Source: an uncultured Bacteroidales bacterium
GTDB lineage: Bacteria > Bacteroidota > Bacteroidia > Bacteroidales > JAGOPY01
Direction: 5' to 3'
DNA length: 64,000 bases
NCBI GenBank assembly: GCA_964567785.1
Contig: CAZMOK010000011.1
Coordinates: 657-64,656, forward strand
Shown piece after piece: positions 1-64,000 of the stretch. Every line of letters starts with the position of its first letter. The first letter of the stretch is position 1. The notes under the pieces are model-generated. The model was not told where the DNA came from. It worked only from the letters and a program-made list of their open reading frames with translations, and did not search any database. The position numbers were made by a program, and so were the translations under genes.

Positions 1-718
1 TGCTTTCAATAAGGTCTTCGTTGATCCTGTTTATAATATCCGACTGTGCCTTTGTAGCAGTGATTTCCCCTTTTTCAACGAAAACTGTTGCCCGGACGTC
101 AAATTTCTTTGTCCCCAGAGCTTTGATCAGGTAGCTTTTGATCAGTTCAAATTCGGGCAGCAGAAAATCATTTTCAACTTTAAACCTTGCCAGTTGGCGC
201 AATGAAGGAACATTTCTTTCAAAAACAACATATCCGAGTTTTATTTGTGCGTCTTTTAGGTTGACACTGAAGTTCAAGCTGATCTTATCCGATTCAGGAG
301 CCGATCTGAACAAGGGGTTTTTACTTTGAGGCCTGCCGGCAGTGGATTTCTCTTTTACGATATCACTCAGTGCATCCTCCTGAGCTTTATCCACCAGACC
401 CATTCCTTTATTGAAATAATCCAGGCATTGTTTCAATTCCGTGGGCTTTGGAAGATTGGCGAATTGAATTTCATTTACCGGGTACTTCGGGGATTGGTCT
501 GCAAATCCTGCTATATTCCTGGGAAAGAGATCAATTATATTAACAAAGAGCTTTCCTGCCGATTTATCGAAAGATAGCTGCTCAACTGTCCAGTAAACTT
601 CCCTGATCTTACCAAAGTTTATTTCTTTTTCAGGGAGGTTGGAAGCTGCAACGGGAACAGATAATATCTGATTGAAGCAGACCTGGTTTGTATGTAACTT
701 CAATATGATCCTGTTCAT
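1..718 (-). CDS. hypothetical protein, 5' part only (gene continues past the left window edge)
   Basis: Absent from the ORF track because no stop lies in the window. Hand translation of the minus strand gives ATG at 718-716, with an in-frame TAG at 736-734 just upstream. The frame stays open to position 2 (239 codons): MNRIILKLHTNQVCFNQILSVPVAASNLPEKEINFGKIREVYWTVEQLSFDKSAGKLF... No signal peptide and no motif I can name. Confidence 0.45.
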   Translation of the reverse strand, partial: MNRIILKLHTNQVCFNQILSVPVAASNLPEKEINFGKIREVYWTVEQLSFDKSAGKLFVNIIDLFPRNIAGFADQSPKYPVNEIQFANLPKPTELKQCLDYFNKGMGLVDKAQEDALSDIVKEKSTAGRPQSKNPLFRSAPESDKISLNFSVNLKDAQIKLGYVVFERNVPSLRQLARFKVENDFLLPEFELIKSYLIKALGTKKFDVRATVFVEKGEITATKAQSDIINRINEDLIES

Positions 719-770
719 CACGTGAATAAAATCCTAAAGTTAACTATCGCAGGGGAAATAGCAAATGACA

Positions 771-859
771 AACTCCAAAATCCCAAGCACCAATCAAATT
801 CCAATCCTCAAATCCCAAATTACAAACGTTTGGAATTTGGATACTGGAATTTGGGATTT
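771..859. repeat. inverted pair of degenerate ~7-nt arrays forming a long hairpin next to a stop codon
   Basis: A C/A-rich tract at 771-826 has TCCCAAA-like units. It faces TTTGGAA TTTGGAT ACTGGAA TTTGGGA at 829-856. A perfect 12-bp inverted repeat pairs AAATCCCAAATT (810-821) with AATTTGGGATTT (848-859). The structure abuts the EEP stop codon at 860-862. Confidence 0.7.
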
Positions 860-1717
860 TTACCTCACCGGGCTGAGCTTAATATTCGTCACCACCGGGT
901 AATGGTCCGAAATATACACCCCATTCTCAATCACATTCAGTGTTTCATACTCGTAAACCTTCCATTCGCCGGTTACAAGGATGTAATCGATCCGCGAACG
1001 GCCTTCCTCAAACTGAAAGGCGTTGAAAGTTGCCTCCGGCCCTCTGGGCTCCAGCACGGTCTGGTTATATGAATCGATTAACGGGGACCCTTCCCTTGTC
1101 AGGTAATTGTACTCTTTGGTGAGGGGCTTGAAGTTCAGGTCGCCGGTAACCACCACGGGTAAACCTTCACAATTTTTCTCAATGAAATCTTCTATGAGGT
1201 CGATGCTCCTGTCCTTTGCATCCAGCCCCCTGTGATCGAAGTGAGTGTTGAGGGCATAAAAATACTTTTGGGTATGCATGTCCCAAAATTTCGCCCAGGT
1301 TGCAATCCTCGGCAGGGCAGCGTCCCAGCCAACCGAACCTATGGAATCAGGATGTTCCGACAGCCAGAATGTGCCCCAGTCCTTCAGCTCCAGCCGGTTC
1401 ATCTTGTAAAAGATCGGCACATACTCTCCTCCCGTCTTCCCGTCATCCCGTCCAACACCAACGTAATCGTACCAAGGCAAAAGGGTATCAAGCTGTACAA
1501 GCTGGTGGTGCAAGACCTCCTGCATGCCCACCAGGTCAGGGCTTTCCTCAATAATTGTCTTAATTGCCAGGTCCCGCCTGTTGTCCCACCTGTTAACCCC
1601 GTCATCCGGATTATCATACCTTATGTTGAATGTCATCGTCCTCACCGATCCCTTCTGATCCTCACCAATACAGGATATTAATGCAACAAAACCCAGCAGC
1701 AAAATGATCTTTTTCAT
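860..1717 (-). CDS. endonuclease/exonuclease/phosphatase (EEP) family protein, secreted
   Basis: 285-aa ORF with signal peptide MKKIILLLGFVALISC. EEP-type blocks are present: MTFNIRYDN, LVGMQEV, ALNTHFDH, and a C-terminal ISDHYPV. Confidence 0.8.
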   Translation of the reverse strand: MKKIILLLGFVALISCIGEDQKGSVRTMTFNIRYDNPDDGVNRWDNRRDLAIKTIIEESPDLVGMQEVLHHQLVQLDTLLPWYDYVGVGRDDGKTGGEYVPIFYKMNRLELKDWGTFWLSEHPDSIGSVGWDAALPRIATWAKFWDMHTQKYFYALNTHFDHRGLDAKDRSIDLIEDFIEKNCEGLPVVVTGDLNFKPLTKEYNYLTREGSPLIDSYNQTVLEPRGPEATFNAFQFEEGRSRIDYILVTGEWKVYEYETLNVIENGVYISDHYPVVTNIKLSPVR

Positions 1718-1757
1718 AAGAGCAGATTTGGTTTAGATTCAGAATAGCAACCTCCGG

Positions 1758-1788
1758 TTTACTATCTATTATTTACTATCTACTATTT
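1758..1788. repeat. tandem 14-mer (2 x 7) repeat overlapping a stop codon
   Basis: TTTACTATCTATTA (1758-1771) and TTTACTATCTACTA (1772-1785) are followed by TTT. The second copy contains the DUF4838 stop codon (CTA at 1783-1785 on the plus strand). Confidence 0.7.
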
Positions 1789-3993
1789 GACAACGATTTC
1801 ATCCACAAACATCCACGCCGGCTCTCCCGCTCCAATATGCCATTCAGGACAGGTTCCTATTGATCTGGCCTTCACTTTAATGTAACGTGCTTTTAGTCCT
1901 TCAGGGCTGGTGTTGAAGTCCCCCGGGATCATTCCTCCGGCATCCGTAGGTATCCTGTGCTCGATTGTTTCAATGTTTTCAAAATCAATACCACTGGTCG
2001 AGGCCAGGAATTCCACTTTCTCCGGAAGGAAGGCCCAGACCCTGTTCCATTGGAGGAACCTGGCTTCAATAAGCGAGATGTCCGTGACCTTTCCCAGGTC
2101 GATCATAGCTTCCACATCACTCCCCTCAAAACCAAGCCAGTTGTAATTATAGTCGGCCAGTCCCCTCAGCCCGTCGGTTAAAACCTGCGGGTCGCCATTG
2201 CTGTACCTGGCGCTGGCACTATCTTTCAGTACTACCTTTTTGCCCACGCTTTTGTTGTGGTAAATACCCGATGATACAAAGCTCATCACACGGTCGTAAT
2301 AGTTGAATGGGGACATTCCGCCTTCTCTTAGCTCCTCTATGCCTGCCGCATCGGCCATCTCCACAAAATCCATGAGCCTTCGGACCATATCGGAATTGAT
2401 GACCCTCACACTGTCTTCCTGTCTGAAATAAGAAAACTCTCCGTACGGGTTTTTTACGGAGATATCACAAACAGCGTATTCAAGCGGTAGCCTGGCCTCG
2501 ATCACCCGTTCCAGGTATTTGTAATCGCTTTCAACGGTTTTTTCTGCTTCATCAAAAATTTCTTCATACGTTTTGAGCATCCGCGGTGAAAGATAGCTGT
2601 CAAAACCGTCGTAAGGGAACCCGTAAATACTCAAGGTTTCACCTGATTGTTCCAGGGCATCATGCATCAGGTCTATATATTCCCTGATATACGGGGCTGC
2701 CGGGCCGTAATAGCCTGCAAGAAAGTCATCCATCAGTTCATCCACATCCCTGTCGGGGTCCCAGAGTAGTTTGGCAATAAGGTAGGATCGCAGCTCTGAG
2801 AACTCACTCCTTACATGACCGCTGCCCTGCTGGAACATCATGTTCACCCCCTGGTCGCGGAAATACCGGATATTGGGTTGCAGTACCCTCAGGTTGGGGA
2901 AAGGGCTGATATAATTCCTGAATTGGACCACATAATCCCAGAGCAGAATGTCACTGGCAATTTTCCGCCAATCGTTCATATCGGCCCTGAAGCTTTCACT
3001 CAGCGAATCACTTGCAATGGGCCGGCTGCGGTTGCACTCAATGGTGCAGAGCATGATGTTTACATTGCCGGCCGGTTCAATCCCTTTCGGTGCTGACCTT
3101 GAATACTGGTAGGCAAGGGTGGAGATCTTCTTATCCGGGAATGCTTCAGCCACCTGGTTGACTACCTCTAGTATCACTCCTGATTGAGAACCGTATTTTT
3201 TGATCAGGGTGGAACATGCATCGCATCTGCAGGCCAGGTAATTGTCGTTCTGGGAAACTGAAAAATAGGTGGATTTCCTCCTCTTTTTCACTCTTTTATC
3301 AAGATTTTCAATAAGGATGCCCGGTACATCCGGGTTGCTCAGACAGAGCTGGCCGTCCTCTATTCGCTTGCCCCCGATCTCCGAAAAATATTCCGGGTGA
3401 GAATCAAAATACTCTTCTGCCGGAAGGAGGTCTTTGAAAGTATGGACCCAGCTTCCCCATTCCCGTATCCTGTCCTTATGGCTGTCGAACCCATGCCAGT
3501 CGGCATAATCCTGGTGGTCTTTCGCGGGGAAGTAAAGTGTTGGCATCTCAAAGGCCGGGTTGCTCAGCAGATCGATCCCGGGGATTGAAATCGTTTCCTG
3601 CGAGGGAATGTAAATGTCGTCAGGAGTATACATCCTGCAACCCAGGTAATCTTCAAGGAACCGGTACACGCCATAGAGTGTCCCTTTTGCTTCACCGCCT
3701 GCAATGACGAGGTAATCACCTCCGGTAAGTATATGATAGCCGTCTTCATCAATTTTATTGAAGTTGACCTTTATGCCTGTTTCCTTAAGATGCCGGTTGT
3801 TGCCTAGCAGGATCTCCTTTTGTCCTTTCTTTTCATCACCGGTAACAACGGGCAGCATGGCTCCGCTGATCTTTTCAATGTAATAAGAAAGCTCCTCAGC
3901 CGCTTTTTTTTCGTGAGACGTGGCACCCGACGGGATCACTATTGAATATTCCGAACGCCCATCCACGACAAGTGTGAGGCTGTCGCCGGCCAT
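1783..3993 (-). CDS. DUF4838-like putative glycoside hydrolase with C-terminal F5/8 type C (discoidin-like) domain
   Basis: 736-aa ORF. The N-terminal LTLVVDGRSEYSIVIP..AAEELSYYIEKISGA pattern and the central QLCLSNPDV / FSVSQNDNYLACRCDAC blocks are typical of DUF4838 proteins. The last ~150 aa (VLTDG...WLGF...IDLG...ARYIKV) look discoidin-like. The true start is probably upstream of ATG 3993 (see finding). Confidence 0.6.
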   Translation of the reverse strand: MAGDSLTLVVDGRSEYSIVIPSGATSHEKKAAEELSYYIEKISGAMLPVVTGDEKKGQKEILLGNNRHLKETGIKVNFNKIDEDGYHILTGGDYLVIAGGEAKGTLYGVYRFLEDYLGCRMYTPDDIYIPSQETISIPGIDLLSNPAFEMPTLYFPAKDHQDYADWHGFDSHKDRIREWGSWVHTFKDLLPAEEYFDSHPEYFSEIGGKRIEDGQLCLSNPDVPGILIENLDKRVKKRRKSTYFSVSQNDNYLACRCDACSTLIKKYGSQSGVILEVVNQVAEAFPDKKISTLAYQYSRSAPKGIEPAGNVNIMLCTIECNRSRPIASDSLSESFRADMNDWRKIASDILLWDYVVQFRNYISPFPNLRVLQPNIRYFRDQGVNMMFQQGSGHVRSEFSELRSYLIAKLLWDPDRDVDELMDDFLAGYYGPAAPYIREYIDLMHDALEQSGETLSIYGFPYDGFDSYLSPRMLKTYEEIFDEAEKTVESDYKYLERVIEARLPLEYAVCDISVKNPYGEFSYFRQEDSVRVINSDMVRRLMDFVEMADAAGIEELREGGMSPFNYYDRVMSFVSSGIYHNKSVGKKVVLKDSASARYSNGDPQVLTDGLRGLADYNYNWLGFEGSDVEAMIDLGKVTDISLIEARFLQWNRVWAFLPEKVEFLASTSGIDFENIETIEHRIPTDAGGMIPGDFNTSPEGLKARYIKVKARSIGTCPEWHIGAGEPAWMFVDEIVVK

Positions 3994-4110
3994 ACTGCTT
4001 TCTGAAAAAAAACAGATACCCGCAAGGAAAAGTGTTGTAAATACTTTTAGGATATAGTGGTAATTGATCCTTTTCGTTCTGTCTGATAAAATGATGATAG
4101 GATTCTTGTT

Positions 4111-6246
4111 TTAAAGGTTATTCATGAAATAATCAGCCATCTTGCGGTTCAGGTGCACCCTGTCGCGCCCGCCGACGCCGTGCCCGTGCCCGGGGTAAAC
4201 AAAGTAATCCACTTGTTTTCCTTCCTTGATAAACCGGTCGATCAGGTCGAGGCTGTGCTGCCATACCACTACCGGATCGTAAGTCCCGTGGATGATCAGC
4301 AATTTCCCTTCCAGGTTCCCTGCAAGATTGAGCAGGCTAGATTTTTCATATCCCTCAGGATTGTCTTCCGGGGTGTCCATGTACCTTTCTCCGTACATCA
4401 CCTCGTAATACTTCCAGTCGGTGACCGGACCGCCGCAAACTCCTGCTTTGAATGTTTCCGGATGCTTCAGCATCAGGGAAATGGTCATGAACCCGCCGTA
4501 ACTCCAGCCATGTGTCCCTATCCTGTCAGGATCAATATAAGGCAGCGACCTGAGATACTCAACACCTCTCATCTGGTCCTGTACCTCCAGGGTCCCCAGG
4601 TTCCTGAAAACCGACTGTTCAAATTCAAGCCCCCTGTTGGCCGACCCCCTGTTGTCGAGGGTGAAGACTACATAGCCTTGCTGAGCAAGGTAGTGCAGGA
4701 ACAGGCTTGCCCCACCCATCCATGAGTTGGTCACAAGCTGGGCGTGGGGGCCACCATAAACATAAATTATAGCAGGGTATTTCTTCCCAGGATCGAAAAC
4801 CGGCGGCCGGATCATCCGGCAATACAGGTCGGTGTTATCTTCAGCTTTAAGCGTGAAGATGTCTGTTTCTCCAATGTTATATTCTTCTAACGGGTCGCGC
4901 GACTTCATCAGCTCTCTCTTCACTTTCCCTTTGTTGTCGATGATGCTGTAAGTCCTTGCAGTGACCGTATCACTGAAAACATCGATGAAATATTCGTAGT
5001 CATCCGATGGGATCACATAATGGGTGCCATCGTGGGAGGTGATTCGTCTGATCTTTAAATTCCTGAGGTTTAACGAGTAAAATTCATTATTCAGCGAGCC
5101 GTTTTTAGTTGATGTAAAATAGGCATGATCGTCATCACTGTCGGTGCCAAAATATCCTTTCACCAGCCATTCGCCGGAGGTAACCTGCTCAATGAAGTTC
5201 CCTTCAATATCATAAAGGTACAGGTGCTTGAAACCGTCCCGTTCACTCATCCATAAAAATCTGTCGGTGGTTTCATTCAGAAAGTAGAGTTGGTTTTCGG
5301 GCTCTACATATTCTTCGTCCTTTTCTTCGAATAAGGTTTTCACAAAAGCACCTGTTTCAGCCCGGTATTTATTCAACTTCATATGGTCCTGGTCGCGGTT
5401 CAGGACAGCTATATAGATATACTTTTCTTCCGGACCCCAGGTGACGCAGGTAAGGTATTGGTCAGAGGGTTCTCCTGTGTCGAGGAATACAGTGCTGCCT
5501 TTATCAGGGTCATAAACCCCCAGGGTCACCTCCTGGCTGGTCATCCCGGCCATAGGGTATTTGATCAGGTCAGGTTCTGCTATCCTCTTGCTGATATCAA
5601 CAAGAGGATAGTCTGTGACCATGGTTTCATCTTTTCTGTAAAAAGCGATGTATTTGCCTTTAGGCGACCAGAAAGTCCCGGTATTGATCCCGAACTCACG
5701 GCGGTGCACTTCCTGCCCGTTCACGATACCCGGTTCTTCATCATTCGTTACCTGTACCTGCCTGCCGTTCCTGGCCAGATAAAGATTGTTATCAATGGTG
5801 TAGGCAACTGTTACGTTATCGGGGCTCAGGTCTGTGTTTTGTGCCTCTTCCGGGTAATTGTTCCTTTCGGAAAGCATTTTTTCAGCTGTATTGTAGGAGT
5901 ACAGAGTGTTTTTATGGGTGAACGTGAACTCATTTTCACTTGTCCAGGAAATCCTCGGAAAGCCTTTAATTTCCTCTTTTCCTGCATCTTCCAGGGAATT
6001 GTTCAGGTCGTCAAGTTTCAGGAGCGTGTCTCCTTTTTTTGCTCCCGCCGGCGTAACCACCAGCGAGTTATTTTCCACAAAAGTGTACTGATCGGTTGAA
6101 GCCCTCCAGCCCAGGCCTTTTATTGAGGAGGGGAAAAGACTCCTGGTCATGTAGGAGGCGTCTTCAATGGTGAGCTTTTTATCCTGCGAAAAGCTTATAA
6201 AATAAAACGCAATCAGTAAAACTGTTAAAAGGGATGATCTTTTCAT
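4111..6246 (-). CDS. dipeptidyl-peptidase IV (peptidase family S9B)
   Basis: 711 aa with a signal peptide. A DPP-IV N-terminal propeller region is followed by an S9 catalytic domain with nucleophile elbow GWSYGG, LIIHGTYDPVV, and the His region YPGHGHG. Confidence 0.9.
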   Translation of the reverse strand: MKRSSLLTVLLIAFYFISFSQDKKLTIEDASYMTRSLFPSSIKGLGWRASTDQYTFVENNSLVVTPAGAKKGDTLLKLDDLNNSLEDAGKEEIKGFPRISWTSENEFTFTHKNTLYSYNTAEKMLSERNNYPEEAQNTDLSPDNVTVAYTIDNNLYLARNGRQVQVTNDEEPGIVNGQEVHRREFGINTGTFWSPKGKYIAFYRKDETMVTDYPLVDISKRIAEPDLIKYPMAGMTSQEVTLGVYDPDKGSTVFLDTGEPSDQYLTCVTWGPEEKYIYIAVLNRDQDHMKLNKYRAETGAFVKTLFEEKDEEYVEPENQLYFLNETTDRFLWMSERDGFKHLYLYDIEGNFIEQVTSGEWLVKGYFGTDSDDDHAYFTSTKNGSLNNEFYSLNLRNLKIRRITSHDGTHYVIPSDDYEYFIDVFSDTVTARTYSIIDNKGKVKRELMKSRDPLEEYNIGETDIFTLKAEDNTDLYCRMIRPPVFDPGKKYPAIIYVYGGPHAQLVTNSWMGGASLFLHYLAQQGYVVFTLDNRGSANRGLEFEQSVFRNLGTLEVQDQMRGVEYLRSLPYIDPDRIGTHGWSYGGFMTISLMLKHPETFKAGVCGGPVTDWKYYEVMYGERYMDTPEDNPEGYEKSSLLNLAGNLEGKLLIIHGTYDPVVVWQHSLDLIDRFIKEGKQVDYFVYPGHGHGVGGRDRVHLNRKMADYFMNNL

Positions 6247-6257
6247 TTTGATTTACT

Positions 6258-6884
6258 TTATTTTTCTTCTGAAGTATTGATCAAGTACCTGAAATCGGTT
6301 AAATGGTCCGATGTTTTGTTATTGAGATAGACGTAAAAAGGCAGCTCAATATTTTTACCGATAAGGAATTCGTAATAATTCCACCAGCCCAGCCCTTCAG
6401 GATTGTTGGGAGCTTGATAGTCAAGGTCTTTTTCCAGTATTTCACGGTCGTTTGAATCCCTGAGGATCACGAAGTACCATCTTGTGTTTGCCTCTGATTC
6501 ATCATACCTGGAGATAAAGAACATAAGCCTTCCTCCCGGTGCATTTTCAGTGTAGTAGCGTGTTTTCTCTATGATCTTCTCTTCTGTCCACGATTCTTCA
6601 TCTGCTTTCTGTTCAAGTGAATCAAGTATCTGCTCAAACGATTGGTAGCCTGCCGTTGTAAATTCACCAACATTCATGTGTTTGTAACGGGTGAATTTTT
6701 GTCCCGAGAGCAGGGTCACGGTATGCTCCCATATCTGGTGTTTTTCGTTATCGAGCCATGGCTTGTCACGCATTTCGAGGGGAACCTGCGACAGATCCTG
6801 CTGAGCCGCACTTGAATGAGGATTGCCAAGAAAGAAAAGTGTTAACAGAAAAAAAAAGGAGATTCTATGAAGAATGTACCGCAT
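6258..6884 (-). CDS. hypothetical secreted protein
   Basis: The track ORF is 6258-6926. I prefer the internal ATG at 6884, which gives a clean signal peptide MRYILHRISFFFLLTLFFLGNPHSSAAQ and cuts the overlap with the upstream gene from 62 to 20 nt. No recognisable motif. Confidence 0.55.
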   Translation of the reverse strand: MRYILHRISFFFLLTLFFLGNPHSSAAQQDLSQVPLEMRDKPWLDNEKHQIWEHTVTLLSGQKFTRYKHMNVGEFTTAGYQSFEQILDSLEQKADEESWTEEKIIEKTRYYTENAPGGRLMFFISRYDESEANTRWYFVILRDSNDREILEKDLDYQAPNNPEGLGWWNYYEFLIGKNIELPFYVYLNNKTSDHLTDFRYLINTSEEK

Positions 6885-7593
6885 CGGAGATATGATTAAT
6901 GAGTTTTGGGTCTTTTTCGATGGCATTACCCGTAACTATAAGGTCGGCGCCGGCACGGCAGGCCAATGATGCCTGCTCTGCTGTCCTGATCCCGCCACCG
7001 ACTATAAGAGGGATATTTATATTTTCTTTCACCCCATGGATCATTGTTTCGGGCACAGGGTGTTTTGCCCCGCTACCTGCATCCAGGTAAATGGCTTTTA
7101 ATCCGAGCATTTCACCGGCCATAGCCGTACAGCTTGCTATATCATCCTTTTCCCGGGGGATGGGAGCTGAGTTACTCATATATTGTGCGGTGGTTACAGC
7201 CCCGTTCTCAACTAGCATATATCCGGTAGGAATGATCTCCAGGCTGCTCTCCTTAAGGTACGGTGCAGCAACCACATGCTGGCCGATCAAAAGGTCGGGA
7301 TTCCTTCCTGATATCAGTGAAAGCAGCAGGATGGCATCTGCTTTGCCGGTGATCTGGAGGATACTTCCGGGGAACAAAACGAGGGGCTTATCGGTGTTTT
7401 CCTTTATTAAGATAGCGAACTCTTCAAGCTGGTTTTTAGTGATCAGGCTGCCCCCCAGGAAGAATAGATCAACACCTGCTGCGTGGGCATCCGAAACTAT
7501 ATTCCTCAAATGCCCGGGTGAGTATTTATCAGGATCCACAAGCAAAGCATAGAGCTTGTTACCGCTGTTCCTGATCTGTTCATATAAGTTCAT
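6865..7593 (-). CDS. geranylgeranylglyceryl/heptaprenylglyceryl phosphate synthase family protein (PcrB/GGGPS fold)
   Basis: 242 aa. The TIM-barrel phosphate-binding pattern of the PcrB/GGGPS family is present: LFFLGGS, IYLDAGSGA, IPLIVGGGIRT, LIVTGNAIE. Confidence 0.75.
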   Translation of the reverse strand: MNLYEQIRNSGNKLYALLVDPDKYSPGHLRNIVSDAHAAGVDLFFLGGSLITKNQLEEFAILIKENTDKPLVLFPGSILQITGKADAILLLSLISGRNPDLLIGQHVVAAPYLKESSLEIIPTGYMLVENGAVTTAQYMSNSAPIPREKDDIASCTAMAGEMLGLKAIYLDAGSGAKHPVPETMIHGVKENINIPLIVGGGIRTAEQASLACRAGADLIVTGNAIEKDPKLINHISDAVHSS

Positions 7594-7610
7594 AAACTCA
7601 GCTTGAATTG

Positions 7611-7618
7611 CAAAAATA
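7611..7618 (-). promoter_or_regulatory. Bacteroidota sigma-A -7 box TATTTTTG
   Basis: Matches TAnnTTTG on the minus strand, 17 nt upstream of ATG 7593 (GGGPS-family gene). Confidence 0.4.
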
Positions 7619-7632
7619 AGACAATCGGCACT

Positions 7633-8268
7633 TTAAACCTGTTTTTCTTTAATCACATAAACACATATGAGGTCATCAATCAGCTCTGAAAAAATATCAA
7701 ACGCTTCCTCTTTTTCACTAGCATAAAGCCTTCCCCGAATTTTCCGGTCTCTGTTTTTCTCTATCTTCAGTTGTGATTTAAAGTCGATGTTTTTCCTGCC
7801 GTTAAGTTTGTACAAAGCCTCCTTGGCACACCAGTAAAGGGTCAGTTCTTTAATATCACCTTCTGAAATGATCTTATCCTCCTCAGGGTGGAGGTATTTG
7901 TTCCTGATCTTCAGTATCCTGGGTTTAGGCAATTCTATATCGATCCCGGCTTCAGCATTTTCTGCAATGATCACGGCTGCATAATCTTCAGTGTGTGATA
8001 CTGATATCCCCGACAGCGAGCCCGGTATATATGGCTTGCCTTCCTTGCTGTAGTGTATTTTCAATTTCCTTTCACTTGTCATTTCTTTCAGAAGATGCCT
8101 GTATGCAAGCCATTGTTTCTTTCTTTGGTCGGATTTGAAACCGGCAAAAATCTTTTTCTCCTCTTCATCCAGCTCAATACCTGAAACCAGCTTATCGAGG
8201 TCTTCGTCGATCTGCCATAACCCTATATAGGCCCCTCTCCCTACTTTCTTTATTAATCGTACCGACAT
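7633..8268 (-). CDS. 4'-phosphopantetheinyl transferase superfamily protein (Sfp-type)
   Basis: 211 aa with PPTase motifs ISVSHTEDYAAV, GIDIE and WCAKEALYK. Confidence 0.75.
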   Translation of the reverse strand: MSVRLIKKVGRGAYIGLWQIDEDLDKLVSGIELDEEEKKIFAGFKSDQRKKQWLAYRHLLKEMTSERKLKIHYSKEGKPYIPGSLSGISVSHTEDYAAVIIAENAEAGIDIELPKPRILKIRNKYLHPEEDKIISEGDIKELTLYWCAKEALYKLNGRKNIDFKSQLKIEKNRDRKIRGRLYASEKEEAFDIFSELIDDLICVYVIKEKQV

Positions 8269-8434
8269 GTCTTGCTAATAAATGATAAAATTATGAATTA
8301 ATTGCCAAGGCAGGAACATTTTGCCGTAAGAGATGTTTGTAACCTTGTAGACTTTTCAGGCTATTCAAAAGAATTCTTTTTTTGAATACATTGATACAAT
8401 ATCGATATAAATACTTTTTTACAATACTAATTCG

Positions 8435-8442
8435 TAACTTTG
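8435..8442 (+). promoter_or_regulatory. Bacteroidota sigma-A -7 box TAACTTTG
   Basis: Matches TAnnTTTG, 13 nt upstream of ahcY ATG 8456. Confidence 0.4.
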
Positions 8443-8455
8443 CACGCCTAAAACG

Positions 8456-9883
8456 ATGGAAATGGAAAATCTTGTAATTGACAAAGAACTGAAATACAAA
8501 GTAAAAGATATCGGCCTTGCCGAACAGGGCAGGAAGGCCATTGAAATTGCCGAGAAAGAGATGCCGGGCCTGATGTCGATAAGGGAAAAATACGGTCCGC
8601 AAAAGCCCCTAAAGGAATCAAAAATTACAGGTTCACTTCATATGACTGTAGAAACCGCAGTACTTATAGAAACTCTTAAGGAACTTGGTGCTGATGTAAG
8701 ATGGGCGAGCTGTAACATATTTTCAACCCAGGATCATGCTGCCGCTGCCATTGCAAAGACCGGTACCCCTGTTTTTGCCTGGAAGGGCATGTCGCTCGAT
8801 GAGTACTGGTGGTGTACCTACCAGGCCCTTTCTTTTCCTGACGGCAAGGGCCCAAACCTGGTCGTGGATGATGGGGGAGATGCCACACTCATGCTTCACA
8901 CCGGATTCAAAGCCGAAAAAGATCCTTCCATGCTCAAAAAGGAGCCTGAAAGCCCTGATGAGGTTGCAATTTTTAAATTATTGCAGAGGATCTTTGTTGA
9001 AGATAAGAACAGGTTCGGGAATCTTACCGAAAGGTGGAAAGGTGTTTCGGAAGAAACCACAACCGGAAACCACCGGCTTTACCAGATGAAAGAGACCGGC
9101 GAGTTGCTGGTACCTGCCATAAACGTGAACGATTCGGTCACGAAATCTAAATTTGATAATCTTTACGGCTGTCGCGAATCCCTTGCCGATGGCATAAAAA
9201 GGGCAACGGACGTGATGATTGCAGGTAAAGTAGTTATTGTAATGGGCTATGGCGATGTTGGTAAAGGTTGTGCCAAGTCAATGCGCTCATATGGTGCCAG
9301 GGTGATCGTTACAGAGATCGATCCAATCTGTGCACTCCAGGCAGCCATGGAAGGCTTCGAGGTAACTACCCTGGAGGATGCCTTATCCGAAGGGAATATC
9401 TTCGTGACTGCAACCGGGAACAAAGATGTGATCAAAGTTGAGCACATGAAGCAGATGAAAGACGAATCCATTGTCTGCAATATCGGTCATTTCGATAACG
9501 AGATACAGGTGACAGGGCTTGACAAAGATCCTGAAATAAAGAGGGAAAACATCAAGCCGCAGGTCGACAGGTACCGTTTCAAAAACGGCAATTCCATCTA
9601 CATGCTGGCCGAAGGGCGCCTTGTAAACCTGGGATGTGCAACCGGCCATCCTTCTTTCGTGATGAGCAACTCTTTCTCGAACCAGGTGCTTGCACAGATG
9701 GACCTTTGGAACAATGAGTATGATATTGATGTTTACAGACTGCCCAAAAAGCTTGACGAGGAAGTTGCCCGCCTGCATCTTGAACATATAGGAGTAAAGC
9801 TCACCAAGATGTCTGATGATCAGTCTAAATATTTAGGCGTACCGAAAAATGGCCCGTTTAAGCCTGACCATTACAGGTACTAG
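8456..9883 (+). CDS. ahcY: adenosylhomocysteinase
   Basis: 475 aa. Motifs include [34 protein letters not shown], the NAD site [15 protein letters not shown], and a C-terminal PDHYRY. Confidence 0.95.
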
Positions 9884-9900
9884 GATTATCTTTCTTAAGA

Positions 9901-10377
9901 TCAGTTGAAGATATACAGACGGTTTCCGTCGTACTGTGTCTGGTATTGCAACAGCGGGTATGGGGAGTCACCTTCCGTAACCGACCCGTCTATCAGGAGG
10001 AACTTGGTTTCTGTACATGTATCGAATACAAACGGGTAATAGTTTTCTACTATAAGGTGCGTGCAAACGTTCTGGTAGCAGCACTTGTTCCATTCATAAG
10101 GAGGTGTCCTTTCAAAAGCGACAAACTGGTCATTCGTCCACCGGTAAACGATAATGCCCCTGCTGGGAGGGTCAATGCCCTCGCTATAGCCAAGGTACAT
10201 CCATCCACCCACAACATTCAACTGCTGGTATATAGTGGAATTCGGATCAATGACCACGTTTATGTTGAATTCAGGAAAATCAGGGGGAAGCTCCCTGTTT
10301 TTCTTACAGCTTGAGGAAAAGATCAAATAAGCTGTGATGAATGCCGAAAGAAATATGAAAAGTATCCTCTTGCTCAT
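9901..10377 (-). CDS. lipoprotein with degenerate Rieske-like fold
   Basis: 158 aa with lipobox-type signal LIFSSSC. The C-terminal half follows the Rieske-domain layout (GG..Y.....GIIVYR...FVAFER..C-T-H ... C-T-E-T-K-F...DG....G..P.LL.Y...DGNRLYI), but the second His ligand is missing. Confidence 0.4.
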   Translation of the reverse strand: MSKRILFIFLSAFITAYLIFSSSCKKNRELPPDFPEFNINVVIDPNSTIYQQLNVVGGWMYLGYSEGIDPPSRGIIVYRWTNDQFVAFERTPPYEWNKCCYQNVCTHLIVENYYPFVFDTCTETKFLLIDGSVTEGDSPYPLLQYQTQYDGNRLYIFN

Positions 10378-10394
10378 TCAATAATATTATACTG

Positions 10395-10402
10395 CAAAGG
10401 TA
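10395..10402 (-). promoter_or_regulatory. Bacteroidota sigma-A -7 box TACCTTTG
   Basis: Matches TAnnTTTG on the minus strand, 17 nt upstream of ATG 10377. Confidence 0.4.
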
Positions 10403-10507
10403 AACGTTCCATTATTATCGAAATTGCTGACCAATTAGTTTCATCTGTTTTTTTGACTTATTAAATAAGGATTTATTCAACAGTGATTAGTAACTTCGTT
10501 GCACTGT

Positions 10508-10771
10508 ATGAGAAAACTGTTCCGACATTTGCTGATATCTTCGCTGCTGGTGCTTTCATTGCTTGCCCTGTTATCATGCAGTAATCATACATCAAAGGCC
10601 CAGCGACAAGTTGAGAAGGAAATGCTGCGGGCCGAAAAGGAAGCGGACAGGCTTTATCAGAAAGAACTCAAAAAGCATTTTGAGCTGCAGTCAAAATCCA
10701 CCAGGAAAATGATGAAGCAGGCAAAGAAACGAGCTAAGAAGCTTAACAGATCCCTCAGAAGAAATAAATAA
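10508..10771 (+). CDS. small lysine-rich lipoprotein
   Basis: The track ORF starts at TTG 10499. The first ATG at 10508 gives MRKLFRHLLISSLLVLSLLALLSC (lipobox), followed by a charged helical tail. It lies 11 nt upstream of the sensor kinase gene. Confidence 0.5.
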   Translation: MRKLFRHLLISSLLVLSLLALLSCSNHTSKAQRQVEKEMLRAEKEADRLYQKELKKHFELQSKSTRKMMKQAKKRAKKLNRSLRRNK

Positions 10772-10782
10772 ACACCTGCCAT

Positions 10783-13700
10783 ATGAAAAAGATCACTGCG
10801 ATCTGCCTGCTATCTCTCTTTACCAGTTTCTCATTACCAAGCCAGGAAAAGGCTACCATCAAATTCGACCGTATCACTACCGAGAACATTATTGTTCAGA
10901 AAGGGTTGTCGCAGAACTCAGGATATGCCATCCTTCAGGATAAAAGAGGCTTCATGTGGTTCGGTACATGGGACGGGCTGAACAGGTACGATGGGTATGA
11001 GTTCATAGAGTATGATGTGGAGAGTGGTTTGAGCCATAATACAATAAGGGACCTGTATGAAGATGACAACGGTTATCTCTGGATTGCAACTGAAGGAGGG
11101 CTCGACAGGCTCGATATGGAAACGGGTGAAATTGTGATCTATAGAAAGGACATTACTGTGCCCAATTCTTTGAGCGACAGCTATATTCTTGACATCAACC
11201 CCCAGGGGGACGTTCTTTGGATATCCACCGCGAATGGTCTTAATAAATATAATATGGAGACCGGCACCTTTAAGAGGATCAAATTTTACGACGGTGAGGG
11301 AGATCCGGATATGGCCAGCTATATTAACAGGACCTATTCCGACAGATCAGGGAACCTTTGGATCGCAACGAGATATGGCCTTCACAAGTATGATCTTCTG
11401 GAGGACGAATATCATCCCTTCTACCACGACCCTGCCGATAAGAGGAGCCTTTCATCAAATAATGTAAATGATGTCCTTGAAGACAGTGAAGGCAATATCT
11501 GGATCGGAACGGCCAATGGTCTCAATAAAATGGAGCCTGATAGCGATGGTTTTGTCAGGTATATGAATGATAAGAAAGATGCGGAAAGCCTGAGTGACAA
11601 CCATGTGAGTGTCCTGTATGAAGACAATAAGGGCCACATTTGGGTAGGCACCTCAAATATGCTCAACATATTGGATCCTGAAACCGGGAAGTTCAGAAGG
11701 CTGATGAACAGGATGAGCAGTGTGAGCCTGAGCAACAACAACATCCTTTCGATCTATGAAGATCCTTCAGGAACGATCTGGGTCGGGACCTACAAAGGGA
11801 TCAACAAAGTTGACAAGAACTCGAGCCGTTTTCCTCACTACAGCCATATACCCGATGATCCGTCAAGCCTTTCAAATAATATTGTTTATGCGATAAACGA
11901 ATGTTCCGATGACAATCTTTGGGTTGGCACATACGGTGGCCTTAATATAATGGACCGCGCCAGGGAAGAATTCACTGTTCTTGAACACCGGCCTGATGAC
12001 CCGAACAGTATCGCCAGCAATAAGATAAGGGCTATCGTTGAAGATCCCGGTGGTGTTATTTGGATAGGGTTTGAAAATTCGGGCCTCGATTCTTATAATA
12101 AGGAGACAGGAGAATTCACTCATTACAGTTATTCGCCCGATGATACCAACAGCCTTATTGATAACAGGATCGTTGCGATGGAATCGGATAATTCTGGAAG
12201 GATCTGGATAGGGACAAGGTCAGGCCTGAACGTTTTCGACCCTGAAACCGGTATTCATAATCACATAACCTTTCAGCCCGGAGATACTGCCTCCCTGGTA
12301 AGCCCGGTTGTGCTGGGGGTCTATCTCAACAGTAAGGAAGATATGTGGGTCGGGACCGATTACGGGGTCCATGTTTTTGATATGGAGCTCAACCGGATTG
12401 AATCATTTTATCCCCAACCGGATAACCCGAAAGCTTTAAAAGGCAGCAGGATAATGTTCATAGGTGAAGACGCGGATGGCTACTACTGGCTCGGGACTAT
12501 TGGTTCAGGGCTGAGCCGCTACGACCCTTTGACGGGAGAATTCAGGAATTTCGGGGAGAACGAGGGCCTGCCCAATAATGTCGTATATGCTGCATTGGAT
12601 GATGGAAACGGCTTTCTCTGGATTACTACAAATAAAGGTCTTGCAAAGTTCGACAAGAGGAATGAAAGCTTTGTTGTATATGATGCCAAGGATGGGATCC
12701 AGGGGAATGAGTTCAATGCAGGTGCTTACCATCAGAATGAACAGGGAGAGCTGTTTTTTGGCGGTATGAATGGCCTTAATGCCTTCCGCCCTGAAGACAT
12801 CAGGGTCAACAAATCAATCCCCAGGCTTGTGATCACAGAAGTAAGGGTATTCAATGAAGCTCTCAAGGGCCCTTTTTATGATGGTGATACTATTTTTCTC
12901 AGCTATCGCGATAATTTTTTCTCGATAAAGTTTGCTGCCCTGGAGTATACAAATCCCTCCAAGAATATATTCCGGTATAAGCTTGAGAATTATGACAAAG
13001 ACTGGATAACTGCAAAAGCCAACCGCAGGGTAGCGGAATACAAGAAAGTTTCGTCGGGCAGTTATACTTTCAGGTTAATAGGAGCCAATAATGATGGTAT
13101 CTGGAACCAGGAGGGCATTACCCTGAACCTCGTGATAAGACCTCCATGGTGGGAAACCTGGGCTTTCAGGATACTCTTCGCAATAGTGATCATCTTTTCT
13201 TTCTGGATTATCATATACAGCCGCTTTAAAACACTCAAGAAGAAGCATGATGTGGAAAAGAAAATGCTCAACATTGAAAAGGAAATGTTTGAAATAGAGC
13301 AGAAAGCACTGAGACTTCAGATGAACCCCCATTTCATTTTCAATTCACTCAATGCCATACAGAGTTTTGTAATAGCTAATGATACCGACAAAGCCATTGC
13401 CTATTTGGCAAAATTCTCTCACCTGATGAGAATGATACTGGCCAATTCGAGCGAAGCTTACATCCCTCTTAAGGATGAACTAAAAGCCGTACAGTATTAT
13501 ATAGACCTTGAAAAGCTCAGGTTCGATGATAAATTCGAATACGAGATCTCGGTTGAAGATGATATCGATGAGGAGTTCATTGAGATCCCCCCGATGATCC
13601 TGCAGCCTTATGTGGAAAATGCCATAATACACGGGCTGATCCATGCCGAAAAGAAAGGACAGCTTGAAATAATAGTGAGCCTGGAGAAAAAGTCGATGAA

Positions 13701-13929
13701 ATGCCTTATCCAGGACAACGGTATAGGACGTGAAAAGGCCAATGAACTGAGAGAGCAGTCGGGCATAAAAAGACAGCCCAGGGGTATGATGATAACACGT
13801 GAACGCCTGGATATATTAAAGAACCAGTACAAAGAAGATTTTGGTGTTAAGATCATAGACCTGAAGGATAAGAAAGGCCGGCCGGCCGGTACGCGGGTGG
13901 AAATTACCTTCCACTACTTTGAGGCATAG
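10783..13929 (+). CDS. sensor histidine kinase: periplasmic two-component-regulator propeller repeats + Y_Y_Y, LytS/YehU-type kinase core
   Basis: 1048 aa with a signal peptide. There are more than 10 repeats of the W[IV]GT..GLN.[YF] propeller motif and one TM helix (WAFRILFAIVIIFSFWIIIY). The His_kinase block LQMNPHFIFNSLNAIQSF and an HATPase region (LIQDNGIG) follow. Confidence 0.85.
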   Translation: MKKITAICLLSLFTSFSLPSQEKATIKFDRITTENIIVQKGLSQNSGYAILQDKRGFMWFGTWDGLNRYDGYEFIEYDVESGLSHNTIRDLYEDDNGYLWIATEGGLDRLDMETGEIVIYRKDITVPNSLSDSYILDINPQGDVLWISTANGLNKYNMETGTFKRIKFYDGEGDPDMASYINRTYSDRSGNLWIATRYGLHKYDLLEDEYHPFYHDPADKRSLSSNNVNDVLEDSEGNIWIGTANGLNKMEPDSDGFVRYMNDKKDAESLSDNHVSVLYEDNKGHIWVGTSNMLNILDPETGKFRRLMNRMSSVSLSNNNILSIYEDPSGTIWVGTYKGINKVDKNSSRFPHYSHIPDDPSSLSNNIVYAINECSDDNLWVGTYGGLNIMDRAREEFTVLEHRPDDPNSIASNKIRAIVEDPGGVIWIGFENSGLDSYNKETGEFTHYSYSPDDTNSLIDNRIVAMESDNSGRIWIGTRSGLNVFDPETGIHNHITFQPGDTASLVSPVVLGVYLNSKEDMWVGTDYGVHVFDMELNRIESFYPQPDNPKALKGSRIMFIGEDADGYYWLGTIGSGLSRYDPLTGEFRNFGENEGLPNNVVYAALDDGNGFLWITTNKGLAKFDKRNESFVVYDAKDGIQGNEFNAGAYHQNEQGELFFGGMNGLNAFRPEDIRVNKSIPRLVITEVRVFNEALKGPFYDGDTIFLSYRDNFFSIKFAALEYTNPSKNIFRYKLENYDKDWITAKANRRVAEYKKVSSGSYTFRLIGANNDGIWNQEGITLNLVIRPPWWETWAFRILFAIVIIFSFWIIIYSRFKTLKKKHDVEKKMLNIEKEMFEIEQKALRLQMNPHFIFNSLNAIQSFVIANDTDKAIAYLAKFSHLMRMILANSSEAYIPLKDELKAVQYYIDLEKLRFDDKFEYEISVEDDIDEEFIEIPPMILQPYVENAIIHGLIHAEKKGQLEIIVSLEKKSMKCLIQDNGIGREKANELREQSGIKRQPRGMMITRERLDILKNQYKEDFGVKIIDLKDKKGRPAGTRVEITFHYFEA

Positions 13930-14077
13930 AATAAGCTATATATTGAATAACCGGCCTTTAGATAAATATTATCATTTTGCCCTGGGAATTGAGTTTGTTT
14001 TTTCTTAATTTAGCATAAGGCAAAAGGATTTCCGGGCTGGGATTTTCCCGTTTTTTGATAATTTACAGACGCAAAGA

Positions 14078-14827
14078 ATGATTACGGCTATCATTATAGA
14101 AGATGAGCAAAAGTCGGTGGATACGCTCAAAGGGCTCCTCTCAAGATATTGCCCCTCGGTAACTGTGTTAGATGTGGCAGGAGGGTATCGTGAGGGTATC
14201 GAAAAGATCAGGCTTCATAGCCCTGATGTTATCTTCCTGGATATCCAGATGCCTGATGGCAGCGGTTTTAAAGTGCTGGAAGAATTGAAAGAAATGAATT
14301 TTGACGTGATCTTTACAACTGCTTTCGATCAGTTTGCAATCAAAGCGATCAAATACAGCGCCCTTGACTACCTGTTAAAACCAATTGATCCGCAAGAGCT
14401 TATGGAGGCGGTCAAAAAAGTCGATTCCAAAAAACGCACCTCCGATAAGAACAAGAGTATTGAAGCGCTGCTCGACAATATCAAGTCACCCGAAGAAGAT
14501 CCTCACAAAATAGTGCTTTCCACATCTGAGAAGATCCACATAATAGATGTAAAAGATATTGTAAGGTGTGAATCGGATAACTATTACACTCATTTCTATT
14601 TTACTGACGGTTCAAAGCTCCTTGTTTCGAAAACGCTGAAAGAGAACGAAGAACTGCTCAGTAACCACAACTTCATCAGGCCTCATAAGTCGCACCTGAT
14701 AAATGCCGGCTACATCAAGAGCTTTGTGAAACAGGATGGCGGTTACATTATAATGGATGACGGCAGCAAGATCCCTGTTTCGAGAAGGAAAAAAGAAAAG
14801 ATTATGGAAATCCTGATGAATTTATAA
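14078..14827 (+). CDS. LytTR-family DNA-binding response regulator
   Basis: 249 aa. The receiver domain is marked by IIEDE, DVIFLDIQMPDGSG and LDYLLKP. The C-terminal LytTR domain is marked by IVRCESDNYYTHFYF and RPHKSHLIN. Confidence 0.9.
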   Translation: MITAIIIEDEQKSVDTLKGLLSRYCPSVTVLDVAGGYREGIEKIRLHSPDVIFLDIQMPDGSGFKVLEELKEMNFDVIFTTAFDQFAIKAIKYSALDYLLKPIDPQELMEAVKKVDSKKRTSDKNKSIEALLDNIKSPEEDPHKIVLSTSEKIHIIDVKDIVRCESDNYYTHFYFTDGSKLLVSKTLKENEELLSNHNFIRPHKSHLINAGYIKSFVKQDGGYIIMDDGSKIPVSRRKKEKIMEILMNL

Positions 14828-14850
14828 AGATTCTACATAACACCCTGAAA

Positions 14851-14889
14851 GCCGTAAACTGATTGACTTTTGCCGTAAACTTGTTGATC
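14851..14889. promoter_or_regulatory. pair of direct repeats, candidate LytTR response-regulator binding site
   Basis: The repeats are GCCGTAAACTGATTGAC (14851-14867) and GCCGTAAACTTGTTGATC (14872-14889), with a 10/10 identical core and a 21-bp register. On the minus strand the cores read TCAGTTTAC and CAAGTTTAC, against the LytTR consensus [TA][AC][CA]GTTN[AG][TG]. Confidence 0.4.
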
Positions 14890-14913
14890 AGCCCCTTCCC
14901 ATTTTTAATATAT

Positions 14914-14921
14914 TACTTTTA
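14914..14921 (+). promoter_or_regulatory. degenerate Bacteroidota -7 box (TACTTTTA)
   Basis: It lies 24 nt upstream of ATG 14946, the same spacing as the perfect TAnnTTTG boxes elsewhere in the window. The last base is A instead of G. Confidence 0.3.
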
Positions 14922-14945
14922 TCTTTAGGCCTCAAAACCTAAAGC

Positions 14946-15446
14946 ATGGATGATCTTATATATTTATTACTGTTCCTTGCCTGGGCTGCATTTGCCTTTT
15001 ACAGGAACAGCCAGAAGAAAAAGCAAAGAGAGGCCCAGAGGACAAGAGCCGCTCAACAGCAGCCTGATCCAGAAGAGAATCAGGAAGAGGGAAGCCCGGG
15101 TTCTTTGCTCGAGGAAATCCTGCTGGGAGAACAGGAAGAGAGAACTATTGAGGAACCATATTTTGAATCGGAAAGTCCGGAAAGTGAAAGCCGGATCTAT
15201 ACCGAGACACCCGGAGCAGAAGAAGAAAATGTGCCGGTGGATTTTGATGACGAGTATAATCAGAGAGGTGTTACCTCGGTTGAGGAGCTCGATTTGGAAA
15301 ACGGTGAAGTCGAATCAGATAAGGATGAAAAAGCCAGCAGAAATCTTCAGGTGGTCGCATTTGAAGAAGACCAAAACGAGGCTTTCGAGTTTGATCTCCG
15401 AACAGCTGTGATATATTCTGAAATCCTTAATCCTCGCTACTTTTAG
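14946..15446 (+). CDS. membrane-anchored acidic protein, unknown function
   Basis: 166 aa. It has an N-terminal TM helix (LIYLLLFLAWAAFAFY), a basic patch, and a long Glu/Asp-rich region. The conserved-looking C-terminus is FDLRTAVIYSEILNPRYF. Confidence 0.55.
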   Translation: MDDLIYLLLFLAWAAFAFYRNSQKKKQREAQRTRAAQQQPDPEENQEEGSPGSLLEEILLGEQEERTIEEPYFESESPESESRIYTETPGAEEENVPVDFDDEYNQRGVTSVEELDLENGEVESDKDEKASRNLQVVAFEEDQNEAFEFDLRTAVIYSEILNPRYF

Positions 15447-15478
15447 AAGTATTTAGGGTTTGTTAAATTATTGTTAAT

Positions 15479-15486
15479 TATATTTG
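15479..15486 (+). promoter_or_regulatory. Bacteroidota sigma-A -7 box TATATTTG
   Basis: Matches TAnnTTTG, 77 nt upstream of the TonB-receptor ATG 15564. It is a possible internal promoter of the module. Confidence 0.35.
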
Positions 15487-15563
15487 GAGATTAAATTTTT
15501 TTATTTATAACTTTACCGACTTCAAACTTGCGCAGTGTTTAACCTAACATAAATTTTGTGGGT

Positions 15564-18500
15564 ATGTTAAGAAATTTACTTTTAACTACTGGATTTGTAC
15601 TTTTATCCTGCCTTTACGCTTTTTCTCAACAGGGAGCACTTCAAGGAAAAATAACTGATAAAGAAACCGGAGAGCCACTTCCCTTCGTCAACATAGTTGT
15701 TGAAGTGGGGGGCACCCAGATGGGTGGTGCATCATCCGACTTTGATGGTAAGTATGTCATCAAACCCCTGCCCCCGGGCAGGTATGACGTAAAAGCCACT
15801 TATGTTGGGTATAAGCCATTGCTTATCAGGGGTGTTGGTATTGCAGCCGACAAGATCACTTTCTACGACATCCAGATGGAGTCGACTGCCCAGACCCTGG
15901 AAACTTTTGAGGTAGTGGATTATAAAGTGCCTCTTATTTCGAAGGACCAGACCACCTCTGGTGGATCGGTTACCTCAGAGCAGATCGCCAAGATGCCGAA
16001 CCGTAATGCCAACTCAATAGCCACAACCGTTGGTGGTGTATTCTCACGCGACGGTGAGCGAGGCCGTGTGAGAGGTGCCCGTAGTGATGCCACCGTTATG
16101 TTTATCGATGGTATCAGGGTTAGAGGTTCCTCAAACCTGCCGGCCCAGGCCATCGAGCAGGTGGATGTGGTTTTGGGTGGGGTGCCCGCCCAATACGGGG
16201 ATGCCACGGGTGGTATTATCAACGTAACAACCAAAGGACCCTCAAGGAAGTTTGGAATGGGGGTAGAAGTAGAATCATCTCAGTTCCTCGATGCCTTTGG
16301 ATATAACAGGGTCGGGCTCAACCTTAACGGTCCGCTCTTTTCAAGGAAAGACGAGGAAGGAAACCGCACGACATCCCTCCTTGGATTCTTCCTTGCCGGC
16401 GATTTCACTTACCGCCGGGACAGCAGGCCTGTCATAAGCGATATATACAAGGTAAAGGATGATTCACTCAGGTTCCTTGAAAACAACCCCCTAAGACCAT
16501 CCGGTTTAGGCAGCGGAACATTCCCCAATGCAGCTTATACAACTTTTAACAGCCTTGAAAAGATAAATACTAACCAGAATACCCCTTCGTGGGAGGTTAA
16601 CCTTCAGGGTAAAATTGACGTAAGGACAACCGAAACCATTAACCTGACATTCGGTGGTAGCTATTACCACAGAGACAGGTATAACTGGAATTATTTCCAC
16701 TCATTGTACAATTACGACAAAAACGCCCATGATGTAGATAAGACCTGGAGGGTATTCGGTAAGTTTACACAGCGTTTCCCAACCAAGAGTGAGAGCGATG
16801 CCTTCGTAAAGAACTTCTACTACACTATACAGGCTGACTACACGAAGAATACCGGATACCAGGAAGATCCCGACCATAAGGACGATTACTTCAAGTACGG
16901 CTACCTGGGCAAATTCACAACCTATAAGACCCCTACTTATGAAACACGCCAGAACGATACAGTGAACGGACAAGCTATCCCCGAAGCTATTTACTTAAAT
17001 AGCTGGGACTTCGATACGCTGGTAACTTTTGATCCTTATGATTACAACGAGATCATTGCAAATTATACAACTTCTTATTACGACCTGTTTGACGATCCGT
17101 TCGGCAATTATCAGAACCTCGACCAGATACAGCTTGGTGGTGGCCTGGTCAACGGTCAGTCGCCCGGAAGCATATATGGCCTTTGGGGTGCCCCCGGAAC
17201 AATACAGACAGGTTACAGCCAGTATGATAATTCCCAGATCGGTATAAATGCCTCAGGTGCGGCCGACTTTGGAAATCATGAGCTTAAATTCGGTATTCAA
17301 TACGACCAGAGGATCGACAGGTTCTTTGCCTATGCCCCACAGCGTTTCTGGACACTCATGCGTCAGCTCACAAACTTCCATATCAGGGAGCTGGATATTG
17401 AAAATCCTTTCATCGTGCCCGGCTCAGATCTCGACACTGTAAAATATTACAGGAATTATGACCAGTTAACCCAAAGGACTTTCGACATCAACCTGAGGAA
17501 AAAGCTTGGACTGCCGGTCGATGGTGTCGATTTTATTGATATCGATTCCTATGATTATAACACCCACTCCATTAATTATTACGATAAGAACGGAAAATTG
17601 CACACTATAAATTATGGTGAGAATCTTTTCACCATAGATATGTTTAGCGCCGACGAACTCTGGAACGACGGTATTTCATCTTATACCAACTACAGGGGTT
17701 ATGATTATAAGGGTAATAAGCTTGAAGCCCGTCCGTCATTTGAAGACTTCTTTACGAAAACCGACGAGAATGGTGATTTTACCCGCGACATTGGCGCTTA
17801 TGAGCCTATTTATGTAGCCGGTTATATCCAGGATAAGTTCGCATTCCGTGACCTTATCTTTAATGTGGGTTTGAGGGTCGACAGGTTTGATGCCAACCAG
17901 ATGGTTCTCAAAGATCCTTACTTGCTTTACGAAGCCTACACCGCTGGTGAAGTTTCTGAAATAAGTGGTACACCTGTTGAACACCCCGATAACATCGGTG
18001 GTGACCATGTGGTTTATATAGATAACGTGAATAATCCCACCAGGGTGGTTGGTTATCGCAGTGAAGGAGTCTGGTTTAATGCTGCCGGTGATGAGATCCT
18101 TGATCCCAACGTGCTTGATGTAGGTTCAGGTATTTCACCTTACATAGTCGACCCGTCGATCGAAAGGCCAACCGTCGACGCATTCGAGGACTATGAACCA
18201 CAGTGGAACTGGATGCCGCGTATTTCATTCTCATTCCCGATCTCTGATGAGGCGCTGTTCTTTGCCCATTACGATGTTCTTACTCAGCGCCCGAGGGGCA
18301 ACATCTTTGCCAACCCGTCAACTTACTATTTCTTTGATAATATTTCAGGTACAATTAACAATCCGAACCTGAAACCGGAACAGACGATCGACTATGAGGT
18401 TGGTTTCCAGCAGAAGCTGACGAATACATCATCCCTTAAACTTGTTGCTTTCTACAGGGAGCAACGTGGGATGCTACAGATCTTCCGTTTCAATGGTGCT

Positions 18501-19277
18501 TATCCGAAGGATTACACCTCATTTAACAACATTGACTTCGGTACTGTGAAAGGGTTTACCATTCAGTACGACCTCAGGAGAACAGGTAATGTGGCATTGC
18601 AGGCATTCTACACACTTCAGTTTGCAGACGCAACCGGTTCATCAGAAACAACAACAGCAGCTCTCGTTGCTTCAGGTCTTCCAAATCTTCGTTCAACCTT
18701 CCCGATCGAGGATGACCGTCGTCATAACTTCAACATTTTCCTCGATTTCAGGTGGGCCGACGGAGCTGACTACAACGGACCTGTTACCAGGAGGGAAGGA
18801 TCAGGAAAACCGCCTATCCAGTGGTTGAAGAACACAGGATTCACAGTCACCATGACCGGTGGTTCAGGAACACCTTATACTCAAGCGAGGAATGTGACCG
18901 GAATCAATCAGGCCGGAAACAACCTTGTAAAAGGTTCTTATTTCGGATCAAGACTGCCATGGTCCTTCAGGGTCAACTTAACTCTTGATAAGGATATTTA
19001 TTTCAACCTTGGAAAAGGCGAGGACAAAAGGCAGGCATCCCTTAATGTTTACCTGCGTGTAAATAACCTCCTCAACTCCAAGAATATCCTGAGTGTATAT
19101 CCATATACTGGAAATCCTGATGATGATGGTTACCTCACAGCCCCCGAATGGCAAAAACAGATCAGCGAGCAGTTGAGTGAAGAAGCTTACAGGGACCTTT
19201 ACTCTATTGCGGTGAACAGGCCCTGGAACTATGCGTCACCCAGAACGATCCGCCTCGGGATGATCCTGAATTTCTAA
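15564..19277 (+). CDS. TonB-dependent receptor with N-terminal carboxypeptidase-regulatory-like domain
   Basis: The track ORF starts at GTG 15558; I prefer ATG 15564 (MLRNLLLTTGFVLLSCLYAFSQ). It has a CarboxypepD_reg pattern (GKITDKETGEPLPFVNIVV..DGKYVI..LPPGRYDV) and a plug (VTSEQIAKMP, IDGIRVRG, GGVPAQYGDATGGIINVTTK). A very long barrel ends in the aromatic ...RLGMILNF. Confidence 0.85.
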   Translation: MLRNLLLTTGFVLLSCLYAFSQQGALQGKITDKETGEPLPFVNIVVEVGGTQMGGASSDFDGKYVIKPLPPGRYDVKATYVGYKPLLIRGVGIAADKITFYDIQMESTAQTLETFEVVDYKVPLISKDQTTSGGSVTSEQIAKMPNRNANSIATTVGGVFSRDGERGRVRGARSDATVMFIDGIRVRGSSNLPAQAIEQVDVVLGGVPAQYGDATGGIINVTTKGPSRKFGMGVEVESSQFLDAFGYNRVGLNLNGPLFSRKDEEGNRTTSLLGFFLAGDFTYRRDSRPVISDIYKVKDDSLRFLENNPLRPSGLGSGTFPNAAYTTFNSLEKINTNQNTPSWEVNLQGKIDVRTTETINLTFGGSYYHRDRYNWNYFHSLYNYDKNAHDVDKTWRVFGKFTQRFPTKSESDAFVKNFYYTIQADYTKNTGYQEDPDHKDDYFKYGYLGKFTTYKTPTYETRQNDTVNGQAIPEAIYLNSWDFDTLVTFDPYDYNEIIANYTTSYYDLFDDPFGNYQNLDQIQLGGGLVNGQSPGSIYGLWGAPGTIQTGYSQYDNSQIGINASGAADFGNHELKFGIQYDQRIDRFFAYAPQRFWTLMRQLTNFHIRELDIENPFIVPGSDLDTVKYYRNYDQLTQRTFDINLRKKLGLPVDGVDFIDIDSYDYNTHSINYYDKNGKLHTINYGENLFTIDMFSADELWNDGISSYTNYRGYDYKGNKLEARPSFEDFFTKTDENGDFTRDIGAYEPIYVAGYIQDKFAFRDLIFNVGLRVDRFDANQMVLKDPYLLYEAYTAGEVSEISGTPVEHPDNIGGDHVVYIDNVNNPTRVVGYRSEGVWFNAAGDEILDPNVLDVGSGISPYIVDPSIERPTVDAFEDYEPQWNWMPRISFSFPISDEALFFAHYDVLTQRPRGNIFANPSTYYFFDNISGTINNPNLKPEQTIDYEVGFQQKLTNTSSLKLVAFYREQRGMLQIFRFNGAYPKDYTSFNNIDFGTVKGFTIQYDLRRTGNVALQAFYTLQFADATGSSETTTAALVASGLPNLRSTFPIEDDRRHNFNIFLDFRWADGADYNGPVTRREGSGKPPIQWLKNTGFTVTMTGGSGTPYTQARNVTGINQAGNNLVKGSYFGSRLPWSFRVNLTLDKDIYFNLGKGEDKRQASLNVYLRVNNLLNSKNILSVYPYTGNPDDDGYLTAPEWQKQISEQLSEEAYRDLYSIAVNRPWNYASPRTIRLGMILNF

Positions 19278-19314
19278 ACTTTTTTGAATAACAGAATATA
19301 CAGCTATTAAAATA

Positions 19315-22300
19315 ATGATCAAAATGAGGAACATATTCAAAGTATTACTACTCGGCTTATTTTGCTTCCTTATAACTGAAGTTACTATTGCTGAAGAGCA
19401 CATTGGATTTAACAAAAAGAAATCGAAAGAAGTGAAGGCCAGTGCTGCCGGATGTTCCGCCGCCTCAGGCTTCCGCTTCCTCGACATCAACAATGTCAGG
19501 GCGAGGATAAACACCGGTGGAGACATGTGGTGGGACCTCCCGGGCGGTATCGGTGCCCAGTATTACATCCCCAAGACAGGCTCTGCCACCTCTATGTTCT
19601 CTGGTTCATTATGGATCGGTGGCCTCGACATCAATAACCAGCTGAAACTGGCTGCTGTCAGGTACCGCCAGGTAGGTAATGATTACTGGCCCGGACCTTT
19701 GACAGTCGACGGAACTGCTGCCATTGAACAGGAAACATGTGCCAAATATGACGAGCACTTTATCATGACCAGGGCCGAAGTTGACCTGTTCCTTGAATGG
19801 TACAACAGTGATAATAAGGCAGAAGATTTCCCCGGTTATACCATCCCGCAGTCGATCCTTGACTGGCCCGCCCATGGTGATGTTGCCCTGGGACAAAGTT
19901 ACTATCTGGCACCATTCTTCGATGCAGATGGTGATGGCAATTACGATCCAAATAACGGGGATTATCCTTATTATGACCTCGACAACGAACTTTGTCCGAT
20001 CAACTATGCCGATGACCCGAATTACGTTCCGGCAAGGACTATGGAGGAGGAACTGACCGAATACCCGGTGCCTTTAAAGGGAAGCATCCTCGTCGACCAG
20101 GTGATCAAAGGGGACCAGACCCTTTGGTGGGTGTTCAACGACAAAGGTAACGCCCATACAGAAACCCAGGGGGCTCCCATTGGTATGGAGATCAGGGGCC
20201 AGGCATTTGCCTTCGCAACTAACGATGTGATCAATAACATGACCTTTTACAGCTATGAGATCATCAACCGTTCAACTTTTGAGCTGACCAATACATTCTT
20301 CAGCCCATGGGTTGACACCGACCTCGGTTATGCGTTTGACGACTTTGTAGGTTGTGATGTACTGAGAGGGCTCGGCTATTGCTATAACGGTGTCGATATA
20401 GACGGCAGCGGTGAGCCGGAATCATATGGTGCACAACCACCTGCTGTTGGAGTTGACTTCTTTCAGGGGCCATATATTGATCCCGATGGCTTTGATAATC
20501 CTGCTTTCCAGGGAGGAACACCCGAAGGTTGCGCAGCACTCGGACAGGGCCCAAACTTTGAAGTTGACCAGATGGCCATTAACGGCGTGAACTTCGGAAA
20601 TGATATTGTAGATGATGAAAGATATGGTATGCGCCGTTTTGTATATCATATTAATTGTAATGGCTCTCCCTGGTGCGATCCTGATATTGCACCCGAATAT
20701 TATAACTTCCTGCGTGGTATCTGGCAGGATAACACCAAAATGCTTTATGGAGGTAACGCACATGTTAATTCAGGTGCTTCAGGAAGGGAATGTGACTTCA
20801 TGTTCCCGGGCGATTCCGACCCCTGTAACTGGGGAACCAACTTCCAGCCTCCCGGTGATGGTTACAATCAGAACGGTAAATACTGGACTGAAGTGGAAGC
20901 CGGGAACAATCCCGACGACAGGCGGTTTATGCAGTCGGCAGGTCCTTTCACCCTGAAACCGGGTGCCGTAAACTATATTACCGTAGGTATCCCCTGGGCA
21001 CGCGCTGCCTCAGGCGGACCGGAAGCCTCTGTTGAGCTACTCAGGATTGTCGATGACAAATGCCAGGCGCTCTTCGACAACTGTTTTAAAGTTATTGATG
21101 GCCCAAGTGCACCGGATCTCGTGATCCAGGAACTTGACAAGCAATTCATTTTCTATCTGACAAACAGCCCTCTGTCAAACAATTATAAAGAACAATACGA
21201 AGAATTTGACCCGAATATCATTCAGCCGCTGCCCGGCCAGCCCGACGAAAGAAGCGACTCAGTATATCGTTTTGAAGGTTACCAGATATTCCAGCTCAGG
21301 GATGCCAATGTAACCCTCGGTGCTGCCAAGGATGAGTTCGGAAATTATAACCCCGACCTTGTAAGGCTCGTTGCCCAGTTTGATGTTAATAACGGAGTTA
21401 CACAAATTGTAAACCATTATTTCAACAAAGCAATTGGCTTTAATGTTCCGGTTGTGGAGGTTGAAGGTGGTGATGAAGGCATCAACCATTCATTTGTGAT
21501 AACTGAAGATGCATTTGCCACCGGTGATAAAAGGCTTGTCAACCACAAGCAGTATTATTATACCGCAGTGGCTTATGCCTATAATGAATACCTGCCCTAC
21601 GACCCTGAAGACGTAAATGGTAAACTCGGGCAGAAAACACCCTATCTTGCTGGTCGTAAGAACATCAAGGTTTACACCGGTATTCCCCATATCCCGCTTT
21701 ATTCGGAGCGTACAACTTCTTCCAACGCACAGTATGGCGACGGTGTTGAGATAACAAGACTCGAAGGTCAGGGCAATGACGGGGTCATTATCGACCTTAG
21801 CGAAGAGACCATTGAAGATATCCTTTCCAGGCAGCCAGCCGGCGCTGTGGTTGACGGAGATACCGTTAAGTTTGGTGATCCTGAGTATCCGCTGGCCTAT
21901 CAGGCTAAATATGTAAAAGGAAAAGGGCCAATATCCATAAAGGTCGTTGATCCTCTTAACCTCAAGCAGGGTAAGTACAAACTAATGTTCGATTCGCTCT
22001 TCATGGAGAAGAACTTTGATGTTACCGGTACTGAAGGTCTTGTTGCCGGAGGAGATACAGCAAGCTATGCTTCAGGTACATGGAAGCTCATCGATATGAA
22101 TACGAACGAAGTGGTGCCTGGTGACGTCCCGATCCACGATCAGAACGAACAGTTGTTCCCTGACCTGGGAATCTCGATTTCCATGAAATCGATTTATGAG
22201 CCGGGGCCCTATAAGATAGGCGAAAAGCAGGATCAGTCGAGCTTTATTTCCATTTATGACAATCTTGCCCAAAACAACGGGTTGCTTGAATCTTCCCTTA

Positions 22301-23694
22301 CTTTTGCCGATAGTTCAAGGCAATGGCTCACCGGGGTGCAGGACAATGATGTACCCGGAAGCCCGCAGAACTGGATAAGGGCCGGTACATATACAGGTGG
22401 TATTGCAGGTTCAGGCGACTGGAACATGCCCTCGAAACCACTCGATCCCAATGGTGCTTACGAGAAAATCGTTAACGGTACATGGACGCCTTATGTCCTG
22501 ACAGCAGCCGGAGAACAGAGCGATGTAGGTCCGGCTTACAGTCTCCAGTCGAAAACCATGCCTATGGCAGATCTCTCAAGTGTCGACATTGTTATGACTT
22601 CCGACAGGAGCAAATGGACCAGGGCGGTGGTACTGGAAATGTCACCGGATGAAACACTCTCCGAAGGAAACGTTGAAAGGTTCAAGTTCCGTGCCGGCCA
22701 GTCTGTTGATAAGGATGGAAATCCCGCAGAAATCGGCAGCGGGCCAAGCGAAGATCCTGACGACCCGAACTACATAGCAGAAACCGGTATGGGATGGTTC
22801 CCCGGATATGCTATCAATGTAGAAACCGGTGAGAGGCTTAATATTGCCTATGGTGAAGACAGCTACCTGTCGCGACAGAACGGCAGGGATATGGTTTTCA
22901 ATCCCACAAGCCAATTATACGACCCGGTTGACTTTAACCCTGTATTCGGAGGGAAGCATTATGTTTACGTAATGGCTTCTGCCACCAGGGATATCAATGA
23001 TTCAGTTTACAATTTCCCGCCCTACGACGCGGGCAGGTTCATCCGCTACGGATACGATCTGTATGAATTACCTGACTTTCTCTATGAGATAACGTGGTTC
23101 TCCACAGTGATGTGGGTTGGTATGCCTCTGCCTTTAAATGAGGAACTCTGGCTGTCGAATGAAGCAAAGATCAGGATCAGGCTCGGAAAATCCTATGAGA
23201 GGTTTTACTCCCAGCCACTGGACTCTACTGCTATTGCAAATTCAGAGAATGGACATTTTCCATTGTATGAATTCGAAACAAAAGGCTTCACCGAGATCAG
23301 CCAGGAGGTAGTTGCAGAGAACGAGCTCGACCTTATCAAGGTTGTCCCGAATCCCTATTATGCTTATGCAGGCGGGCCGGGATATGAGAGGAATACCCTT
23401 GATAACAGGGTCAAGATCACAAATATCCCTGAACAGTGTACAATCACCATTTACAATGTGAGCGGTACCCTTGTAAGGCAGTATAAAGTTGATAAAGGCG
23501 GCATTGTGAACCCGAGGTCTGCCACTGCGGGCGTTGAAACCGATGCCAAAACATCGATCGATTGGGACCTGAAGAATTTTGCAGGTGTCCCTGTTGCCGG
23601 TGGGGTCTACATTATTCATGTTAAGTCCGATTATGGAGAAAAAGTTGTGAAATGGTTCGGAGGTCTGCGTCCTCCTGATCTCAACGTCTTTTAA
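19315..23694 (+). CDS. large secreted protein of unknown function with T9SS-type C-terminal sorting domain
   Basis: 1459 aa with a signal peptide (FKVLLLGLFCFLITEVTIA) and the Ca-loop-like DADGDGNYDPNNGDYP. I recognise no catalytic motif. The last ~90 aa follow the T9SS CTD pattern: VVPNPYY...CTITIYNVSGTLVRQY...IDWDLKNFAGVPVAGGVYIIHVKSDYGEKVVKWFG. Confidence 0.6.
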   Translation: MIKMRNIFKVLLLGLFCFLITEVTIAEEHIGFNKKKSKEVKASAAGCSAASGFRFLDINNVRARINTGGDMWWDLPGGIGAQYYIPKTGSATSMFSGSLWIGGLDINNQLKLAAVRYRQVGNDYWPGPLTVDGTAAIEQETCAKYDEHFIMTRAEVDLFLEWYNSDNKAEDFPGYTIPQSILDWPAHGDVALGQSYYLAPFFDADGDGNYDPNNGDYPYYDLDNELCPINYADDPNYVPARTMEEELTEYPVPLKGSILVDQVIKGDQTLWWVFNDKGNAHTETQGAPIGMEIRGQAFAFATNDVINNMTFYSYEIINRSTFELTNTFFSPWVDTDLGYAFDDFVGCDVLRGLGYCYNGVDIDGSGEPESYGAQPPAVGVDFFQGPYIDPDGFDNPAFQGGTPEGCAALGQGPNFEVDQMAINGVNFGNDIVDDERYGMRRFVYHINCNGSPWCDPDIAPEYYNFLRGIWQDNTKMLYGGNAHVNSGASGRECDFMFPGDSDPCNWGTNFQPPGDGYNQNGKYWTEVEAGNNPDDRRFMQSAGPFTLKPGAVNYITVGIPWARAASGGPEASVELLRIVDDKCQALFDNCFKVIDGPSAPDLVIQELDKQFIFYLTNSPLSNNYKEQYEEFDPNIIQPLPGQPDERSDSVYRFEGYQIFQLRDANVTLGAAKDEFGNYNPDLVRLVAQFDVNNGVTQIVNHYFNKAIGFNVPVVEVEGGDEGINHSFVITEDAFATGDKRLVNHKQYYYTAVAYAYNEYLPYDPEDVNGKLGQKTPYLAGRKNIKVYTGIPHIPLYSERTTSSNAQYGDGVEITRLEGQGNDGVIIDLSEETIEDILSRQPAGAVVDGDTVKFGDPEYPLAYQAKYVKGKGPISIKVVDPLNLKQGKYKLMFDSLFMEKNFDVTGTEGLVAGGDTASYASGTWKLIDMNTNEVVPGDVPIHDQNEQLFPDLGISISMKSIYEPGPYKIGEKQDQSSFISIYDNLAQNNGLLESSLTFADSSRQWLTGVQDNDVPGSPQNWIRAGTYTGGIAGSGDWNMPSKPLDPNGAYEKIVNGTWTPYVLTAAGEQSDVGPAYSLQSKTMPMADLSSVDIVMTSDRSKWTRAVVLEMSPDETLSEGNVERFKFRAGQSVDKDGNPAEIGSGPSEDPDDPNYIAETGMGWFPGYAINVETGERLNIAYGEDSYLSRQNGRDMVFNPTSQLYDPVDFNPVFGGKHYVYVMASATRDINDSVYNFPPYDAGRFIRYGYDLYELPDFLYEITWFSTVMWVGMPLPLNEELWLSNEAKIRIRLGKSYERFYSQPLDSTAIANSENGHFPLYEFETKGFTEISQEVVAENELDLIKVVPNPYYAYAGGPGYERNTLDNRVKITNIPEQCTITIYNVSGTLVRQYKVDKGGIVNPRSATAGVETDAKTSIDWDLKNFAGVPVAGGVYIIHVKSDYGEKVVKWFGGLRPPDLNVF

Positions 23695-23743
23695 TAAAAC
23701 TACGAATCAAGAACTATTTGCGATAAAATAAACCTATCCTGAT

Positions 23744-24811
23744 ATGAAGAACTTTTATAGAACGCTCATTGCCTCAGTGTTGATCATAGCATTGATACTT
23801 CCAGTCTCGCAGGTTTATGCCGGTAATAAGGACAGATCGGGCCAGGCAGGAGCCCCGGAGCTTCTGATCAATCCCTGGTCAAGAAGCTCCGGTTGGGCCA
23901 GTGCCAGCACTTCACGTGTGGTAGGCCTTGAGAGCCTCTTTGCCAATGTGGCCGGAATGGCCTTTACTAAAAAGACAGAAGTTGCATTTACTTATACCGA
24001 CTGGCTTAAAGGTACTGGTATCAACGTCATCAATTTTGGGTTGGCCCAGCGGCTCGGAGAAAGCAGCGTAATAGGATTCAACGTAATGTCTATGTCGTTT
24101 GGCGATCTTGATGTCACTACCGTAGAACAACCCGAAGGTACAGGAGCAACTTTCAAACCTAATCTGCTGAACGTTAATGTTTCCTTCTCAAAGGCCTTTT
24201 CGAACAGCATATATGGTGGAATTAACTTTAAGGTGATATCCCACTCAATCCCGGATGCCAGTGCCAGTGGAATAGGCATTGATGCCGGCGTTATGTATGT
24301 GACCGGTGAGAGGGACCAGGCAAGATTTGGTGTTGCACTCAAAAATATCGGACCAAAGATGAAGTATACAGGTGATGGCTTTTCCATCAAAGCCCTCTTC
24401 GAAAGCAGTGATTATTCAGTGACAGTTCACCAGAGGTCGGAAAGTTTTGAATTGCCAACCCAGCTCCGTATCGGTGCCTCTTACGATTTCCTTCTCGGTG
24501 AAAGTAACAGGCTCACTGTGGCCGGATCATTCATCTCCAATTCGTTCACCAAAGACCAGTTTGTACTCGGTGCGGAATTCAGCCTTTTCGATTACCTGAT
24601 GCTGAGGGCCGGATATACCTATGAGTCGGATATCACTGAAGATATCGAAAACACCAACAGGACAAACGTCTACAACGGACCAAGTTTCGGTGCATCCGTA
24701 CAGGTTCCTTTCAACAAGGAAACGGGCGCAGGATTCGCTATCGATTATTCCTATCAGACAACCTCCCACTTCAAGGGAACGCACGTGATCGGGGTAAAAA
24801 TTGGTCTCTGA
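23744..24811 (+). CDS. PorV/PorQ-family (FadL-like) outer-membrane beta-barrel protein
   Basis: 355 aa with a signal peptide. The N-terminal GQAGAPELLINPWSRSSGWASASTSRVVGLESLFANVAGMAF follows the PorV/PorQ signature. Alternating beta-strand pattern continues to the C-terminus ...GTHVIGVKIGL. Confidence 0.6.
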   Translation: MKNFYRTLIASVLIIALILPVSQVYAGNKDRSGQAGAPELLINPWSRSSGWASASTSRVVGLESLFANVAGMAFTKKTEVAFTYTDWLKGTGINVINFGLAQRLGESSVIGFNVMSMSFGDLDVTTVEQPEGTGATFKPNLLNVNVSFSKAFSNSIYGGINFKVISHSIPDASASGIGIDAGVMYVTGERDQARFGVALKNIGPKMKYTGDGFSIKALFESSDYSVTVHQRSESFELPTQLRIGASYDFLLGESNRLTVAGSFISNSFTKDQFVLGAEFSLFDYLMLRAGYTYESDITEDIENTNRTNVYNGPSFGASVQVPFNKETGAGFAIDYSYQTTSHFKGTHVIGVKIGL

Positions 24812-24836
24812 TAGCGCAAAACGCTAAGAAATTTAT

Positions 24837-24844
24837 TATATTTG
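24837..24844 (+). promoter_or_regulatory. Bacteroidota sigma-A -7 box TATATTTG (greA)
   Basis: Matches TAnnTTTG, 63 nt upstream of greA ATG 24908. The hairpin at 24856-24877 lies in between. Confidence 0.4.
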
Positions 24845-24855
24845 CAAATTCATTT

Positions 24856-24887
24856 GAGGCCCTCTCCGGAGGGTCTCATCTCTTTTT
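24856..24887 (+). terminator. intrinsic terminator-like hairpin plus T-tract
   Basis: GAGGCCCTC (24856-24864), loop TCCG, GAGGGTCTC (24869-24877) form a 9-bp stem with one G-U pair and a tetraloop. It is followed by ATCTCTTTTTAT (T5 at 24883-24887). It lies 45 nt after the PorV-like stop and 21 nt before the greA ATG. Confidence 0.6.
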
Positions 24888-24907
24888 ATGTCCAAAAGGA
24901 GGCAGTT

Positions 24908-25381
24908 ATGTCAGAAGTGAAGTATTTTACAGAAGAGGGGCTTTATAAGCTGAAGAAGGAACTGGAGCACCTCACTTCTGTTGAAAGGCCTGCCATTTCA
25001 AGGCAGATAGCAGAGGCGAGGGAAAAAGGCGATCTTTCAGAGAATGCAGAATATGATGCTGCCAAGGATGCCCAGGGGATGCTTGAAATGAAAATAGCAA
25101 AACTCCAGGAAGAGATCAGTAATGCCCGGATAATAGATGAATCCAAAATGGATAAATCCAAAGTTCTTATTCTTTCCAAAGTGAAACTTAAGAATCTGAA
25201 AAATGGGGCTACCATGGCTTATACAATTGTACCTGAAAAAGAAGCAAACCTGAAAGAATTCAAGATCAGTGTGGATTCACCCATAGCAAAGGGATTACTT
25301 GGAAGGTCGGTTGGTGATGTGGCGGAAATTGATGTTCCTGCCGGCAAAATGAAATTTGAAGTAATAGAAATTTCAAGATAA
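24908..25381 (+). CDS. greA: transcription elongation factor GreA
   Basis: The track ORF is extended upstream to TTG 24842. ATG 24908 gives the canonical 157-aa GreA: MSEVKYFTEEGLYKLKKELEHL...RPAISRQIAEAREKGDLSENAEYDAAKD. Confidence 0.9.
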   Translation: MSEVKYFTEEGLYKLKKELEHLTSVERPAISRQIAEAREKGDLSENAEYDAAKDAQGMLEMKIAKLQEEISNARIIDESKMDKSKVLILSKVKLKNLKNGATMAYTIVPEKEANLKEFKISVDSPIAKGLLGRSVGDVAEIDVPAGKMKFEVIEISR

Positions 25382-25392
25382 ACATATTCATT

Positions 25393-25800
25393 ATGGCCAG
25401 CATTTTCACCAAAATAGTCAACGGGGAGATCCCTTCTTATAAAATTGCCGAGGACGACAGGTTTTATGCATTTCTGGATATCAATCCCCTGGCTAAGGGA
25501 CATACACTTGCTATTCCCAAAAGGGAAGTGGATTACATCTTCGATATTGAAGATTCTCTTTACAAAGACCTTTGGGCTTTTGCCAGGAAAGTTGCACTGG
25601 CAATAGAAAAAGTTGTGCCATGCGAGCGAATGGGGCTCACTGTGTTAGGCCTCGAAGTTCCGCATGCCCATATACACCTGGTTCCTATCAATACAGTTTA
25701 TGATATTGATTTTAAAAAGCCGAAACTTAAACTGACCGAAGGAGAATTTGAAGAGCTTGCAGAGGAGATCAGGCAGTCATACAGGAAACTTTATCAGTAA
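25393..25800 (+). CDS. HIT-family (histidine triad) protein
   Basis: 135 aa with IFTKIVNGEIPSYKI and the histidine triad HAHIHLVP. Confidence 0.9.
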   Translation: MASIFTKIVNGEIPSYKIAEDDRFYAFLDINPLAKGHTLAIPKREVDYIFDIEDSLYKDLWAFARKVALAIEKVVPCERMGLTVLGLEVPHAHIHLVPINTVYDIDFKKPKLKLTEGEFEELAEEIRQSYRKLYQ

Positions 25801-27695
25801 GCCCTTATATCTTTTCCCTGAATATAGTTAATAAAGGCATTGTTCACAACTTTATTACCTCCCGGGGTAGGATAGTCGCCCGTAAAATACCAGTCGCCCT
25901 TATTCCCGGGGCTCGCATCGTGAAGGTCTTCTATCGTTTGATAAATAACGGTGATCCCGGCATTAATGCCCGGGGTCTTTAGCATCTGGGCTATCTTTTC
26001 AGAGATCTGAACCGCAGAAAAAGGCTTATAGATCTGCTTCACATAGTTCACAACCTCTTCCTTGGGCTTTCCAACCTGGCTCAGGCATTTCCGGTAAACA
26101 TCATTTATTATCGATTGCTGCCTTGTCTCTTTCAGTAACTCTATTGCGGCCTGGAAGGCAATGAAGTCGTGAAGTTTGGCCATATCAATACCATAACAAT
26201 CAGGGTACCTTATCTGAGGTGCCGAAGAGGCAATGACGATCTTCTTTGGCCCCAGCCTGTCGAGAATTCTTATAATACTATACTTAAGTGTAGTGCCCCG
26301 AACTATGGAGTCGTCCAGGATCACTAAATTATCAGATCCACTCCTTATGCTGTCGTAAGTTATATCGTAAATGTGCCCTACAAGATCGTTCCGCTCCGAT
26401 TCCTGGGTGATAAATGTCCTGAGTTTCTGGTCTTTCACCGCAACTTTTTCAACCCTGGGCTTTATGGCAAGGATATTCTCAAGATCTTCATCGTTGTAGC
26501 CGGCAGGCAACCTTCTGATCTTATCTTTTTTGATCTTGTTGCAATACCTGTTTAGTTCCTCACCAAGTCCCCTGAAGGCTACGGCAGCGGTATTCGGAAT
26601 GTATGAAAAAACAGTATTTTCCAGGTCAAAGTCTATAGCTTCCAATATGGGGCCGGCCAGTGATTTACCGAGCTGCTTCCTTTCTTTGTAAATTTCTGCA
26701 TCAGTGCCCCTGGAAAAATAGATCCTTTCAAAGGAACAGGATTTCCTGGGCATGGGCTCCTTGAACATCTCCTGTTTTATCTCACCCGATTTCCTGATCA
26801 ACAGGGCGTGACCCGGCCTGATCTCTTCAATCATTGAAAATGGCGCGTTGAAAGTGGTCTGTATCACGGGACGCTCTGAGGTTACCACAGCTACTTCATC
26901 GTCGTGGTAAAAATAGGCCGGACGAATACCTGAAGGGTCCCTCATTACGAATGCATCACCATGCCCTATCAGCCCGGCTATGGCATAGCCCCCGTCCCAG
27001 TCGCGGGCCGACCTGGATAAAATGCTGCCAATATCAAGATTTCCTGCGATCATGGGCGAAATATCCCGCTTCTGGTAACCCTGCTCCTTGAATTCCCTGT
27101 AAAGCCTTTCGTTCTCATCGTCCAGAAAATGGCCGATCTTTTCTAGTACAGTTATGGTATCCGAAGTCTCTATGGGATACTGACCCAGATCGATCAGGTA
27201 CTCGAAAAGCTCGTCTACGTTTGTCAGATTGAAATTACCTGCAAGTACAAGGTTCTTGGTTTTCCAGTTATTATGGCGGATCACGGGGTGCAAGAGTTCG
27301 ATCCCATGCCGGCCGAATGTGCCGTACCGGAGGTGCCCGAGGAATAACTCACCTGTGAATTCTGAATTTTGTTTAAGCCAGTTTACATCTTTATACCTTT
27401 CAGAAACAGGCTCTACAGTGTTTTTAATGCGTGTATATGCTTCCTGGAAAATCTCAGTGATGGCTGAACTCGAGTTCGACCTGATTCTGTTGATGAATTT
27501 ATTTCCGGGTTCAAGATCAAACTTGATGGTTGCAATCCCCGCTCCATCCTGGCCCCTGTTGTGCTGTTTCTGCATCAACAGGTGCATCTTCTTCAGTCCG
27601 TAGAATGATGTACCATATTTTCCAAGGTAATACTCTAAAGGCTTTAAAAGGCGAATGAGGGCAATTCCACATTCATGTTTGATCTGTTCACTCAT
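25794..27695 (-). CDS. purF: amidophosphoribosyltransferase (long class-II glutamine amidotransferase form)
   Basis: 633 aa. It has the N-terminal nucleophile context MSEQIKHECGIALI, GHLRYGTFG, and the PRTase loop LVILDDSIVRGTT. Confidence 0.8.
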   Translation of the reverse strand: MSEQIKHECGIALIRLLKPLEYYLGKYGTSFYGLKKMHLLMQKQHNRGQDGAGIATIKFDLEPGNKFINRIRSNSSSAITEIFQEAYTRIKNTVEPVSERYKDVNWLKQNSEFTGELFLGHLRYGTFGRHGIELLHPVIRHNNWKTKNLVLAGNFNLTNVDELFEYLIDLGQYPIETSDTITVLEKIGHFLDDENERLYREFKEQGYQKRDISPMIAGNLDIGSILSRSARDWDGGYAIAGLIGHGDAFVMRDPSGIRPAYFYHDDEVAVVTSERPVIQTTFNAPFSMIEEIRPGHALLIRKSGEIKQEMFKEPMPRKSCSFERIYFSRGTDAEIYKERKQLGKSLAGPILEAIDFDLENTVFSYIPNTAAVAFRGLGEELNRYCNKIKKDKIRRLPAGYNDEDLENILAIKPRVEKVAVKDQKLRTFITQESERNDLVGHIYDITYDSIRSGSDNLVILDDSIVRGTTLKYSIIRILDRLGPKKIVIASSAPQIRYPDCYGIDMAKLHDFIAFQAAIELLKETRQQSIINDVYRKCLSQVGKPKEEVVNYVKQIYKPFSAVQISEKIAQMLKTPGINAGITVIYQTIEDLHDASPGNKGDWYFTGDYPTPGGNKVVNNAFINYIQGKDIRAY

Positions 27696-27720
27696 GAAGC
27701 CGGTTGTTCTGGAAAGTGTA

Positions 27721-27728
27721 CAAAGTTA
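27721..27728 (-). promoter_or_regulatory. Bacteroidota sigma-A -7 box TAACTTTG (purF)
   Basis: Matches TAnnTTTG on the minus strand, 25 nt upstream of ATG 27695. Confidence 0.45.
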
Positions 27729-27853
27729 TGAATATTGTTGCAGAATGTATATTTCTTGTGGTAATTGCCTCCCCTTTCATAAAAAAATCAGAAATTTGAG
27801 GGATATCAAGGTTTTTACCCTATAAATAATTTTTTTAACAAAAACTATTGCGC

Positions 27854-29458
27854 ATGAAAACCAACTGTATCACCCTTTTTCTATCAGTTCTTTTTTTTCT
27901 GAATATCCAAAATTATCTCTCCGCCCAGGTAGATAAATCTGACTGGGAAGGGGGTGTCCCTGAAGGCTGTACATCCATCACGGCAGGAAAGCTTGCCACT
28001 GCTGATGGTTCAGTTATCACATCCCACACCGACGACAGCCACAGGACCCGGTCCTGGATCGACATTGTGCCTCCCAAAAAGCACGGAAAGGATGCTACTG
28101 TTCCCATGTACAAGAGGATGAGCTCCGACACCTTTGCCATGCCAACCTATCATCACAAGATGATCGGCAGTATACCCCAGGTTGAGGAAACATCCGGGTA
28201 CATCAATACGGCCTACCCCTGCATGAACCAGTACCAGGTTGCTATCGGAGAGTCCACCTTCGGAGGGCGTGCATCCCTGCAGTCCAATGAAGGGCTTATC
28301 GACTGCCAGAGGCTTTGCCAGCTTATGCTCGAGAGGGCCAGAACGGCCAGGGAGGCAATTGAGATTGCCGGTGAGCTCACAAAGAAATACGGGTGGAATG
28401 ACGCAGGGGAATGCCTGACCATATCAGATAAGAATGAAGTGTGGCATCTTGAGATCGTTGGACCGGGCAAGGGAAAATCAGGATCTATCTGGGTGGCTCA
28501 GCGTGTCCCCGACGAGGAGATCTCTGTCAATGCGAATGCCAGCCGTATCATGAAGATCGACCTCAAAGACAAGGATCATTTCATGGCTTCGGATAACATC
28601 TATGACATGGCCCTCGACAGCGGATGGTGTGAATCGAAAGATGATTTTGAATTCTGTTATGCCTATGCACCTGAAAGCCGCACCTCACTTGCTGCCAGAA
28701 GGAGGGAATGGAGGGTGTTTGACCTGCTGGCACCATCGCTGGGCCTGGATCCCAATGCAGAGAATTATCCTTTCTCCGTAAAGCCCGATGATAAGGTTAC
28801 ACTTTCAGACCTGGTCATGGTTTTTAAAGATTATTATGAAGGCACTCCCTTCGATATGACCAAAAACCTCACTGTTACAGATGAAAATGGCAAGACGGTA
28901 ATATCACCCCTGGCAAATCCTCATATGCCCTACGACGCGAACAAGCTGCACGATATCAACGGCGGATGGGGATGGCGCGGTGAAAGGACGATAGCCAGGT
29001 GGTACACCATGTATGCGACCATAATACAGAGCCGCGACTGGCTCCCCGATGAAGTTGGGGGTGTGGTGTGGCTGGCAATGGACAATGTTGCCACATCTGT
29101 TTATATACCTGTATATTGCTGTGTCACAGATCTTCCGGAACCCTACAAGACTCCTGGACGGCCAAACGGTTTTACATACGAATCAGCATGGTGGGCCTTC
29201 AACAGGTTGGGTACGCTTACAGCACAACGCTGGGGCGATATGAGGCATGATGTGGATGCTCTGTGGGACCCGATACAGGAAGAACTTTTCACCAGGCAAA
29301 ATGAGGTTGAAGCCGAAGCAATTGAGCTGTTGAAAGAAGACCGGGAAGAAGCAGTAAAATATCTCACTGATTACACCCACCGCTGGGGTACTGAGGTTGT
29401 GGATAAAGCCTGGAAACTGGGAGATTTTCTCTGGACAAAGTACGATGAGAAATTCTGA
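27854..29458 (+). CDS. C69-family dipeptidase, secreted
   Basis: The track start is TTG 27848; ATG 27854 is preferred. It has a signal peptide followed by GCTSITAGKLATADGSVITSHTDD (the C69 N-terminal Cys nucleophile context) and EIVGPGKG...IWVAQRVPD. Confidence 0.8.
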   Translation: MKTNCITLFLSVLFFLNIQNYLSAQVDKSDWEGGVPEGCTSITAGKLATADGSVITSHTDDSHRTRSWIDIVPPKKHGKDATVPMYKRMSSDTFAMPTYHHKMIGSIPQVEETSGYINTAYPCMNQYQVAIGESTFGGRASLQSNEGLIDCQRLCQLMLERARTAREAIEIAGELTKKYGWNDAGECLTISDKNEVWHLEIVGPGKGKSGSIWVAQRVPDEEISVNANASRIMKIDLKDKDHFMASDNIYDMALDSGWCESKDDFEFCYAYAPESRTSLAARRREWRVFDLLAPSLGLDPNAENYPFSVKPDDKVTLSDLVMVFKDYYEGTPFDMTKNLTVTDENGKTVISPLANPHMPYDANKLHDINGGWGWRGERTIARWYTMYATIIQSRDWLPDEVGGVVWLAMDNVATSVYIPVYCCVTDLPEPYKTPGRPNGFTYESAWWAFNRLGTLTAQRWGDMRHDVDALWDPIQEELFTRQNEVEAEAIELLKEDREEAVKYLTDYTHRWGTEVVDKAWKLGDFLWTKYDEKF

Positions 29459-29496
29459 CCATTTCAAGAAAATTTCTTAATTAAACCAAAACCTGA

Positions 29497-32124
29497 ATGA
29501 AGAAGCTTCTTATCATTTTCGCATTGGCCCTTTATGGGTTATATGCAATTGCACAGGAAGATCTCCGGTCACCCGTTGATTTTTTCGGCTTTGAACCGGG
29601 AGCCGACAGAATGTTGTTTAACTACGGGGAACTCATCGACTACCTTAAGATACTGGATGAGGCCTCACCAATGCTTGAGCTTAAAGAGATAGGTAAGTCG
29701 CCTGAAGGGAAAAAGATATACATTGCCTTTATTTCCGATTCTGCCAATATCGTAAACCTCGACCGGCTAAAGGAGGTCAACAGGCAGCTTGCCCAAATCC
29801 CTTTCTTTACGGAGGATGGACGTGCAGACCTGGCGTCGGAAGGAAAGGTGTTCTTTCTTGCCACTCTCTCAATGCATTCCACCGAAGTGGGGCCCTCACA
29901 ATCGGCCCCGGCAATTGCTTATGAACTGATAACGGGTAAAGATCACAGGATGCATGACTGGCTGGAAAATGTGGTTTATATGATGGTCCCCTGCCATAAT
30001 CCCGACGGTATGGACATGATCGTGGAGCATTACAACAAGTACAGGGATACAAAGTACGAGGGGAGTTCTATGCCGGGTGTTTACCATAAATATATCGGTC
30101 ATGACAATAACCGCGATTTTGTTGCCCTTACGCAGGAAGATACAAGAGTCATTGCCGCAATCTACAACAAAGAATGGTTTCCCCAGGTGATGGTCGAAAA
30201 ACACCAGATGGGCTCTACAGGGGTGAGGTACTTTGTGCCGCCGCCTCACGATCCGATAGCCGAAAACATTGATGCGGGCGTATGGACCTGGATCGGCATT
30301 TTCGGATCAAACATGATGAAAGACATGACCAATAACGGGTTGCAGGGAATAGCGCAGAACTATCTTTTTGATGATTACTGGCCGGGTTCAACAGAAACCT
30401 GCATCTGGAAAGGGGCGATAGGGATGCTTACCGAAGCGGCCAGTGCCAGGCTTGCCACTCCCATCTATATTGAACCCAATGAAATAAAGGTTTGGGGCAA
30501 AGGCCTGGCAGAATACAAGAAAAGCATCAAGATGCCCGATCCCTGGCCGGGTGGCTGGTGGAAGCTGTCAGATATCATCGAGTACGAAAAACAAAGCACT
30601 TATTCTATACTGAAGACCGCCTCTTCACACAAGGAAGATATTTTGAAGTTCAGGAATGAATTGTGCAGGAAAGAGTTTATGAAGGGATTGAATGAACCTC
30701 CCTACTTCTATATCCTGCCAGGCGACCAGCACGACCAGGGAGAGCTTGTGAAACTGTTGAACCTGCTTATGGAACATGGTGTGGAGGTTTATTTTATCAC
30801 TGAGCAGGTTAAAACAGATGAAAAAATATTTGAGATCGGTGATTTCATAGTGCCACTTGCCCAGCCATACAGGGCATTTATTAAAGAAGTTATGGAGACC
30901 CAGGAATTTCCATTGAGGCATTACACCCCGGATGGAGAGATCATAAAACCCTATGATATTACCAGTTGGTCGCTTCCTCTGCACAATGGGGTTGAATGTA
31001 TTGAAATCAGCGAAAAGAAAGGATTCGAGGAGTGGATGCATTTTACTGTGGCAATTGATGAAGGTTTCAGTCTCAAAAGGGGAATGCCTACAGAATCATG
31101 GGGCATGCTTTTCAACGTGAACAATAATGAAAGTTTCAAGGCAGCTTTCTCCGCGAAGGAAAAAGGGTTTGCTGTGCATCGAACCCTGGAGGATATCCGT
31201 ACCCGCATTAATGGCCCTGTTATCCCCGGTGGCAGCTTTATGGTTTCCGGACTGAGGGACGAGGAGAAAATAGCTGATTTTTACGGGGAACTTACCGTCG
31301 ACCCGGTTTTCCTGGATGAAAGGCCTGGTGTTGAAACCGGAGAGTTCAGTGTTCCCTCAATTGCACTTATCGAAACCTGGCTGCACGATATGGATGCGGG
31401 ATGGACCCGGTACCTTTTCGACACATATCACATCCCATATGACGTAATAAGGCCCTATGAGGTTAAGGACACTGAACTTGATAAATATGATGTTGTTGTG
31501 CTTCCCGGAAACAACAAAGACATTCTGATGTCGGGAAAATACAAGTCGGGCAAGCAGTATTACATGAGCAGTTATCCTCCTGAATATGCCCGTGGGATGG
31601 AAAAGGAAGGCCTGCAAAAGCTTATGGCTTATGTAAATGACGGAGGCAAGATAGTGGCCTGGGAAAGGTCAACCCAGTTGTTCGACGGTACTTTGAAAAT
31701 TGAAACGGAAGAAGGGGAGGATGAGGAATTCCAGTTGCCGTTTTCCGATATTTCTTCAGAACTGAAAGGATTGTATTGCCCTGGATCACTGGTAAAGGTG
31801 CAACTGGATGAAGATTCTCCCATTACCCTGGGAATGGGTGACCATACCAATGTTTTTTACCGGGGCCGTCCCGTGTTCGAAACGTCCCTGCCCAGGTTCG
31901 ATATGGACAGGCGTGTAGTGGGCACTTTTCCCGAAGGGGAGGTCTTTGTGAGCGGCTATATCGAAAATGAGGAAAAGCTTGACGATAAGGTTGCCCTTGT
32001 CTGGCTGAAGAAGGGAAAAGGCCAGATGGTGCTGTTTGCGTTCCATCCCCAGTTTAGGGCTTCAACGGGAGCTACTTACAAACTGCTTTTCAATTCCCTG
32101 TTGCTCCAAAATCCACAATACTAA
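29497..32124 (+). CDS. M14-family metallocarboxypeptidase-like protein with long C-terminal extension
   Basis: 875 aa with a signal peptide. The zinc motif context is LSMHSTEVGPSQ (HxxE), and MVPCHNPDGMD and GHDNNRDF are also present. About 350 additional C-terminal residues are of unknown role. Confidence 0.7.
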   Translation: MKKLLIIFALALYGLYAIAQEDLRSPVDFFGFEPGADRMLFNYGELIDYLKILDEASPMLELKEIGKSPEGKKIYIAFISDSANIVNLDRLKEVNRQLAQIPFFTEDGRADLASEGKVFFLATLSMHSTEVGPSQSAPAIAYELITGKDHRMHDWLENVVYMMVPCHNPDGMDMIVEHYNKYRDTKYEGSSMPGVYHKYIGHDNNRDFVALTQEDTRVIAAIYNKEWFPQVMVEKHQMGSTGVRYFVPPPHDPIAENIDAGVWTWIGIFGSNMMKDMTNNGLQGIAQNYLFDDYWPGSTETCIWKGAIGMLTEAASARLATPIYIEPNEIKVWGKGLAEYKKSIKMPDPWPGGWWKLSDIIEYEKQSTYSILKTASSHKEDILKFRNELCRKEFMKGLNEPPYFYILPGDQHDQGELVKLLNLLMEHGVEVYFITEQVKTDEKIFEIGDFIVPLAQPYRAFIKEVMETQEFPLRHYTPDGEIIKPYDITSWSLPLHNGVECIEISEKKGFEEWMHFTVAIDEGFSLKRGMPTESWGMLFNVNNNESFKAAFSAKEKGFAVHRTLEDIRTRINGPVIPGGSFMVSGLRDEEKIADFYGELTVDPVFLDERPGVETGEFSVPSIALIETWLHDMDAGWTRYLFDTYHIPYDVIRPYEVKDTELDKYDVVVLPGNNKDILMSGKYKSGKQYYMSSYPPEYARGMEKEGLQKLMAYVNDGGKIVAWERSTQLFDGTLKIETEEGEDEEFQLPFSDISSELKGLYCPGSLVKVQLDEDSPITLGMGDHTNVFYRGRPVFETSLPRFDMDRRVVGTFPEGEVFVSGYIENEEKLDDKVALVWLKKGKGQMVLFAFHPQFRASTGATYKLLFNSLLLQNPQY

Positions 32125-32156
32125 AATCAACCAGCTAATAACACTAAAACAGAATT

Positions 32157-33749
32157 ATGTTCAAGAAGCGAAAACTTCCGCACACCTATGCCATTATTTT
32201 CTACATCATCATTCTTGCTGCCATTCTTACCTGGATTGTGCCGGGAGGCGAATATGTAGAGAAAACTATAGTTAAAGACGGCGGGCCGGATACCGAACTA
32301 GTTTTTGAATATGTGGAAAGCCAGCCTCAGACCTGGCAGGTTTTTGCTGCCATGTTCAAGGGCTTCGAGAACCAGGCCGGGATAATAGTGTTCATCCTGA
32401 TGATAGGAGGTGCTTTCTGGATCATGAACAGCACCAGGGCCATTGATGTGGGCATTCTCTCGTTTATCAGGTTCACACGGAAGCTCGAGCACTACAAGCT
32501 TTTCAAGGTCATTGGGATCGACAATGTGATCATCTCCCTTGTGATGATCATGTTCAGCATTTTCGGTGCCGTGTTCGGGATGAGCGAAGAGACCATTGCC
32601 TTTATCATCATCCTTGTCCCGCTGGCAATCACAATGGGCTATGATTCAATAGTGGGTGTTTCGATGTGCTTTGTGGCTGCAGGCCTGGGGTTTGCCGGGG
32701 CTGTGCTGAACCCGTTTACTATCGGAATAGCACAGGGCATAGCCGAACTTCCCCTCTTCTCAGGTTTTGAATACCGTATCTTTTGCTGGGTTGTGATCAA
32801 TATTGTGGGTATAGGTTATATCCTTATTTATGCCCATAAGATCAGGAAACACCCCGAAAAATCACCGGTGAGGGAAGAGGATGAATACTGGAGGGAGAGA
32901 GGGACTGCTGAGATCGAATCTATCGAGTACAATACTCCGGCAAGCGCCTGGGTATCCTTTTTTGTAACCCTTGCAGCGCTTGCCGTCTTTTCATGGTTTT
33001 ACCCTTTCACAGACCTGAAGGTTGGGAACTATTCGATCAACCTGCCTGCTGTTCCGGTAGTCACCGGGCTGTTTGCGCTTACTGGCATCCTGACCTTAAG
33101 AAAGACCGTGCATTTCTACATTCTTTCACTGCTTCTCTACACCATCGTCTTTCTGATAATAGGCGTAATGGGATACGAATGGTACATTATGGAAATTGCC
33201 ACCCTGTTCTTTGCTATGGGCCTTGCCGCCGGACTTTCGATGGGTTACGACGACAATATGAACGTAAAGCTTTTTCTCGAGGGGGTCAAGGATATCGTCT
33301 CAGCCGCTCTTGTGGTAGGGCTTGCCGGTGGCATAATCGTGATACTTGAAGAGGGGAAGGTCATTGGTACCATACTGCACAGCCTTTCCGAATCGATGAG
33401 GGGCGTGAACCAGGTTGGTTCGGTAGCCTTCATGTACGTCATCCAGACGATCATCAATATAGCCATACCCTCCGGATCGGCTAAAGCCGCTATCACCATG
33501 CCCATTATGGCACCTTTCTCTGATCTGATAAACCTTTCGAGACAGGCAACCGTAATGGCATTCCAGTTTGGCGATGGCTTTACCAACATGATAACTCCAA
33601 CTTCCGGTGTTTTAATTGGTGTTCTGGGCGTTGCTAAAATTCCTTATGACAAGTGGGTGAGGTGGGTCTGGCCACTTATCCTGATATTGATGATACTTGG
33701 GTTTTTGCTCCTTATCCCGACCGTCACAATGGACCTTAACGGATTTTAA
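32157..33749 (+). CDS. YfcC-family (DcuC-like) integral membrane transporter
   Basis: 530 aa and polytopic. The N-terminus KLPHTYAIIFYIIILAAILTWIVPGGEY is characteristic of YfcC-type transporters. Confidence 0.75.
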   Translation: MFKKRKLPHTYAIIFYIIILAAILTWIVPGGEYVEKTIVKDGGPDTELVFEYVESQPQTWQVFAAMFKGFENQAGIIVFILMIGGAFWIMNSTRAIDVGILSFIRFTRKLEHYKLFKVIGIDNVIISLVMIMFSIFGAVFGMSEETIAFIIILVPLAITMGYDSIVGVSMCFVAAGLGFAGAVLNPFTIGIAQGIAELPLFSGFEYRIFCWVVINIVGIGYILIYAHKIRKHPEKSPVREEDEYWRERGTAEIESIEYNTPASAWVSFFVTLAALAVFSWFYPFTDLKVGNYSINLPAVPVVTGLFALTGILTLRKTVHFYILSLLLYTIVFLIIGVMGYEWYIMEIATLFFAMGLAAGLSMGYDDNMNVKLFLEGVKDIVSAALVVGLAGGIIVILEEGKVIGTILHSLSESMRGVNQVGSVAFMYVIQTIINIAIPSGSAKAAITMPIMAPFSDLINLSRQATVMAFQFGDGFTNMITPTSGVLIGVLGVAKIPYDKWVRWVWPLILILMILGFLLLIPTVTMDLNGF

Positions 33750-33762
33750 TTTTTGCAAAAAA

Positions 33763-33777
33763 TGAGACGACGTCTCA
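33763..33777. terminator. 15-nt palindrome between convergent stop codons (possible bidirectional hairpin)
   Basis: TGAGACG-A-CGTCTCA lies exactly between the YfcC stop (33747-33749) and the M14 stop (33779-33781). It is preceded by TTTTGCAAAAAA. Confidence 0.3.
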
Positions 33778-33778
33778 A

Positions 33779-35554
33779 TTATTGCAAATCATCAAGTACT
33801 TTTTTATCTGTGATCCTTCCGACCGGGTAGAGGTTTTTCCTGAAATCCCACCAGGGCGACTTGCTGTAAAACCAGTTGAGCTGGGCCCACTGGCTTTGTG
33901 CCGCCTGGGGGTGGTTTTCTTTCCATTCCTCAAATTCTTTCAGCAGCTCCGGGTCCTCTTTTATCATTTCCCTTGCAATGCCTTCCATTACATAGGTTTC
34001 GGAATATTCCTTCTGTTCGAAGATGGCATTGAAAAAGCCCCAGCCGAGGTACGAGTCAGGGGCATCAGGCTCGAGGATGTGGGCAATTACCCTCGCCGCA
34101 CGCTGGTTTACGGGTATTACAACACTGCCGGCAGGGAATCCGATCTTTTCTGTATCAACATCGTATTCTGCGTTCACCCTGAACCGTCCTTCATAAGGAG
34201 AGTTCGACCATACGGGTTCTTTGAACCTGTATGTTTCCACTTCGATCTCAACCGGCTCATCTATCTTGAAATAATCGATCCCATGCCAGATAATACGCTG
34301 GATCACTTCCGACCACTCAGGAGGGATAATATAGGCATAGGGAAGGGAAATTGTTTTAGAAGGTGCGAGGTCATTGAAAAGGGGAACACTGAAAGTTACC
34401 GGCTTATCGGGATGATATTTGAACCATGGCCCTCCTGTAAGATCACTCTCCACCACATCGTACTCAACCCCTTTGAAATCCACCATTACACTGTCGGGGC
34501 CTGCCTCCCAGTCGACAGGCAGCTCATAGCCCCCGGTAGCTTCTGCCTCAATGCGTTGATCGGCTTTCCGGTTCAGTTCTTTAAGGTTTTCTTTTTCCTC
34601 CTTTACCACCACGGCAATGATCCGGTATAGTTCGTACGTGGCATAGACCCTTGTTTTGAAATCTTTCAATGAATGATTTTCAACAAGCATTCCGATTCGG
34701 TTTTGCAGAGCTGTATAGCCTTGCGACAGCCTGGGGGGTGAAACGGAGCTTCTCAACCCGCTGCGGGGGTCGTGCCAGCGCCTGAACATCACATAAGGGA
34801 AAACCGGGTATCCCAATTCCTCCATTCCGGATTCCATATATGGGATAAAAGTGTTTTCAGTCCATTCGGTAAGCCCTTCATCCATATTTCCCTTCGTTTC
34901 CAGCGCATATGTAACAACATACTGGTAGTCGGCACCATCAGTTACATGAAAGTCGACGAAAAAATCGGGGAGCCATTCCCGGAAAAGTTTCAGCCAGGCA
35001 ATTGTTTCCGGGGAATCAGCTTTCAGGTAATCACGGTTGAGGTTAAGGTTCAGGGCGTTTGCCCTCCAGCCCATCTCCTCCGGACCGTCCTGGTTAATAC
35101 GGTTGTACGGGCCGGACCTTTCATGGCCGTCGACACTGAATATGGGAATGAACAGGTATGTAACACCATCCAGCAATCCGGGGAACTTTTTATGGATCAC
35201 AAGGTCCCTGAAGAACATCAGGCCTGCATCTTTTCCATCTATCTCCCCCGGATGGATGCCGGCCTGCAATAAGAGGACGGCGTTACCCGAAGCTTTCACA
35301 CTTTCAGGGGTGAAATTGCCTTTTTTATCAATGATCAGCAAAGGCAGTAGCCTGCCCTGGGGGCTGACTCCGAAAGTGGTGTGCTTTACCATTTCGGAAG
35401 CATCAGCGAGCGCCTTGCAGTAAGTGATGGTTGTTTCGTAATCAGGTGTGGCAACTCCACCCGACTTTTCAAAATAAGTCTGCCATCTGTCGTCTTGTGC
35501 GAAAATATTGAATGCGAACAGCAGGGCAATGGATAAAAAAGCGTACTTCTTCAT
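33779..35554 (-). CDS. M14-family metallocarboxypeptidase, secreted
   Basis: The track ORF starts at TTG 35581. ATG 35554 gives the signal peptide MKKYAFLSIALLFAFNIFAQ and sits 24 nt downstream of a TATTTTTG box. M14 motifs are AGIHPGEIDG (HxxE), FSVDGHER and LNLNRDY. Confidence 0.8.
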   Translation of the reverse strand: MKKYAFLSIALLFAFNIFAQDDRWQTYFEKSGGVATPDYETTITYCKALADASEMVKHTTFGVSPQGRLLPLLIIDKKGNFTPESVKASGNAVLLLQAGIHPGEIDGKDAGLMFFRDLVIHKKFPGLLDGVTYLFIPIFSVDGHERSGPYNRINQDGPEEMGWRANALNLNLNRDYLKADSPETIAWLKLFREWLPDFFVDFHVTDGADYQYVVTYALETKGNMDEGLTEWTENTFIPYMESGMEELGYPVFPYVMFRRWHDPRSGLRSSVSPPRLSQGYTALQNRIGMLVENHSLKDFKTRVYATYELYRIIAVVVKEEKENLKELNRKADQRIEAEATGGYELPVDWEAGPDSVMVDFKGVEYDVVESDLTGGPWFKYHPDKPVTFSVPLFNDLAPSKTISLPYAYIIPPEWSEVIQRIIWHGIDYFKIDEPVEIEVETYRFKEPVWSNSPYEGRFRVNAEYDVDTEKIGFPAGSVVIPVNQRAARVIAHILEPDAPDSYLGWGFFNAIFEQKEYSETYVMEGIAREMIKEDPELLKEFEEWKENHPQAAQSQWAQLNWFYSKSPWWDFRKNLYPVGRITDKKVLDDLQ

Positions 35555-35578
35555 TTGGTTTTGCATTGTATTATAGAG

Positions 35579-35586
35579 CAAAAATA
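35579..35586 (-). promoter_or_regulatory. Bacteroidota sigma-A -7 box TATTTTTG (M14 peptidase)
   Basis: Matches TAnnTTTG on the minus strand, 24 nt upstream of ATG 35554. It overlaps the TTG that the ORF track used as the start. Confidence 0.45.
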
Positions 35587-35655
35587 TGAAGTTAGGTCTT
35601 GATCCAGCCTAAAAAAGAGAGTGAATATACTTTTTGGTTTATTTAAATGAAAATA

Positions 35656-36711
35656 TCAGATATTGTTTACTTCCATATCGCCGAGACAGACCCCCAGGTT
35701 TCGCCCTTTTCTGATGAGAGAGTGATCGGGCGGGACGAGGCGGAGTTTGTCGCCCACATCACTGAGGGGTATATGAGAAGTTCCGTCGCCTTTTTTACAC
35801 ACCATGACGCCGAATTTTTTCTTGGAGATCAGTTCAACCGCTTTGGCACCAAACCGGGTTGCAAGCACCCTGTCATTGGCTGATGGGCTTCCCCCTCTTT
35901 GAATGTAGCCCAGGATAGTTTTCCTGGCCTCGAGGCCCGTTTTGTCTTCAATCATCTCGGCTATGGTTGAAGCGGCCGACTTGTTCTTGGGTTTGTCGAT
36001 ACCTTCAGCCACAACTACAATGGAATAGGATTTCTCTTCTATTGCCCGGCGCTCAAGATACTCGGCAATCACTTTTTTGCTGTAGGGGATTTCGGGTATG
36101 AGGATGACATCCCCACCGCCCGCGATTCCTGAATAAAGTGCCAGCCATCCGGCGTGGTGACCCATCACTTCGATCACCATGATTCTTTTATGGCTGTTGG
36201 CGGTAGTATGCAACCTGTCTATGGCATCGGTGGCTATGCTCAGGGCAGAATCGAAGCCAAAGGTGACATCCGTTCCCCAGACATCATTGTCGATGGTCTT
36301 TGGCAGGCCTATAATGTTCAGCCCCGCCTCGGCCAGCCTGGTGGCAGTTCTCTGTGTTCCGTTGCCTCCAATACAGACCAGTGCATCAAGACCCATCTCC
36401 TTGTAATGCTTTTTGATGAGCTTTGGCTTATCGATTTGCTGAAGGCCGTTCTTGGATTTTTTGAAAGGCTTTTCCCTTGAAGTCCCAAGAATAGTGCCGC
36501 CGAGGGTCAGGATACCGGACAGATGTTTTTCAGTCAGCTCCTGGTATTCCTGGTTGATCAGACCCAGGAAGCCCGAAGAGATACCGTATACCTTCATACC
36601 ATAACTTCTGATGGCTGTTTTGCCAACCCCCCTGATCGCTGCATTGATACCGGGGCAATCGCCACCTGCGCTGAGAATGCCTATCTTCATCCCTTTTGTG
36701 GATGATCCCAT
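35656..36711 (-). CDS. pfkA: ATP-dependent 6-phosphofructokinase
   Basis: 351 aa with motifs SAGGDCPGINAAIRG, IGGNGT, GLPKTIDND and MGHHAGW. An alternative start is ATG 36690. The -7 box spacing favours 36711. Confidence 0.9.
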   Translation of the reverse strand: MGSSTKGMKIGILSAGGDCPGINAAIRGVGKTAIRSYGMKVYGISSGFLGLINQEYQELTEKHLSGILTLGGTILGTSREKPFKKSKNGLQQIDKPKLIKKHYKEMGLDALVCIGGNGTQRTATRLAEAGLNIIGLPKTIDNDVWGTDVTFGFDSALSIATDAIDRLHTTANSHKRIMVIEVMGHHAGWLALYSGIAGGGDVILIPEIPYSKKVIAEYLERRAIEEKSYSIVVVAEGIDKPKNKSAASTIAEMIEDKTGLEARKTILGYIQRGGSPSANDRVLATRFGAKAVELISKKKFGVMVCKKGDGTSHIPLSDVGDKLRLVPPDHSLIRKGRNLGVCLGDMEVNNI

Positions 36712-36736
36712 AATATTGTTCTTTTGGTTGTAATAT

Positions 36737-36744
36737 CAAATGTA
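36737..36744 (-). promoter_or_regulatory. Bacteroidota sigma-A -7 box TACATTTG (pfkA)
   Basis: Matches TAnnTTTG on the minus strand, 25 nt upstream of ATG 36711. Confidence 0.45.
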
Positions 36745-36826
36745 ATCAAAAATGGTAAGGGCCATTTATAATCAGTAGCTGATAATAAGGATTTTGCGAA
36801 CAGGATTTCAACATTGGTAAAGAGTG

Positions 36827-38038
36827 TCATACATTAAGGGTTTCTCCTTCACTTTTGGCAATTATAACCGCACCGCATGAATCGCTCCATACATTTGTGG
36901 CTGTGCGGAACATATCAAGGATCCTGTCGACGGCAAGGATGAGGCCCACTCCCTCCAGGGGCAGACCCACCGCAGTGAGGATAATAGTGATCATCACCAG
37001 TCCTGCCATTGGAATACCGGCCGCACCAATGGACGCCAGCAGAGCGGTTATCACAACAATGATCTGCTGCCCTATGCTGAGGTCTATCCCGTATGCCTGT
37101 GCAATGAACATTACGGCAACACATTCGTAAAGTGCAGTGCCATCCATGTTGATGGTAGCGCCAAGCGGAAGCGTGAAGCTGGAGATCTTGTTCGAAACAC
37201 CGTCGTTCTCCTCTACGGCCTGGATGGTCAGGGGAAGGGTGGCATTGGATGAGGATGTTGAAAATGCCGTTAAGACAGGGGTTCTCAGTGCAAGAAAATG
37301 CTTCCACGGATTTACTTTTCCAATTACCCTTGAGAGAGTGGGAAGTGTTATGAGCGCATGAACAGAAAGAGCCATGATCACTACAAGCATATACATTCCC
37401 ATACTTTCGACGAGGGCGCCCAGGTCGTCCTGTTCTGCTACTTTTTCGGCCACAAGCCCGAAGATACCAAGGGGTGTGAATTTTATAATGAAGAGGGTAA
37501 CCTTCATCATTACATCAAAAGCTGCGTTGAAGAAATCGGTAAGCAGCTTTTTCGATTTGCCGGGGGCTTGGGTAATGAAAAACCCGAACAGGATCGCAAA
37601 AAAGATCACCGAAAGCATCTGGCTGTTGTCAGAAAAAACACTGAAAATGTTTTCAGGGATTATGTTGATGAGAGTATCTCTGAGAGATCCTCCCTCCACC
37701 GCAAGATCCACTTCCTTGCTGAGGTTGAGGTCTGCCCCGACCCCGGGCTTAAAAATATTAACCAGCACAAGCCCTGTCACTATTGCAAGAGTGCTGGTCA
37801 ACACATAATATGATATGGTCTTTATCCCCAGCCTGCCCAGATTCTCGGCATTGCCAATATTGGTCACGCCTGATATTATAGAACTGAGTACGAGAGGGAT
37901 GATCACCATCTTCAGCGCACGCAGAAAGATAGTGCCCATCCAGTCGACATAATGAATGTGGTCTTCCAGGAAGATCCCATAGAAAACTGCCAGTACGAGG
38001 GCGATCAGGATCTGCCAGTGCAGGGCTATTTTCTTCAT
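36827..38038 (-). CDS. dicarboxylate/amino acid:cation symporter (DAACS family)
   Basis: 403 aa and polytopic. The family pattern is present: FLRALKMVIIPLV..., FSTSSSNATLP, GATINMDGTALYE. Confidence 0.85.
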   Translation of the reverse strand: MKKIALHWQILIALVLAVFYGIFLEDHIHYVDWMGTIFLRALKMVIIPLVLSSIISGVTNIGNAENLGRLGIKTISYYVLTSTLAIVTGLVLVNIFKPGVGADLNLSKEVDLAVEGGSLRDTLINIIPENIFSVFSDNSQMLSVIFFAILFGFFITQAPGKSKKLLTDFFNAAFDVMMKVTLFIIKFTPLGIFGLVAEKVAEQDDLGALVESMGMYMLVVIMALSVHALITLPTLSRVIGKVNPWKHFLALRTPVLTAFSTSSSNATLPLTIQAVEENDGVSNKISSFTLPLGATINMDGTALYECVAVMFIAQAYGIDLSIGQQIIVVITALLASIGAAGIPMAGLVMITIILTAVGLPLEGVGLILAVDRILDMFRTATNVWSDSCGAVIIAKSEGETLNV

Positions 38039-38140
38039 AAGCTTTTGAACGGCTTACGAAAATAGGTAAAAATGTGCGGATAAGACAGGATGCCAGAAGT
38101 TCATTCTATTTGTTTAACTTTATGGGATTAATATTTATAT

Positions 38141-39709
38141 ATGAAAGCTCTGTTTGTAAACTTTCTGGCACTTGTGTTTTCTTGTGCCTCTCTTGCCCAG
38201 CATACCAACATTCTTATAGATGATGTGGGCAGTTTTTATCCTCCCGAAGAACCATCGATAATTATTGACCCGAAAAACACCGACCACCTGGTGGCCGGTT
38301 CGAACATCGATAACTATTATATTTCGACCGATGGAGGCCAGACATGGGAAAAAGGCACACTTTCTTCCACTTATGGCGTATGGGGTGATCCGGTCCTGAT
38401 CGTTGATACCGCCGGAAGTTATTACTTCTTCCACCTCAGCAACCCGGATGTGGGGAACTGGATCGACCGGATCGTGTGCCAGAAGCTCGATAATATTTCC
38501 GGCTCGTGGAATAACGGAACCTATATGGGGCTCAACGGGACTAAGGCCCAGGATAAAGAGTGGGCCACAGTAGACAGGTCCAACAACTACATTTACGTTA
38601 CCTGGAGCCAGTTTGATGACTACGGCAGCAGCAATCCCAACGATTTCAGCAATATCCTTTTCTCAAGATCTACAGACGGCGGGGAAACCTGGACCGATGC
38701 CCTTCAGATCAACCAGGTTTCGGGCGACTGCATCGACAGTGACAATACAACGGAGGGAGCTGTGCCTGCAGTAGGTCCAAATGGCGAGATCTATGTGGCC
38801 TGGGCAGGGCCTGAGGGGCTGGTGTTCGACCGTTCAACCGACCAGGGTGAAACATGGCTCGAGGATGACATCTTCATAAGCGATATTCCCGAAGGATGGG
38901 ACTATGACATTCCCGGGATATACAGGGCTAACGGATTGCCCGTCACAGTTTGTGATACCAGCGGCGGGGATTTTCACGGTACTATCTATGTGAACTGGAC
39001 CGACCAGCGCAACGGTATTGACGATACTGATGTATGGCTGGTAAAATCTGTCGATGGAGGGGATACATGGACCGGGCCTTTAAGGGTCAACGATGATCCG
39101 CCGGGGAAACACCAGTTCTTTACCTGGATGGCGGTCGACCAGGCAAACGGCAACCTCTGGTTTGTATTCTACGACCGCAGGAACTATTCAAATTCCAACA
39201 CCGACGTGTATATGGCCAGATCGACCGACGGCGGTGAGACTTTTGAGAATTTCAGGATCAGTGAATCCCCTTTTCTACCATATTCATCTATTTTCTTCGG
39301 CGACTATACAAATATAACGGCATACGATGATGTGGTACGACCGGTATGGGCCCGCCTGCAGAACGGTGAATTGAGTGTATGGACATCATTGGTCGACCTT
39401 ACTATGGTCGGTGTAGAAGAAGAGCAACCACTTGCCCCTGTGGCAACGCTCGAACAGAATTACCCGAACCCATTCACAGAAAACACCTATTTTTCCTTCA
39501 AGCTAAGGGAGCCTGCCGTTACCTCCCTGAGGATATTCGACCAGTATGGCCGTTTTATGGCAACCATAATTGATTCGGAGAGGCTTCCGGCAGGGAGGTA
39601 TACTGAGAAGTTCAATGCAAGCGATTCAGGATTAGTCCCGGGAATTTATTATTTCTCATTAGTCAGCGGAGACGATGCGGTCAAGAAGAAGATGATCCTT
39701 TTGAAATGA
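38141..39709 (+). CDS. BNR-repeat sialidase-like protein with T9SS C-terminal sorting domain
   Basis: 522 aa with a signal peptide. Five Asp-box/BNR repeats are present: STDGGQTW, STDGGETW, STDQGETW, SVDGGDTW, STDGGETF. The C-terminus NYPNPFTENTYFSF...LRIFDQYGRFM...VPGIYYFSLV is a type-A T9SS CTD. Confidence 0.8.
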   Translation: MKALFVNFLALVFSCASLAQHTNILIDDVGSFYPPEEPSIIIDPKNTDHLVAGSNIDNYYISTDGGQTWEKGTLSSTYGVWGDPVLIVDTAGSYYFFHLSNPDVGNWIDRIVCQKLDNISGSWNNGTYMGLNGTKAQDKEWATVDRSNNYIYVTWSQFDDYGSSNPNDFSNILFSRSTDGGETWTDALQINQVSGDCIDSDNTTEGAVPAVGPNGEIYVAWAGPEGLVFDRSTDQGETWLEDDIFISDIPEGWDYDIPGIYRANGLPVTVCDTSGGDFHGTIYVNWTDQRNGIDDTDVWLVKSVDGGDTWTGPLRVNDDPPGKHQFFTWMAVDQANGNLWFVFYDRRNYSNSNTDVYMARSTDGGETFENFRISESPFLPYSSIFFGDYTNITAYDDVVRPVWARLQNGELSVWTSLVDLTMVGVEEEQPLAPVATLEQNYPNPFTENTYFSFKLREPAVTSLRIFDQYGRFMATIIDSERLPAGRYTEKFNASDSGLVPGIYYFSLVSGDDAVKKKMILLK

Positions 39710-39781
39710 CAGGTTCAATCTCTTTCTTATTCATATTCAAACCATAACATAATTAGATTTGGTTATTATCATCTTGTTGAA

Positions 39782-39789
39782 TACTTTTG
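39782..39789 (+). promoter_or_regulatory. Bacteroidota sigma-A -7 box TACTTTTG (tetR-family gene)
   Basis: Matches TAnnTTTG, 23 nt upstream of ATG 39813. A second match, TAGATTTG, lies at 39754-39761. Confidence 0.4.
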
Positions 39790-39812
39790 TCGCGGTTTTA
39801 CTCGAACCTTAA

Positions 39813-40427
39813 ATGAACGAGAACTACGAGGATATCATAAAGAAGTACAGGGATTTTCTTTTTTCGAAAGGATATGTTAACCTATCGCTCGGTCAGCTTT
39901 CCAGTCAGATAGGAGTTGACGGGGAAATTGTAAGCAGCTATTTCTCTACTGAAGAAGAGCTGGTTGAAAAAGTGCTTGAATATGAAAGGAAACAGTTTGA
40001 AAGGATATTTGAAACACATGATTTTGAAGGAGTAAATGCTATTGAAATCTTGCTCACTGTTAGCAGGGAAGTAGCCATGAATTTTCCGGATGTTTCACCT
40101 TCTATCACTTTTGAACTGAAAAACCATTACCCTGAGATCTATCAAAAGCATTTTGATTTCAGAAGGGATTTTATCTATGAAAAGATAAAGATCAACCTTA
40201 CAAAGGGGATCAACCAGGGAATTTATCGTGATGACCTGAGTATTGAGCTGGTAGCACGACTTTACCTTTCAAGGCTTATAGATCTTCATAACCCCGATTT
40301 TTTCCCTTCTGAGGAGTTTTCATTTGAAACCATTTTCAATACGATGTTTGAAAACTTCATCAGGGGTATTGCCAAGCCGGGGGGGCTGGAATACTTTGAA
40401 AAGAGGAGAAAAGAGTATAAGTTCTGA
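39813..40427 (+). CDS. TetR/AcrR-family transcriptional regulator
   Basis: 204 aa with an N-terminal HTH region (LSLGQLSSQIGVDGEIVSSYFSTEEELV). It lies immediately upstream of TolC/MFP genes. Confidence 0.7.
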   Translation: MNENYEDIIKKYRDFLFSKGYVNLSLGQLSSQIGVDGEIVSSYFSTEEELVEKVLEYERKQFERIFETHDFEGVNAIEILLTVSREVAMNFPDVSPSITFELKNHYPEIYQKHFDFRRDFIYEKIKINLTKGINQGIYRDDLSIELVARLYLSRLIDLHNPDFFPSEEFSFETIFNTMFENFIRGIAKPGGLEYFEKRRKEYKF

Positions 40428-40432
40428 ATTAG

Positions 40433-40444
40433 TTGAAATTTCAA
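40433..40444. promoter_or_regulatory. perfect 12-bp palindrome TTGAAATTTCAA, candidate TetR operator
   Basis: The sequence is self-complementary. It lies 6 nt after the TetR-family stop and 141 nt upstream of the TolC ATG. Confidence 0.25.
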
Positions 40445-40585
40445 GCTGTCTGATGTAATAATCACTCAGCGGATCGTTTATTAATTTAGTTGTGGCCCTT
40501 AAAGAACTATCCGGCGTGCGTTGTTGTTAGGTGTTTGTTTTTACCAGGTGTTTTGGATTATGAATCTTAAAATGCATTACAAGAA

Positions 40586-41923
40586 ATGAATTATGGAATT
40601 ACAGTGATCTTGCTCCTGGTCGTATTATTCAATGTCTCATTATATGGCCAGCCCGAGCAGTTTTCATTGAAAGAAGCACAGGACTATGCCGTTGAGAATA
40701 ACTACAATGTCAGGAGCGCAAATGCAGAGGTGGAAGCATCAAGGTACCAGGTTATGGAAAATATTGCCCGGGGGCTTCCACAGATAGATGGCTCCGTAGA
40801 CTACACTTATTATATCCAGTTACCCACAACTATCATCCCCGGGGAAAATGAATTCAATCCGGGCCCCGACCTGAGGGCACAATTTGGAAAACCTCACAAC
40901 GTATTTCTTAATCTAAACCTCAACCAACTCATATTCGACACACGTTATTTCATTGGCCTTCGCTATGCAAAAACCATGGAGCAGAAAACAGAAGAGGAGC
41001 TCCTGAAAACCGAAATTGATGTAAAAGCCCTTGTTGCAGAAACCTATTACAGGATTCTTGTGAATGAAGAAAGCCTTCTCATTCTCGATTCGCTTCAGAA
41101 AGTGCTCCAGCAAACCCGTTATGAAACAGAAGAACTTTTCAAGGCAGGTTTTGCGGAAGAAACAGATTACGATCAGCTAACACTTACTATAACCGATATT
41201 GATAATTCGATCAACGAACTTAAGAGGCTAAGGGACCTTGGCTATGACCTGCTGAGGTTCCAGCTTGCTTTACCATTGGAACATCCCCTTGAACTTACTG
41301 AATCGCTCGATGATATACTCACCAGAATTGAGATAGAACCGGTGATGAACCAGGATTTCGATATAAATAATAACATAGATTACAGGATAATTAAGTCTCA
41401 GGAGGAGATGTCGCTCCTGAATGTCAAGAATGAACGTTCGGCTTATTATCCAAGGCTGAATGGTTTCATTAATGTTCAGACCAGTGCACAGCGCGACCAG
41501 TTTACCATTTTCAGGGATGGTTACCCCTGGTTGCCCACCTCTTCGGCAGGTGCCTCACTAAGTGTCCCCATCTTTTCAAGCGGCCAGCGCCAGGCAAGGC
41601 TTGAGCAGGCTAAAATTCAACTTGAACAGGTGAAGATATCCAGAAGGCAAATGGAGCAGAATCTCAACCTGAGCGTAGTTCAGGCAAGGGCTGCTTTCCG
41701 GACCGCGGTTGAAAACTTTTTCAGGGAAGAAGACAATGTTGAACTGGCACTGAAGATCTATGAAAAGGCATTAATAAAATTCAGGGAAGGGGTTGCTTCA
41801 AGTGTGGAACTGACCCAACAGCATCAGCAGTATTTCAATGCACAGTCAAATTATTTCCAGACCGTGCTGGAAATGTTGAATGCAAAGATCGAACTTGATA
41901 AGACCCTGGGTAATTACAATTAG
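40586..41923 (+). CDS. TolC-family outer-membrane efflux protein
   Basis: 445 aa with a signal peptide. It starts with the typical LKEAQDYAVENNYNVRSA and has two-repeat coiled-coil/OEP architecture. Confidence 0.8.
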   Translation: MNYGITVILLLVVLFNVSLYGQPEQFSLKEAQDYAVENNYNVRSANAEVEASRYQVMENIARGLPQIDGSVDYTYYIQLPTTIIPGENEFNPGPDLRAQFGKPHNVFLNLNLNQLIFDTRYFIGLRYAKTMEQKTEEELLKTEIDVKALVAETYYRILVNEESLLILDSLQKVLQQTRYETEELFKAGFAEETDYDQLTLTITDIDNSINELKRLRDLGYDLLRFQLALPLEHPLELTESLDDILTRIEIEPVMNQDFDINNNIDYRIIKSQEEMSLLNVKNERSAYYPRLNGFINVQTSAQRDQFTIFRDGYPWLPTSSAGASLSVPIFSSGQRQARLEQAKIQLEQVKISRRQMEQNLNLSVVQARAAFRTAVENFFREEDNVELALKIYEKALIKFREGVASSVELTQQHQQYFNAQSNYFQTVLEMLNAKIELDKTLGNYN

Positions 41924-41972
41924 AAGAAAAGGGAATAATAAATCAATAAAACCGAATTAACAGGTTTCAATA

Positions 41973-43100
41973 ATGAAAAAAATACTGACGTTAGTCATTA
42001 TTCTTGGCCTTATCTCCTGCGGACAGACGCCAGAGGATGAAGAGTCCATCAGGCAGCAGATAAGCGAATATAAAAGCGAAATAAACCAGATCAATAAAAA
42101 AATTAATGAGTTAGAAGATAAACTCGATGAGTTTGACGGTGATGAAAGGTTCTCAGTACCTGTAAGCGTAAAAATGATCGATTACGAGGTATTCAACCAC
42201 TATTTTGAAGTGCGTGGGACAGCAGAAGCGGTCAACGAATCAATGATCAGTCCTGAGACCAGTGGCACGATCGAAAATATTTATGTAAAGGAAGGAGAGA
42301 GGGTCAGGAAAAACCAGCTCCTTGCCAAACTTTCTACTGAGATCATTGAGAACAGCATACAGGAAGTTGAATCACAACTGGAATACGCAGAAACAGTTTA
42401 TGAAAAACAAAAAAGGTTGTGGGACAAGAAGATCGGGTCTGAAATGCAGTTCCTCGAGGCGAAAAACCGGCGTGACGGACTTCAAAAGAACCTGGAAACC
42501 CTGAAGTCACAGCTCGAAATGGCCTACATTAAAAGTTCCATAAACGGGGTTGTGGATGAGATAGATATGAAAGTGGGTGAGCTGGCCATGCCCGGGGCCC
42601 CCATGATGCAATTAGTAAGCCTGGATGAATTATTTATCAACGCGGATGTATCGGAGACATATCTTGCCAGTGTGAAAGAAGGTGATTCTGTGCAGCTAAG
42701 CTTTCCTGTTTATCCCGATTTAAAAATGAAAGTACCTGTTCACAGGATAGGAAACGTGATAAACCCCGCCAACAGAACATTCAAAATGCAACTCAAGATC
42801 AAGAACCCAGGCAACAAGCTAAAGCCGAACATACTTGCGGTAATGCGTATCAATGATTTCACCACACCTTCAGCATTGATAGTCCCTTCAAATGTCATCA
42901 AGCAAGATGCTAAAGGGCAGTATATTTACGTTATAAGGGAAGAAAACAGTGAAAAGGTTGCCAGGAAGGTTTATATTGAAACCGGGATGACATACGATGA
43001 TGAATCTATGGTGATCGAAGGTCTCCAACTTGGTGATGAGGTGATTACCAGGGGCTATACACAGGTATCGGACGGCGCTCCGGTATCAATCAAAGGATGA
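41973..43100 (+). CDS. efflux periplasmic adaptor (membrane fusion protein, HlyD/RND-MFP family), lipoprotein
   Basis: 375 aa with lipobox LGLISC. It has a coiled-coil hairpin and a lipoyl-like motif (GTIENIYVKEGERVRKNQLLAKL ... INGVVDEI). Confidence 0.8.
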   Translation: MKKILTLVIILGLISCGQTPEDEESIRQQISEYKSEINQINKKINELEDKLDEFDGDERFSVPVSVKMIDYEVFNHYFEVRGTAEAVNESMISPETSGTIENIYVKEGERVRKNQLLAKLSTEIIENSIQEVESQLEYAETVYEKQKRLWDKKIGSEMQFLEAKNRRDGLQKNLETLKSQLEMAYIKSSINGVVDEIDMKVGELAMPGAPMMQLVSLDELFINADVSETYLASVKEGDSVQLSFPVYPDLKMKVPVHRIGNVINPANRTFKMQLKIKNPGNKLKPNILAVMRINDFTTPSALIVPSNVIKQDAKGQYIYVIREENSEKVARKVYIETGMTYDDESMVIEGLQLGDEVITRGYTQVSDGAPVSIKG

Positions 43101-43101
43101 C

Positions 43102-44613
43102 ATGAAATACCCCGTCAAGAACCGGCTTTTAATTGCAGTTGTTTTATTTTCCATCTCTTTTTACTCTTTTTCACAGAATAAGACCAAAGTCTTTATTGAC
43201 AATGCTGATGTCCTGAGGTTCGAACAGAAAGGCGATAAAGAGATCCAGCGGCTTATAGGCAATGTAAGGCTCCGCCAGGACAGTACGCTGTTTTTCTGCG
43301 ACAGCGCCATCCTGGAAAATACCAGCAACAATATGCAGGCCTTTGGCAATGTTCATATCAACTATACCGACTCACTCGATATTTACGGCGACTTTCTGGA
43401 TTATACCGGAAACACCCGGATAGCTGAACTCGATGGCAATGTGCTGCTTGTTGATGATAAGGCCACCCTGAGGACCGATCACCTGATATATGACAGGAAC
43501 AACAAGCAGGCAACTTACAATACCGGTGGCGAGATAGAGGATGAGGAGAACGTGCTGACGAGCTGGATCGGTCATTATTACACTGCCGATAAGGAGTTTT
43601 TTTTCAAGGATACTGTGGTACTGGTAAACCCGGATTACATTCTCAGGTCAGACACTCTCAAGTATAACACCGATACCGAAATAGCGTATATATTCGGGCC
43701 AACAAATATCACGAGCGAAGAGGATTCGATTTATTGCGAATACGGCTGGTACGATACAAAGCAAAACCGCTCAAAACTGGTAAAGAACGCTCTTGTGCAG
43801 AAAAAGGAGCAGTCGATCAAGGCTGATACCATTTTCTATAACAGGGAGATAGATTATGGCCGGGCACTGGGTAATATAACGCTTACCGATACAGTCCAGG
43901 ACGTAGTTGTTGAAGGTGACTCAGGAGAGTTTGACAGGAAAAAGGGGGAGTCATATGTTACCCAGCGGGCAGTTGCCATATTTATAGACGGACCGGATTC
44001 ACTTTTCCTGCATGCGGATACTATTAAGGTACTCAATGATTCGCTCGACAGGGCGGAAAAACTCCTTGCCTACAACAGGATGAAATTTTTCAGGGATGAT
44101 TTCCAGGGGGCATGTGATTCGATGATCTACAGCGTACCCGATTCGACTATCTATATGTATACCGATCCTGTGCTATGGTCGGATGAGAATCAACTGACCT
44201 CTGATTCCATTCATATTTTTGTGAGCCATAACAATATTGACTCGCTAAGGCTATACAGTTCTGCCTTTATCATATCAAAAGATACGGTGTCCGGCTATAA
44301 TCAGATAAAGGGCCGCGAGATGACAGGTTATTTCAAGGATAACAACCTTTGGAGAATAAGGGTCAGCGGCAATGCAGAAACACTCTATTATGTGAGGGAG
44401 GAGGACGGTGCACTGATAGGTGTAAACAAGTCTGTCTCGAGCTATATGAAAATAAAGCTCCGGGATAACGATATCAAACAGATCACTTACCTTGAAAAGC
44501 CGGATGCAAACCTGGTACCGGATATACAGAGTCTCGGGGGTGAATTAAAGCTGGAAGGGTTTATCTGGATAGAAGAACGTAGGCCGAAGACCAAACAGGA
44601 AATCTTTGAATAA
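43102..44613 (+). CDS. OstA-like (LptA/LptD N-terminal beta-jellyroll repeat) protein
   Basis: 503 aa with a signal peptide. OstA-type strands repeat (ADVLRFEQKGDKEIQRLIGNVRLRQDSTLFFCDSAIL...AFGNVHI). Its start codon is 1 nt after the MFP stop. Confidence 0.65.
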   Translation: MKYPVKNRLLIAVVLFSISFYSFSQNKTKVFIDNADVLRFEQKGDKEIQRLIGNVRLRQDSTLFFCDSAILENTSNNMQAFGNVHINYTDSLDIYGDFLDYTGNTRIAELDGNVLLVDDKATLRTDHLIYDRNNKQATYNTGGEIEDEENVLTSWIGHYYTADKEFFFKDTVVLVNPDYILRSDTLKYNTDTEIAYIFGPTNITSEEDSIYCEYGWYDTKQNRSKLVKNALVQKKEQSIKADTIFYNREIDYGRALGNITLTDTVQDVVVEGDSGEFDRKKGESYVTQRAVAIFIDGPDSLFLHADTIKVLNDSLDRAEKLLAYNRMKFFRDDFQGACDSMIYSVPDSTIYMYTDPVLWSDENQLTSDSIHIFVSHNNIDSLRLYSSAFIISKDTVSGYNQIKGREMTGYFKDNNLWRIRVSGNAETLYYVREEDGALIGVNKSVSSYMKIKLRDNDIKQITYLEKPDANLVPDIQSLGGELKLEGFIWIEERRPKTKQEIFE

Positions 44614-44614
44614 C

Positions 44615-45562
44615 TCAGAAAAGTGAAAATTTGACGTAACGTTTCGGATTTGTTCTTACGTCTTCCAGAAGCTGGTTAAGCTCGTAGGCTGTTTTTTCCA
44701 GTTCAATATATAGCTGATCATTGTTGAGCAGCATGCCAATTGAACCTTCCCCGCTGTTTATCTTCTGTGTTATTTCAGAGATATCTGACACAACATCGTT
44801 AAGGTTCTGGAATGTTTGCGGTATATGGGCCATCGCGAGGGAGTCGCTGATGGTTGAAATATTGTCGATGGTGTTGTTGATCTCTTCACCATTATCGCGG
44901 AGGTTCATCGTGATCATGTCCAGGTTGTAAAGGATGCTGGCAAGCCTGTTCGACTGTTCCACCACCAGTGTGTCGATATTCGAAGTGGTGGTCTCAAGGT
45001 TCTGGAATGTCATGCGTATGCTCTGTATACTGGCCAGTATCTCATCCCTTATATCCCGGGTAAAAACACCCTGAACGGCAACCACCATAGAATCAATCGA
45101 CAGTATTAGGTTTTCTGCCTTTCGTTTCAGGGGCTGGATCTGTCTGTTGACTTCTTCTTTGAGAGTGGCTTCCATGGTCGACATCAATGTGTCGCCGGTG
45201 ACGGCAAGCTCACCTGAGCTACCAAGCTCTATGCTGATGGCACGGGAACCCATCAGGTCGGAACTGAATATCCTGGAGACAGAGTTTTTGGGGATGGGGA
45301 ATTCGTTTTTCACAGCCAGTACAATGATCACATTCCCGTTCATGGAAGGGTCAAAGTACATATCGCTTACCTGGCCTATCCTCATTCCGTTGATGAGCAC
45401 AGGGTTTGATTTCTCCAGGCCGTTTATATCGTCGTAAACAGCATAGAAATACCTCTCCTTAGAGAAGATGTTTTTCCCTTTCAGGAAGTTTAGTCCCCAG
45501 ATAAAGCCTGCAATGGCCAAAACGAAGAAAAAACCAACTTTCAGTTCGCGGGGGATTTTCAA
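44615..45562 (-). CDS. MlaD/MCE-domain protein
   Basis: 315 aa. An N-terminal TM helix (VGFFFVLAIAGFIWGL) is followed by an MCE domain (YAVYDDINGLEKSNPVLINGMRIGQV) and a helical C-terminal region. Confidence 0.8.
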   Translation of the reverse strand: MKIPRELKVGFFFVLAIAGFIWGLNFLKGKNIFSKERYFYAVYDDINGLEKSNPVLINGMRIGQVSDMYFDPSMNGNVIIVLAVKNEFPIPKNSVSRIFSSDLMGSRAISIELGSSGELAVTGDTLMSTMEATLKEEVNRQIQPLKRKAENLILSIDSMVVAVQGVFTRDIRDEILASIQSIRMTFQNLETTTSNIDTLVVEQSNRLASILYNLDMITMNLRDNGEEINNTIDNISTISDSLAMAHIPQTFQNLNDVVSDISEITQKINSGEGSIGMLLNNDQLYIELEKTAYELNQLLEDVRTNPKRYVKFSLF

Positions 45563-45593
45563 AGCTCAAACCTCCATTGTTATTACTACAAAC

Positions 45594-46748
45594 TTAACGA
45601 TTTTTTAAGAGGGTTCTTGCCTCTTTCACCGAAATTCTCTCATTGTCCTTAAAAGCAACCACAAATGCATCTTTGAATGCCCTCTGTTTACGCAATTCGT
45701 TCTGGTATTCTATGGCATCTTCGGAATTATCAAATTTACCTGCGGTATATTTGAAAATACCGTTGTGGTAATATTCCATTACGTAATCAAGATTCTTGAA
45801 TTTACGGTGTGAGAGGGGCTTTGGATTGTTATAAGTTGCAATCTGTACCCTGAACAATATTTCGGGTTTGGGAGTTTTAATCTCTTGCTGCGGAGGGGCT
45901 GTTACCGCTTTGGCCTTATTGTCTTCCCGTTCCATTTCCTGCTTGTAATCCCTGAATGCCCTGAATATCGCCGATGCGATATAAACCTTTCCTTTTTCAG
46001 AATTCAGGAAGGCCTCATCACGTGAGTTAGAAAGGAACCCCGACTCTACCAGGACACCCGGCATGGCTGTTTTATATAAAACGAGGAATCCAGCCTGCTT
46101 CACTCCCCTGTCTTTGAGCTTTACCCTATCCCTGAACTGATCCTGGAGCAGCTTGGCAAAAACAGTGCTCTGATCGAGGAAGGCGTCCTGGAACATTGTT
46201 AAAGTAATATAATCTTCATCTTCAGTCGGATCGAAACCTTCATACATATCATCGTAGTTTTCTTCCTTCAGGATGGCCGCGTTCTCAAGTTTTGCCACCT
46301 CGAGGTTATCTTCCGTTTTGTGAAGTCCCATAACATATGTTTCCGTGCCGTAAGGAGAACTGGAACGGTTTGCATTACAATGTATTGAAATGAAGAGATC
46401 GGCTCCGCTTTCATTTGCGATACTCGCCCTTTTATGCAATTCAACAAAAGTGTCGTCTGCACGCGTGTAGATCACCTCAACATCGGGAAGGTATTCATTG
46501 ATGTATTCACCCGTTCTAAGTGCTATGTCAAGCACAATATCTTTCTCTTTGGAGTAAGTGCCCACTGCGCCCGGGTCCCTTCCACCATGGCCGGCGTCGA
46601 TAACCACCTTGGATAACTTTACCTGGCCGGATGCCTGGTACCACCCTGCCAGGAGGAAAAGAAAAAGGGTAAATATTATTGCTGTAGATTTCACGTTATA
46701 TGAATTGATTAATTTAGTGAAAATTATAACGAAAAGCTTAGAAAACAT
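45594..46748 (-). CDS. N-acetylmuramoyl-L-alanine amidase (Amidase_3) with C-terminal SPOR domain
   Basis: 384 aa with amidase motifs VVIDAGHGGRDPGAVG and ISIHCNA. The C-terminal LFRVQIATYNN...FKYTAGKF...AFVVAF is a SPOR-like pattern. Confidence 0.85.
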   Translation of the reverse strand: MFSKLFVIIFTKLINSYNVKSTAIIFTLFLFLLAGWYQASGQVKLSKVVIDAGHGGRDPGAVGTYSKEKDIVLDIALRTGEYINEYLPDVEVIYTRADDTFVELHKRASIANESGADLFISIHCNANRSSSPYGTETYVMGLHKTEDNLEVAKLENAAILKEENYDDMYEGFDPTEDEDYITLTMFQDAFLDQSTVFAKLLQDQFRDRVKLKDRGVKQAGFLVLYKTAMPGVLVESGFLSNSRDEAFLNSEKGKVYIASAIFRAFRDYKQEMEREDNKAKAVTAPPQQEIKTPKPEILFRVQIATYNNPKPLSHRKFKNLDYVMEYYHNGIFKYTAGKFDNSEDAIEYQNELRKQRAFKDAFVVAFKDNERISVKEARTLLKNR

Positions 46749-46788
46749 ATTATAGCAAGCTTTTTATTGCTTACAGTTCACTAACATA

Positions 46789-49485
46789 TTGTTGTATCCA
46801 TTGTCACCAAAGCCTTTGACGATATGCCTGCGTAATTTCTTCGTGTTGCTTGCAGTGATTATACTGCCTGGAATTTCTTATTCTGTTGATCTGCCCGGGA
46901 GTGAACTTCCGGAAGTTATTACCGGTCATATGGGCTTTCCTCCCGATACATTGAACGCAGACACAATTTCACAACCTGATTCCCTGATCACAGGGGCCCT
47001 TCCCGTGAGAACGTCCGATAACGCTCCGGATTCAAAGGTACAATATAAATGTGTTGATTCAATAACCCTGGATCTTCCGGCAAGAAAAGTTTATCTGTAT
47101 GGCGACGCTGAGATCGATTATGAGGAAATAAGCCTGGAAGCTGACTTCATTGAGATCGACTTCAATAGTAACGAGCTGTTTGCCAGTGGATTGGAAGACT
47201 CTGCCGGGAATATGGCCGGGTTTCCTGTTTTTACGGAAGGAGACCAGAGCTTTAAATCTGAAACCATGCGGTATAATTTCACGACCAAGCAGGGTATGAT
47301 CAACGGGGTGCTGACCGAAGACAGTTATGGGTACCTGAAGGGAAATAAGGTAAAGAAACTTGAGAACAACAATCTGAATATCCGGGGAGGTTACTATACA
47401 ACCTGTAATCATGATCCTCCCCATTTCGGCTTCCATTACCAGAAATCGAAGGTTGTGCCGGGGAAAAGAATAGTTACCGGACCGGCCTACCTGGTGATCG
47501 AAGAGCTGCCCACCCCTGTTGCCCTTCCTTTTGGCTGGTTCCCTGTTGAAACAGGAAGGCGAAATGGCATCATACTTCCTACCTATGGAGAATCGGCTAA
47601 CAGGGGTTTCTATTTTGAAAATGGAGGGTATTATTTTGCGCTGGGCGATAAGGTTGACTTTAGGATTGTGGGCGATATTTATACAAGGGGAAGCTGGGCA
47701 GTCAAACCTACAATGCGTTACAGGAAAAGGTATAAGTACGACGGCACCCTCAACTTCAGCTATGCCATAAACCAGACCGGTGTGCCTGAGACTCCTAATT
47801 TTGAAAAAAGTAAGGATTTTTCCATTCGCTGGTCGCATAAACAGGACAGGGCAGCACGGCCAAGAAGTAACTTTTCGGCCGATGTCAACATTAAATCGAG
47901 TACCTTCAACAGGTTCAACCCTACGAGTACAGAGGATTACCTTTCAAATACCTTTCGGTCGAGCATTGCCTATCAGACCAATTTTGCCGGGAAGTATTTT
48001 CTTACTCTAAATGCCGGGCATGAGCAGAATACGCTTACCAAGCAGATCAATGTTACGCTGCCCGAAGTCAGCTTTTCGGTGAACCGTTTTTATCCCTTAC
48101 GCAAGAAGAACCGGGTAGGTGGGCCTAAATGGTACGACAATATTTCTGTGAGTTATAAGATGAACGCAGCAAATAAACTCTCCAACCCCGATTCGGTTTT
48201 CTTCACCACTCAGACACTCGCCATGGCCCAGAACGGTATAAGGCACAGCATTCCCGTTAGCAGTTCGGTGCAGGTGCTAAAGTACGTCACATGGACAAAC
48301 TCCGTTAATATCACTGACAGGATGTATTTCAAGAAGCTGGAGAAATCCTGGTCGAGCGACACGCTTTTTACCGGAAACGATACTCTTGTTGGTTATGAAA
48401 ATACCGATACCATAAGGGGTTTTTACAATCTTTTCGATTTCAGGGTTTCTTCATCGATGAGTACAAAGCTTTATGGTATGTTGCAATTCGGTAAGAAGTT
48501 TCCCTTACAGGCTATAAGACATGTTTTTACCCCTTCCCTCAGTTTCAGCTATACACCCGATTTTGGAAATGAAAACTGGGGCTATTATGGAAGCTATGTT
48601 GATGGCGGAGGCGAGACGGTTGAATATTCCAAGTTCCAGGGCGCCCTTTACGGAACTCCGCCCGGCAGGAGATCGGGCCAGATCGGTTTCAGCTTAGGGA
48701 ACAACCTTGAAATAAAAGTAAGATCAAGAAAAGATACAGTAACCGGTATGAAGAAGATCAAGCTGATAGACAGGTTTACCATTTCAGGTTCATATGACCT
48801 TGCCAGGGATTCACTGAACCTGTCATCCATAACCTTCAGTGGTACCACCACTCTCTTCAAAAACCTGAGCATACAGTACAGGAGCAGCTGGGATCCGTAT
48901 GTCCTTGACTCGACAGGTACCAGGAACCTGAACAGGTTTGAGTGGACTGAGAACAAAAGGCTTCTCAGGCTAGACAACACCAACTGGAATATATCCATTA
49001 ACTGGCGGCTTACCTCCCAGGATTTTCAAAAGGACGAAGAAAAGGAGGACCAGCCTGAACAATTCGAATCTGATGCTGGAACTGAGGCGGAGCTGGAAGA
49101 GATCAACCTGAACCCTGAAGAGTATATTGACTGGGACATCCCCTGGGACCTTAGCATAAGATATTCGTTTAATTACACTGTAAGGAATGAGTACCCGAAC
49201 TTCGTAAACGTAAAGGAGAAAACTATTGTACAGACACTGGCGCTCTCGGGCAATGTAAGTATCACACCCAAATGGAAGATCGGCTTCACCACAGGTTGGG
49301 ATTTTGAGAATAACGACCTTTCCTACACTTCAATCAGCATTTACCGCGACCTCCACTGCTGGGAAATGCGCTTCAACTGGATACCCACCGGTTTCAGGAA
49401 AAGCTGGAACTTCTCCATCAACGCCAAGGCCTCAATCCTTCAGGACCTCAAGCTGACCAAGAAGAAAGACTTCAGAGACTTTTAG
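46789..49485 (+). CDS. lptD: LPS-assembly protein LptD (Bacteroidota type)
   Basis: 898 aa. The N-terminal OstA-like block is VYLYGDAEIDYEEISLEADFIEIDFNSNELFASG, followed by a large barrel. The start is uncertain: TTG at 46789 with no nearby ATG. Confidence 0.7.
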   Translation: MLYPLSPKPLTICLRNFFVLLAVIILPGISYSVDLPGSELPEVITGHMGFPPDTLNADTISQPDSLITGALPVRTSDNAPDSKVQYKCVDSITLDLPARKVYLYGDAEIDYEEISLEADFIEIDFNSNELFASGLEDSAGNMAGFPVFTEGDQSFKSETMRYNFTTKQGMINGVLTEDSYGYLKGNKVKKLENNNLNIRGGYYTTCNHDPPHFGFHYQKSKVVPGKRIVTGPAYLVIEELPTPVALPFGWFPVETGRRNGIILPTYGESANRGFYFENGGYYFALGDKVDFRIVGDIYTRGSWAVKPTMRYRKRYKYDGTLNFSYAINQTGVPETPNFEKSKDFSIRWSHKQDRAARPRSNFSADVNIKSSTFNRFNPTSTEDYLSNTFRSSIAYQTNFAGKYFLTLNAGHEQNTLTKQINVTLPEVSFSVNRFYPLRKKNRVGGPKWYDNISVSYKMNAANKLSNPDSVFFTTQTLAMAQNGIRHSIPVSSSVQVLKYVTWTNSVNITDRMYFKKLEKSWSSDTLFTGNDTLVGYENTDTIRGFYNLFDFRVSSSMSTKLYGMLQFGKKFPLQAIRHVFTPSLSFSYTPDFGNENWGYYGSYVDGGGETVEYSKFQGALYGTPPGRRSGQIGFSLGNNLEIKVRSRKDTVTGMKKIKLIDRFTISGSYDLARDSLNLSSITFSGTTTLFKNLSIQYRSSWDPYVLDSTGTRNLNRFEWTENKRLLRLDNTNWNISINWRLTSQDFQKDEEKEDQPEQFESDAGTEAELEEINLNPEEYIDWDIPWDLSIRYSFNYTVRNEYPNFVNVKEKTIVQTLALSGNVSITPKWKIGFTTGWDFENNDLSYTSISIYRDLHCWEMRFNWIPTGFRKSWNFSINAKASILQDLKLTKKKDFRDF

Positions 49486-49486
49486 A

Positions 49487-49564
49487 AGGAGCAGGAACAG
49501 GATTAGGAATAGGAATAGGAATAGGATTAGGAGTAGGGGCAGGAATAAGAACAGGAGCGGGAAA
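49487..49564 (+). repeat. 13-unit degenerate hexamer array (AGGNNN)
   Basis: The units are AGGAGC AGGAAC AGGATT AGGAAT AGGAAT AGGAAT AGGATT AGGAGT AGGGGC AGGAAT AAGAAC AGGAGC GGGAAA. The array starts 2 nt after the lptD stop. Confidence 0.85.
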
Positions 49565-49569
49565 TTGAT

Positions 49570-49577
49570 TAAATTTG
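49570..49577 (+). promoter_or_regulatory. Bacteroidota sigma-A -7 box TAAATTTG (RidA-family gene)
   Basis: Matches TAnnTTTG, 21 nt upstream of ATG 49599. Confidence 0.45.
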
Positions 49578-49598
49578 CCATTTAACGAGTAAAAACCA

Positions 49599-49976
49599 AT
49601 GAAAAAGATCATCAACACATTGAAAGCGCCTTCTGCACTCGGGCCTTACAGCCAGGCAGTTGAGGCCAACGGCACCTTATACATTTCAGGACAGGTACCT
49701 GTAGACCCGGAAACCGGAAAGGTTGTTGAAGGCGGGATCAAAGAGCAGACAGACCAGGTCATGAAGAATATCGGGGCGATCCTTGAAGAAGCCGGATACA
49801 CTTATGAGAATGTAGTGAAATCAACCTGCCTGCTCAGCAACATGGACAACTTTGCCGCCATGAACGAAGTTTACGGCAAGTACTATCCTGAGAACCCCCC
49901 GGCAAGGGCGGCCTTTGGTGTGGTGAAGCTCCCGCTCGGAGTGATGATCGAGATAGAGACGATAGCGGTTAAATGA
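49599..49976 (+). CDS. RidA/YjgF-family reactive-intermediate deaminase
   Basis: 125 aa with APSALGPYSQAV..NGTLYISGQVP, PARAAFGV and IEIETIAV. Confidence 0.9.
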   Translation: MKKIINTLKAPSALGPYSQAVEANGTLYISGQVPVDPETGKVVEGGIKEQTDQVMKNIGAILEEAGYTYENVVKSTCLLSNMDNFAAMNEVYGKYYPENPPARAAFGVVKLPLGVMIEIETIAVK

Positions 49977-50009
49977 TTGTCGATTGTCGATTTTCGATTG
50001 TTGATTTTT
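49975..50009 (+). repeat. 5-unit heptamer array GATTGTC-type
   Basis: The units are GATTGTC GATTGTC GATTTTC GATTGTT GATTTTT. The first two bases are the GA of the ridA stop TGA (49974-49976). Confidence 0.85.
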
Positions 50010-50071
50010 TCTGAATAGGATAAATGATGCGGTGGTGCTATTACGCCATGCTGCCATGAAATAACTTTACT

Positions 50072-52225
50072 ATGAAAAAAACCTTAACACTAGCACTTGC
50101 AATTCTCTTTTTTATCCCGCTGGCTTCCGTAGCCGATGAAGGGATGTGGATCCCAAGCCTTCTTAAGAAATACAATATTGAAGATATGCAGGAAAAAGGC
50201 CTGCGGCTCAGTGCCGAAGACCTTTACAGCATAAACAGCAACAGCCTTAAAGACGCCATCGTCCTCTTTGGCAGGGGATGCACCGGCGGGGTCGTATCGC
50301 CCGAAGGGCTGATGCTGACCAACCATCACTGCGGATACGGACAGATCCAGTACCACAGCTCGCTTGAGAACGATTACCTCACCGATGGGTTCTGGGCTAT
50401 GTCGAAGGAAGAAGAACTGCCCAACCCTGGACTCACTGTTTCCTTCCTGGTCTATATGGACGATGTGACCGGAAAGGCCATGGAAGGGGTTACGGATGAC
50501 ATGACGGAGAAAGAACGCAGCGAAAAAATACGGGAGAACAGCGAAGAGATCATAAAAGAGGTCACCGAGGATACTCATTACGATGCCGTGGTAAGGCCCC
50601 TCTTCCAGGGCAACCAGTATTTTGTCTATGTAATGGAGATCTATAAGGATGTGAGGCTGGTGGGCGCCCCGCCCTCAGCAATCGGAAAATTCGGTGGCGA
50701 TACCGATAACTGGATGTGGCCCAGGCATACCGGCGACTTTTCCGTTTTCCGGATCTACGCCGATAAGGACAATAAACCTGCCGAATATTCGGAAGACAAC
50801 GTGCCTTATAAACCCAAAAAGCACTTCGACATTTCGATCAAAGGGGTTGAAAAGGACGATTTCACCATGGTTTACGGCTATCCTTACACCACAACAGAAT
50901 ACTACCCCTCTTATATGGTCGGTATGTATGCCAATTACCGGTATCCCGAAAGGATAAAGATCAGGGAGGAAAAACTTGACATTATCGGGGCTGCCATGAA
51001 TTCCGACCCGCAGGTGAGGATACAGTATGCATCGAAAGATGCCCGGATAGCGAATGCATGGAAAAAATGGATCGGCGTGATCAAGGGGTTGAAAAGGCTG
51101 AACGCCATGGAGAAAAAAGAAAAACTTGAAGCTGAATTCAACGAATGGGCTGCAACAGATCCCGATGGTGGAAAATACAAGACCTTACTGGATGAATATG
51201 AGGATGTGGTAGATGAGATGAAACCGCTGGCTTATTGGTCAGATTACTTCTCGGAAGCCATTTACAGTACCGACATCCTGAATTTCTCCTACCGTTTCAG
51301 GAACCTGGCCGGCCTTGAAAAAGACCAGGAAGAAGAGATTGAAAAGGAAATTGAAAAACTGGCCTCCACCACGCAGCGGTTTTTCAAGGATTATCACCGC
51401 CCCACCGACAAGAAACTCTTCGCGGCAATGATGGAGATATTCTATGAAGGAGTGCCGGAAGAGCAGCTCCCTGAAGTGTATGAAATGATAGGAAAAAAAT
51501 TCGACTACGATTTTGAGGAATATGCCGACTGGGTCTATAAGAAATCCATGCTCACAAACCAGGAAGATCTGATGTCATTCTTAGAAAAATACAAAGCATC
51601 CAAGGCCAAAAAGATCAAAAAAGACCCGGTTTATTCGGCAATGATGACTTTTTTGGATTATTATAGAGCGAACATTGCAGGGCAGTTGTCGCAGCTCGGG
51701 GGCCTGCAGGACAGCCTGCAGCGGATCTATATGGCCGGATTGATGGAATTCCAGCCCGAAAAGCTCTTCTATCCCGATGCCAATGCCACCCTCAGGGTCA
51801 CCTATGGCAAAGTGAACGGGTACTATCCCCGCGATGCAGTTTACTACCGCCATTACACTACCCTCGAAGGCATTATGGATAAAGACAATCCGGAGATCTA
51901 CGACTATGATGTGCCCGACAGGCTGAAGGAACTCTACCGTGATAAAGAATACGGCTCCTATGCCCGTCCCGACGGTGACATGCCGGTCTGCTTTATCGCC
52001 ATGAACCATACCACAGGAGGGAACTCGGGCAGTCCTGTGCTGAACGCCAACGGACAGCTCATAGGCCTCAACTTCGACCGTAACTGGGAGGGTACCATGA
52101 GCGACTTTATGTACGATCCCGACATGTGCCGCAACATTACCCTCGACATCCGCTATGCCCTTTTCCTCATCGATAAGTTTGCAGGCGCCGGACACCTTGT
52201 CGAGGAAATGAATATTGTTGATTAG
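50072..52225 (+). CDS. S46-family dipeptidyl-peptidase (DPP7/DPP11 type)
   Basis: 717 aa. The mature N-terminus is ADEGMWIP. Catalytic His lies in LTNHHCG and catalytic Ser in TTGGNSGSPVLN. Confidence 0.9.
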   Translation: MKKTLTLALAILFFIPLASVADEGMWIPSLLKKYNIEDMQEKGLRLSAEDLYSINSNSLKDAIVLFGRGCTGGVVSPEGLMLTNHHCGYGQIQYHSSLENDYLTDGFWAMSKEEELPNPGLTVSFLVYMDDVTGKAMEGVTDDMTEKERSEKIRENSEEIIKEVTEDTHYDAVVRPLFQGNQYFVYVMEIYKDVRLVGAPPSAIGKFGGDTDNWMWPRHTGDFSVFRIYADKDNKPAEYSEDNVPYKPKKHFDISIKGVEKDDFTMVYGYPYTTTEYYPSYMVGMYANYRYPERIKIREEKLDIIGAAMNSDPQVRIQYASKDARIANAWKKWIGVIKGLKRLNAMEKKEKLEAEFNEWAATDPDGGKYKTLLDEYEDVVDEMKPLAYWSDYFSEAIYSTDILNFSYRFRNLAGLEKDQEEEIEKEIEKLASTTQRFFKDYHRPTDKKLFAAMMEIFYEGVPEEQLPEVYEMIGKKFDYDFEEYADWVYKKSMLTNQEDLMSFLEKYKASKAKKIKKDPVYSAMMTFLDYYRANIAGQLSQLGGLQDSLQRIYMAGLMEFQPEKLFYPDANATLRVTYGKVNGYYPRDAVYYRHYTTLEGIMDKDNPEIYDYDVPDRLKELYRDKEYGSYARPDGDMPVCFIAMNHTTGGNSGSPVLNANGQLIGLNFDRNWEGTMSDFMYDPDMCRNITLDIRYALFLIDKFAGAGHLVEEMNIVD

Positions 52226-52264
52226 AGTTGAGTTCTGAGATCTGAGATTTGAGTTTTGAGATTT
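52221..52264 (+). repeat. 6-unit heptamer array (NNNTGAG-type)
   Basis: The units are ATTAGAG TTGAGTT-register AGTTGAG TTCTGAG ATCTGAG ATTTGAG TTTTGAG ATTT. The array starts at the S46 peptidase stop TAG (52223-52225). TGA occurs at 52229, 52236, 52243, 52250 and 52257. Confidence 0.8.
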
Positions 52265-52278
52265 CCTTTAAATAGTTT

Positions 52279-53121
52279 ATGGAACGAATAAATGACTTTT
52301 TAACCTTCGAGATCTTTCATGTAGGAGACTATTCCTTCACAGTCAGTAAGGTGGTATCTGCCATAATGACTATTCTGATCGCAATAGTTGTGCTATGGGT
52401 GGTGAAGAAATTATTGTTTCGAAAGAAAGGGAAATCCAGGTTTGAAAGAAGCAATATCTATTCGTTATACCAGATCCTGAAATATGTTCTCTGGATCATA
52501 GCTTTTCTCATGATCCTTGAGATACTGGGACTGGAACTGAACGTCCTCCTTGCCGGTTCAGCAGCCTTGCTGGTGGGTATAGGCCTGGGCCTGCAATCCA
52601 CGTTCAATAATTTTGTTTCCGGCATTATATTGCTTTTTGAAGGGACCATAAAAGTGGGCGATGTGCTCGAAATTGACGGGGATGTAGTGCAACTGCGGAA
52701 AATAGGGCTGAGGACCTCCGAGGCGCTGAACCGTGACGATATCGTGATAATAATACCTAACTCCGTTATTACGAACAATAAGGTCATAAACTGGACGCAT
52801 CAGTCGAGAAAGACCAGGTTCAAGATAAATGTGGGCGTTGCGTACGGAAGTGATGTAGAGCTGGTATTGAAAGTGCTTAAGGACAGCGCCCTTGAACATC
52901 CGGATATTTCCGACAGGTCATCAATAAATGCGCGATTCCTGGATTTCGGTAACTCCTCACTGGATTTTGAACTGCTCTTTTTCAGCGACAATGTTTTCAG
53001 GATCGAAAACCTGAAATCAGAGATCAGGAGGATCATCAACCGCAAGTTCACTGAGAACAACATCACCATCCCCTTCCCGCAGGTGGACCTGCATATTAAG
53101 TCAGACTTCAGAGAAAAATAA
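52279..53121 (+). CDS. mechanosensitive ion channel (MscS family)
   Basis: 280 aa. Three TM helices precede the MscS beta-domain pattern GDVLEIDGDVVQLRKIGLRTS...IIIPNSVITNNKVINWT. Confidence 0.85.
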   Translation: MERINDFLTFEIFHVGDYSFTVSKVVSAIMTILIAIVVLWVVKKLLFRKKGKSRFERSNIYSLYQILKYVLWIIAFLMILEILGLELNVLLAGSAALLVGIGLGLQSTFNNFVSGIILLFEGTIKVGDVLEIDGDVVQLRKIGLRTSEALNRDDIVIIIPNSVITNNKVINWTHQSRKTRFKINVGVAYGSDVELVLKVLKDSALEHPDISDRSSINARFLDFGNSSLDFELLFFSDNVFRIENLKSEIRRIINRKFTENNITIPFPQVDLHIKSDFREK

Positions 53122-53148
53122 TCCCGGACGATATTAAATAACTATAAT

Positions 53149-53586
53149 ATGAGAATTGAAAAACTTTACAGTAACGACGATTTTAAAGAGATCACCAGAG
53201 AAGAATTCATCGATTTCCTTTACGATCACCTCGACCGTTTCGGGGACCCGAAGGAAGACATCAACAAATGTTTGAATTACGCCTTTTCGGATGAAAAATC
53301 TGAGGGTGGGTTTGCTCTGGCGGCTTTTTATGAAGACAAGCTGGTTGGCGGACTGATCATGAACAAGACAGGTATGGCAAACTACATCCCCGACTGGATA
53401 CTGGTTTATGTAGCCGTTGATGCCACCCACAGGGGTAAAGGCTTTGGCCGGCAGATCGTTGAAGAGGCGCTGGATATGTGCGACGACGGGGTGAAACTCC
53501 ACGTTGAATATGACAATCCGGCAAAAAGACTGTACGAAAGAATAGGCTTTACAAATAAGTACGCCGAAATGCGTTATCAAAAGTAA
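53149..53586 (+). CDS. GNAT-family N-acetyltransferase
   Basis: 145 aa with the acetyl-CoA motif VAVDATHRGKGFGRQIVEEAL. Confidence 0.75.
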   Translation: MRIEKLYSNDDFKEITREEFIDFLYDHLDRFGDPKEDINKCLNYAFSDEKSEGGFALAAFYEDKLVGGLIMNKTGMANYIPDWILVYVAVDATHRGKGFGRQIVEEALDMCDDGVKLHVEYDNPAKRLYERIGFTNKYAEMRYQK

Positions 53587-53592
53587 ATACTT

Positions 53593-54693
53593 GTGGCCGA
53601 ACTTATTATACATACCGAAGAGATTAAAGATAACATAAGGAAGCTCAGCAGTTTTTTCAAAAAACACAATGTTGAGTGGAGCCTGGTGACCAAAGTTTTT
53701 TCAGGCGACCTGGGTTTCCTCGAAAACATCCTGACCGATGATGTGATAAAGGATATCAATTCGGTAGGAGATTCGAGGTTGTCGAGTCTGAAAAACCTGA
53801 GACAGGTCAACCCGGATATGCGTACCATCTATATCAAGCCACCGGCTGCCGTGTATGCTGACGATATTGTGAGTGTTGCCGATATTTCCCTGAACAGTTC
53901 GTATGAAACCATTGAATGCCTGAATGAAGCTGCCAAAAAGCAGGATAAGGTCCACGAGATCATCATCATGATCGAACTCGGGGAGCTGCGTGAAGGGGTG
54001 AACCGTGAGGTTGTCCTCGATTTTTATGAAAAGGTTTTCCAAATGTCCAACATCAGGGTGATCGGGCTGGGCTCCAACCTGGGCTGCATGTACGGTGTTG
54101 AGCCAACGTACGATAAGTTGCTGCAGTTGTCGTTGTACAAAGAACTGATCTCCGCCAAGTTCAAAAAAGACCTCAGGCTTATTTCAGGGGGAAGCTCTAT
54201 TACCCTTCCCTTAATGGGCAAGGGGGTGGTTCCCCCTGAAATAAACCACTTCAGGGTGGGTGAGGCCGCTTTTTTCGGGACAAGCCCCCTTGAAAACAAA
54301 AGGTTCATGGACCTGGCTACCCGGACTTTTGAGTTCAAGGCCAACATCATAGAACTTGAAGAGAAAGGCACGGTGCCTGATGGCATCATCAACGAAGCCA
54401 ACATAGGTCATACCGCCGAATACGACGAAGAACAGATCAGCGAAATGACCTGTAAGGCAATCCTTGATTTTGGTTTGCTGGATGTGGACCATAAGGATAT
54501 CGAGCCCTATATCAAGGACATAAAATTTGTCGGTATCACTTCCGACATGACAGTGGTGGATATCGGAAAGAACAAGCTCAGTAACGGGCAGGACCGGTTC
54601 AGGGTGGGCGACACCATCCTTTTCAGGCCGAATTACCTGGCAGTGGCCCGGCTGTTGAACTCAAAATTCATCGAGAAGATCTACGTGGATTGA
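53593..54693 (+). CDS. alanine-racemase-fold PLP-dependent amino-acid racemase (ornithine/YhfX-like)
   Basis: 366 aa with a GTG start 6 nt after the GNAT stop. Ala_racemase_N-like barrel features are WSLVTKVFSG (candidate PLP Lys), IIMIELGELREG and ISGGSS. Confidence 0.6.
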   Translation: MAELIIHTEEIKDNIRKLSSFFKKHNVEWSLVTKVFSGDLGFLENILTDDVIKDINSVGDSRLSSLKNLRQVNPDMRTIYIKPPAAVYADDIVSVADISLNSSYETIECLNEAAKKQDKVHEIIIMIELGELREGVNREVVLDFYEKVFQMSNIRVIGLGSNLGCMYGVEPTYDKLLQLSLYKELISAKFKKDLRLISGGSSITLPLMGKGVVPPEINHFRVGEAAFFGTSPLENKRFMDLATRTFEFKANIIELEEKGTVPDGIINEANIGHTAEYDEEQISEMTCKAILDFGLLDVDHKDIEPYIKDIKFVGITSDMTVVDIGKNKLSNGQDRFRVGDTILFRPNYLAVARLLNSKFIEKIYVD

Positions 54694-54712
54694 GGATGCG
54701 GCAATATTGATT

Positions 54713-64000: not shown

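What the first reader, a model, noticed from the sequence alone, without database searches (positions are those of the whole stretch)
14851..14921. LytTR-type direct repeats between the LytTR regulator gene and the downstream outer-membrane module
Seen in the sequence: GCCGTAAACTGATTGAC (14851-14867) and GCCGTAAACTTGTTGATC (14872-14889) share a 10/10 identical core. They are 21 bp apart start to start, which is two helical turns. The pair begins 23 nt after the stop of the LytTR regulator gene. It ends 24 nt before a degenerate -7 box, TACTTTTA (14914-14921), which is itself 24 nt before ATG 14946.

Established knowledge: LytTR regulators such as AgrA and AlgR bind paired ~9-bp direct repeats with 12-13 bp spacers. 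The consensus is [TA][AC][CA]GTTN[AG][TG]. Read on the minus strand the cores here are TCAGTTTAC (8/9 match) and CAAGTTTAC (7/9 match).

Inference: this is an activator-dependent promoter. The adjacent kinase/regulator pair would control the acidic-protein/TonB-barrel/T9SS-cargo/PorV-like genes through it. The imperfect -7 box fits dependence on an activator.
Basis: partly seen in the sequence, partly recalled or inferred. Interest (0 to 1): 0.6.

Follow-up and report, generated by a model that had tools for sequence, protein, structure and literature searches.

The report
LytTR-type operator before outer-membrane operon
The two 21-bp-spaced repeats are a real, deeply conserved promoter element, most likely the docking site of the neighbouring LytTR response regulator, and the same element also precedes many type IX secretion cargo genes and a candidate small RNA in other Bacteroidota.

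Summary
GCCGTAAACTGATTGA (14851) and GCCGTAAACTTGTTGA (14872) lie 21 bp apart, between a Response_reg+LytTR gene and a 166-aa protein gene.

The pair is not chance:
- A weight matrix built only from other clades ranks it first of 383,802 position pairs in the window (29.0 bits; next best 13.8).
- It is kept in 19 of 40 syntenic loci on both sides of the deepest split of the regulator tree, while the spacers diverge.
- A strict pattern scan of metagenomes found at least 120 copies. Fifty are in the same regulator-to-operon position.

The geometry is rigid. The first C of the proximal repeat lies 47-50 nt before the last base of a -7 box. The window's TACTTTTA box sits at 49.

The other 70 metagenome copies lie in front of unlinked genes. 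Most of these encode type IX secretion (T9SS) cargo proteins, and some encode a structured ~190-nt candidate sRNA.

Paralogous LytTR regulator genes carry different repeats in the same geometry.

The best reading (0.72) is an activator-dependent promoter bound by the adjacent phosphorylated regulator. The architecture is the classic LytTR one, so this is a new member of a known kind. The T9SS-linked regulon is the new part.

Binding and the transcription start are untested. Twenty-one syntenic loci lack the pair.

The parts
10783..13929 (+). Sensor histidine kinase, 1048 aa. It has a periplasmic Reg_prop/Y_Y_Y propeller sensor and a LytS-type His_kinase core.
   Evidence: Pfam Reg_prop 2.6e-58, Y_Y_Y 3.6e-14, His_kinase (PF06580) 1.4e-23. 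It is syntenic with the regulator in loci L009-L047.
14078..14827 (+). LytTR-family response regulator, 249 aa. This is the proposed binder of the repeats. The phospho-acceptor is predicted to be Asp55, by inference from the LDIQMP receiver motif.
   Evidence: Pfam Response_reg 9.9e-21 and LytTR 3.9e-20. The nearest NCBIfam models are BtsR and LytR, both below their cut-offs.
14850..14866 (+). Distal half-site DR1, AGCCGTAAACTGATTGA. The core CCGTAAACTGATT is at 14852-14864.
   Evidence: Scores 23.4 bits against a 226-half-site matrix and is the top half-site in the window. Orthologous sites are listed.
14871..14887 (+). Proximal half-site DR2, TGCCGTAAACTTGTTGA. The core CCGTAAACTTGTT is at 14873-14885, 21 bp from DR1.
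   Evidence: Scores 16.2 bits and is the second-best half-site in the window. The 21-bp register is kept in every class-A and metagenome copy.
14914..14921 (+). -7-type promoter box TACTTTTA. Its last base is 49 nt from the first C of DR2.
   Evidence: A TAnnTTTN box ends 48-50 nt from DR2 in 46 of 49 orthologous and 51 of 68 other metagenome loci. The distance is 47-50 nt in the GTDB loci.
14920..14927 (+). Overlapping second -7-like box TATCTTTA, 55 nt from DR2. It is an alternative box, seen only in the window and its closest relative.
   Evidence: Read from the sequence. It is not at the conserved distance.
14927..14931 (+). Predicted transcription start zone, about 6-10 nt after the conserved box. 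This is inference only.
   Evidence: Derived from the position of the box. No RNA reads were found.
14946..15446 (+). First gene after the promoter: a 166-aa protein with an N-terminal hydrophobic helix and an acidic tail, and no family match.
   Evidence: Translation. No Pfam or NCBIfam hit. Homologues beginning M(E/D)DxIY follow the regulator in 37 of 39 GTDB loci.
15558..24811 (+). Presumed co-regulated genes: a TonB-type barrel (15558-19277), a 1459-aa protein with a weak T9SS-tail match (19315-23694) and a PorV/PorQ-family barrel (23744-24811).
   Evidence: Pfam CarboxypepD_reg and Plug; PorV. NCBIfam PorV_fam 3.9e-47. The C-terminus of the 1459-aa protein matches Por_Secre_tail only at E=0.005, below the cut-off. 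Gene order is conserved. A -7-like box in the 15447-15557 gap could be a second promoter.

Best explanation
The two repeats form the operator of an activator-dependent promoter. The conserved core of each repeat is R-CCG-W-W-AACT-G-A-TT, and the repeats are spaced 21 bp centre to centre.

The proposed mechanism is as follows:
1. The propeller/LytS-type kinase (10783-13929) senses an envelope signal and phosphorylates the adjacent LytTR response regulator (14078-14827).
2. The regulator binds as a dimer to the two half-sites on one face of the DNA. They span roughly -75 to -39 relative to the predicted start.
3. The bound dimer recruits or repositions RNA polymerase on a promoter that has a -7 box (TACTTTTA, 14914-14921) but no -33 element.
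4. This turns on the 166-aa protein gene and probably the TonB-barrel, 1459-aa protein and PorV-like genes behind it.

In other Bacteroidota the same operator, in the same geometry, precedes unlinked T9SS-cargo genes and a candidate small RNA. The regulator therefore probably heads a dispersed regulon of surface and secreted proteins.

What is shown: the repeat, its conservation, its fixed geometry and its gene associations. What is inferred: who binds it, that it activates, and where transcription starts.
For: 1. The regulator is a Response_reg+LytTR protein. Known LytTR sites are two 9-11-nt repeats with 11-13-nt spacers placed just upstream of the -35 element (PMC4847170; PMC6193735). YpdB's site is GGCATTTCAT twice with an 11-nt spacer, which also gives a 21-bp period.

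2. The pair sits in the same gap, on the same strand and at 21 bp in 19 of 40 syntenic loci. It scores 24.5-32.8 bits there. No other position pair in those ~12-kb loci exceeds about 16 bits. The spacers and flanks are not conserved.

3. A matrix from the other clades finds the window's pair as the top hit of 383,802.

4. Loci that carry the pair lie on both sides of the deepest split of the regulator tree.

5. The metagenome scan gave at least 120 copies of a roughly 42-bit pattern. Fifty are regulator-to-repeat-to-small-protein-to-TonB-barrel loci, with regulators 54-77% identical to the window's.

6. The distance to the -7 box is rigid at 48-50 nt, in 46 of 49 orthologous and 51 of 68 other loci. 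In the other loci TTG starts 6 nt after the 13-nt core of DR2 (5 nt between) in 27 of 62.

7. Paralogous LytTR regulator genes are followed by different repeats (TACCAsTTAT, two or three copies) at 21 bp. Their distance to the box is the same 48-49 nt. Repeat sequence thus changes with regulator clade while the geometry stays.

8. The window holds exactly one such operator.
Against: - No binding, expression or transcription-start data exist. No RNA reads were found in four runs.
- Twenty-one of 40 syntenic loci keep the kinase, regulator and operon but lack a recognisable pair. Their LytTR domains are nearly unchanged. Either the site has diverged beyond recognition, or the regulator has other targets, or the link is weaker than it looks. 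Seven of these loci keep a CGWTTTT element at the same 48-50-nt distance.
- In the 70 unlinked loci no regulator gene is nearby. Those copies show only that some trans-acting factor exists.
- The window's promoter lacks the TT(G) -33 element seen in many other copies.
- The site lies downstream of the regulator gene. It therefore gives no autoregulation, unlike many LytTR systems.
Confidence: 0.72

Rival explanations
1. The repeats are a real activator site, but a different trans-acting factor binds them. Candidates are another LytTR protein or an AraC-type or hybrid two-component regulator. AraC-type regulators also use direct repeats about 21 bp apart next to the -35 element. On this view the neighbouring kinase/regulator pair is only a syntenic neighbour of one regulon member.
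For: Seventy of the 120 metagenome copies lie next to unrelated housekeeping genes with no regulator nearby. Twenty-one syntenic loci keep the regulator without the repeats. The 21-bp direct-repeat architecture of AraC I1-I2 is from my own knowledge.
Against: No AraC-type gene is in the locus. The pair abuts the LytTR gene in 69 independent loci. Two further LytTR regulator clades each carry their own 21-bp repeats in the same position and geometry. That pattern is hard to explain unless the adjacent regulator is the binder.
Confidence: 0.15
2. The adjacent LytTR regulator binds the repeats, but the effect is not simple activation. It could be repression, a roadblock to read-through from the regulator gene, or anti-activation as with PlnD.
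For: No terminator is predicted between the regulator gene and the repeats, so read-through is possible. Some LytTR proteins repress from the same repeats; PlnD is described in the abstract of PMC2714321.
Against: The site lies upstream of the -33 position at a rigid distance from the -7 box. That is the geometry of activators. Many copies sit in front of unlinked genes where no read-through needs to be blocked.
Confidence: 0.08
3. The repeat is a chance or slippage duplication with no function.
For: Short direct repeats do occur by chance, at 2.6 per shuffled window. The match to the LytTR consensus is meaningless.
Against: The cores are conserved while the spacers diverge. The window's pair ranks first of 383,802 under a matrix from other clades. 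There are at least 120 copies of a roughly 42-bit pattern in metagenomes. The distance to the -7 box is fixed.
Confidence: 0.02

Closest known systems
YpdB operator in the E. coli yhjX promoter, and BtsR/YehT at yjiY (LytS/LytTR two-component systems)
   Same: Both involve a LytS-type kinase with a separate REC+LytTR regulator. YpdB binds two direct 10-nt repeats (GGCATTTCAT) with an 11-nt spacer, giving a 21-bp period (PMC4847170). BtsR is the best-scoring NCBIfam model for the window's regulator. The YehT oligonucleotide in that paper also carries CCGCT-type repeats with a CCG start.
   Different: The repeat sequence differs. The kinase here has a large periplasmic propeller sensor instead of a 5TM-Lyt domain. 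The promoter is of the Bacteroidota -33/-7 type. The targets are outer-membrane and T9SS-linked genes, not a transporter. The NCBIfam scores are far below the equivalog cut-offs, so this regulator is not a BtsR or YpdB orthologue.
AgrA sites at agr P2/P3 (Staphylococcus aureus)
   Same: Both have paired direct repeats bound by a LytTR response-regulator dimer just upstream of a promoter that works poorly without the activator (PMC4227749). In both, one regulator drives protein genes and a regulatory RNA: RNAIII for AgrA, a candidate sRNA here in related genomes.
   Different: AgrA's signal is a peptide pheromone and its system is autoregulated. Here the operator lies downstream of the regulator gene, and no copy was found upstream of the kinase. 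The conserved letters do not follow the AgrA consensus.
HdrR/BrsR-type LytTR regulatory systems (Streptococcus mutans and others)
   Same: Both have direct repeats with 11-13-bp spacers placed 4-11 bp upstream of the -35 element. In those systems too, the repeat sequences diverge from the family consensus (PMC6193735). Here DR2 ends 5 bp before the TTG in many copies.
   Different: Those regulators lack a receiver domain and are held in check by a membrane protein. Here the regulator is a classical phospho-accepting one. The small membrane-anchored acidic protein encoded just downstream is only a superficial parallel and was not tested.
AraC I1-I2 type class II activator sites
   Same: Both have direct repeats about 21 bp apart abutting the -35 region (from my own knowledge).
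   Different: No AraC-family gene is in the locus. The association here is with LytTR genes across three regulator clades.

Membership tests
LytTR response-regulator operator | Two direct (or inverted) repeats of 9-11 nt separated by 11-13 nt (PMC4847170) | tested here: met
   The identical core is 10 nt with an 11-nt spacer, a 21-bp period. The 21-bp register is kept in all 19 class-A loci and all metagenome copies. The conserved core is in fact 13 nt, CCGNWAACTKRTT.
LytTR response-regulator operator | Repeats lie immediately upstream of the -35-equivalent element of the regulated promoter (4-11 bp in PMC6193735) | tested here: met
   The first C of DR2 lies 47-50 nt before the end of the -7 box in nearly all copies. 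TTG begins 6 nt after the core of DR2 (5 nt between) in 27 of 62 unlinked copies. The window itself has no TTG there, so for the window the placement is judged from the -7 box alone.
LytTR response-regulator operator | A LytTR-domain regulator is encoded in the system | tested here: met
   Pfam LytTR 3.9e-20 plus Response_reg 9.9e-21, in the gene ending 23 nt upstream.
LytTR response-regulator operator | The LytTR protein binds the repeats specifically (gel shift or footprint) | not testable with these tools
   This needs purified protein. Indirect support exists: three regulator clades each have their own repeat sequence in the same geometry.
LytTR response-regulator operator | Match to the family consensus [TA][AC][CA]GTTN[AG][TG] | tested here: inconclusive
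   The 8/9 and 7/9 matches are on the minus strand. However, 4.8% of all 9-mers match at 7/9 or better, and 620 such pairs occur in the window. The literature says the family shares no common consensus (PMC4847170).
Bacteroidota housekeeping-sigma promoter (-33 TTTG / -7 TAnnTTTG; own knowledge) | A -7 box TAnnTTTG | tested here: met
   TACTTTTA matches TAnnTTT but ends in A instead of G. In orthologous loci the box at this position is TAnnTTTN in 46 of 49. In unlinked copies it is the canonical TAnnTTTG in 37 of 68.
Bacteroidota housekeeping-sigma promoter (-33 TTTG / -7 TAnnTTTG; own knowledge) | A -33 TTG/TTTG about 19-21 nt upstream of the -7 box | tested here: not met
   No TTG is found at 15-24 nt upstream of the box in the window. 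This fits dependence on an activator but is not proof of it.

The most novel reading that the evidence does not exclude
The propeller-sensor kinase and its LytTR regulator may be the master switch of a Bacteroidota-wide regulon. The regulon would be marked by the RCCGWWAACTGATT-N7-RCCGWWAACTGATT operator. It would coordinate expression of many T9SS-secreted surface proteins, a dedicated TonB-barrel/PorV-like module and a trans-acting small RNA, in response to a signal from the cell envelope or the secretion pathway. That would be a second regulatory layer for T9SS cargo alongside PorXY/SigP, with an AgrA/RNAIII-like logic.
Probability: 0.3. Interest if true: 0.8.

Novelty: new member of a known kind. 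Interest (0 to 1): 0.55.

Why it matters
LytTR regulators are common in Bacteroidota. I found no paper in the searchable library that describes an operator for one of them or links them to type IX secretion.

This site gives a concrete, testable wiring diagram for an uncharacterised but widely conserved outer-membrane module. It specifies the regulator, a 13-nt half-site, a 21-bp register and a 49-nt distance to the -7 box.

The same element in front of many T9SS-cargo genes and a structured candidate sRNA suggests that expression of secreted surface proteins is coordinated by a two-component system not previously described in these bacteria.

The matrix can be used directly to predict regulons in genomes and metagenomes.

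Tried and rejected
- I could not scan the window's own genome for further operator copies. I could not test whether operator and regulator co-occur across genomes.
- **RNA evidence.** No metatranscriptome holds this stretch, and four RNA runs with the same label gave zero reads. There is no transcription-start evidence.
Rejected as evidence.
- **Regulator residues versus presence of the repeats.** No LytTR-domain position separates loci with and without the pair, apart from D229 changing to S/N in one clade. This gave no support and no refutation.
- **A -33 element as a substitute for the repeats.** I asked whether loci without the pair had gained one. There was no clear difference.
- **A different repeat motif in the 21 loci without the pair.** Only a CGWTTTT half-site at the conserved distance turned up, in 7 loci.
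- **Autoregulatory site.** None was found upstream of the kinase or the small lipoprotein gene, in the window or in any of the ~12-kb loci.
- **Solved structures.** The search matched only the receiver domain.
- **Rfam.** No match for either small-RNA-like target.
- **Sigma-54 promoter.** I considered reading the conserved TTGC next to the box in some loci as a -12 element. I rejected this by eye, because the spacing is off by one and LytTR proteins are not sigma-54 activators.

Full report
**Observation.** GCCGTAAACTGATTGAC lies at 14851-14867 and GCCGTAAACTTGTTGATC at 14872-14889. The two share an identical 10-mer and 14 of 16 positions, 21 bp start to start. The pair begins 23 nt after the TAA stop (14825-14827) of a 249-aa gene. 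TACTTTTA is at 14914-14921 and the next ATG at 14946. Exact 10-mers repeated within 11-40 bp give 16 hits in the window, against 2.6 in shuffled sequence. One in this particular 118-bp gap is therefore unlikely by chance, though that argument is post hoc.

**Context.** The 249-aa protein is a Response_reg+LytTR regulator. The 1048-aa gene before it is a kinase with Reg_prop/Y_Y_Y propeller repeats and a LytS-type His_kinase core. Downstream lie four genes:
- a 166-aa protein with an N-terminal hydrophobic helix and an acidic tail;
- a 1239-aa CarboxypepD_reg/Plug barrel;
- a 1459-aa protein;
- a PorV/PorQ-family barrel.

The C-terminus of the 1459-aa protein matches the T9SS sorting domain only weakly (E=0.005, below the cut-off).

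**Conservation in genomes.** A scan of GTDB species representatives with the regulator gave 39 loci with the same gene order: lipoprotein (minus strand), kinase, regulator, small protein, TonB-type barrel, large protein. Their regulators are 54-98% identical to the window's.

In 19 of the 40 loci, counting the window, the gap after the regulator holds two similar half-sites exactly 21 bp apart on the coding strand. A matrix built from them scores these pairs at 24.5-32.8 bits. No other position pair in any ~12-kb locus, on either strand, exceeds about 16 bits.

The letters between and around the half-sites are not conserved between clades. This is the pattern expected of a protein-binding footprint.

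To avoid circularity I rebuilt the matrix from the 11 non-redundant loci outside the window's clade and scanned the 64-kb window. The 14850/14871 pair is the top hit of 383,802 position pairs, at 29.0 bits against 13.8 for the runner-up.

On the regulator tree, loci that carry the pair lie on both sides of the deepest split.

**Geometry.** In all 19 loci the first C of the proximal half-site lies 47-50 nt before the last base of a conserved box, TA(C/A/T)TTT(T)A. That box lies 18-39 nt before the start codon of the small protein. A second overlapping box, TATCTTTA (14920-14927), is not at the conserved distance.

**Metagenomes.** I scanned the metagenome collection for CCGNWAACTKRTT-N8-CCGNWAACTKRTT. 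This pattern carries about 42 bits, so well under one chance hit is expected per 10^12 bases.

- Fifty are orthologous loci, with the regulator (54-77% identical), then the repeats, then the small protein and the TonB barrel.
- Seventy are elsewhere. About seven of these are plain tandem repeats.
- In the remainder the upstream genes are unrelated housekeeping genes, such as lipoyl synthase, TsaD and a DUF2461-like protein, and no regulator is nearby.

A TAnnTTTN box ends exactly 48-50 nt from the first C of DR2 in 46 of 49 orthologous loci and 51 of 68 other loci. In 37 of the 68 it is the canonical Bacteroidota TAnnTTTG. In the unlinked copies TTG starts at position 19 in 27 of 62. That leaves 5 nt after the core of DR2 and 19-20 nt before the box. 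The element is therefore part of a fixed promoter architecture: distal repeat, proximal repeat, -33 element, -7 box.

**What the unlinked copies drive.**
- The first complete gene downstream carries a T9SS C-terminal sorting domain in 15 of about 22 loci. Among all other open frames of 100 aa or more in those loci the figure is 17 of 555 (local HMM).
- Pfam confirms 12 of the sorting-domain proteins.
- Others are SprB-repeat, BNR-propeller or VIT/VWA proteins.
- Seventeen of the downstream proteins form a single BLAST-linked cluster (E ≤ 1e-10); several full-length members are 1050-1150 aa.
- In at least nine loci there is no open frame. Instead there is a conserved ~190-nt unit ending in a hairpin and a T-run. 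Its predicted long stem has eight pairs with compensatory changes. It has no Rfam match. This is a candidate small RNA.

**Paralogous systems.** Regulators only 47-50% identical to the window's (loci L049, L052, L053, L055, L056) are followed by two or three copies of TACCA(G/C)TTAT, again exactly 21 bp apart. Their CC is again 48-49 nt before a TAnnTTTA box. A 34%-identical regulator (L059) is followed by GAAAGCCGACTTTCATA and GAAAGACACATTTCATA, 21 bp apart. The repeat sequence thus changes with the regulator clade while position and geometry stay the same. This is the best indirect evidence that the adjacent regulator is the binder.

With the metagenome regulators added, the window-type operator accompanies several basal regulator clades. 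One well-supported derived clade carries either a diverged version (CCTTAAACTTG / GCCGTTTTCTT) or none at all.

**What does not fit.**
- Twenty-one syntenic loci lack a recognisable pair anywhere in about 12 kb, yet their LytTR domains are almost unchanged. Seven of them keep a CGWTTTT element at the same 48-50-nt distance. I have no explanation for the rest.
- The window's promoter has no -33 TTG.
- No RNA data exist for this organism.
I therefore could not look for more copies in this genome or test co-occurrence across genomes. Within the 64-kb window there is only this one operator, plus a lone weak half-site at 50701.

The 8/9 and 7/9 minus-strand matches are counted correctly but carry no weight. 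In this window 4.8% of 9-mers reach 7/9, 16 of them lie in this gap alone, and 620 pairs at 21-22 bp spacing reach it. The phylogenetically conserved letters are CCG and AACT(G)ATT on the coding strand. The interior GTT of the minus-strand reading is not conserved in the diverged clade. The literature states that LytTR sites share an architecture but no common sequence (PMC4847170).

**Comparison with known systems.** The architecture is the classic LytTR one. It has two 9-11-nt repeats, an 11-13-nt spacer and a position just upstream of the -35 element (PMC4847170, PMC6193735, PMC4227749). The nearest parallel is YpdB at yhjX, with a 10-nt repeat, an 11-nt spacer and a LytS-type kinase. I therefore file it as a new member of a known kind.

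Three things are new relative to the papers I could search. The first is the phylum. The second is the propeller-type sensor. The third is the link to T9SS cargo and a candidate sRNA.

Earlier notes of this scan report the same kind of operator in other genomes. I read them only after my own. They are not independent evidence.

**Verdict.** The main rival is another trans-acting factor (0.15). Interest is 0.55.

Noticed in passing
L076, L097, L112, L121, L141, L145, L146, L156, L163 (metagenome loci; about 40-235 nt after the operator): A conserved ~190-nt non-coding unit lies directly behind the operator and the -7 box. It has a 5' AATTAATTTGGTTAATTAATT hairpin and a long stem with compensatory changes. 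A conserved single-stranded stretch UUUUGGGUUAAUAAGUUGUUCGUUU follows, then an intrinsic terminator. It has no Rfam match. It is a candidate LytTR-controlled small RNA. A shorter variant occurs in L113, L124 and L186.
   Followed up: partly
L049, L052, L053, L055, L056 (GTDB loci, just after the regulator stop): Paralogous LytTR regulators (47-50% identity) are followed by two or three TACCA(G/C)TTAT repeats at 21 bp and a -7 box 48-49 nt on. After that comes no open frame, only a conserved ~100-nt stretch (ACGTTCTTT...AAGGGTTTTTGTTTA...) ending in a hairpin with a T-run. This is a second, different small-RNA-like target. It has no Rfam match.
   Followed up: partly
L013-L016, L018-L020, L022, L023, L025-L029, L033, L035, L039, L042, L043, L045, L047: Twenty-one syntenic loci keep the kinase, regulator and operon but have no recognisable repeat pair. 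Seven keep a CGWTTTT element at the same distance from the -7 box. In L014 and L028 a 9-bp tandem AAATCC(A/G)CT lies in the gap instead. This is unexplained.
   Followed up: partly
window 14006-14060: The kinase-regulator gap holds a -7-like box TAATTTAG (14006-14013), the same style as the operon box. A weak hairpin with a T-run follows (14038-14057), before the regulator's ATG. The regulator may have its own promoter and a leader structure.
   Followed up: no
window 15507-15516: TATAACTTTA, a -7-like box, lies in the 111-nt gap between the 166-aa gene and the TonB-type barrel gene. It could be a second, internal promoter.
   Followed up: no
window 14946-15446: The 166-aa protein has a conserved M(E/D)DxIY...W..F hydrophobic N-terminus, a lysine-rich stretch and a long acidic tail. 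It matches no family but follows the regulator in 37 of 39 GTDB loci and in about 40 of the 50 orthologous metagenome loci. A membrane-anchored partner encoded next to a LytTR regulator recalls the inhibitor proteins of HdrRM-type systems. I did not test this.
   Followed up: no
window 56276-56294: A tandem 14-nt repeat (TCAGTTATCAGTTA...) contains AACTGAT-like words. It scores only 14 bits as an operator pair and lacks the CCG cores.
   Followed up: no
window 50701-50717: A lone half-site TACCGATAACTGGATGT scores 11.3 bits and has no partner 21 bp away.
   Followed up: no

Follow-up and report, generated by a model that had tools for sequence, protein, structure and literature searches.

A conserved outer-membrane operon of Bacteroidota encoding a divergent TonB-dependent transporter, a giant T9SS-type protein and a PorV/PorQ-family barrel

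What kind of outer-membrane system combines a TonB-dependent transporter (TBDT) with a giant secreted protein and a PorV-like barrel? This question was raised by a 64,000-nucleotide stretch of DNA from an uncultured Bacteroidales bacterium (hereafter the window), in which four genes follow one another on the + strand. According to the list of open reading frames, they encode a 166-aa protein (14946-15446), a TBDT (15558 or 15564 to 19277; 1239 or 1237 aa, depending on the start used), a giant protein of 1459 aa (19315-23694) and a PorV/PorQ-family barrel of 355 aa (23744-24811), with gaps of 117, 37 and 49 nt. A preliminary description had read these genes as a four-gene block under dedicated regulation, in which the partners of a TonB-type barrel are a giant T9SS-type protein and a PorV-family barrel instead of a SusD. 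Open reading frames, domain searches and a hairpin scan placed the genes, gaps, domains and terminator where that description had put them; the core unit is a three-gene outer-membrane operon running from the TBDT through the 1459-aa protein to the barrel.

Behind its signal peptide, the 1237-aa protein (15564..19277, + strand) carries an N-terminal CarboxypepD_reg extension and a TonB-box-like motif (ETFEVVDYKVPLI); plug and barrel region, the latter about 1000 aa long, follow, and the C-terminal residue is Phe. Pfam bore out the CarboxypepD_reg and Plug domains named in the preliminary description (56.9 and 37.3 bits, the latter against a cut-off of 23.9), and the barrel was recognised in orthologues, 4/14 of which were matched by PF00593 (best 1.1e-15). 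A profile built from 14 orthologues matched the plug of Cir (1.5e-9) and those of YncD and a PQQ transporter (1.3e-4); the consensus and invariant columns were taken from the orthologue alignment. Plug, TonB-box-like motif, terminal Phe and the PF00593 matches in orthologues together point to a genuine, though divergent, TonB-dependent transporter. NCBI labels its orthologues only as "carboxypeptidase regulatory-like domain-containing protein". A search of the module proteins with NCBIfam-type models yielded no match to SusC/RagA or SusD, in keeping with the proposed pairing.

In the giant protein (19315..23694, + strand; 160 kDa), some 1300 aa of body separate the signal peptide from a T9SS-type C-terminal domain (CTD). 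The DADGDGNYDPNNGDYP loop is present too; loop, signal peptide and sorting domain had all been described before. Its family is large, with 6,855 cluster representatives (50% identity, E<=1e-3), and orthologues in 80 species genomes are 49-96% identical. The body found no match in Pfam, NCBIfam or the PDB, and the protein matches no characterised family; the preliminary description had named a match to a characterised enzyme or adhesin family with a known role as grounds for refutation. No binding or catalytic domain was recognised in the body, no similarity to surface-layer proteins or assembly factors was found, and a model of the N-terminal 700 aa, of low confidence (pLDDT 57.4), matched no known fold significantly. 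A PDB sequence and profile search returned nothing beyond the CTD of PorZ. The body is an unrecognised fold, and the CTD alone is recognisable.

This CTD (about residues 1340-1459; 23332..23691, + strand) was set beside two ordinary CTDs from the window, which belong to type A T9SS cargos encoded elsewhere in it; these cargos also indicate that the cell has a T9SS. With Foldseek, a C-terminal model (pLDDT 79.7) matched the CTD of PorZ (5m11; E 1.3e-4, probability 1.00) and that of RgpB (7pq4; probability 1.00), and these predicted structures support the T9SS sorting-domain pattern suspected earlier. Among 25 diverse family members, the C-terminus of the PorZ model matched 19 (best 6.2e-12), the generic type A model TIGR04183 matched 16 (best 4.4e-6) and the PorU model matched 4. 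The window protein itself scored 15.7 bits with the type A model, under the threshold of 23, and 23 bits with the PorZ model (cut-off 260), over the CTD only. Residues K1446 and R1452 are invariant, and a conserved tail of 11 residues, GGLRPPDLNVF, extends past the usual CTD end. From these matches, the domain resembles the retained, barrel-docking CTDs of PorZ and PorU more closely than it does the generic type A tag, which is cleaved off. Only PorZ and PorU among T9SS proteins keep their CTDs, which dock on PorQ and PorV (review PMC10202324).

The barrel (23744..24811, + strand) is FadL-like and matches the PorV family model NF033709 with 161.4 bits (cut-off 90), as expected from the preliminary description, and its sole PDB match is PorV of F. 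johnsoniae (E 1.6e-5). Canonical PorV, PorQ and PorP were considered as identities and rejected, the scores being 85.9 bits for the PorV equivalog (cut-off 250), 74.9 for PorQ (cut-off 220) and 20.6 for PorP/SprF (cut-off 90.55). Having passed the family model and failed the equivalogs, it is a family member distinct from these three. Cognate barrels are an established means of anchoring T9SS cargo in the case of type B cargo, whose partners are PorP/SprF (PMC9143113).

We then asked how far the trio is conserved. A TBDT-like gene lies directly 5' of the giant gene in 73 of the 82 testable copies, and a PorV-like gene directly 3' of it in 81/87. The order is kept in Bacteroidales and Flavobacteriales metagenome-assembled genomes despite varied neighbours: upstream the kinase/regulator pair, ahcY, a 2-hydroxyacid dehydrogenase gene or a thioredoxin-like gene, downstream greA or a gene for a metallo-beta-lactamase-fold protein. 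In four loci both flanks have changed and the trio is unbroken, and the gaps within it are 0-70 nt in distant loci. The three genes, whose synteny the preliminary description had proposed to test, are thus tightly syntenic across lineages and across differing flanking genes. The neighbourhood PcrB, ACPS, AhcY, trio, GreA, HIT is common to both orders, and in many loci the trio shares its conservation with the housekeeping genes ahcY, greA and HIT around it; the regional gene order is therefore generally stable, and the synteny signal among close relatives is partly plain inheritance. The three proteins are 40-70% identical across orders, comparable to the adjacent housekeeping genes, and evolve at similar rates. 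Some genomes encode extra giant paralogues without adjacent barrels (six loci). Within the window there is no canonical porU-porV pair.

The 166-aa accessory protein (14946..15446, + strand) carries the N-terminal TM helix and the acidic tail described before, the latter ending ...YSEILNPRYF. A KKK cluster comes after the helix; the acidic linker varies among orthologues, whereas the C-terminal motif FDLRxAVIYSEILxRPY is conserved. The protein matched no Pfam or NCBIfam family. Orthologues occur in about 60 Bacteroidales loci, whereas an unrelated small basic ORF replaces the gene in six loci and five others lack it. The accessory gene is thus lineage-specific rather than universal to the module, a point on which the preliminary description needs correction.

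Upstream, Pfam confirmed the propeller-sensor kinase and LytTR regulator pair at 10783-14827. The sensor histidine kinase (10783..13929, + strand) begins with a signal peptide and, by hydropathy, has one TM helix, at residues 793-811. Reg_prop propellers (2.6e-58) and Y_Y_Y (3.6e-14) make up its periplasmic part, some 770 aa long, and its His_kinase domain (1.4e-23) is of the LytS type. The response regulator (14078..14827, + strand) combines Response_reg (9.9e-21) and LytTR (3.9e-20). Reg_prop and Y_Y_Y are domains of the hybrid two-component glycan sensors of Bacteroides. A candidate LytTR operator (14852..14885, + strand) lies 60 nt 5' of the ATG of the 166-aa gene; its direct half-sites, each of 13 nt, are spaced 21 nt apart and read CCGTAAACTGATT, N8 and CCGTAAACTTGTT. 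The corresponding direct repeat, CCGTnAACTGATT-N8-CCGnnAACTGATT, is conserved 5' of the operon both here and in 19 related loci, where it occupies the same place, 43-76 nt before the ATG. Only 4 off-target matches of the element were found in 3.78 Mb scanned; the window holds 4 matches at <=3 mismatches against 0.9 expected. This conserved candidate operator supports the dedicated regulation proposed earlier, and the adjacent two-component regulator appears to control the operon in this lineage. The pair is nevertheless a lineage-specific neighbour: of the 80 closest loci, about 45 have it beside the module, and no Flavobacteriales locus does. At the other end, a terminator scan recovered the hairpin and T-tract that had been taken to close the block (24855..24887, + strand): the hairpin, at 24855-24878, has a stem of 10 pairs, 6 of them GC, and TCTCTTTTTA comes next. 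It is the best terminator-like site of the scan and the only strong terminator of the operon. The ORF beyond it is greA, with its true ATG at 24908, after the hairpin; the block therefore ends where it had been placed.

Several known systems share parts of this arrangement. As in SusC/SusD (RagA/RagB-type) pairs, the TBDT has a CarboxypepD_reg extension, the gene for the presumed surface-exposed partner comes directly after the TBDT gene, and a sensor with periplasmic Reg_prop and Y_Y_Y adjoins the locus. Unlike them, the module lacks a SusC/RagA signature and a SusD, its partner is a T9SS-tagged protein of 1459 aa rather than a lipoprotein, a third, PorV-like barrel is added, the regulator is a classical kinase and LytTR pair rather than a hybrid system, and the locus is highly conserved among housekeeping genes. 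The PorZ-PorQ and PorU-PorV pairs of the Porphyromonas gingivalis T9SS attachment complex share the CTD resemblance and the barrel family, and provide the precedent for the proposed retained-CTD anchoring (PMC10202324); however, the giant body is related to neither PorZ nor PorU, the barrel falls under both equivalog cut-offs, and giant and barrel genes are adjacent in a predicted operon with a TBDT gene, retention of the CTD being proposed by analogy. Type B cargos (SprB-SprF, PG1035-PorP) likewise place a large surface protein beside its own small FadL/PorV-like barrel, thought to be both carrier and anchor (PMC9143113), but here the CTD is of the type A or PorZ kind, the barrel is far below the PorP/SprF cut-off, and a TBDT belongs to the unit. 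Oar of Myxococcus xanthus, by its description, is likewise a long TBDT that begins with CarboxypepD_reg and lacks a SusD partner, and it offers a reported example of a TBDT acting in the outward direction (PMC6434023). Oar differs in having no known T9SS or PorV-like partner, and a folded giant protein of 160 kDa could not pass through a TBDT barrel.

We tentatively favour, at somewhat under even chances, a TonB-powered capture or uptake system in which the T9SS-exported giant protein is anchored on its private barrel and works with the TBDT. Sec would carry all three proteins over the inner membrane, as their visible signal peptides suggest, and the cell's T9SS would take the giant protein over the outer membrane via its CTD. 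Left uncleaved, the CTD would bind the barrel encoded next to it, like PorZ on PorQ and PorU on PorV, pinning the giant protein at the cell surface. Beside or atop the TBDT, where its gene sits as a SusD gene does relative to SusC, it would capture and perhaps process a ligand, which the TBDT would import with TonB energy. In this lineage, the periplasmic-propeller kinase and the LytTR regulator would turn the operon on via the direct-repeat operator 5' of the first gene.

Against capture and uptake, the trio is unusually conserved for a nutrient-uptake system, its housekeeping setting is closer to that of core envelope machinery than to a polysaccharide-utilisation locus, and no degradative enzymes are linked to it. 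In the giant body, neither a binding nor a catalytic domain is recognisable and the N-terminal model is of low confidence, paralogues occur without adjacent barrels, and the type A score of the window protein is below threshold. The same conservation and setting, with linked enzymes and SusD both absent, would suit an envelope or surface-structure machine, in which a structural giant protein (a layer, sheath or envelope-integrity factor) is held by the PorV-like barrel and the TonB-type barrel is a second anchor or a TonB-powered export or remodelling device. The atypical barrel region of about 1000 aa in the TBDT, with its generic NCBI name, also fits, and precedents exist: in Myxococcus, Oar is reported as a TBDT on which the secretion of the protein PopC depends (PMC6434023), and in the Bacteroidota BAM complex the FadL-family barrel BamG holds a large extracellular partner (PMC12578637; PMC12611786). 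We consider such a machine rather unlikely, as an inducible-looking two-component operator suggests a conditional function more than a structure made constitutively, an importer would need the conserved plug and TonB box, and the giant protein showed no similarity to any known surface-layer or assembly factor.

The CTD similarity to PorZ and PorU, the barrel family and the wide conservation in T9SS-bearing lineages could also indicate a PorZ/PorQ-like pair acting inside the T9SS, for example by bringing a glycolipid or other acceptor to the sortase or as a dedicated carrier, instead of a cargo with its own physiological job. This is improbable given a body unlike PorZ propellers or PorU, with the PorZ match confined to the CTD, the lack of a place for a TBDT in the known attachment complex, and sensor-kinase control, unexpected for a core secretion part. 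Least of all do we expect an orphan TonB-dependent receptor, an ordinary T9SS cargo and a general FadL-like channel acting independently, as neighbours by descent in a chromosomal region that rearranges slowly. Co-conservation of ahcY, greA and HIT would agree with this, but the trio survives a change of both flanks, its gaps are very short even in distant loci, it has a single terminator and a single conserved candidate operator, and its proteins evolve at similar rates.

We found no published description of the trio. Our findings identify it as an uncharacterised three-gene outer-membrane set that is kept by many Bacteroidota, and which may couple a surface-anchored giant protein to TonB-powered capture or uptake.

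The four co-directional open reading frames named in the preliminary description were confirmed at 14946-15446, 15564-19277, 19315-23694 and 23744-24811. They encode a 166-aa protein, a 1237-aa TonB-dependent transporter (TBDT), a giant protein of 1459 aa and a 355-aa barrel, respectively, are separated by gaps of 117, 37 and 49 nt, and contain the sequence details that had been quoted for their products. The end of the block was also recovered, as a hairpin with a T-tract at 24855-24878, the top terminator-like site of the region in our scan, is followed by greA, starting at the ATG at 24908. An open reading frame at 24842-25381 was considered as a fifth member and rejected, because it corresponds to greA, whose true start is at 24908; a HIT-family gene follows greA. 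Upstream, Pfam models confirmed the two-component pair, consisting of a sensor kinase with Reg_prop, Y_Y_Y and His_kinase domains (10783-13929) and a Response_reg/LytTR regulator (14078-14827).

The 1237-aa protein passed the Pfam thresholds for CarboxypepD_reg and Plug (Plug 37.3 bits, cut-off 23.9), and a profile built from 14 orthologues matched the plug domains of Cir, the colicin I receptor (1.5e-9), and of YncD and the PQQ transporter (both 1.3e-4). The barrel model PF00593 was matched by 4 of the 14 orthologues, with a best value of 1.1e-15, and not by the window protein at E<=1. At the place expected for a TonB box, after the N-terminal extension and ahead of the plug, a stretch with the consensus VEVVDYKVPLI is conserved; P123, L124 and I125 are invariant in it, and as a motif it resembles such a box. 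The C-terminal residue of the protein is phenylalanine. Orthologues are named at NCBI only as "carboxypeptidase regulatory-like domain-containing protein". From these sequence comparisons, we conclude that the protein is most probably a genuine yet divergent TBDT, with an unusually long predicted barrel region of ~1000 aa. The pairing of this transporter with the giant and a PorV-family barrel instead of a SusD was borne out, since the gene 3' of it encodes the giant and is not susD-like, and no SusC/RagA or SusD model was found among the NCBIfam and Pfam hits at E<=0.01.

The assignment of the 355-aa barrel to the PorV/PorQ type was supported by the family model NF033709 (161.4 bits, cut-off 90). 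Scores were below the cut-offs of the PorV equivalog NF033710 (85.9 bits, cut-off 250), the PorQ equivalog NF033711 (74.9 bits, cut-off 220) and the PorP/SprF model TIGR03519 (20.6 bits, cut-off 90.55), and the single PDB relative by sequence was PorV of F. johnsoniae (E 1.6e-5). A porU gene was found neither beside the barrel gene nor elsewhere in the window. The possibility that this is the housekeeping PorV was rejected, because the protein falls under the equivalog cut-off and porU is absent from the window. The barrel is a separate clade inside the PorV/PorQ family.

Neither the single sequence nor a 25-member profile (38-71% identity) retrieved a match to the body of the giant from Pfam, NCBIfam or the PDB. 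When the window giant and 25 diverse members were compared with Pfam and NCBIfam, only matches of the type of the T9SS C-terminal domain (CTD, residues ~1340-1459) were obtained, and in PDB sequence and profile searches the CTD of PorZ was the sole match; beyond the CTD, the giant matches no characterised family in these three databases. Conservation peaks in the first ~600 residues, where Asp, Asn, Gly, Trp and Cys are invariant at many positions. The structural model of the N-terminal 700 aa was poor (pLDDT 57.4) and gave no significant fold match in Foldseek. Its top hits, at only E 0.1-1 and TM ~0.17, were to the sandwich-plus-toroid folds found at the N-terminus of GH94, GH116, GH63 and PL17 enzymes, and they were taken as noise or, at most, as a weak lead.

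The model of the C-terminal 860 aa was better (pLDDT 79.7), with the CTD as the only part with a match: Foldseek retrieved PorZ (5m11, E 1.3e-4, probability 1.00) and the RgpB CTD (7pq4, probability 1.00). The domain is an Ig-like beta-sandwich superposable on solved T9SS CTDs; confidence is uneven in this part of the model, where two loops fall under pLDDT 50. Of the 25 members, 19 were matched by the C-terminal part of the PorZ model (best 6.2e-12) and 16 by TIGR04183, the generic type A model (best 4.4e-6), with 4 each for PF18962 and the PorU model. The window giant itself remained below the type A threshold (TIGR04183 15.7 bits, cut-off 23), had no PF18962 match, and reached 23.3 bits against the PorZ equivalog NF052228 (cut-off 260), in residues 1363-1443 only, with the propellers unmatched. 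Two ordinary T9SS cargos with standard CTDs are encoded in the window, a BNR-repeat protein (38141-39709) and a GH18-CUB protein (54707-56491), indicating that the organism has a T9SS; genes for its machinery (porU, porV, sprA and so on) are absent from the 64-kb window. Set against these two CTDs, that of the giant is distinguished by an insertion within the domain and by GGLRPPDLNVF, a conserved tail of 11 residues.

Homologues of the giant are abundant. A word-indexed search gave more than 6,479, with 8,000 candidates scored, and the best matches were full-length (57-96% identity) and carried no name more specific than "T9SS type A sorting domain-containing protein". An exhaustive phmmer search with residues 1-700, run against a single representative of each 50%-identity cluster, yielded 6,855 matches at E<=1e-3, of which 1,989 reached E<=1e-30. 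Relatives occur in at least 582 species in a scan with one genome per species; the best 80 of these, MAGs without exception, carry the labels Bacteroidales, Lentimicrobiaceae or Bacteroidota, and the range beyond them was sampled with nine further contigs. All source genomes are MAGs, a few with doubtful labels such as Chlorobiota or Omnitrophica.

Over all loci fetched, a TBDT-like gene lies immediately 5' of the giant gene in 73 of 82 testable copies, and a PorV-like gene immediately 3' in 81 of 87. The exceptions comprise second giant paralogues after greA (loci L007, L009, L010 and L045), fragmented TBDT alignments (L020 and L045) and stand-alone giants (L084 and L088). Close relatives also keep ahcY upstream and greA, HIT and a purF-like gene downstream, and since these housekeeping genes are co-conserved, synteny in close relatives alone is no proof of a functional linkage. 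The linkage of the trio of TBDT, giant and barrel is decided by the more distant loci, in which the flanks differ while the trio persists. In the Flavobacteriales MAGs (L081, L082 and L089), the order is PcrB, ACPS, AhcY, small ORFs, TBDT, giant, PorV-like, GreA and HIT. Other genes found 5' of the trio encode a thioredoxin-like protein (L083), a 2-hydroxyacid dehydrogenase (L085 and L086) or an exonuclease (L087), and in L086 a gene of the metallo-beta-lactamase fold replaces greA 3' of it. The co-occurrence of the three genes in related genomes is conserved, including in Flavobacteriales and where the flanks have changed. Identity to the window proteins is at similar levels in the three families: 44-97% for the TBDT, 49-98% for the barrel and, for the giant, 49-96% in the loci of the best 80 of at least 582 species and ~40% in Flavobacteriales.

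Bacteroidales and Flavobacteriales MAGs have in common the order of a PcrB-like GGGP synthase, ACPS and AhcY (6865-9883 in the window), the trio, and GreA and HIT (24908-25800). The conservation of gene order around the module reaches unusually deep.

Some genomes contain additional giant genes without neighbouring barrels (L007 14678-18874; L009 16078-20283; L010 10001-14176; L045 14678-18847; two in tandem in L084, 8001-16403; one stand-alone in L088, 7001-11179). In one sublineage, the second copy lies between greA/HIT and the purF-like gene. Longer giants of 1687 and 1760 aa were also observed (L086 7861-12924; L087 7001-12283), and the L086 variant is named "YCF48-related protein" by NCBI because of a match to PSII_BNR, a Ycf48-like propeller.

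The kinase carries a signal peptide and a single transmembrane helix, and ~770 of its residues are periplasmic. Between the stop codon of the regulator gene and the 166-aa gene, a direct repeat CCGTAAACTGATT-N8-CCGTAAACTTGTT is present at 14852-14885. Its consensus, CCGTnAACTGATT-N8-CCGnnAACTGATT, recurs in the same orientation, with 43-76 nt left to the ATG of the first gene, in 19 related loci bearing the regulator (L001-L003, L005-L009, L011-L013, L020, L022, L024, L035, L041, L045, L073 and L075), and there were only four matches elsewhere in the 3.78 Mb scanned. A looser search of the window gave 4 matches against 0.9 expected, and about half of the regulator-bearing loci are missing a recognisable copy. 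LytTR regulators typically bind sites of two direct half-sites with a period of about 21 nt, and the repeat has this geometry. The repeat is probably a phylogenetic footprint of the regulator's candidate operator on the module promoter. An AACTGAT heptamer in a short tandem run (AACTGATAACTGATAACTGATAACTGA) at 56274-56302 on the minus strand, inside the gene of the GH18-CUB protein, was a chance match of the operator search. The proposed dedicated regulation is thus supported by a candidate operator conserved in the window and 19 loci, but the kinase/regulator pair is lineage-specific: it lies 5' of the module in ~45 of the 80 loci from the best 80 of at least 582 species and is absent from the Flavobacteriales loci. 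In the 117-nt gap 5' of the TBDT gene, TATATTTG at 15479-15486, with TTTG 16 nt upstream, perfectly fits the Bacteroidota-type -7 promoter box, and it may hint at a second, internal promoter.

The 166-aa protein matches no Pfam family. Its relatives, present in ~60 Bacteroidales loci, have in common a conserved N-terminal transmembrane helix with lysines directly after it, then an acidic linker of variable sequence, and the conserved C-terminal motif FDLRKAVIYSEILxRPY; by the positive-inside rule, the bulk of the protein would face the cytoplasm. In six loci (L070, L071, L076 and L081-L083), the gene is missing and its position just 5' of the TBDT is occupied by an unrelated ORF (86-107 aa) whose product starts with a signal peptide or lipobox and ends in an extremely basic tail, such as ...KRMKKSRKAARRYDTGKRKPFFKRIFTRKRRRK; some lineages have neither protein at that place. 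The 166-aa protein and the kinase/regulator pair were rejected as core members because both are lineage-specific.

Elsewhere, the window is rich in peptidase genes (4111-6246, 27848-29458, 29497-32124, 33779-35581 and 50072-52225; one S9-like, one C69 dipeptidase, two M14 carboxypeptidase-like and one S46 dipeptidyl-peptidase), which suggests a proteolytic lifestyle. The purF-like gene (25794-27695, minus strand) encodes a 633-aa protein with a weak amidophosphoribosyltransferase match (116 bits, cut-off 350); it is found beside the module at 63-98% identity in many loci, and by sequence is a putative divergent glutamine amidotransferase. An envelope cluster at 40586-49485 encodes an outer-membrane efflux protein, an HlyD-like adaptor, an OstA_2/LptD_N protein, an MlaD-domain protein, an N-acetylmuramoyl-L-alanine amidase and LptD. 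L083 and L086 likewise have an OstA_2 gene near the trio.

In the best-supported reading of our analysis, the giant would cross the outer membrane via the T9SS, its PorZ/PorU-like CTD would stay on the private PorV/PorQ-like barrel and so keep the protein on the surface, and the giant would cooperate with the TBDT, in the simplest case as the subunit that captures a ligand to be imported. The periplasmic-sensing kinase and the LytTR regulator would induce the operon in this lineage. The layout of the module mirrors that of Sus-like loci, with a regulator, a TBDT and a surface partner. PorZ docks on PorQ, and PorU on PorV, by retained CTDs, and cognate PorV-like barrels have been proposed to shield CTDs from cleavage (PMC10202324). 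PorP/SprF-like barrels anchor type B cargo (PMC9143113), and the BAM complex of Bacteroidota has a FadL-family barrel by which a large extracellular partner is held (PMC12578637; PMC12611786).

The capture role has to be weighed against a machine that is structural or serves the envelope, or an outward-acting device driven by TonB. The very high conservation of the trio, its housekeeping neighbourhood, the lack of linked enzymes and a giant without a recognisable binding domain all argue against a plain nutrient system, and together they give this alternative real weight. Oar is reportedly a precedent for a TonB-powered outward-acting device. A PorZ/PorQ-like accessory role within the T9SS, to which the PorZ-like CTD would correspond, is less likely; the similarity to PorZ is confined to that domain. 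It is also less likely that the adjacency of the three genes is merely inherited, as the shared housekeeping genes of close relatives would allow, given that the trio persists between different flanks in distant loci.

Each part of the trio is of a known kind, and the fixed combination matches no described system that we found; full-text literature searches returned no description of it. We rate the trio as a putative carrier-anchored T9SS surface protein, joined here to a TBDT, and it stands a real chance of being a new machine. Tentatively, and as a proposal that we consider possible if on balance rather unlikely, it could be an ancient, hitherto unrecognised outer-membrane machine of the Bacteroidota, in which a TonB-energised barrel is physically coupled to a T9SS-delivered 160-kDa subunit of new fold anchored on a carrier barrel, for a job that no system of the phylum has so far been assigned, such as macromolecule uptake or a TonB-driven surface process. 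If true, this would be a third way of attaching a TBDT partner, besides lipoprotein lids and none.

Textbooks treat TonB-dependent transport and type IX secretion as separate. The module would join these two signature outer-membrane systems of the Bacteroidota, TonB-dependent transport with its surface partners and the T9SS with its carrier barrels, and would carry the notion of an anchoring private carrier barrel over from type B cargo to a type A CTD of the PorZ-like kind. It provides a genomic context and a testable role for a very large family (6,855 clusters at 50% identity) that lacks any domain annotation, and the conserved candidate operator, together with the sensor kinase, offers a practical route to the inducing signal and hence to the function.

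Follow-up and report, generated by a model that had tools for sequence, protein, structure and literature searches.

In many bacterial genomes, few simple repeats are as abundant as heptamers. To our knowledge, neither the preference of heptamer arrays for a period of seven nor their role has had an accepted explanation since about 1990. Heptamer arrays have been reported in cyanobacteria, Xanthomonas, Beggiatoaceae and other Bacteroidetes (PMC4679880, PMC4692102). As cited in these two papers, the STRR sequences of heterocystous cyanobacteria (Mazel 1990) and the long SSRs of 5-11 nt (Mrazek, Guo and Shah 2007) resemble the arrays described here in being tandemly amplified heptanucleotides dispersed through intergenic DNA. 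According to the same summaries, heptamers are the commonest long SSR, and their cause has been proposed to lie in polymerase slippage with a 7-nt footprint (PMC4679880, PMC4692102).

The closest description is that of Rehm et al. 2015 (PMC4692102), who characterized intergenic heptameric repeats in Xanthomonas (GGGAATC) and Nostoc PCC 7120 (GGGGA(C/T)T). Like the arrays discussed below, these are 7-nt tandems that prefer about four units, are about 90% intergenic and show a strong bias to lie on the coding strand a few nucleotides from a stop codon or overlapping it. The G-rich strand is on the non-coding strand when the repeat is upstream of a gene, the repeats are rare between divergent genes, and their length and sequence vary among close relatives, again as seen here. 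No function has been found for them, and Xanthomonas transcripts begin or end at G4-capable heptamer repeats more often than they do at control repeats (PMC4692102). However, the Xanthomonas and Nostoc repeats consist essentially of one G-rich, G-quadruplex-capable unit, their hosts belong to other phyla and a link to PF05635 is not mentioned (PMC4692102).

Direct repeats of TAACTGA have been described in Beggiatoaceae, cyanobacteria and five Bacteroidetes (MacGregor 2015, PMC4679880). These too are heptamer tandems, mostly intergenic, that are mixed with other heptamers in some genomes and at which contigs break, and indels in 7-nt increments have been observed among Cyanothece strains (PMC4679880). 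In Flexibacter litoralis, TAACTGA is found upstream of start codons and TCAGTTA after stop codons (PMC4679880). The same arrangement exists in the genome studied here, which has 14 arrays of the TAACTGA unit. In the Beggiatoa genome, one unit is dominant and most of the repeats are placed just before start codons (PMC4679880), whereas here the stop-adjacent arrays prevail and TAACTGA makes up a minor family.

The window, a 64,000-nt stretch of an uncultured Bacteroidales genome, contains one such array on the plus strand after the ridA gene (49975-50009). It reads GATTGTC, GATTGTC, GATTTTC, GATTGTT and GATTTTT, about five units, and the G that opens it is the middle base of the ridA stop codon TGA (49974-49976). 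TRF reports it at 49975-50006 with a period of 7, 4.6 copies and 88% matches. The start of a GATTGTC array inside the ridA stop, as described in the initial annotation, is thus borne out by both the sequence and the TRF call, and both give head-to-tail direct 7-nt repeats as its architecture. The array belongs to the prokaryotic heptanucleotide SSR/STRR class. The features of the class that were examined are present in this genome, namely the 7-nt tandem, the excess of period 7, the intergenic location, the placement at stops and the 7-nt steps. The initial annotation knew of no described element class that fits, but heptamers of about four units at or overlapping stop codons are what Rehm et al. 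2015 (PMC4692102) described. The ridA region is identical in independent assemblies from several runs and three studies, and no indels of the array were found among contigs from four sequencing runs, contigs being a form in which rare variants are concealed.

The ridA array is one of about 500. Genome-wide, TRF gives 556 rows of period 7 compared to 92 of period 6 and 193 of period 8. At a score of at least 40, 308 arrays have period 7, where segment-wise dinucleotide shuffles yield 0; other periods have 23-47. After merging, 517 period-7 arrays remain, with 423 (82%) in intergenic DNA, 54 in coding sequence and 40 across a gene end; the gene calls behind these position counts come from our own crude ORF caller. 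Intergenic DNA makes up 11% of the genome. The commonest copy number is 3-4 units and the commonest length 30-34 nt. There are 153 canonical units in this genome, mostly AT-rich and without G-tracts, and ten unit families cover about 195 arrays. The families are shared by unlinked sites: AATGAAC units are found at 41 of them, and TTTACNN arrays with a conserved AAAGGAGT tail stand at about 20 stop codons. Insertion with target-site duplication was considered as an origin and rejected; a single case was found, with TTAATTAA on both sides, and it spans an assembly gap. Where duplications (8-9 bp) are clear, they come from a MITE family in the sister species that is unrelated.

The recurrence at stop codons that had been noticed within the window is statistically real. 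In same-strand spacers 65 of 203 arrays begin at most 3 nt from the upstream stop, where random placement in the same spacers predicts 24.5 +/- 3.3 (maximum 37 in 2000 trials). Next to start codons there are 25 arrays compared to 21.7 expected. Period-7 enrichment, scanned over the whole genome, includes both an excess of arrays over shuffled sequence and an excess of stop-adjacent ones. Array density is 2.16 per kb in convergent, 1.1-1.5 in same-strand and 0.57 in divergent spacers. The arrays are also polar. Read in the gene sense, stop-adjacent arrays have more G than C in 47 cases and the opposite in 22, whereas those farther from the stop or near starts have more C than G in 76 and the opposite in 39. 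Stop codons in all three frames occur in the sense strand only of 47 arrays and in the antisense strand only of 24. It was considered that the arrays act as a three-frame-stop safety net, but what is found is a mere bias: among 108 stop-adjacent arrays, 62 have three-frame stops in sense and 39 in antisense. Any filter for stop codons is only partial, because 23 of the 108 have no stop codon in the sense strand.

A sister species with about 90% nucleotide identity makes it possible to compare orthologous sites. Copy numbers differ there by exactly one or two 7-nt units. Relative to the sister, this genome is longer by 7 nt at the rpoN array, by 14 nt at a CAGTTGG array and by 7 nt at an AATCGAC array, and shorter by 7 nt at a TTTACAG array and in the TTCTGAG arm of a PF05635 cassette. 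One site has about 1.5 units in the sister species and 4-5 units here. The replication-slippage reading put forward in the initial annotation is supported by these 7- and 14-nt steps. Its suggestion that the arrays are peculiar to this genome is not, since heptamer arrays are also found in members of the same family and in one genome of another family of the order. Whole arrays can change their unit in concert, as from TCAGTTA to TCGATTA and from TTTAGTG to TTTAGAG. At the stop of the S46 peptidase gene, five relatives from another genus of the family have a 7-nt array at exactly this position, built of other units (TGTTGAA/TGTTCAA in three of the five). The behavior seen in comparison with the sister species fits fast-evolving slippage-type repeat DNA and not a conserved 3'-end signal.

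All the sites listed in the initial annotation were recovered by TRF, and its names for the flanking genes are backed by Pfam (RidA/L-PSP, S46 peptidase, sigma-54, LptD, EEP, DUF4838 and a DAHP synthase-chorismate mutase fusion). On the minus strand, two inverted heptamer arrays at 780-859 (TRF 829-859, period 7) adjoin the stop of the EEP gene (860-862). One has AAATCCC/AAATTCC units and the other the complement, TTTGGAA/TTGGGAT; the 88-nt RNA is predicted to fold at -29.4 kcal/mol with a z of -3.75, and 0 of 200 shuffles were as good. Also on the minus strand, a heptamer/14-mer array (1758-1788, TRF period 14/7; TAGATAG/TAAATAA in gene sense) overlaps the stop of the DUF4838 gene. It is predicted to be unstructured (-0.3 kcal/mol), and at this site the sister species has a GC-rich palindromic element and two copies of GTTCATT. 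A purine-rich array of period 6 (AGGAAT/TAGGAA; 49487-49564, plus strand; TRF 49487-49556, period 6/24) begins just past the lptD stop. It is likewise unstructured by folding prediction. The sister species retains it, there with another number of copies and an additional palindromic insert; only 6 arrays of its type exist genome-wide.

On the plus strand, a TGAGAT-family heptamer array (52221-52264; TRF 52229-52262, period 7) begins at the stop TAG of the S46 peptidase gene (52223-52225) and is predicted to fold no better than shuffles (z -0.49). The TTGAGAT array on the minus strand at the end of the DAHPS/chorismate mutase gene is split in two. Its left half (56544-56557; TRF 56544-56559, period 7) is separated from its right half (56596-56617; TRF 56596-56615, period 7), which includes the stop TGA (56613-56615) and is unstructured by folding prediction, by a nested 39-nt hairpin mini-element at 56558-56596 on the same strand (GGAGCGAAGCGGAATCCCGTGAGCGAAGCGAAACGGGA in gene sense). 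This mini-element has about 18 close copies genome-wide, nearly all inside TTGAGAT-type arrays. It is missing at the orthologous site of the sister species, where the two halves of the array are contiguous. A GATGGCT-family array (60825-60860, plus strand; TRF 60825-60852, period 7) begins at the rpoN stop TAG (60823-60825). The initial statement that the unit differs at each site holds loosely, but the TGAGAT family is common to three sites in the window. TRF found a further array absent from the earlier list of sites, TCAGTTA repeated 4.7 times on the plus strand (56276-56308), within the sequence that encodes the T9SS sorting domain of a GH18-CUB protein. It has the same length and place in the sister species, where every unit is TCGATTA or TCAATTA, a concerted change, and the reading frame is intact in both species. 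No Rfam family matched at or above the gathering score anywhere in the window.

With moderate confidence, we regard the arrays as self-perpetuating repeat DNA of the known STRR/long-SSR heptamer class. They would grow and shrink by 7 nt through slipped-strand mispairing or unequal recombination, in the steps seen between species, and homogenization of units would let a whole array change its unit in concert, which is also seen. An array can persist at one intergenic site across genera while its unit drifts, as is seen at the S46 gene. Unit families may be exchanged among unlinked sites and with the inverted arms around PF05635 genes; the sharing is seen, and a mechanism of spread is proposed from it. 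Why do so many arrays begin at a stop codon? In a compact genome, the bases just past a coding sequence may be the least constrained. Where an array encroaches on a gene end, it would be tolerated mainly in the orientation that supplies a stop, and orientations that place start codons in 5' leaders would be disfavored; the 2:1 strand polarity seen here would follow. The class can be accounted for without a dedicated 3'-end function. However, slippage alone leaves three observations unexplained: the preference for period 7, the recurrence of unit families at dozens of sites that are not linked, and the match of dispersed units to the arms of the genome's own PF05635 cassettes and not to those of relatives.

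What this genome adds to the known class is that PF05635 (Avd-like) genes lie between inverted arrays of the same unit families. This is the case for 7 of the 9 PF05635 genes in the genome, and one further gene is at a contig end with a single arm visible; at least one arm adjoins the stop codon of a neighboring gene. In a set of 8 genomes, strict criteria give matched arms for 33 of the 48 cassettes; of these arm pairs, 32 are inverted and 1 is direct. The upstream arm there has more G than C in 24 cases and more C than G in 3. It is possible, although we doubt it, that the arrays are dispersed partners of these cassettes, as REP/REPIN sequences are of RAYT, and that the protein, which is related to DGR Avd and likely binds nucleic acids as an oligomer, recognizes, protects or helps to spread arrays of its own family, solo arrays being copies or leftovers of arms. 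REP and REPIN sequences are short extragenic repeats concentrated after gene ends and between convergent genes, and the RAYT gene lies between inverted copies of the REP family that is dispersed in its genome. The likeness lies in a small gene between inverted copies of a dispersed repeat family, and possibly in how the system works. REPs, however, are imperfect palindromes of 20-40 nt and RAYT is a Y1 transposase with known chemistry, whereas the arrays here are direct tandems that mostly do not fold, and the PF05635 protein has no known catalytic activity; membership in the REP/REPIN-RAYT class is not claimed.

Several observations favor such a partnership. In the sister species, one cassette (C45:16499-16972) has the opposite orientation between the same arms, which indicates mobility or recombination. 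The genome's own arm units match dispersed arrays exactly with a median of 12 compared to 0 for the arm units of relatives, and within 1 mismatch with a median of 32.5 compared to 4.5 (Mann-Whitney p 0.004). Of all period-7 arrays, 34% are within 1 mismatch of six own arm units. Array density rises with PF05635 copy number over 19 genomes (Spearman rho 0.75, p 2e-4), a correlation that is uncorrected for phylogeny and whose signal is mostly one family versus the rest, and one genome with 10 copies has no arrays in a 34-kb sample. The arms and the gene are physically linked, so that shared units may result from recombination instead of recognition. Most arrays are not hairpin arms, because only 52 of 457 (about 11%) have an inverted partner within 700 nt compared to 47 in the random-pair control. 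No inverted partner was found for the ridA, S46 and rpoN arrays, no PF05635 gene is present in the window, the nine genomic copies being on other contigs, and no cassette with GATTGTC arms was found; the ridA array is a solo array.

23S rRNA intervening sequences of Leptospira and Coxiella encode PF05635 proteins. As in these intervening sequences and DGR Avd (PMC10053308), a gene for a PF05635 four-helix bundle is placed between inverted terminal repeats able to pair as a long stem. Here, however, the cassettes lie between protein-coding genes and their arms are tandem arrays of 7-8 nt. Searches for a reverse transcriptase (RVT_1) gene came up empty in this genome and in several array-rich relatives, one of them near-closed. 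The cassettes are thus not DGR components, and the proposal that the arrays are made by a reverse transcriptase with an Avd-like protein was rejected. A more speculative version of the partnership, which we hold very tentatively, is that heptamer arrays and PF05635 proteins form a two-part system. The protein would read the 7-nt register of its family on DNA or RNA, and arrays would thereby spread or persist at gene ends of the same genome, as REPINs depend on RAYTs. The PF05635 protein is likely an oligomer, and a single oligomer could cover, as its footprint, the 4-5 units (about 35 nt) of a typical array.

It is unlikely that the arrays are selected functional 3'-end elements, such as terminators, sites of RNA stability or processing, or arrays for an RNA-binding protein. 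The significant stop adjacency, the highest density between convergent genes, a size mode near 4 units and the array kept at the S46 stop across a genus would agree with such a role, as would the Xanthomonas transcript ends and starts at G4-capable heptamers (PMC4692102). Yet the functional 3'-end element proposed in the initial annotation is not supported for the class as a whole, which is mostly unstructured and occurs also upstream of starts and in coding sequences. The median predicted fold of stop-adjacent arrays is -0.95 kcal/mol with a median z of 0.07 versus shuffles; folding is slightly better for the sense than for the antisense strand (54 versus 19 arrays) and weak for both. Units vary with site and species, roughly one array in three is nearer a start or in mid-spacer, in the opposite orientation, and 54 are coding. 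Further evidence against a dedicated 3'-end function is that the ridA array has no counterpart in the sister species, at 90% genome identity: a GC-rich palindromic element of about 120 nt, unrelated to it, takes its place there. The arrays were also considered as phase-variation SSRs, which sit in promoters or 5' coding regions of surface or virulence genes and switch expression as units change, and rejected as such; they lie 3' of the housekeeping genes ridA, rpoN, DAHP synthase and lptD.

A terminator role is plausible for two arrays individually, judging by folding predictions. The RNA of the ridA array (49979-50005) has a predicted fold of -8.9 kcal/mol (z -2.26) followed by T6 at 50005-50010, and that of the rpoN array -14 kcal/mol (z -2.13) followed by T5. 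The rpoN array is the best terminator-like match in a consensus scan of the 18 kb at 46-64 kb, and in the sister species it is shorter by exactly one 7-nt unit. Both stems depend on G-U and A-U pairs. These two arrays may act as weak intrinsic terminators as a by-product. Co-occurrence of arrays with canonical terminators was considered and the opposite was seen, such terminators being about half as frequent beside arrays (8% versus 17%), and from this scarcity arrays could substitute for terminators. Reads of this organism were not found in four RNA runs with the same sample label. Finally, chance low-complexity sequence or artefacts of a fragmented metagenome-assembled genome, with 173 contigs in which arrays adjoin 21 of 89 N-gaps and 42 of 346 contig ends, are a most improbable source of the arrays, being refuted by the shuffles, by the ridA region reproduced in independent assemblies and by orthologous arrays in independently assembled relatives, and the gaps imply that arrays are under-counted rather than spurious.

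This genome is an extreme, multi-family case of the known heptamer class, in Bacteroidales, in which a sister at 90% identity makes the dynamics visible, that is gain and loss of units, concerted change, nested mini-elements and the inversion of a cassette. Short-read assembly breaks down at the arrays, which account for about a quarter of the gaps, and annotation pipelines may misread the stop codons and terminator-like hairpins that they supply. If the link to PF05635 is true, it would provide a testable protein partner for the long-standing heptamer puzzle and a substrate for a large protein family of unknown function.

Period-7 arrays are abundant in the genome containing the window (3.28 Mb, 173 contigs, 45.8% G+C; the window is C11:657-64656, C and a number denoting a contig). 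Tandem Repeats Finder (TRF) gives 556 rows of period 7 for the whole genome, 92 of period 6 and 193 of period 8. When coding and non-coding segments were shuffled apart with dinucleotide content preserved, about 78 period-7 rows were left at a TRF score of 30. At score 40 there are 308 real period-7 rows and 0 shuffled, and the other periods have 23-47 real rows. Using a simple ORF-based gene caller made for this analysis (2493 genes, 89% coding), 423 of the 517 merged period-7 arrays are intergenic, 40 lie across a gene end and 54 are coding. Array density per kb is 2.16 in convergent spacers, 1.1-1.5 in same-strand spacers and 0.57 in divergent spacers. In same-strand spacers, 65 of 203 arrays start within 3 nt of the upstream stop codon, where 24.5 +/- 3.3 are expected if each array is placed at random inside its own spacer; start codons in these spacers show no such excess (25 observed, 21.7 expected). 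The initial annotation had claimed that heptamer arrays begin at stop codons and had proposed a genome-wide enrichment test. The tests of frequency, location and stop-adjacency against chance establish that the arrays and the positional rule are real and statistically robust. The arrays have a copy-number mode of 3-4 units and a most frequent length of 30-34 nt. They are under-counted because arrays (7- or 8-nt) lie within 12 nt of 21 of the 89 N-gaps and 42 of the 346 contig ends. Heptamer and octamer repeats are a main source of assembly breaks both here and in the sister species (G001, same genus, ~90% nucleotide identity).

In the window, the exemplar array (49975-50009; GATTGTC GATTGTC GATTTTC GATTGTT GATTTTT) begins inside the ridA stop codon TGA (49974-49976), as first read from the sequence and now matched by TRF (period 7, 4.6 copies, 88% matches). 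All the other sites listed initially were recovered as well, and TRF added a TCAGTTA array at 56276-56308, inside the coding sequence for the T9SS sorting domain of a GH18-CUB protein. Besides this protein, Pfam assigns the neighbouring genes to RidA/L-PSP, S46 peptidase, sigma-54, LptD, EEP, DUF4838 and a DAHP synthase fused to chorismate mutase. The nearest named relatives of the S46 peptidase are in Bacteroidales metagenome-assembled genomes (~55% identity).

It had been suggested that the arrays are either a signature of replication slippage or a functional 3'-end element, and comparison with relatives favors the former and speaks against a conserved signal. The sister species is ~88-92% identical in nucleotide sequence over most of the window, with two short stretches at 84% and 97%. 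Its rpoN array is without exactly one 7-nt unit. Its T9SS coding array has the same length and reading frame but all units are TCGATTA/TCAATTA instead of TCAGTTA, and the peptide GSVISYQLSVNSG therefore becomes roughly SSIINYRLSIDGR. Unit number at orthologous sites had been named as a check, and in a further 437 kb of alignment additional arrays show length differences of -7, +7 or +14 nt; one more array underwent a concerted change from TTTAGTG to TTTAGAG, and one site has ~1.5 units in the sister species versus 4-5 units here. At ridA, where the stop codon itself is not the same, a GC-rich palindromic element of ~120 nt with no relation to the array takes its place in the sister species from the stop codon on. 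No indel was found at the ridA array among contigs from four runs, which adds little. The S46 array site is an assembly gap in the sister species; in five genomes of another genus of the same family, the S46 orthologue has a 7-nt array exactly at the stop, with a TGTTGAA/TGTTCAA unit in three of the five. Taken together, these comparisons show that arrays gain and lose whole units, become homogenised, can stay at one site for a long time and are now and then replaced entirely, which is how slippage-type repeat DNA, rather than a conserved signal, behaves.

Terminator-like structure is predicted for a few arrays. The RNA of the ridA array is predicted to fold at -8.9 kcal/mol (z -2.26) followed by U6, and that of the rpoN array at -14 kcal/mol (z -2.13) followed by U5. 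The rpoN array is the top terminator-like match in a consensus scan of 46-64 kb, and these two arrays are two of the three terminator-like sites found at 42 gene ends in the window. An inverted array pair at 775-862 has a predicted fold of -29.4 kcal/mol (z -3.75). Most arrays are unfolded (median energy -0.95 kcal/mol, median z against shuffles 0.07), and by a crude in-house criterion 8% of genes with an adjacent array have a terminator-like site versus 17% of those without. Four RNA runs bearing the same sample label held no reads of the organism.

The 517 arrays use 153 canonical units, yet families recur (AATGAAC 41, TTCTGAG 26, GGGTGCT 23, TTTAGTG 21, TTGAGAT 14). TTTACNN arrays at about 20 gene ends (for example C9:32047, C17:46356, C33:4531, C55:15761 and C99:4205) start 0-3 nt past the stop and carry a conserved tail, AAAGGAGT or AAAGTAGG. 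Many spacers combine several arrays into mosaics whose order recurs. A composite module lies 5' of gene starts in many spacers (for example C29:16341-16763, C36:27025-27521, C48:19111-19327 and C70:10533-10869); a AATTCAGAATTTAGAATT-type array is followed by an ACCCAGC-type array and then a period-8/9 array (TTGACAAT/AGAGACAAT) that includes TTGACA, with order and orientation invariant. There is a 2:1 strand bias. In gene sense, G>C outnumbers C>G by 47 to 22 among stop-adjacent arrays, and C>G outnumbers G>C by 76 to 39 among arrays distant from a stop or near the next start. Of the arrays with stops in all three frames on a single strand, 47 have them on the sense strand and 24 on the antisense strand, and part of the polarity is thus due to stop codons supplied by the arrays; 23 of 108 stop-adjacent arrays are without any sense-strand stop.

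Other small elements are found near the arrays. A 39-nt mini-element at 56558-56596, which contains a CCCGT/ACGGG hairpin and two copies of GAGCGAAGCG, is nested between TTGAGAT arrays at 56544 and 56596. It is not present in the orthologous array of the sister species, which is single and unbroken, and is therefore an insertion. About 18 close copies exist in the genome, nearly all within TTGAGAT-type arrays (for example on C8, C18, C21, C39, C44, C97 and C124), and it resembles a tiny mobile or co-dispersed element. It is reminiscent of the small dispersed repeats that cyanobacteria carry inside heptamer arrays. The sister species has GC-rich nested-palindrome elements at gene 3' flanks, such as TACCCTCCCCC...CCCCCTCCC-N-GGGAGGGGG...GGGGGTGGGTA, some embedded in period-6 AGGAAT arrays. 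They lie at sites orthologous to 49975-50018, 49537-49540 and 1672-1796, where the window has heptamer arrays and this REP-like family was not seen. The sister species also has a MITE family of ~110-250 nt bounded by terminal inverted repeats, AACGAGTTGTGCGGTT ... AACCGCACAACTCGTT, and flanked by target duplications of 8-9 bp (its C139:4719-4971, C11:15239-15437 and C2:38502-38613). One copy is just 3' of the rpoN array and one is within an AAATAGT heptamer array; the window's genome has no insertion at these sites. Opposite 27748-27825 (76 nt), between two conserved genes, the sister species (C6:31549-32203) carries 650 nt of additional sequence that includes an open reading frame.

PF05635 is the "23S rRNA intervening-sequence protein" family, related to DGR Avd (PMC10053308). 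Seven of the nine PF05635 genes in the genome are cassettes with inverted 7- or 8-nt arrays (arms) on both sides; one at a contig end has a single visible arm and one has none. TTTACNN and its tail also build the arms of a cassette on C99. In each case examined, one arm adjoins the stop of a neighboring gene. Strict criteria give matched arms for 33 of 48 cassettes in eight genomes (32 inverted pairs, 1 direct), with 24 upstream arms showing G>C and 3 showing C>G. The cassette at C45:16499-16972 is flipped in the sister species (C51:5522-5973) with its TTCTGAG/CTCAGAA arms unmoved and convergent genes on either side, which suggests inversion through recombination between the arms. Exact matches of the arm units of the window's genome to its own dispersed arrays have a median of 12, versus 0 for arm units of relatives; allowing one mismatch, the medians rise to 32.5 and 4.5 (p 0.004). 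Six of the genome's own arm units are within one mismatch of 34% of its period-7 arrays. In 19 genomes of the order, the density of arrays (from 34-147-kb samples per genome) rises with the number of PF05635 copies (Spearman rho 0.75, p 2e-4, uncorrected for phylogeny), and one genome departs from the trend with 10 copies and no arrays in its 34-kb sample. An inverted partner within 700 nt accompanies only ~11% of arrays, no more than in a random control. The window has no PF05635 gene, and no cassette with GATTGTC arms was found. The cassettes are not DGR components, since no reverse transcriptase was found in this genome or several array-rich relatives. The association of heptamer arrays with PF05635 is the most interesting lead but not the main explanation.

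The best-supported account of the arrays has four parts. They would be slippage-type repeat DNA, which would be tolerated directly after stop codons; their orientation may be filtered in part by stop and start codons; and terminator-like folding, predicted where the units of a family are self-complementary (GATTGTC and GGCTGAT, for example), would be incidental. TAACTGA heptamer repeats have been described in Beggiatoaceae, cyanobacteria and five Bacteroidetes; strains differ there by 7-nt indels, and contigs break off at the repeats (MacGregor 2015, PMC4679880). As summarised there, Mrazek et al. 2007 found heptamers to be the most frequent long simple repeats of prokaryotes, a preference that may reflect a polymerase footprint of 7 nt. 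In Xanthomonas and Nostoc, heptamers are ~90% intergenic, about 4 units are favored, and no function emerged (Rehm et al. 2015, PMC4692102). The TAACTGA unit itself forms 14 arrays here, reading in the forward direction before starts and in reverse after stops, a pattern also reported in Flexibacter litoralis (PMC4679880). The initial annotation held that no described element class fits; since the features just listed for these heptamers are all found here, a fitting class does exist. The arrays genuinely belong to a repeat class that is known but still unexplained and that is unusually diverse in this lineage.
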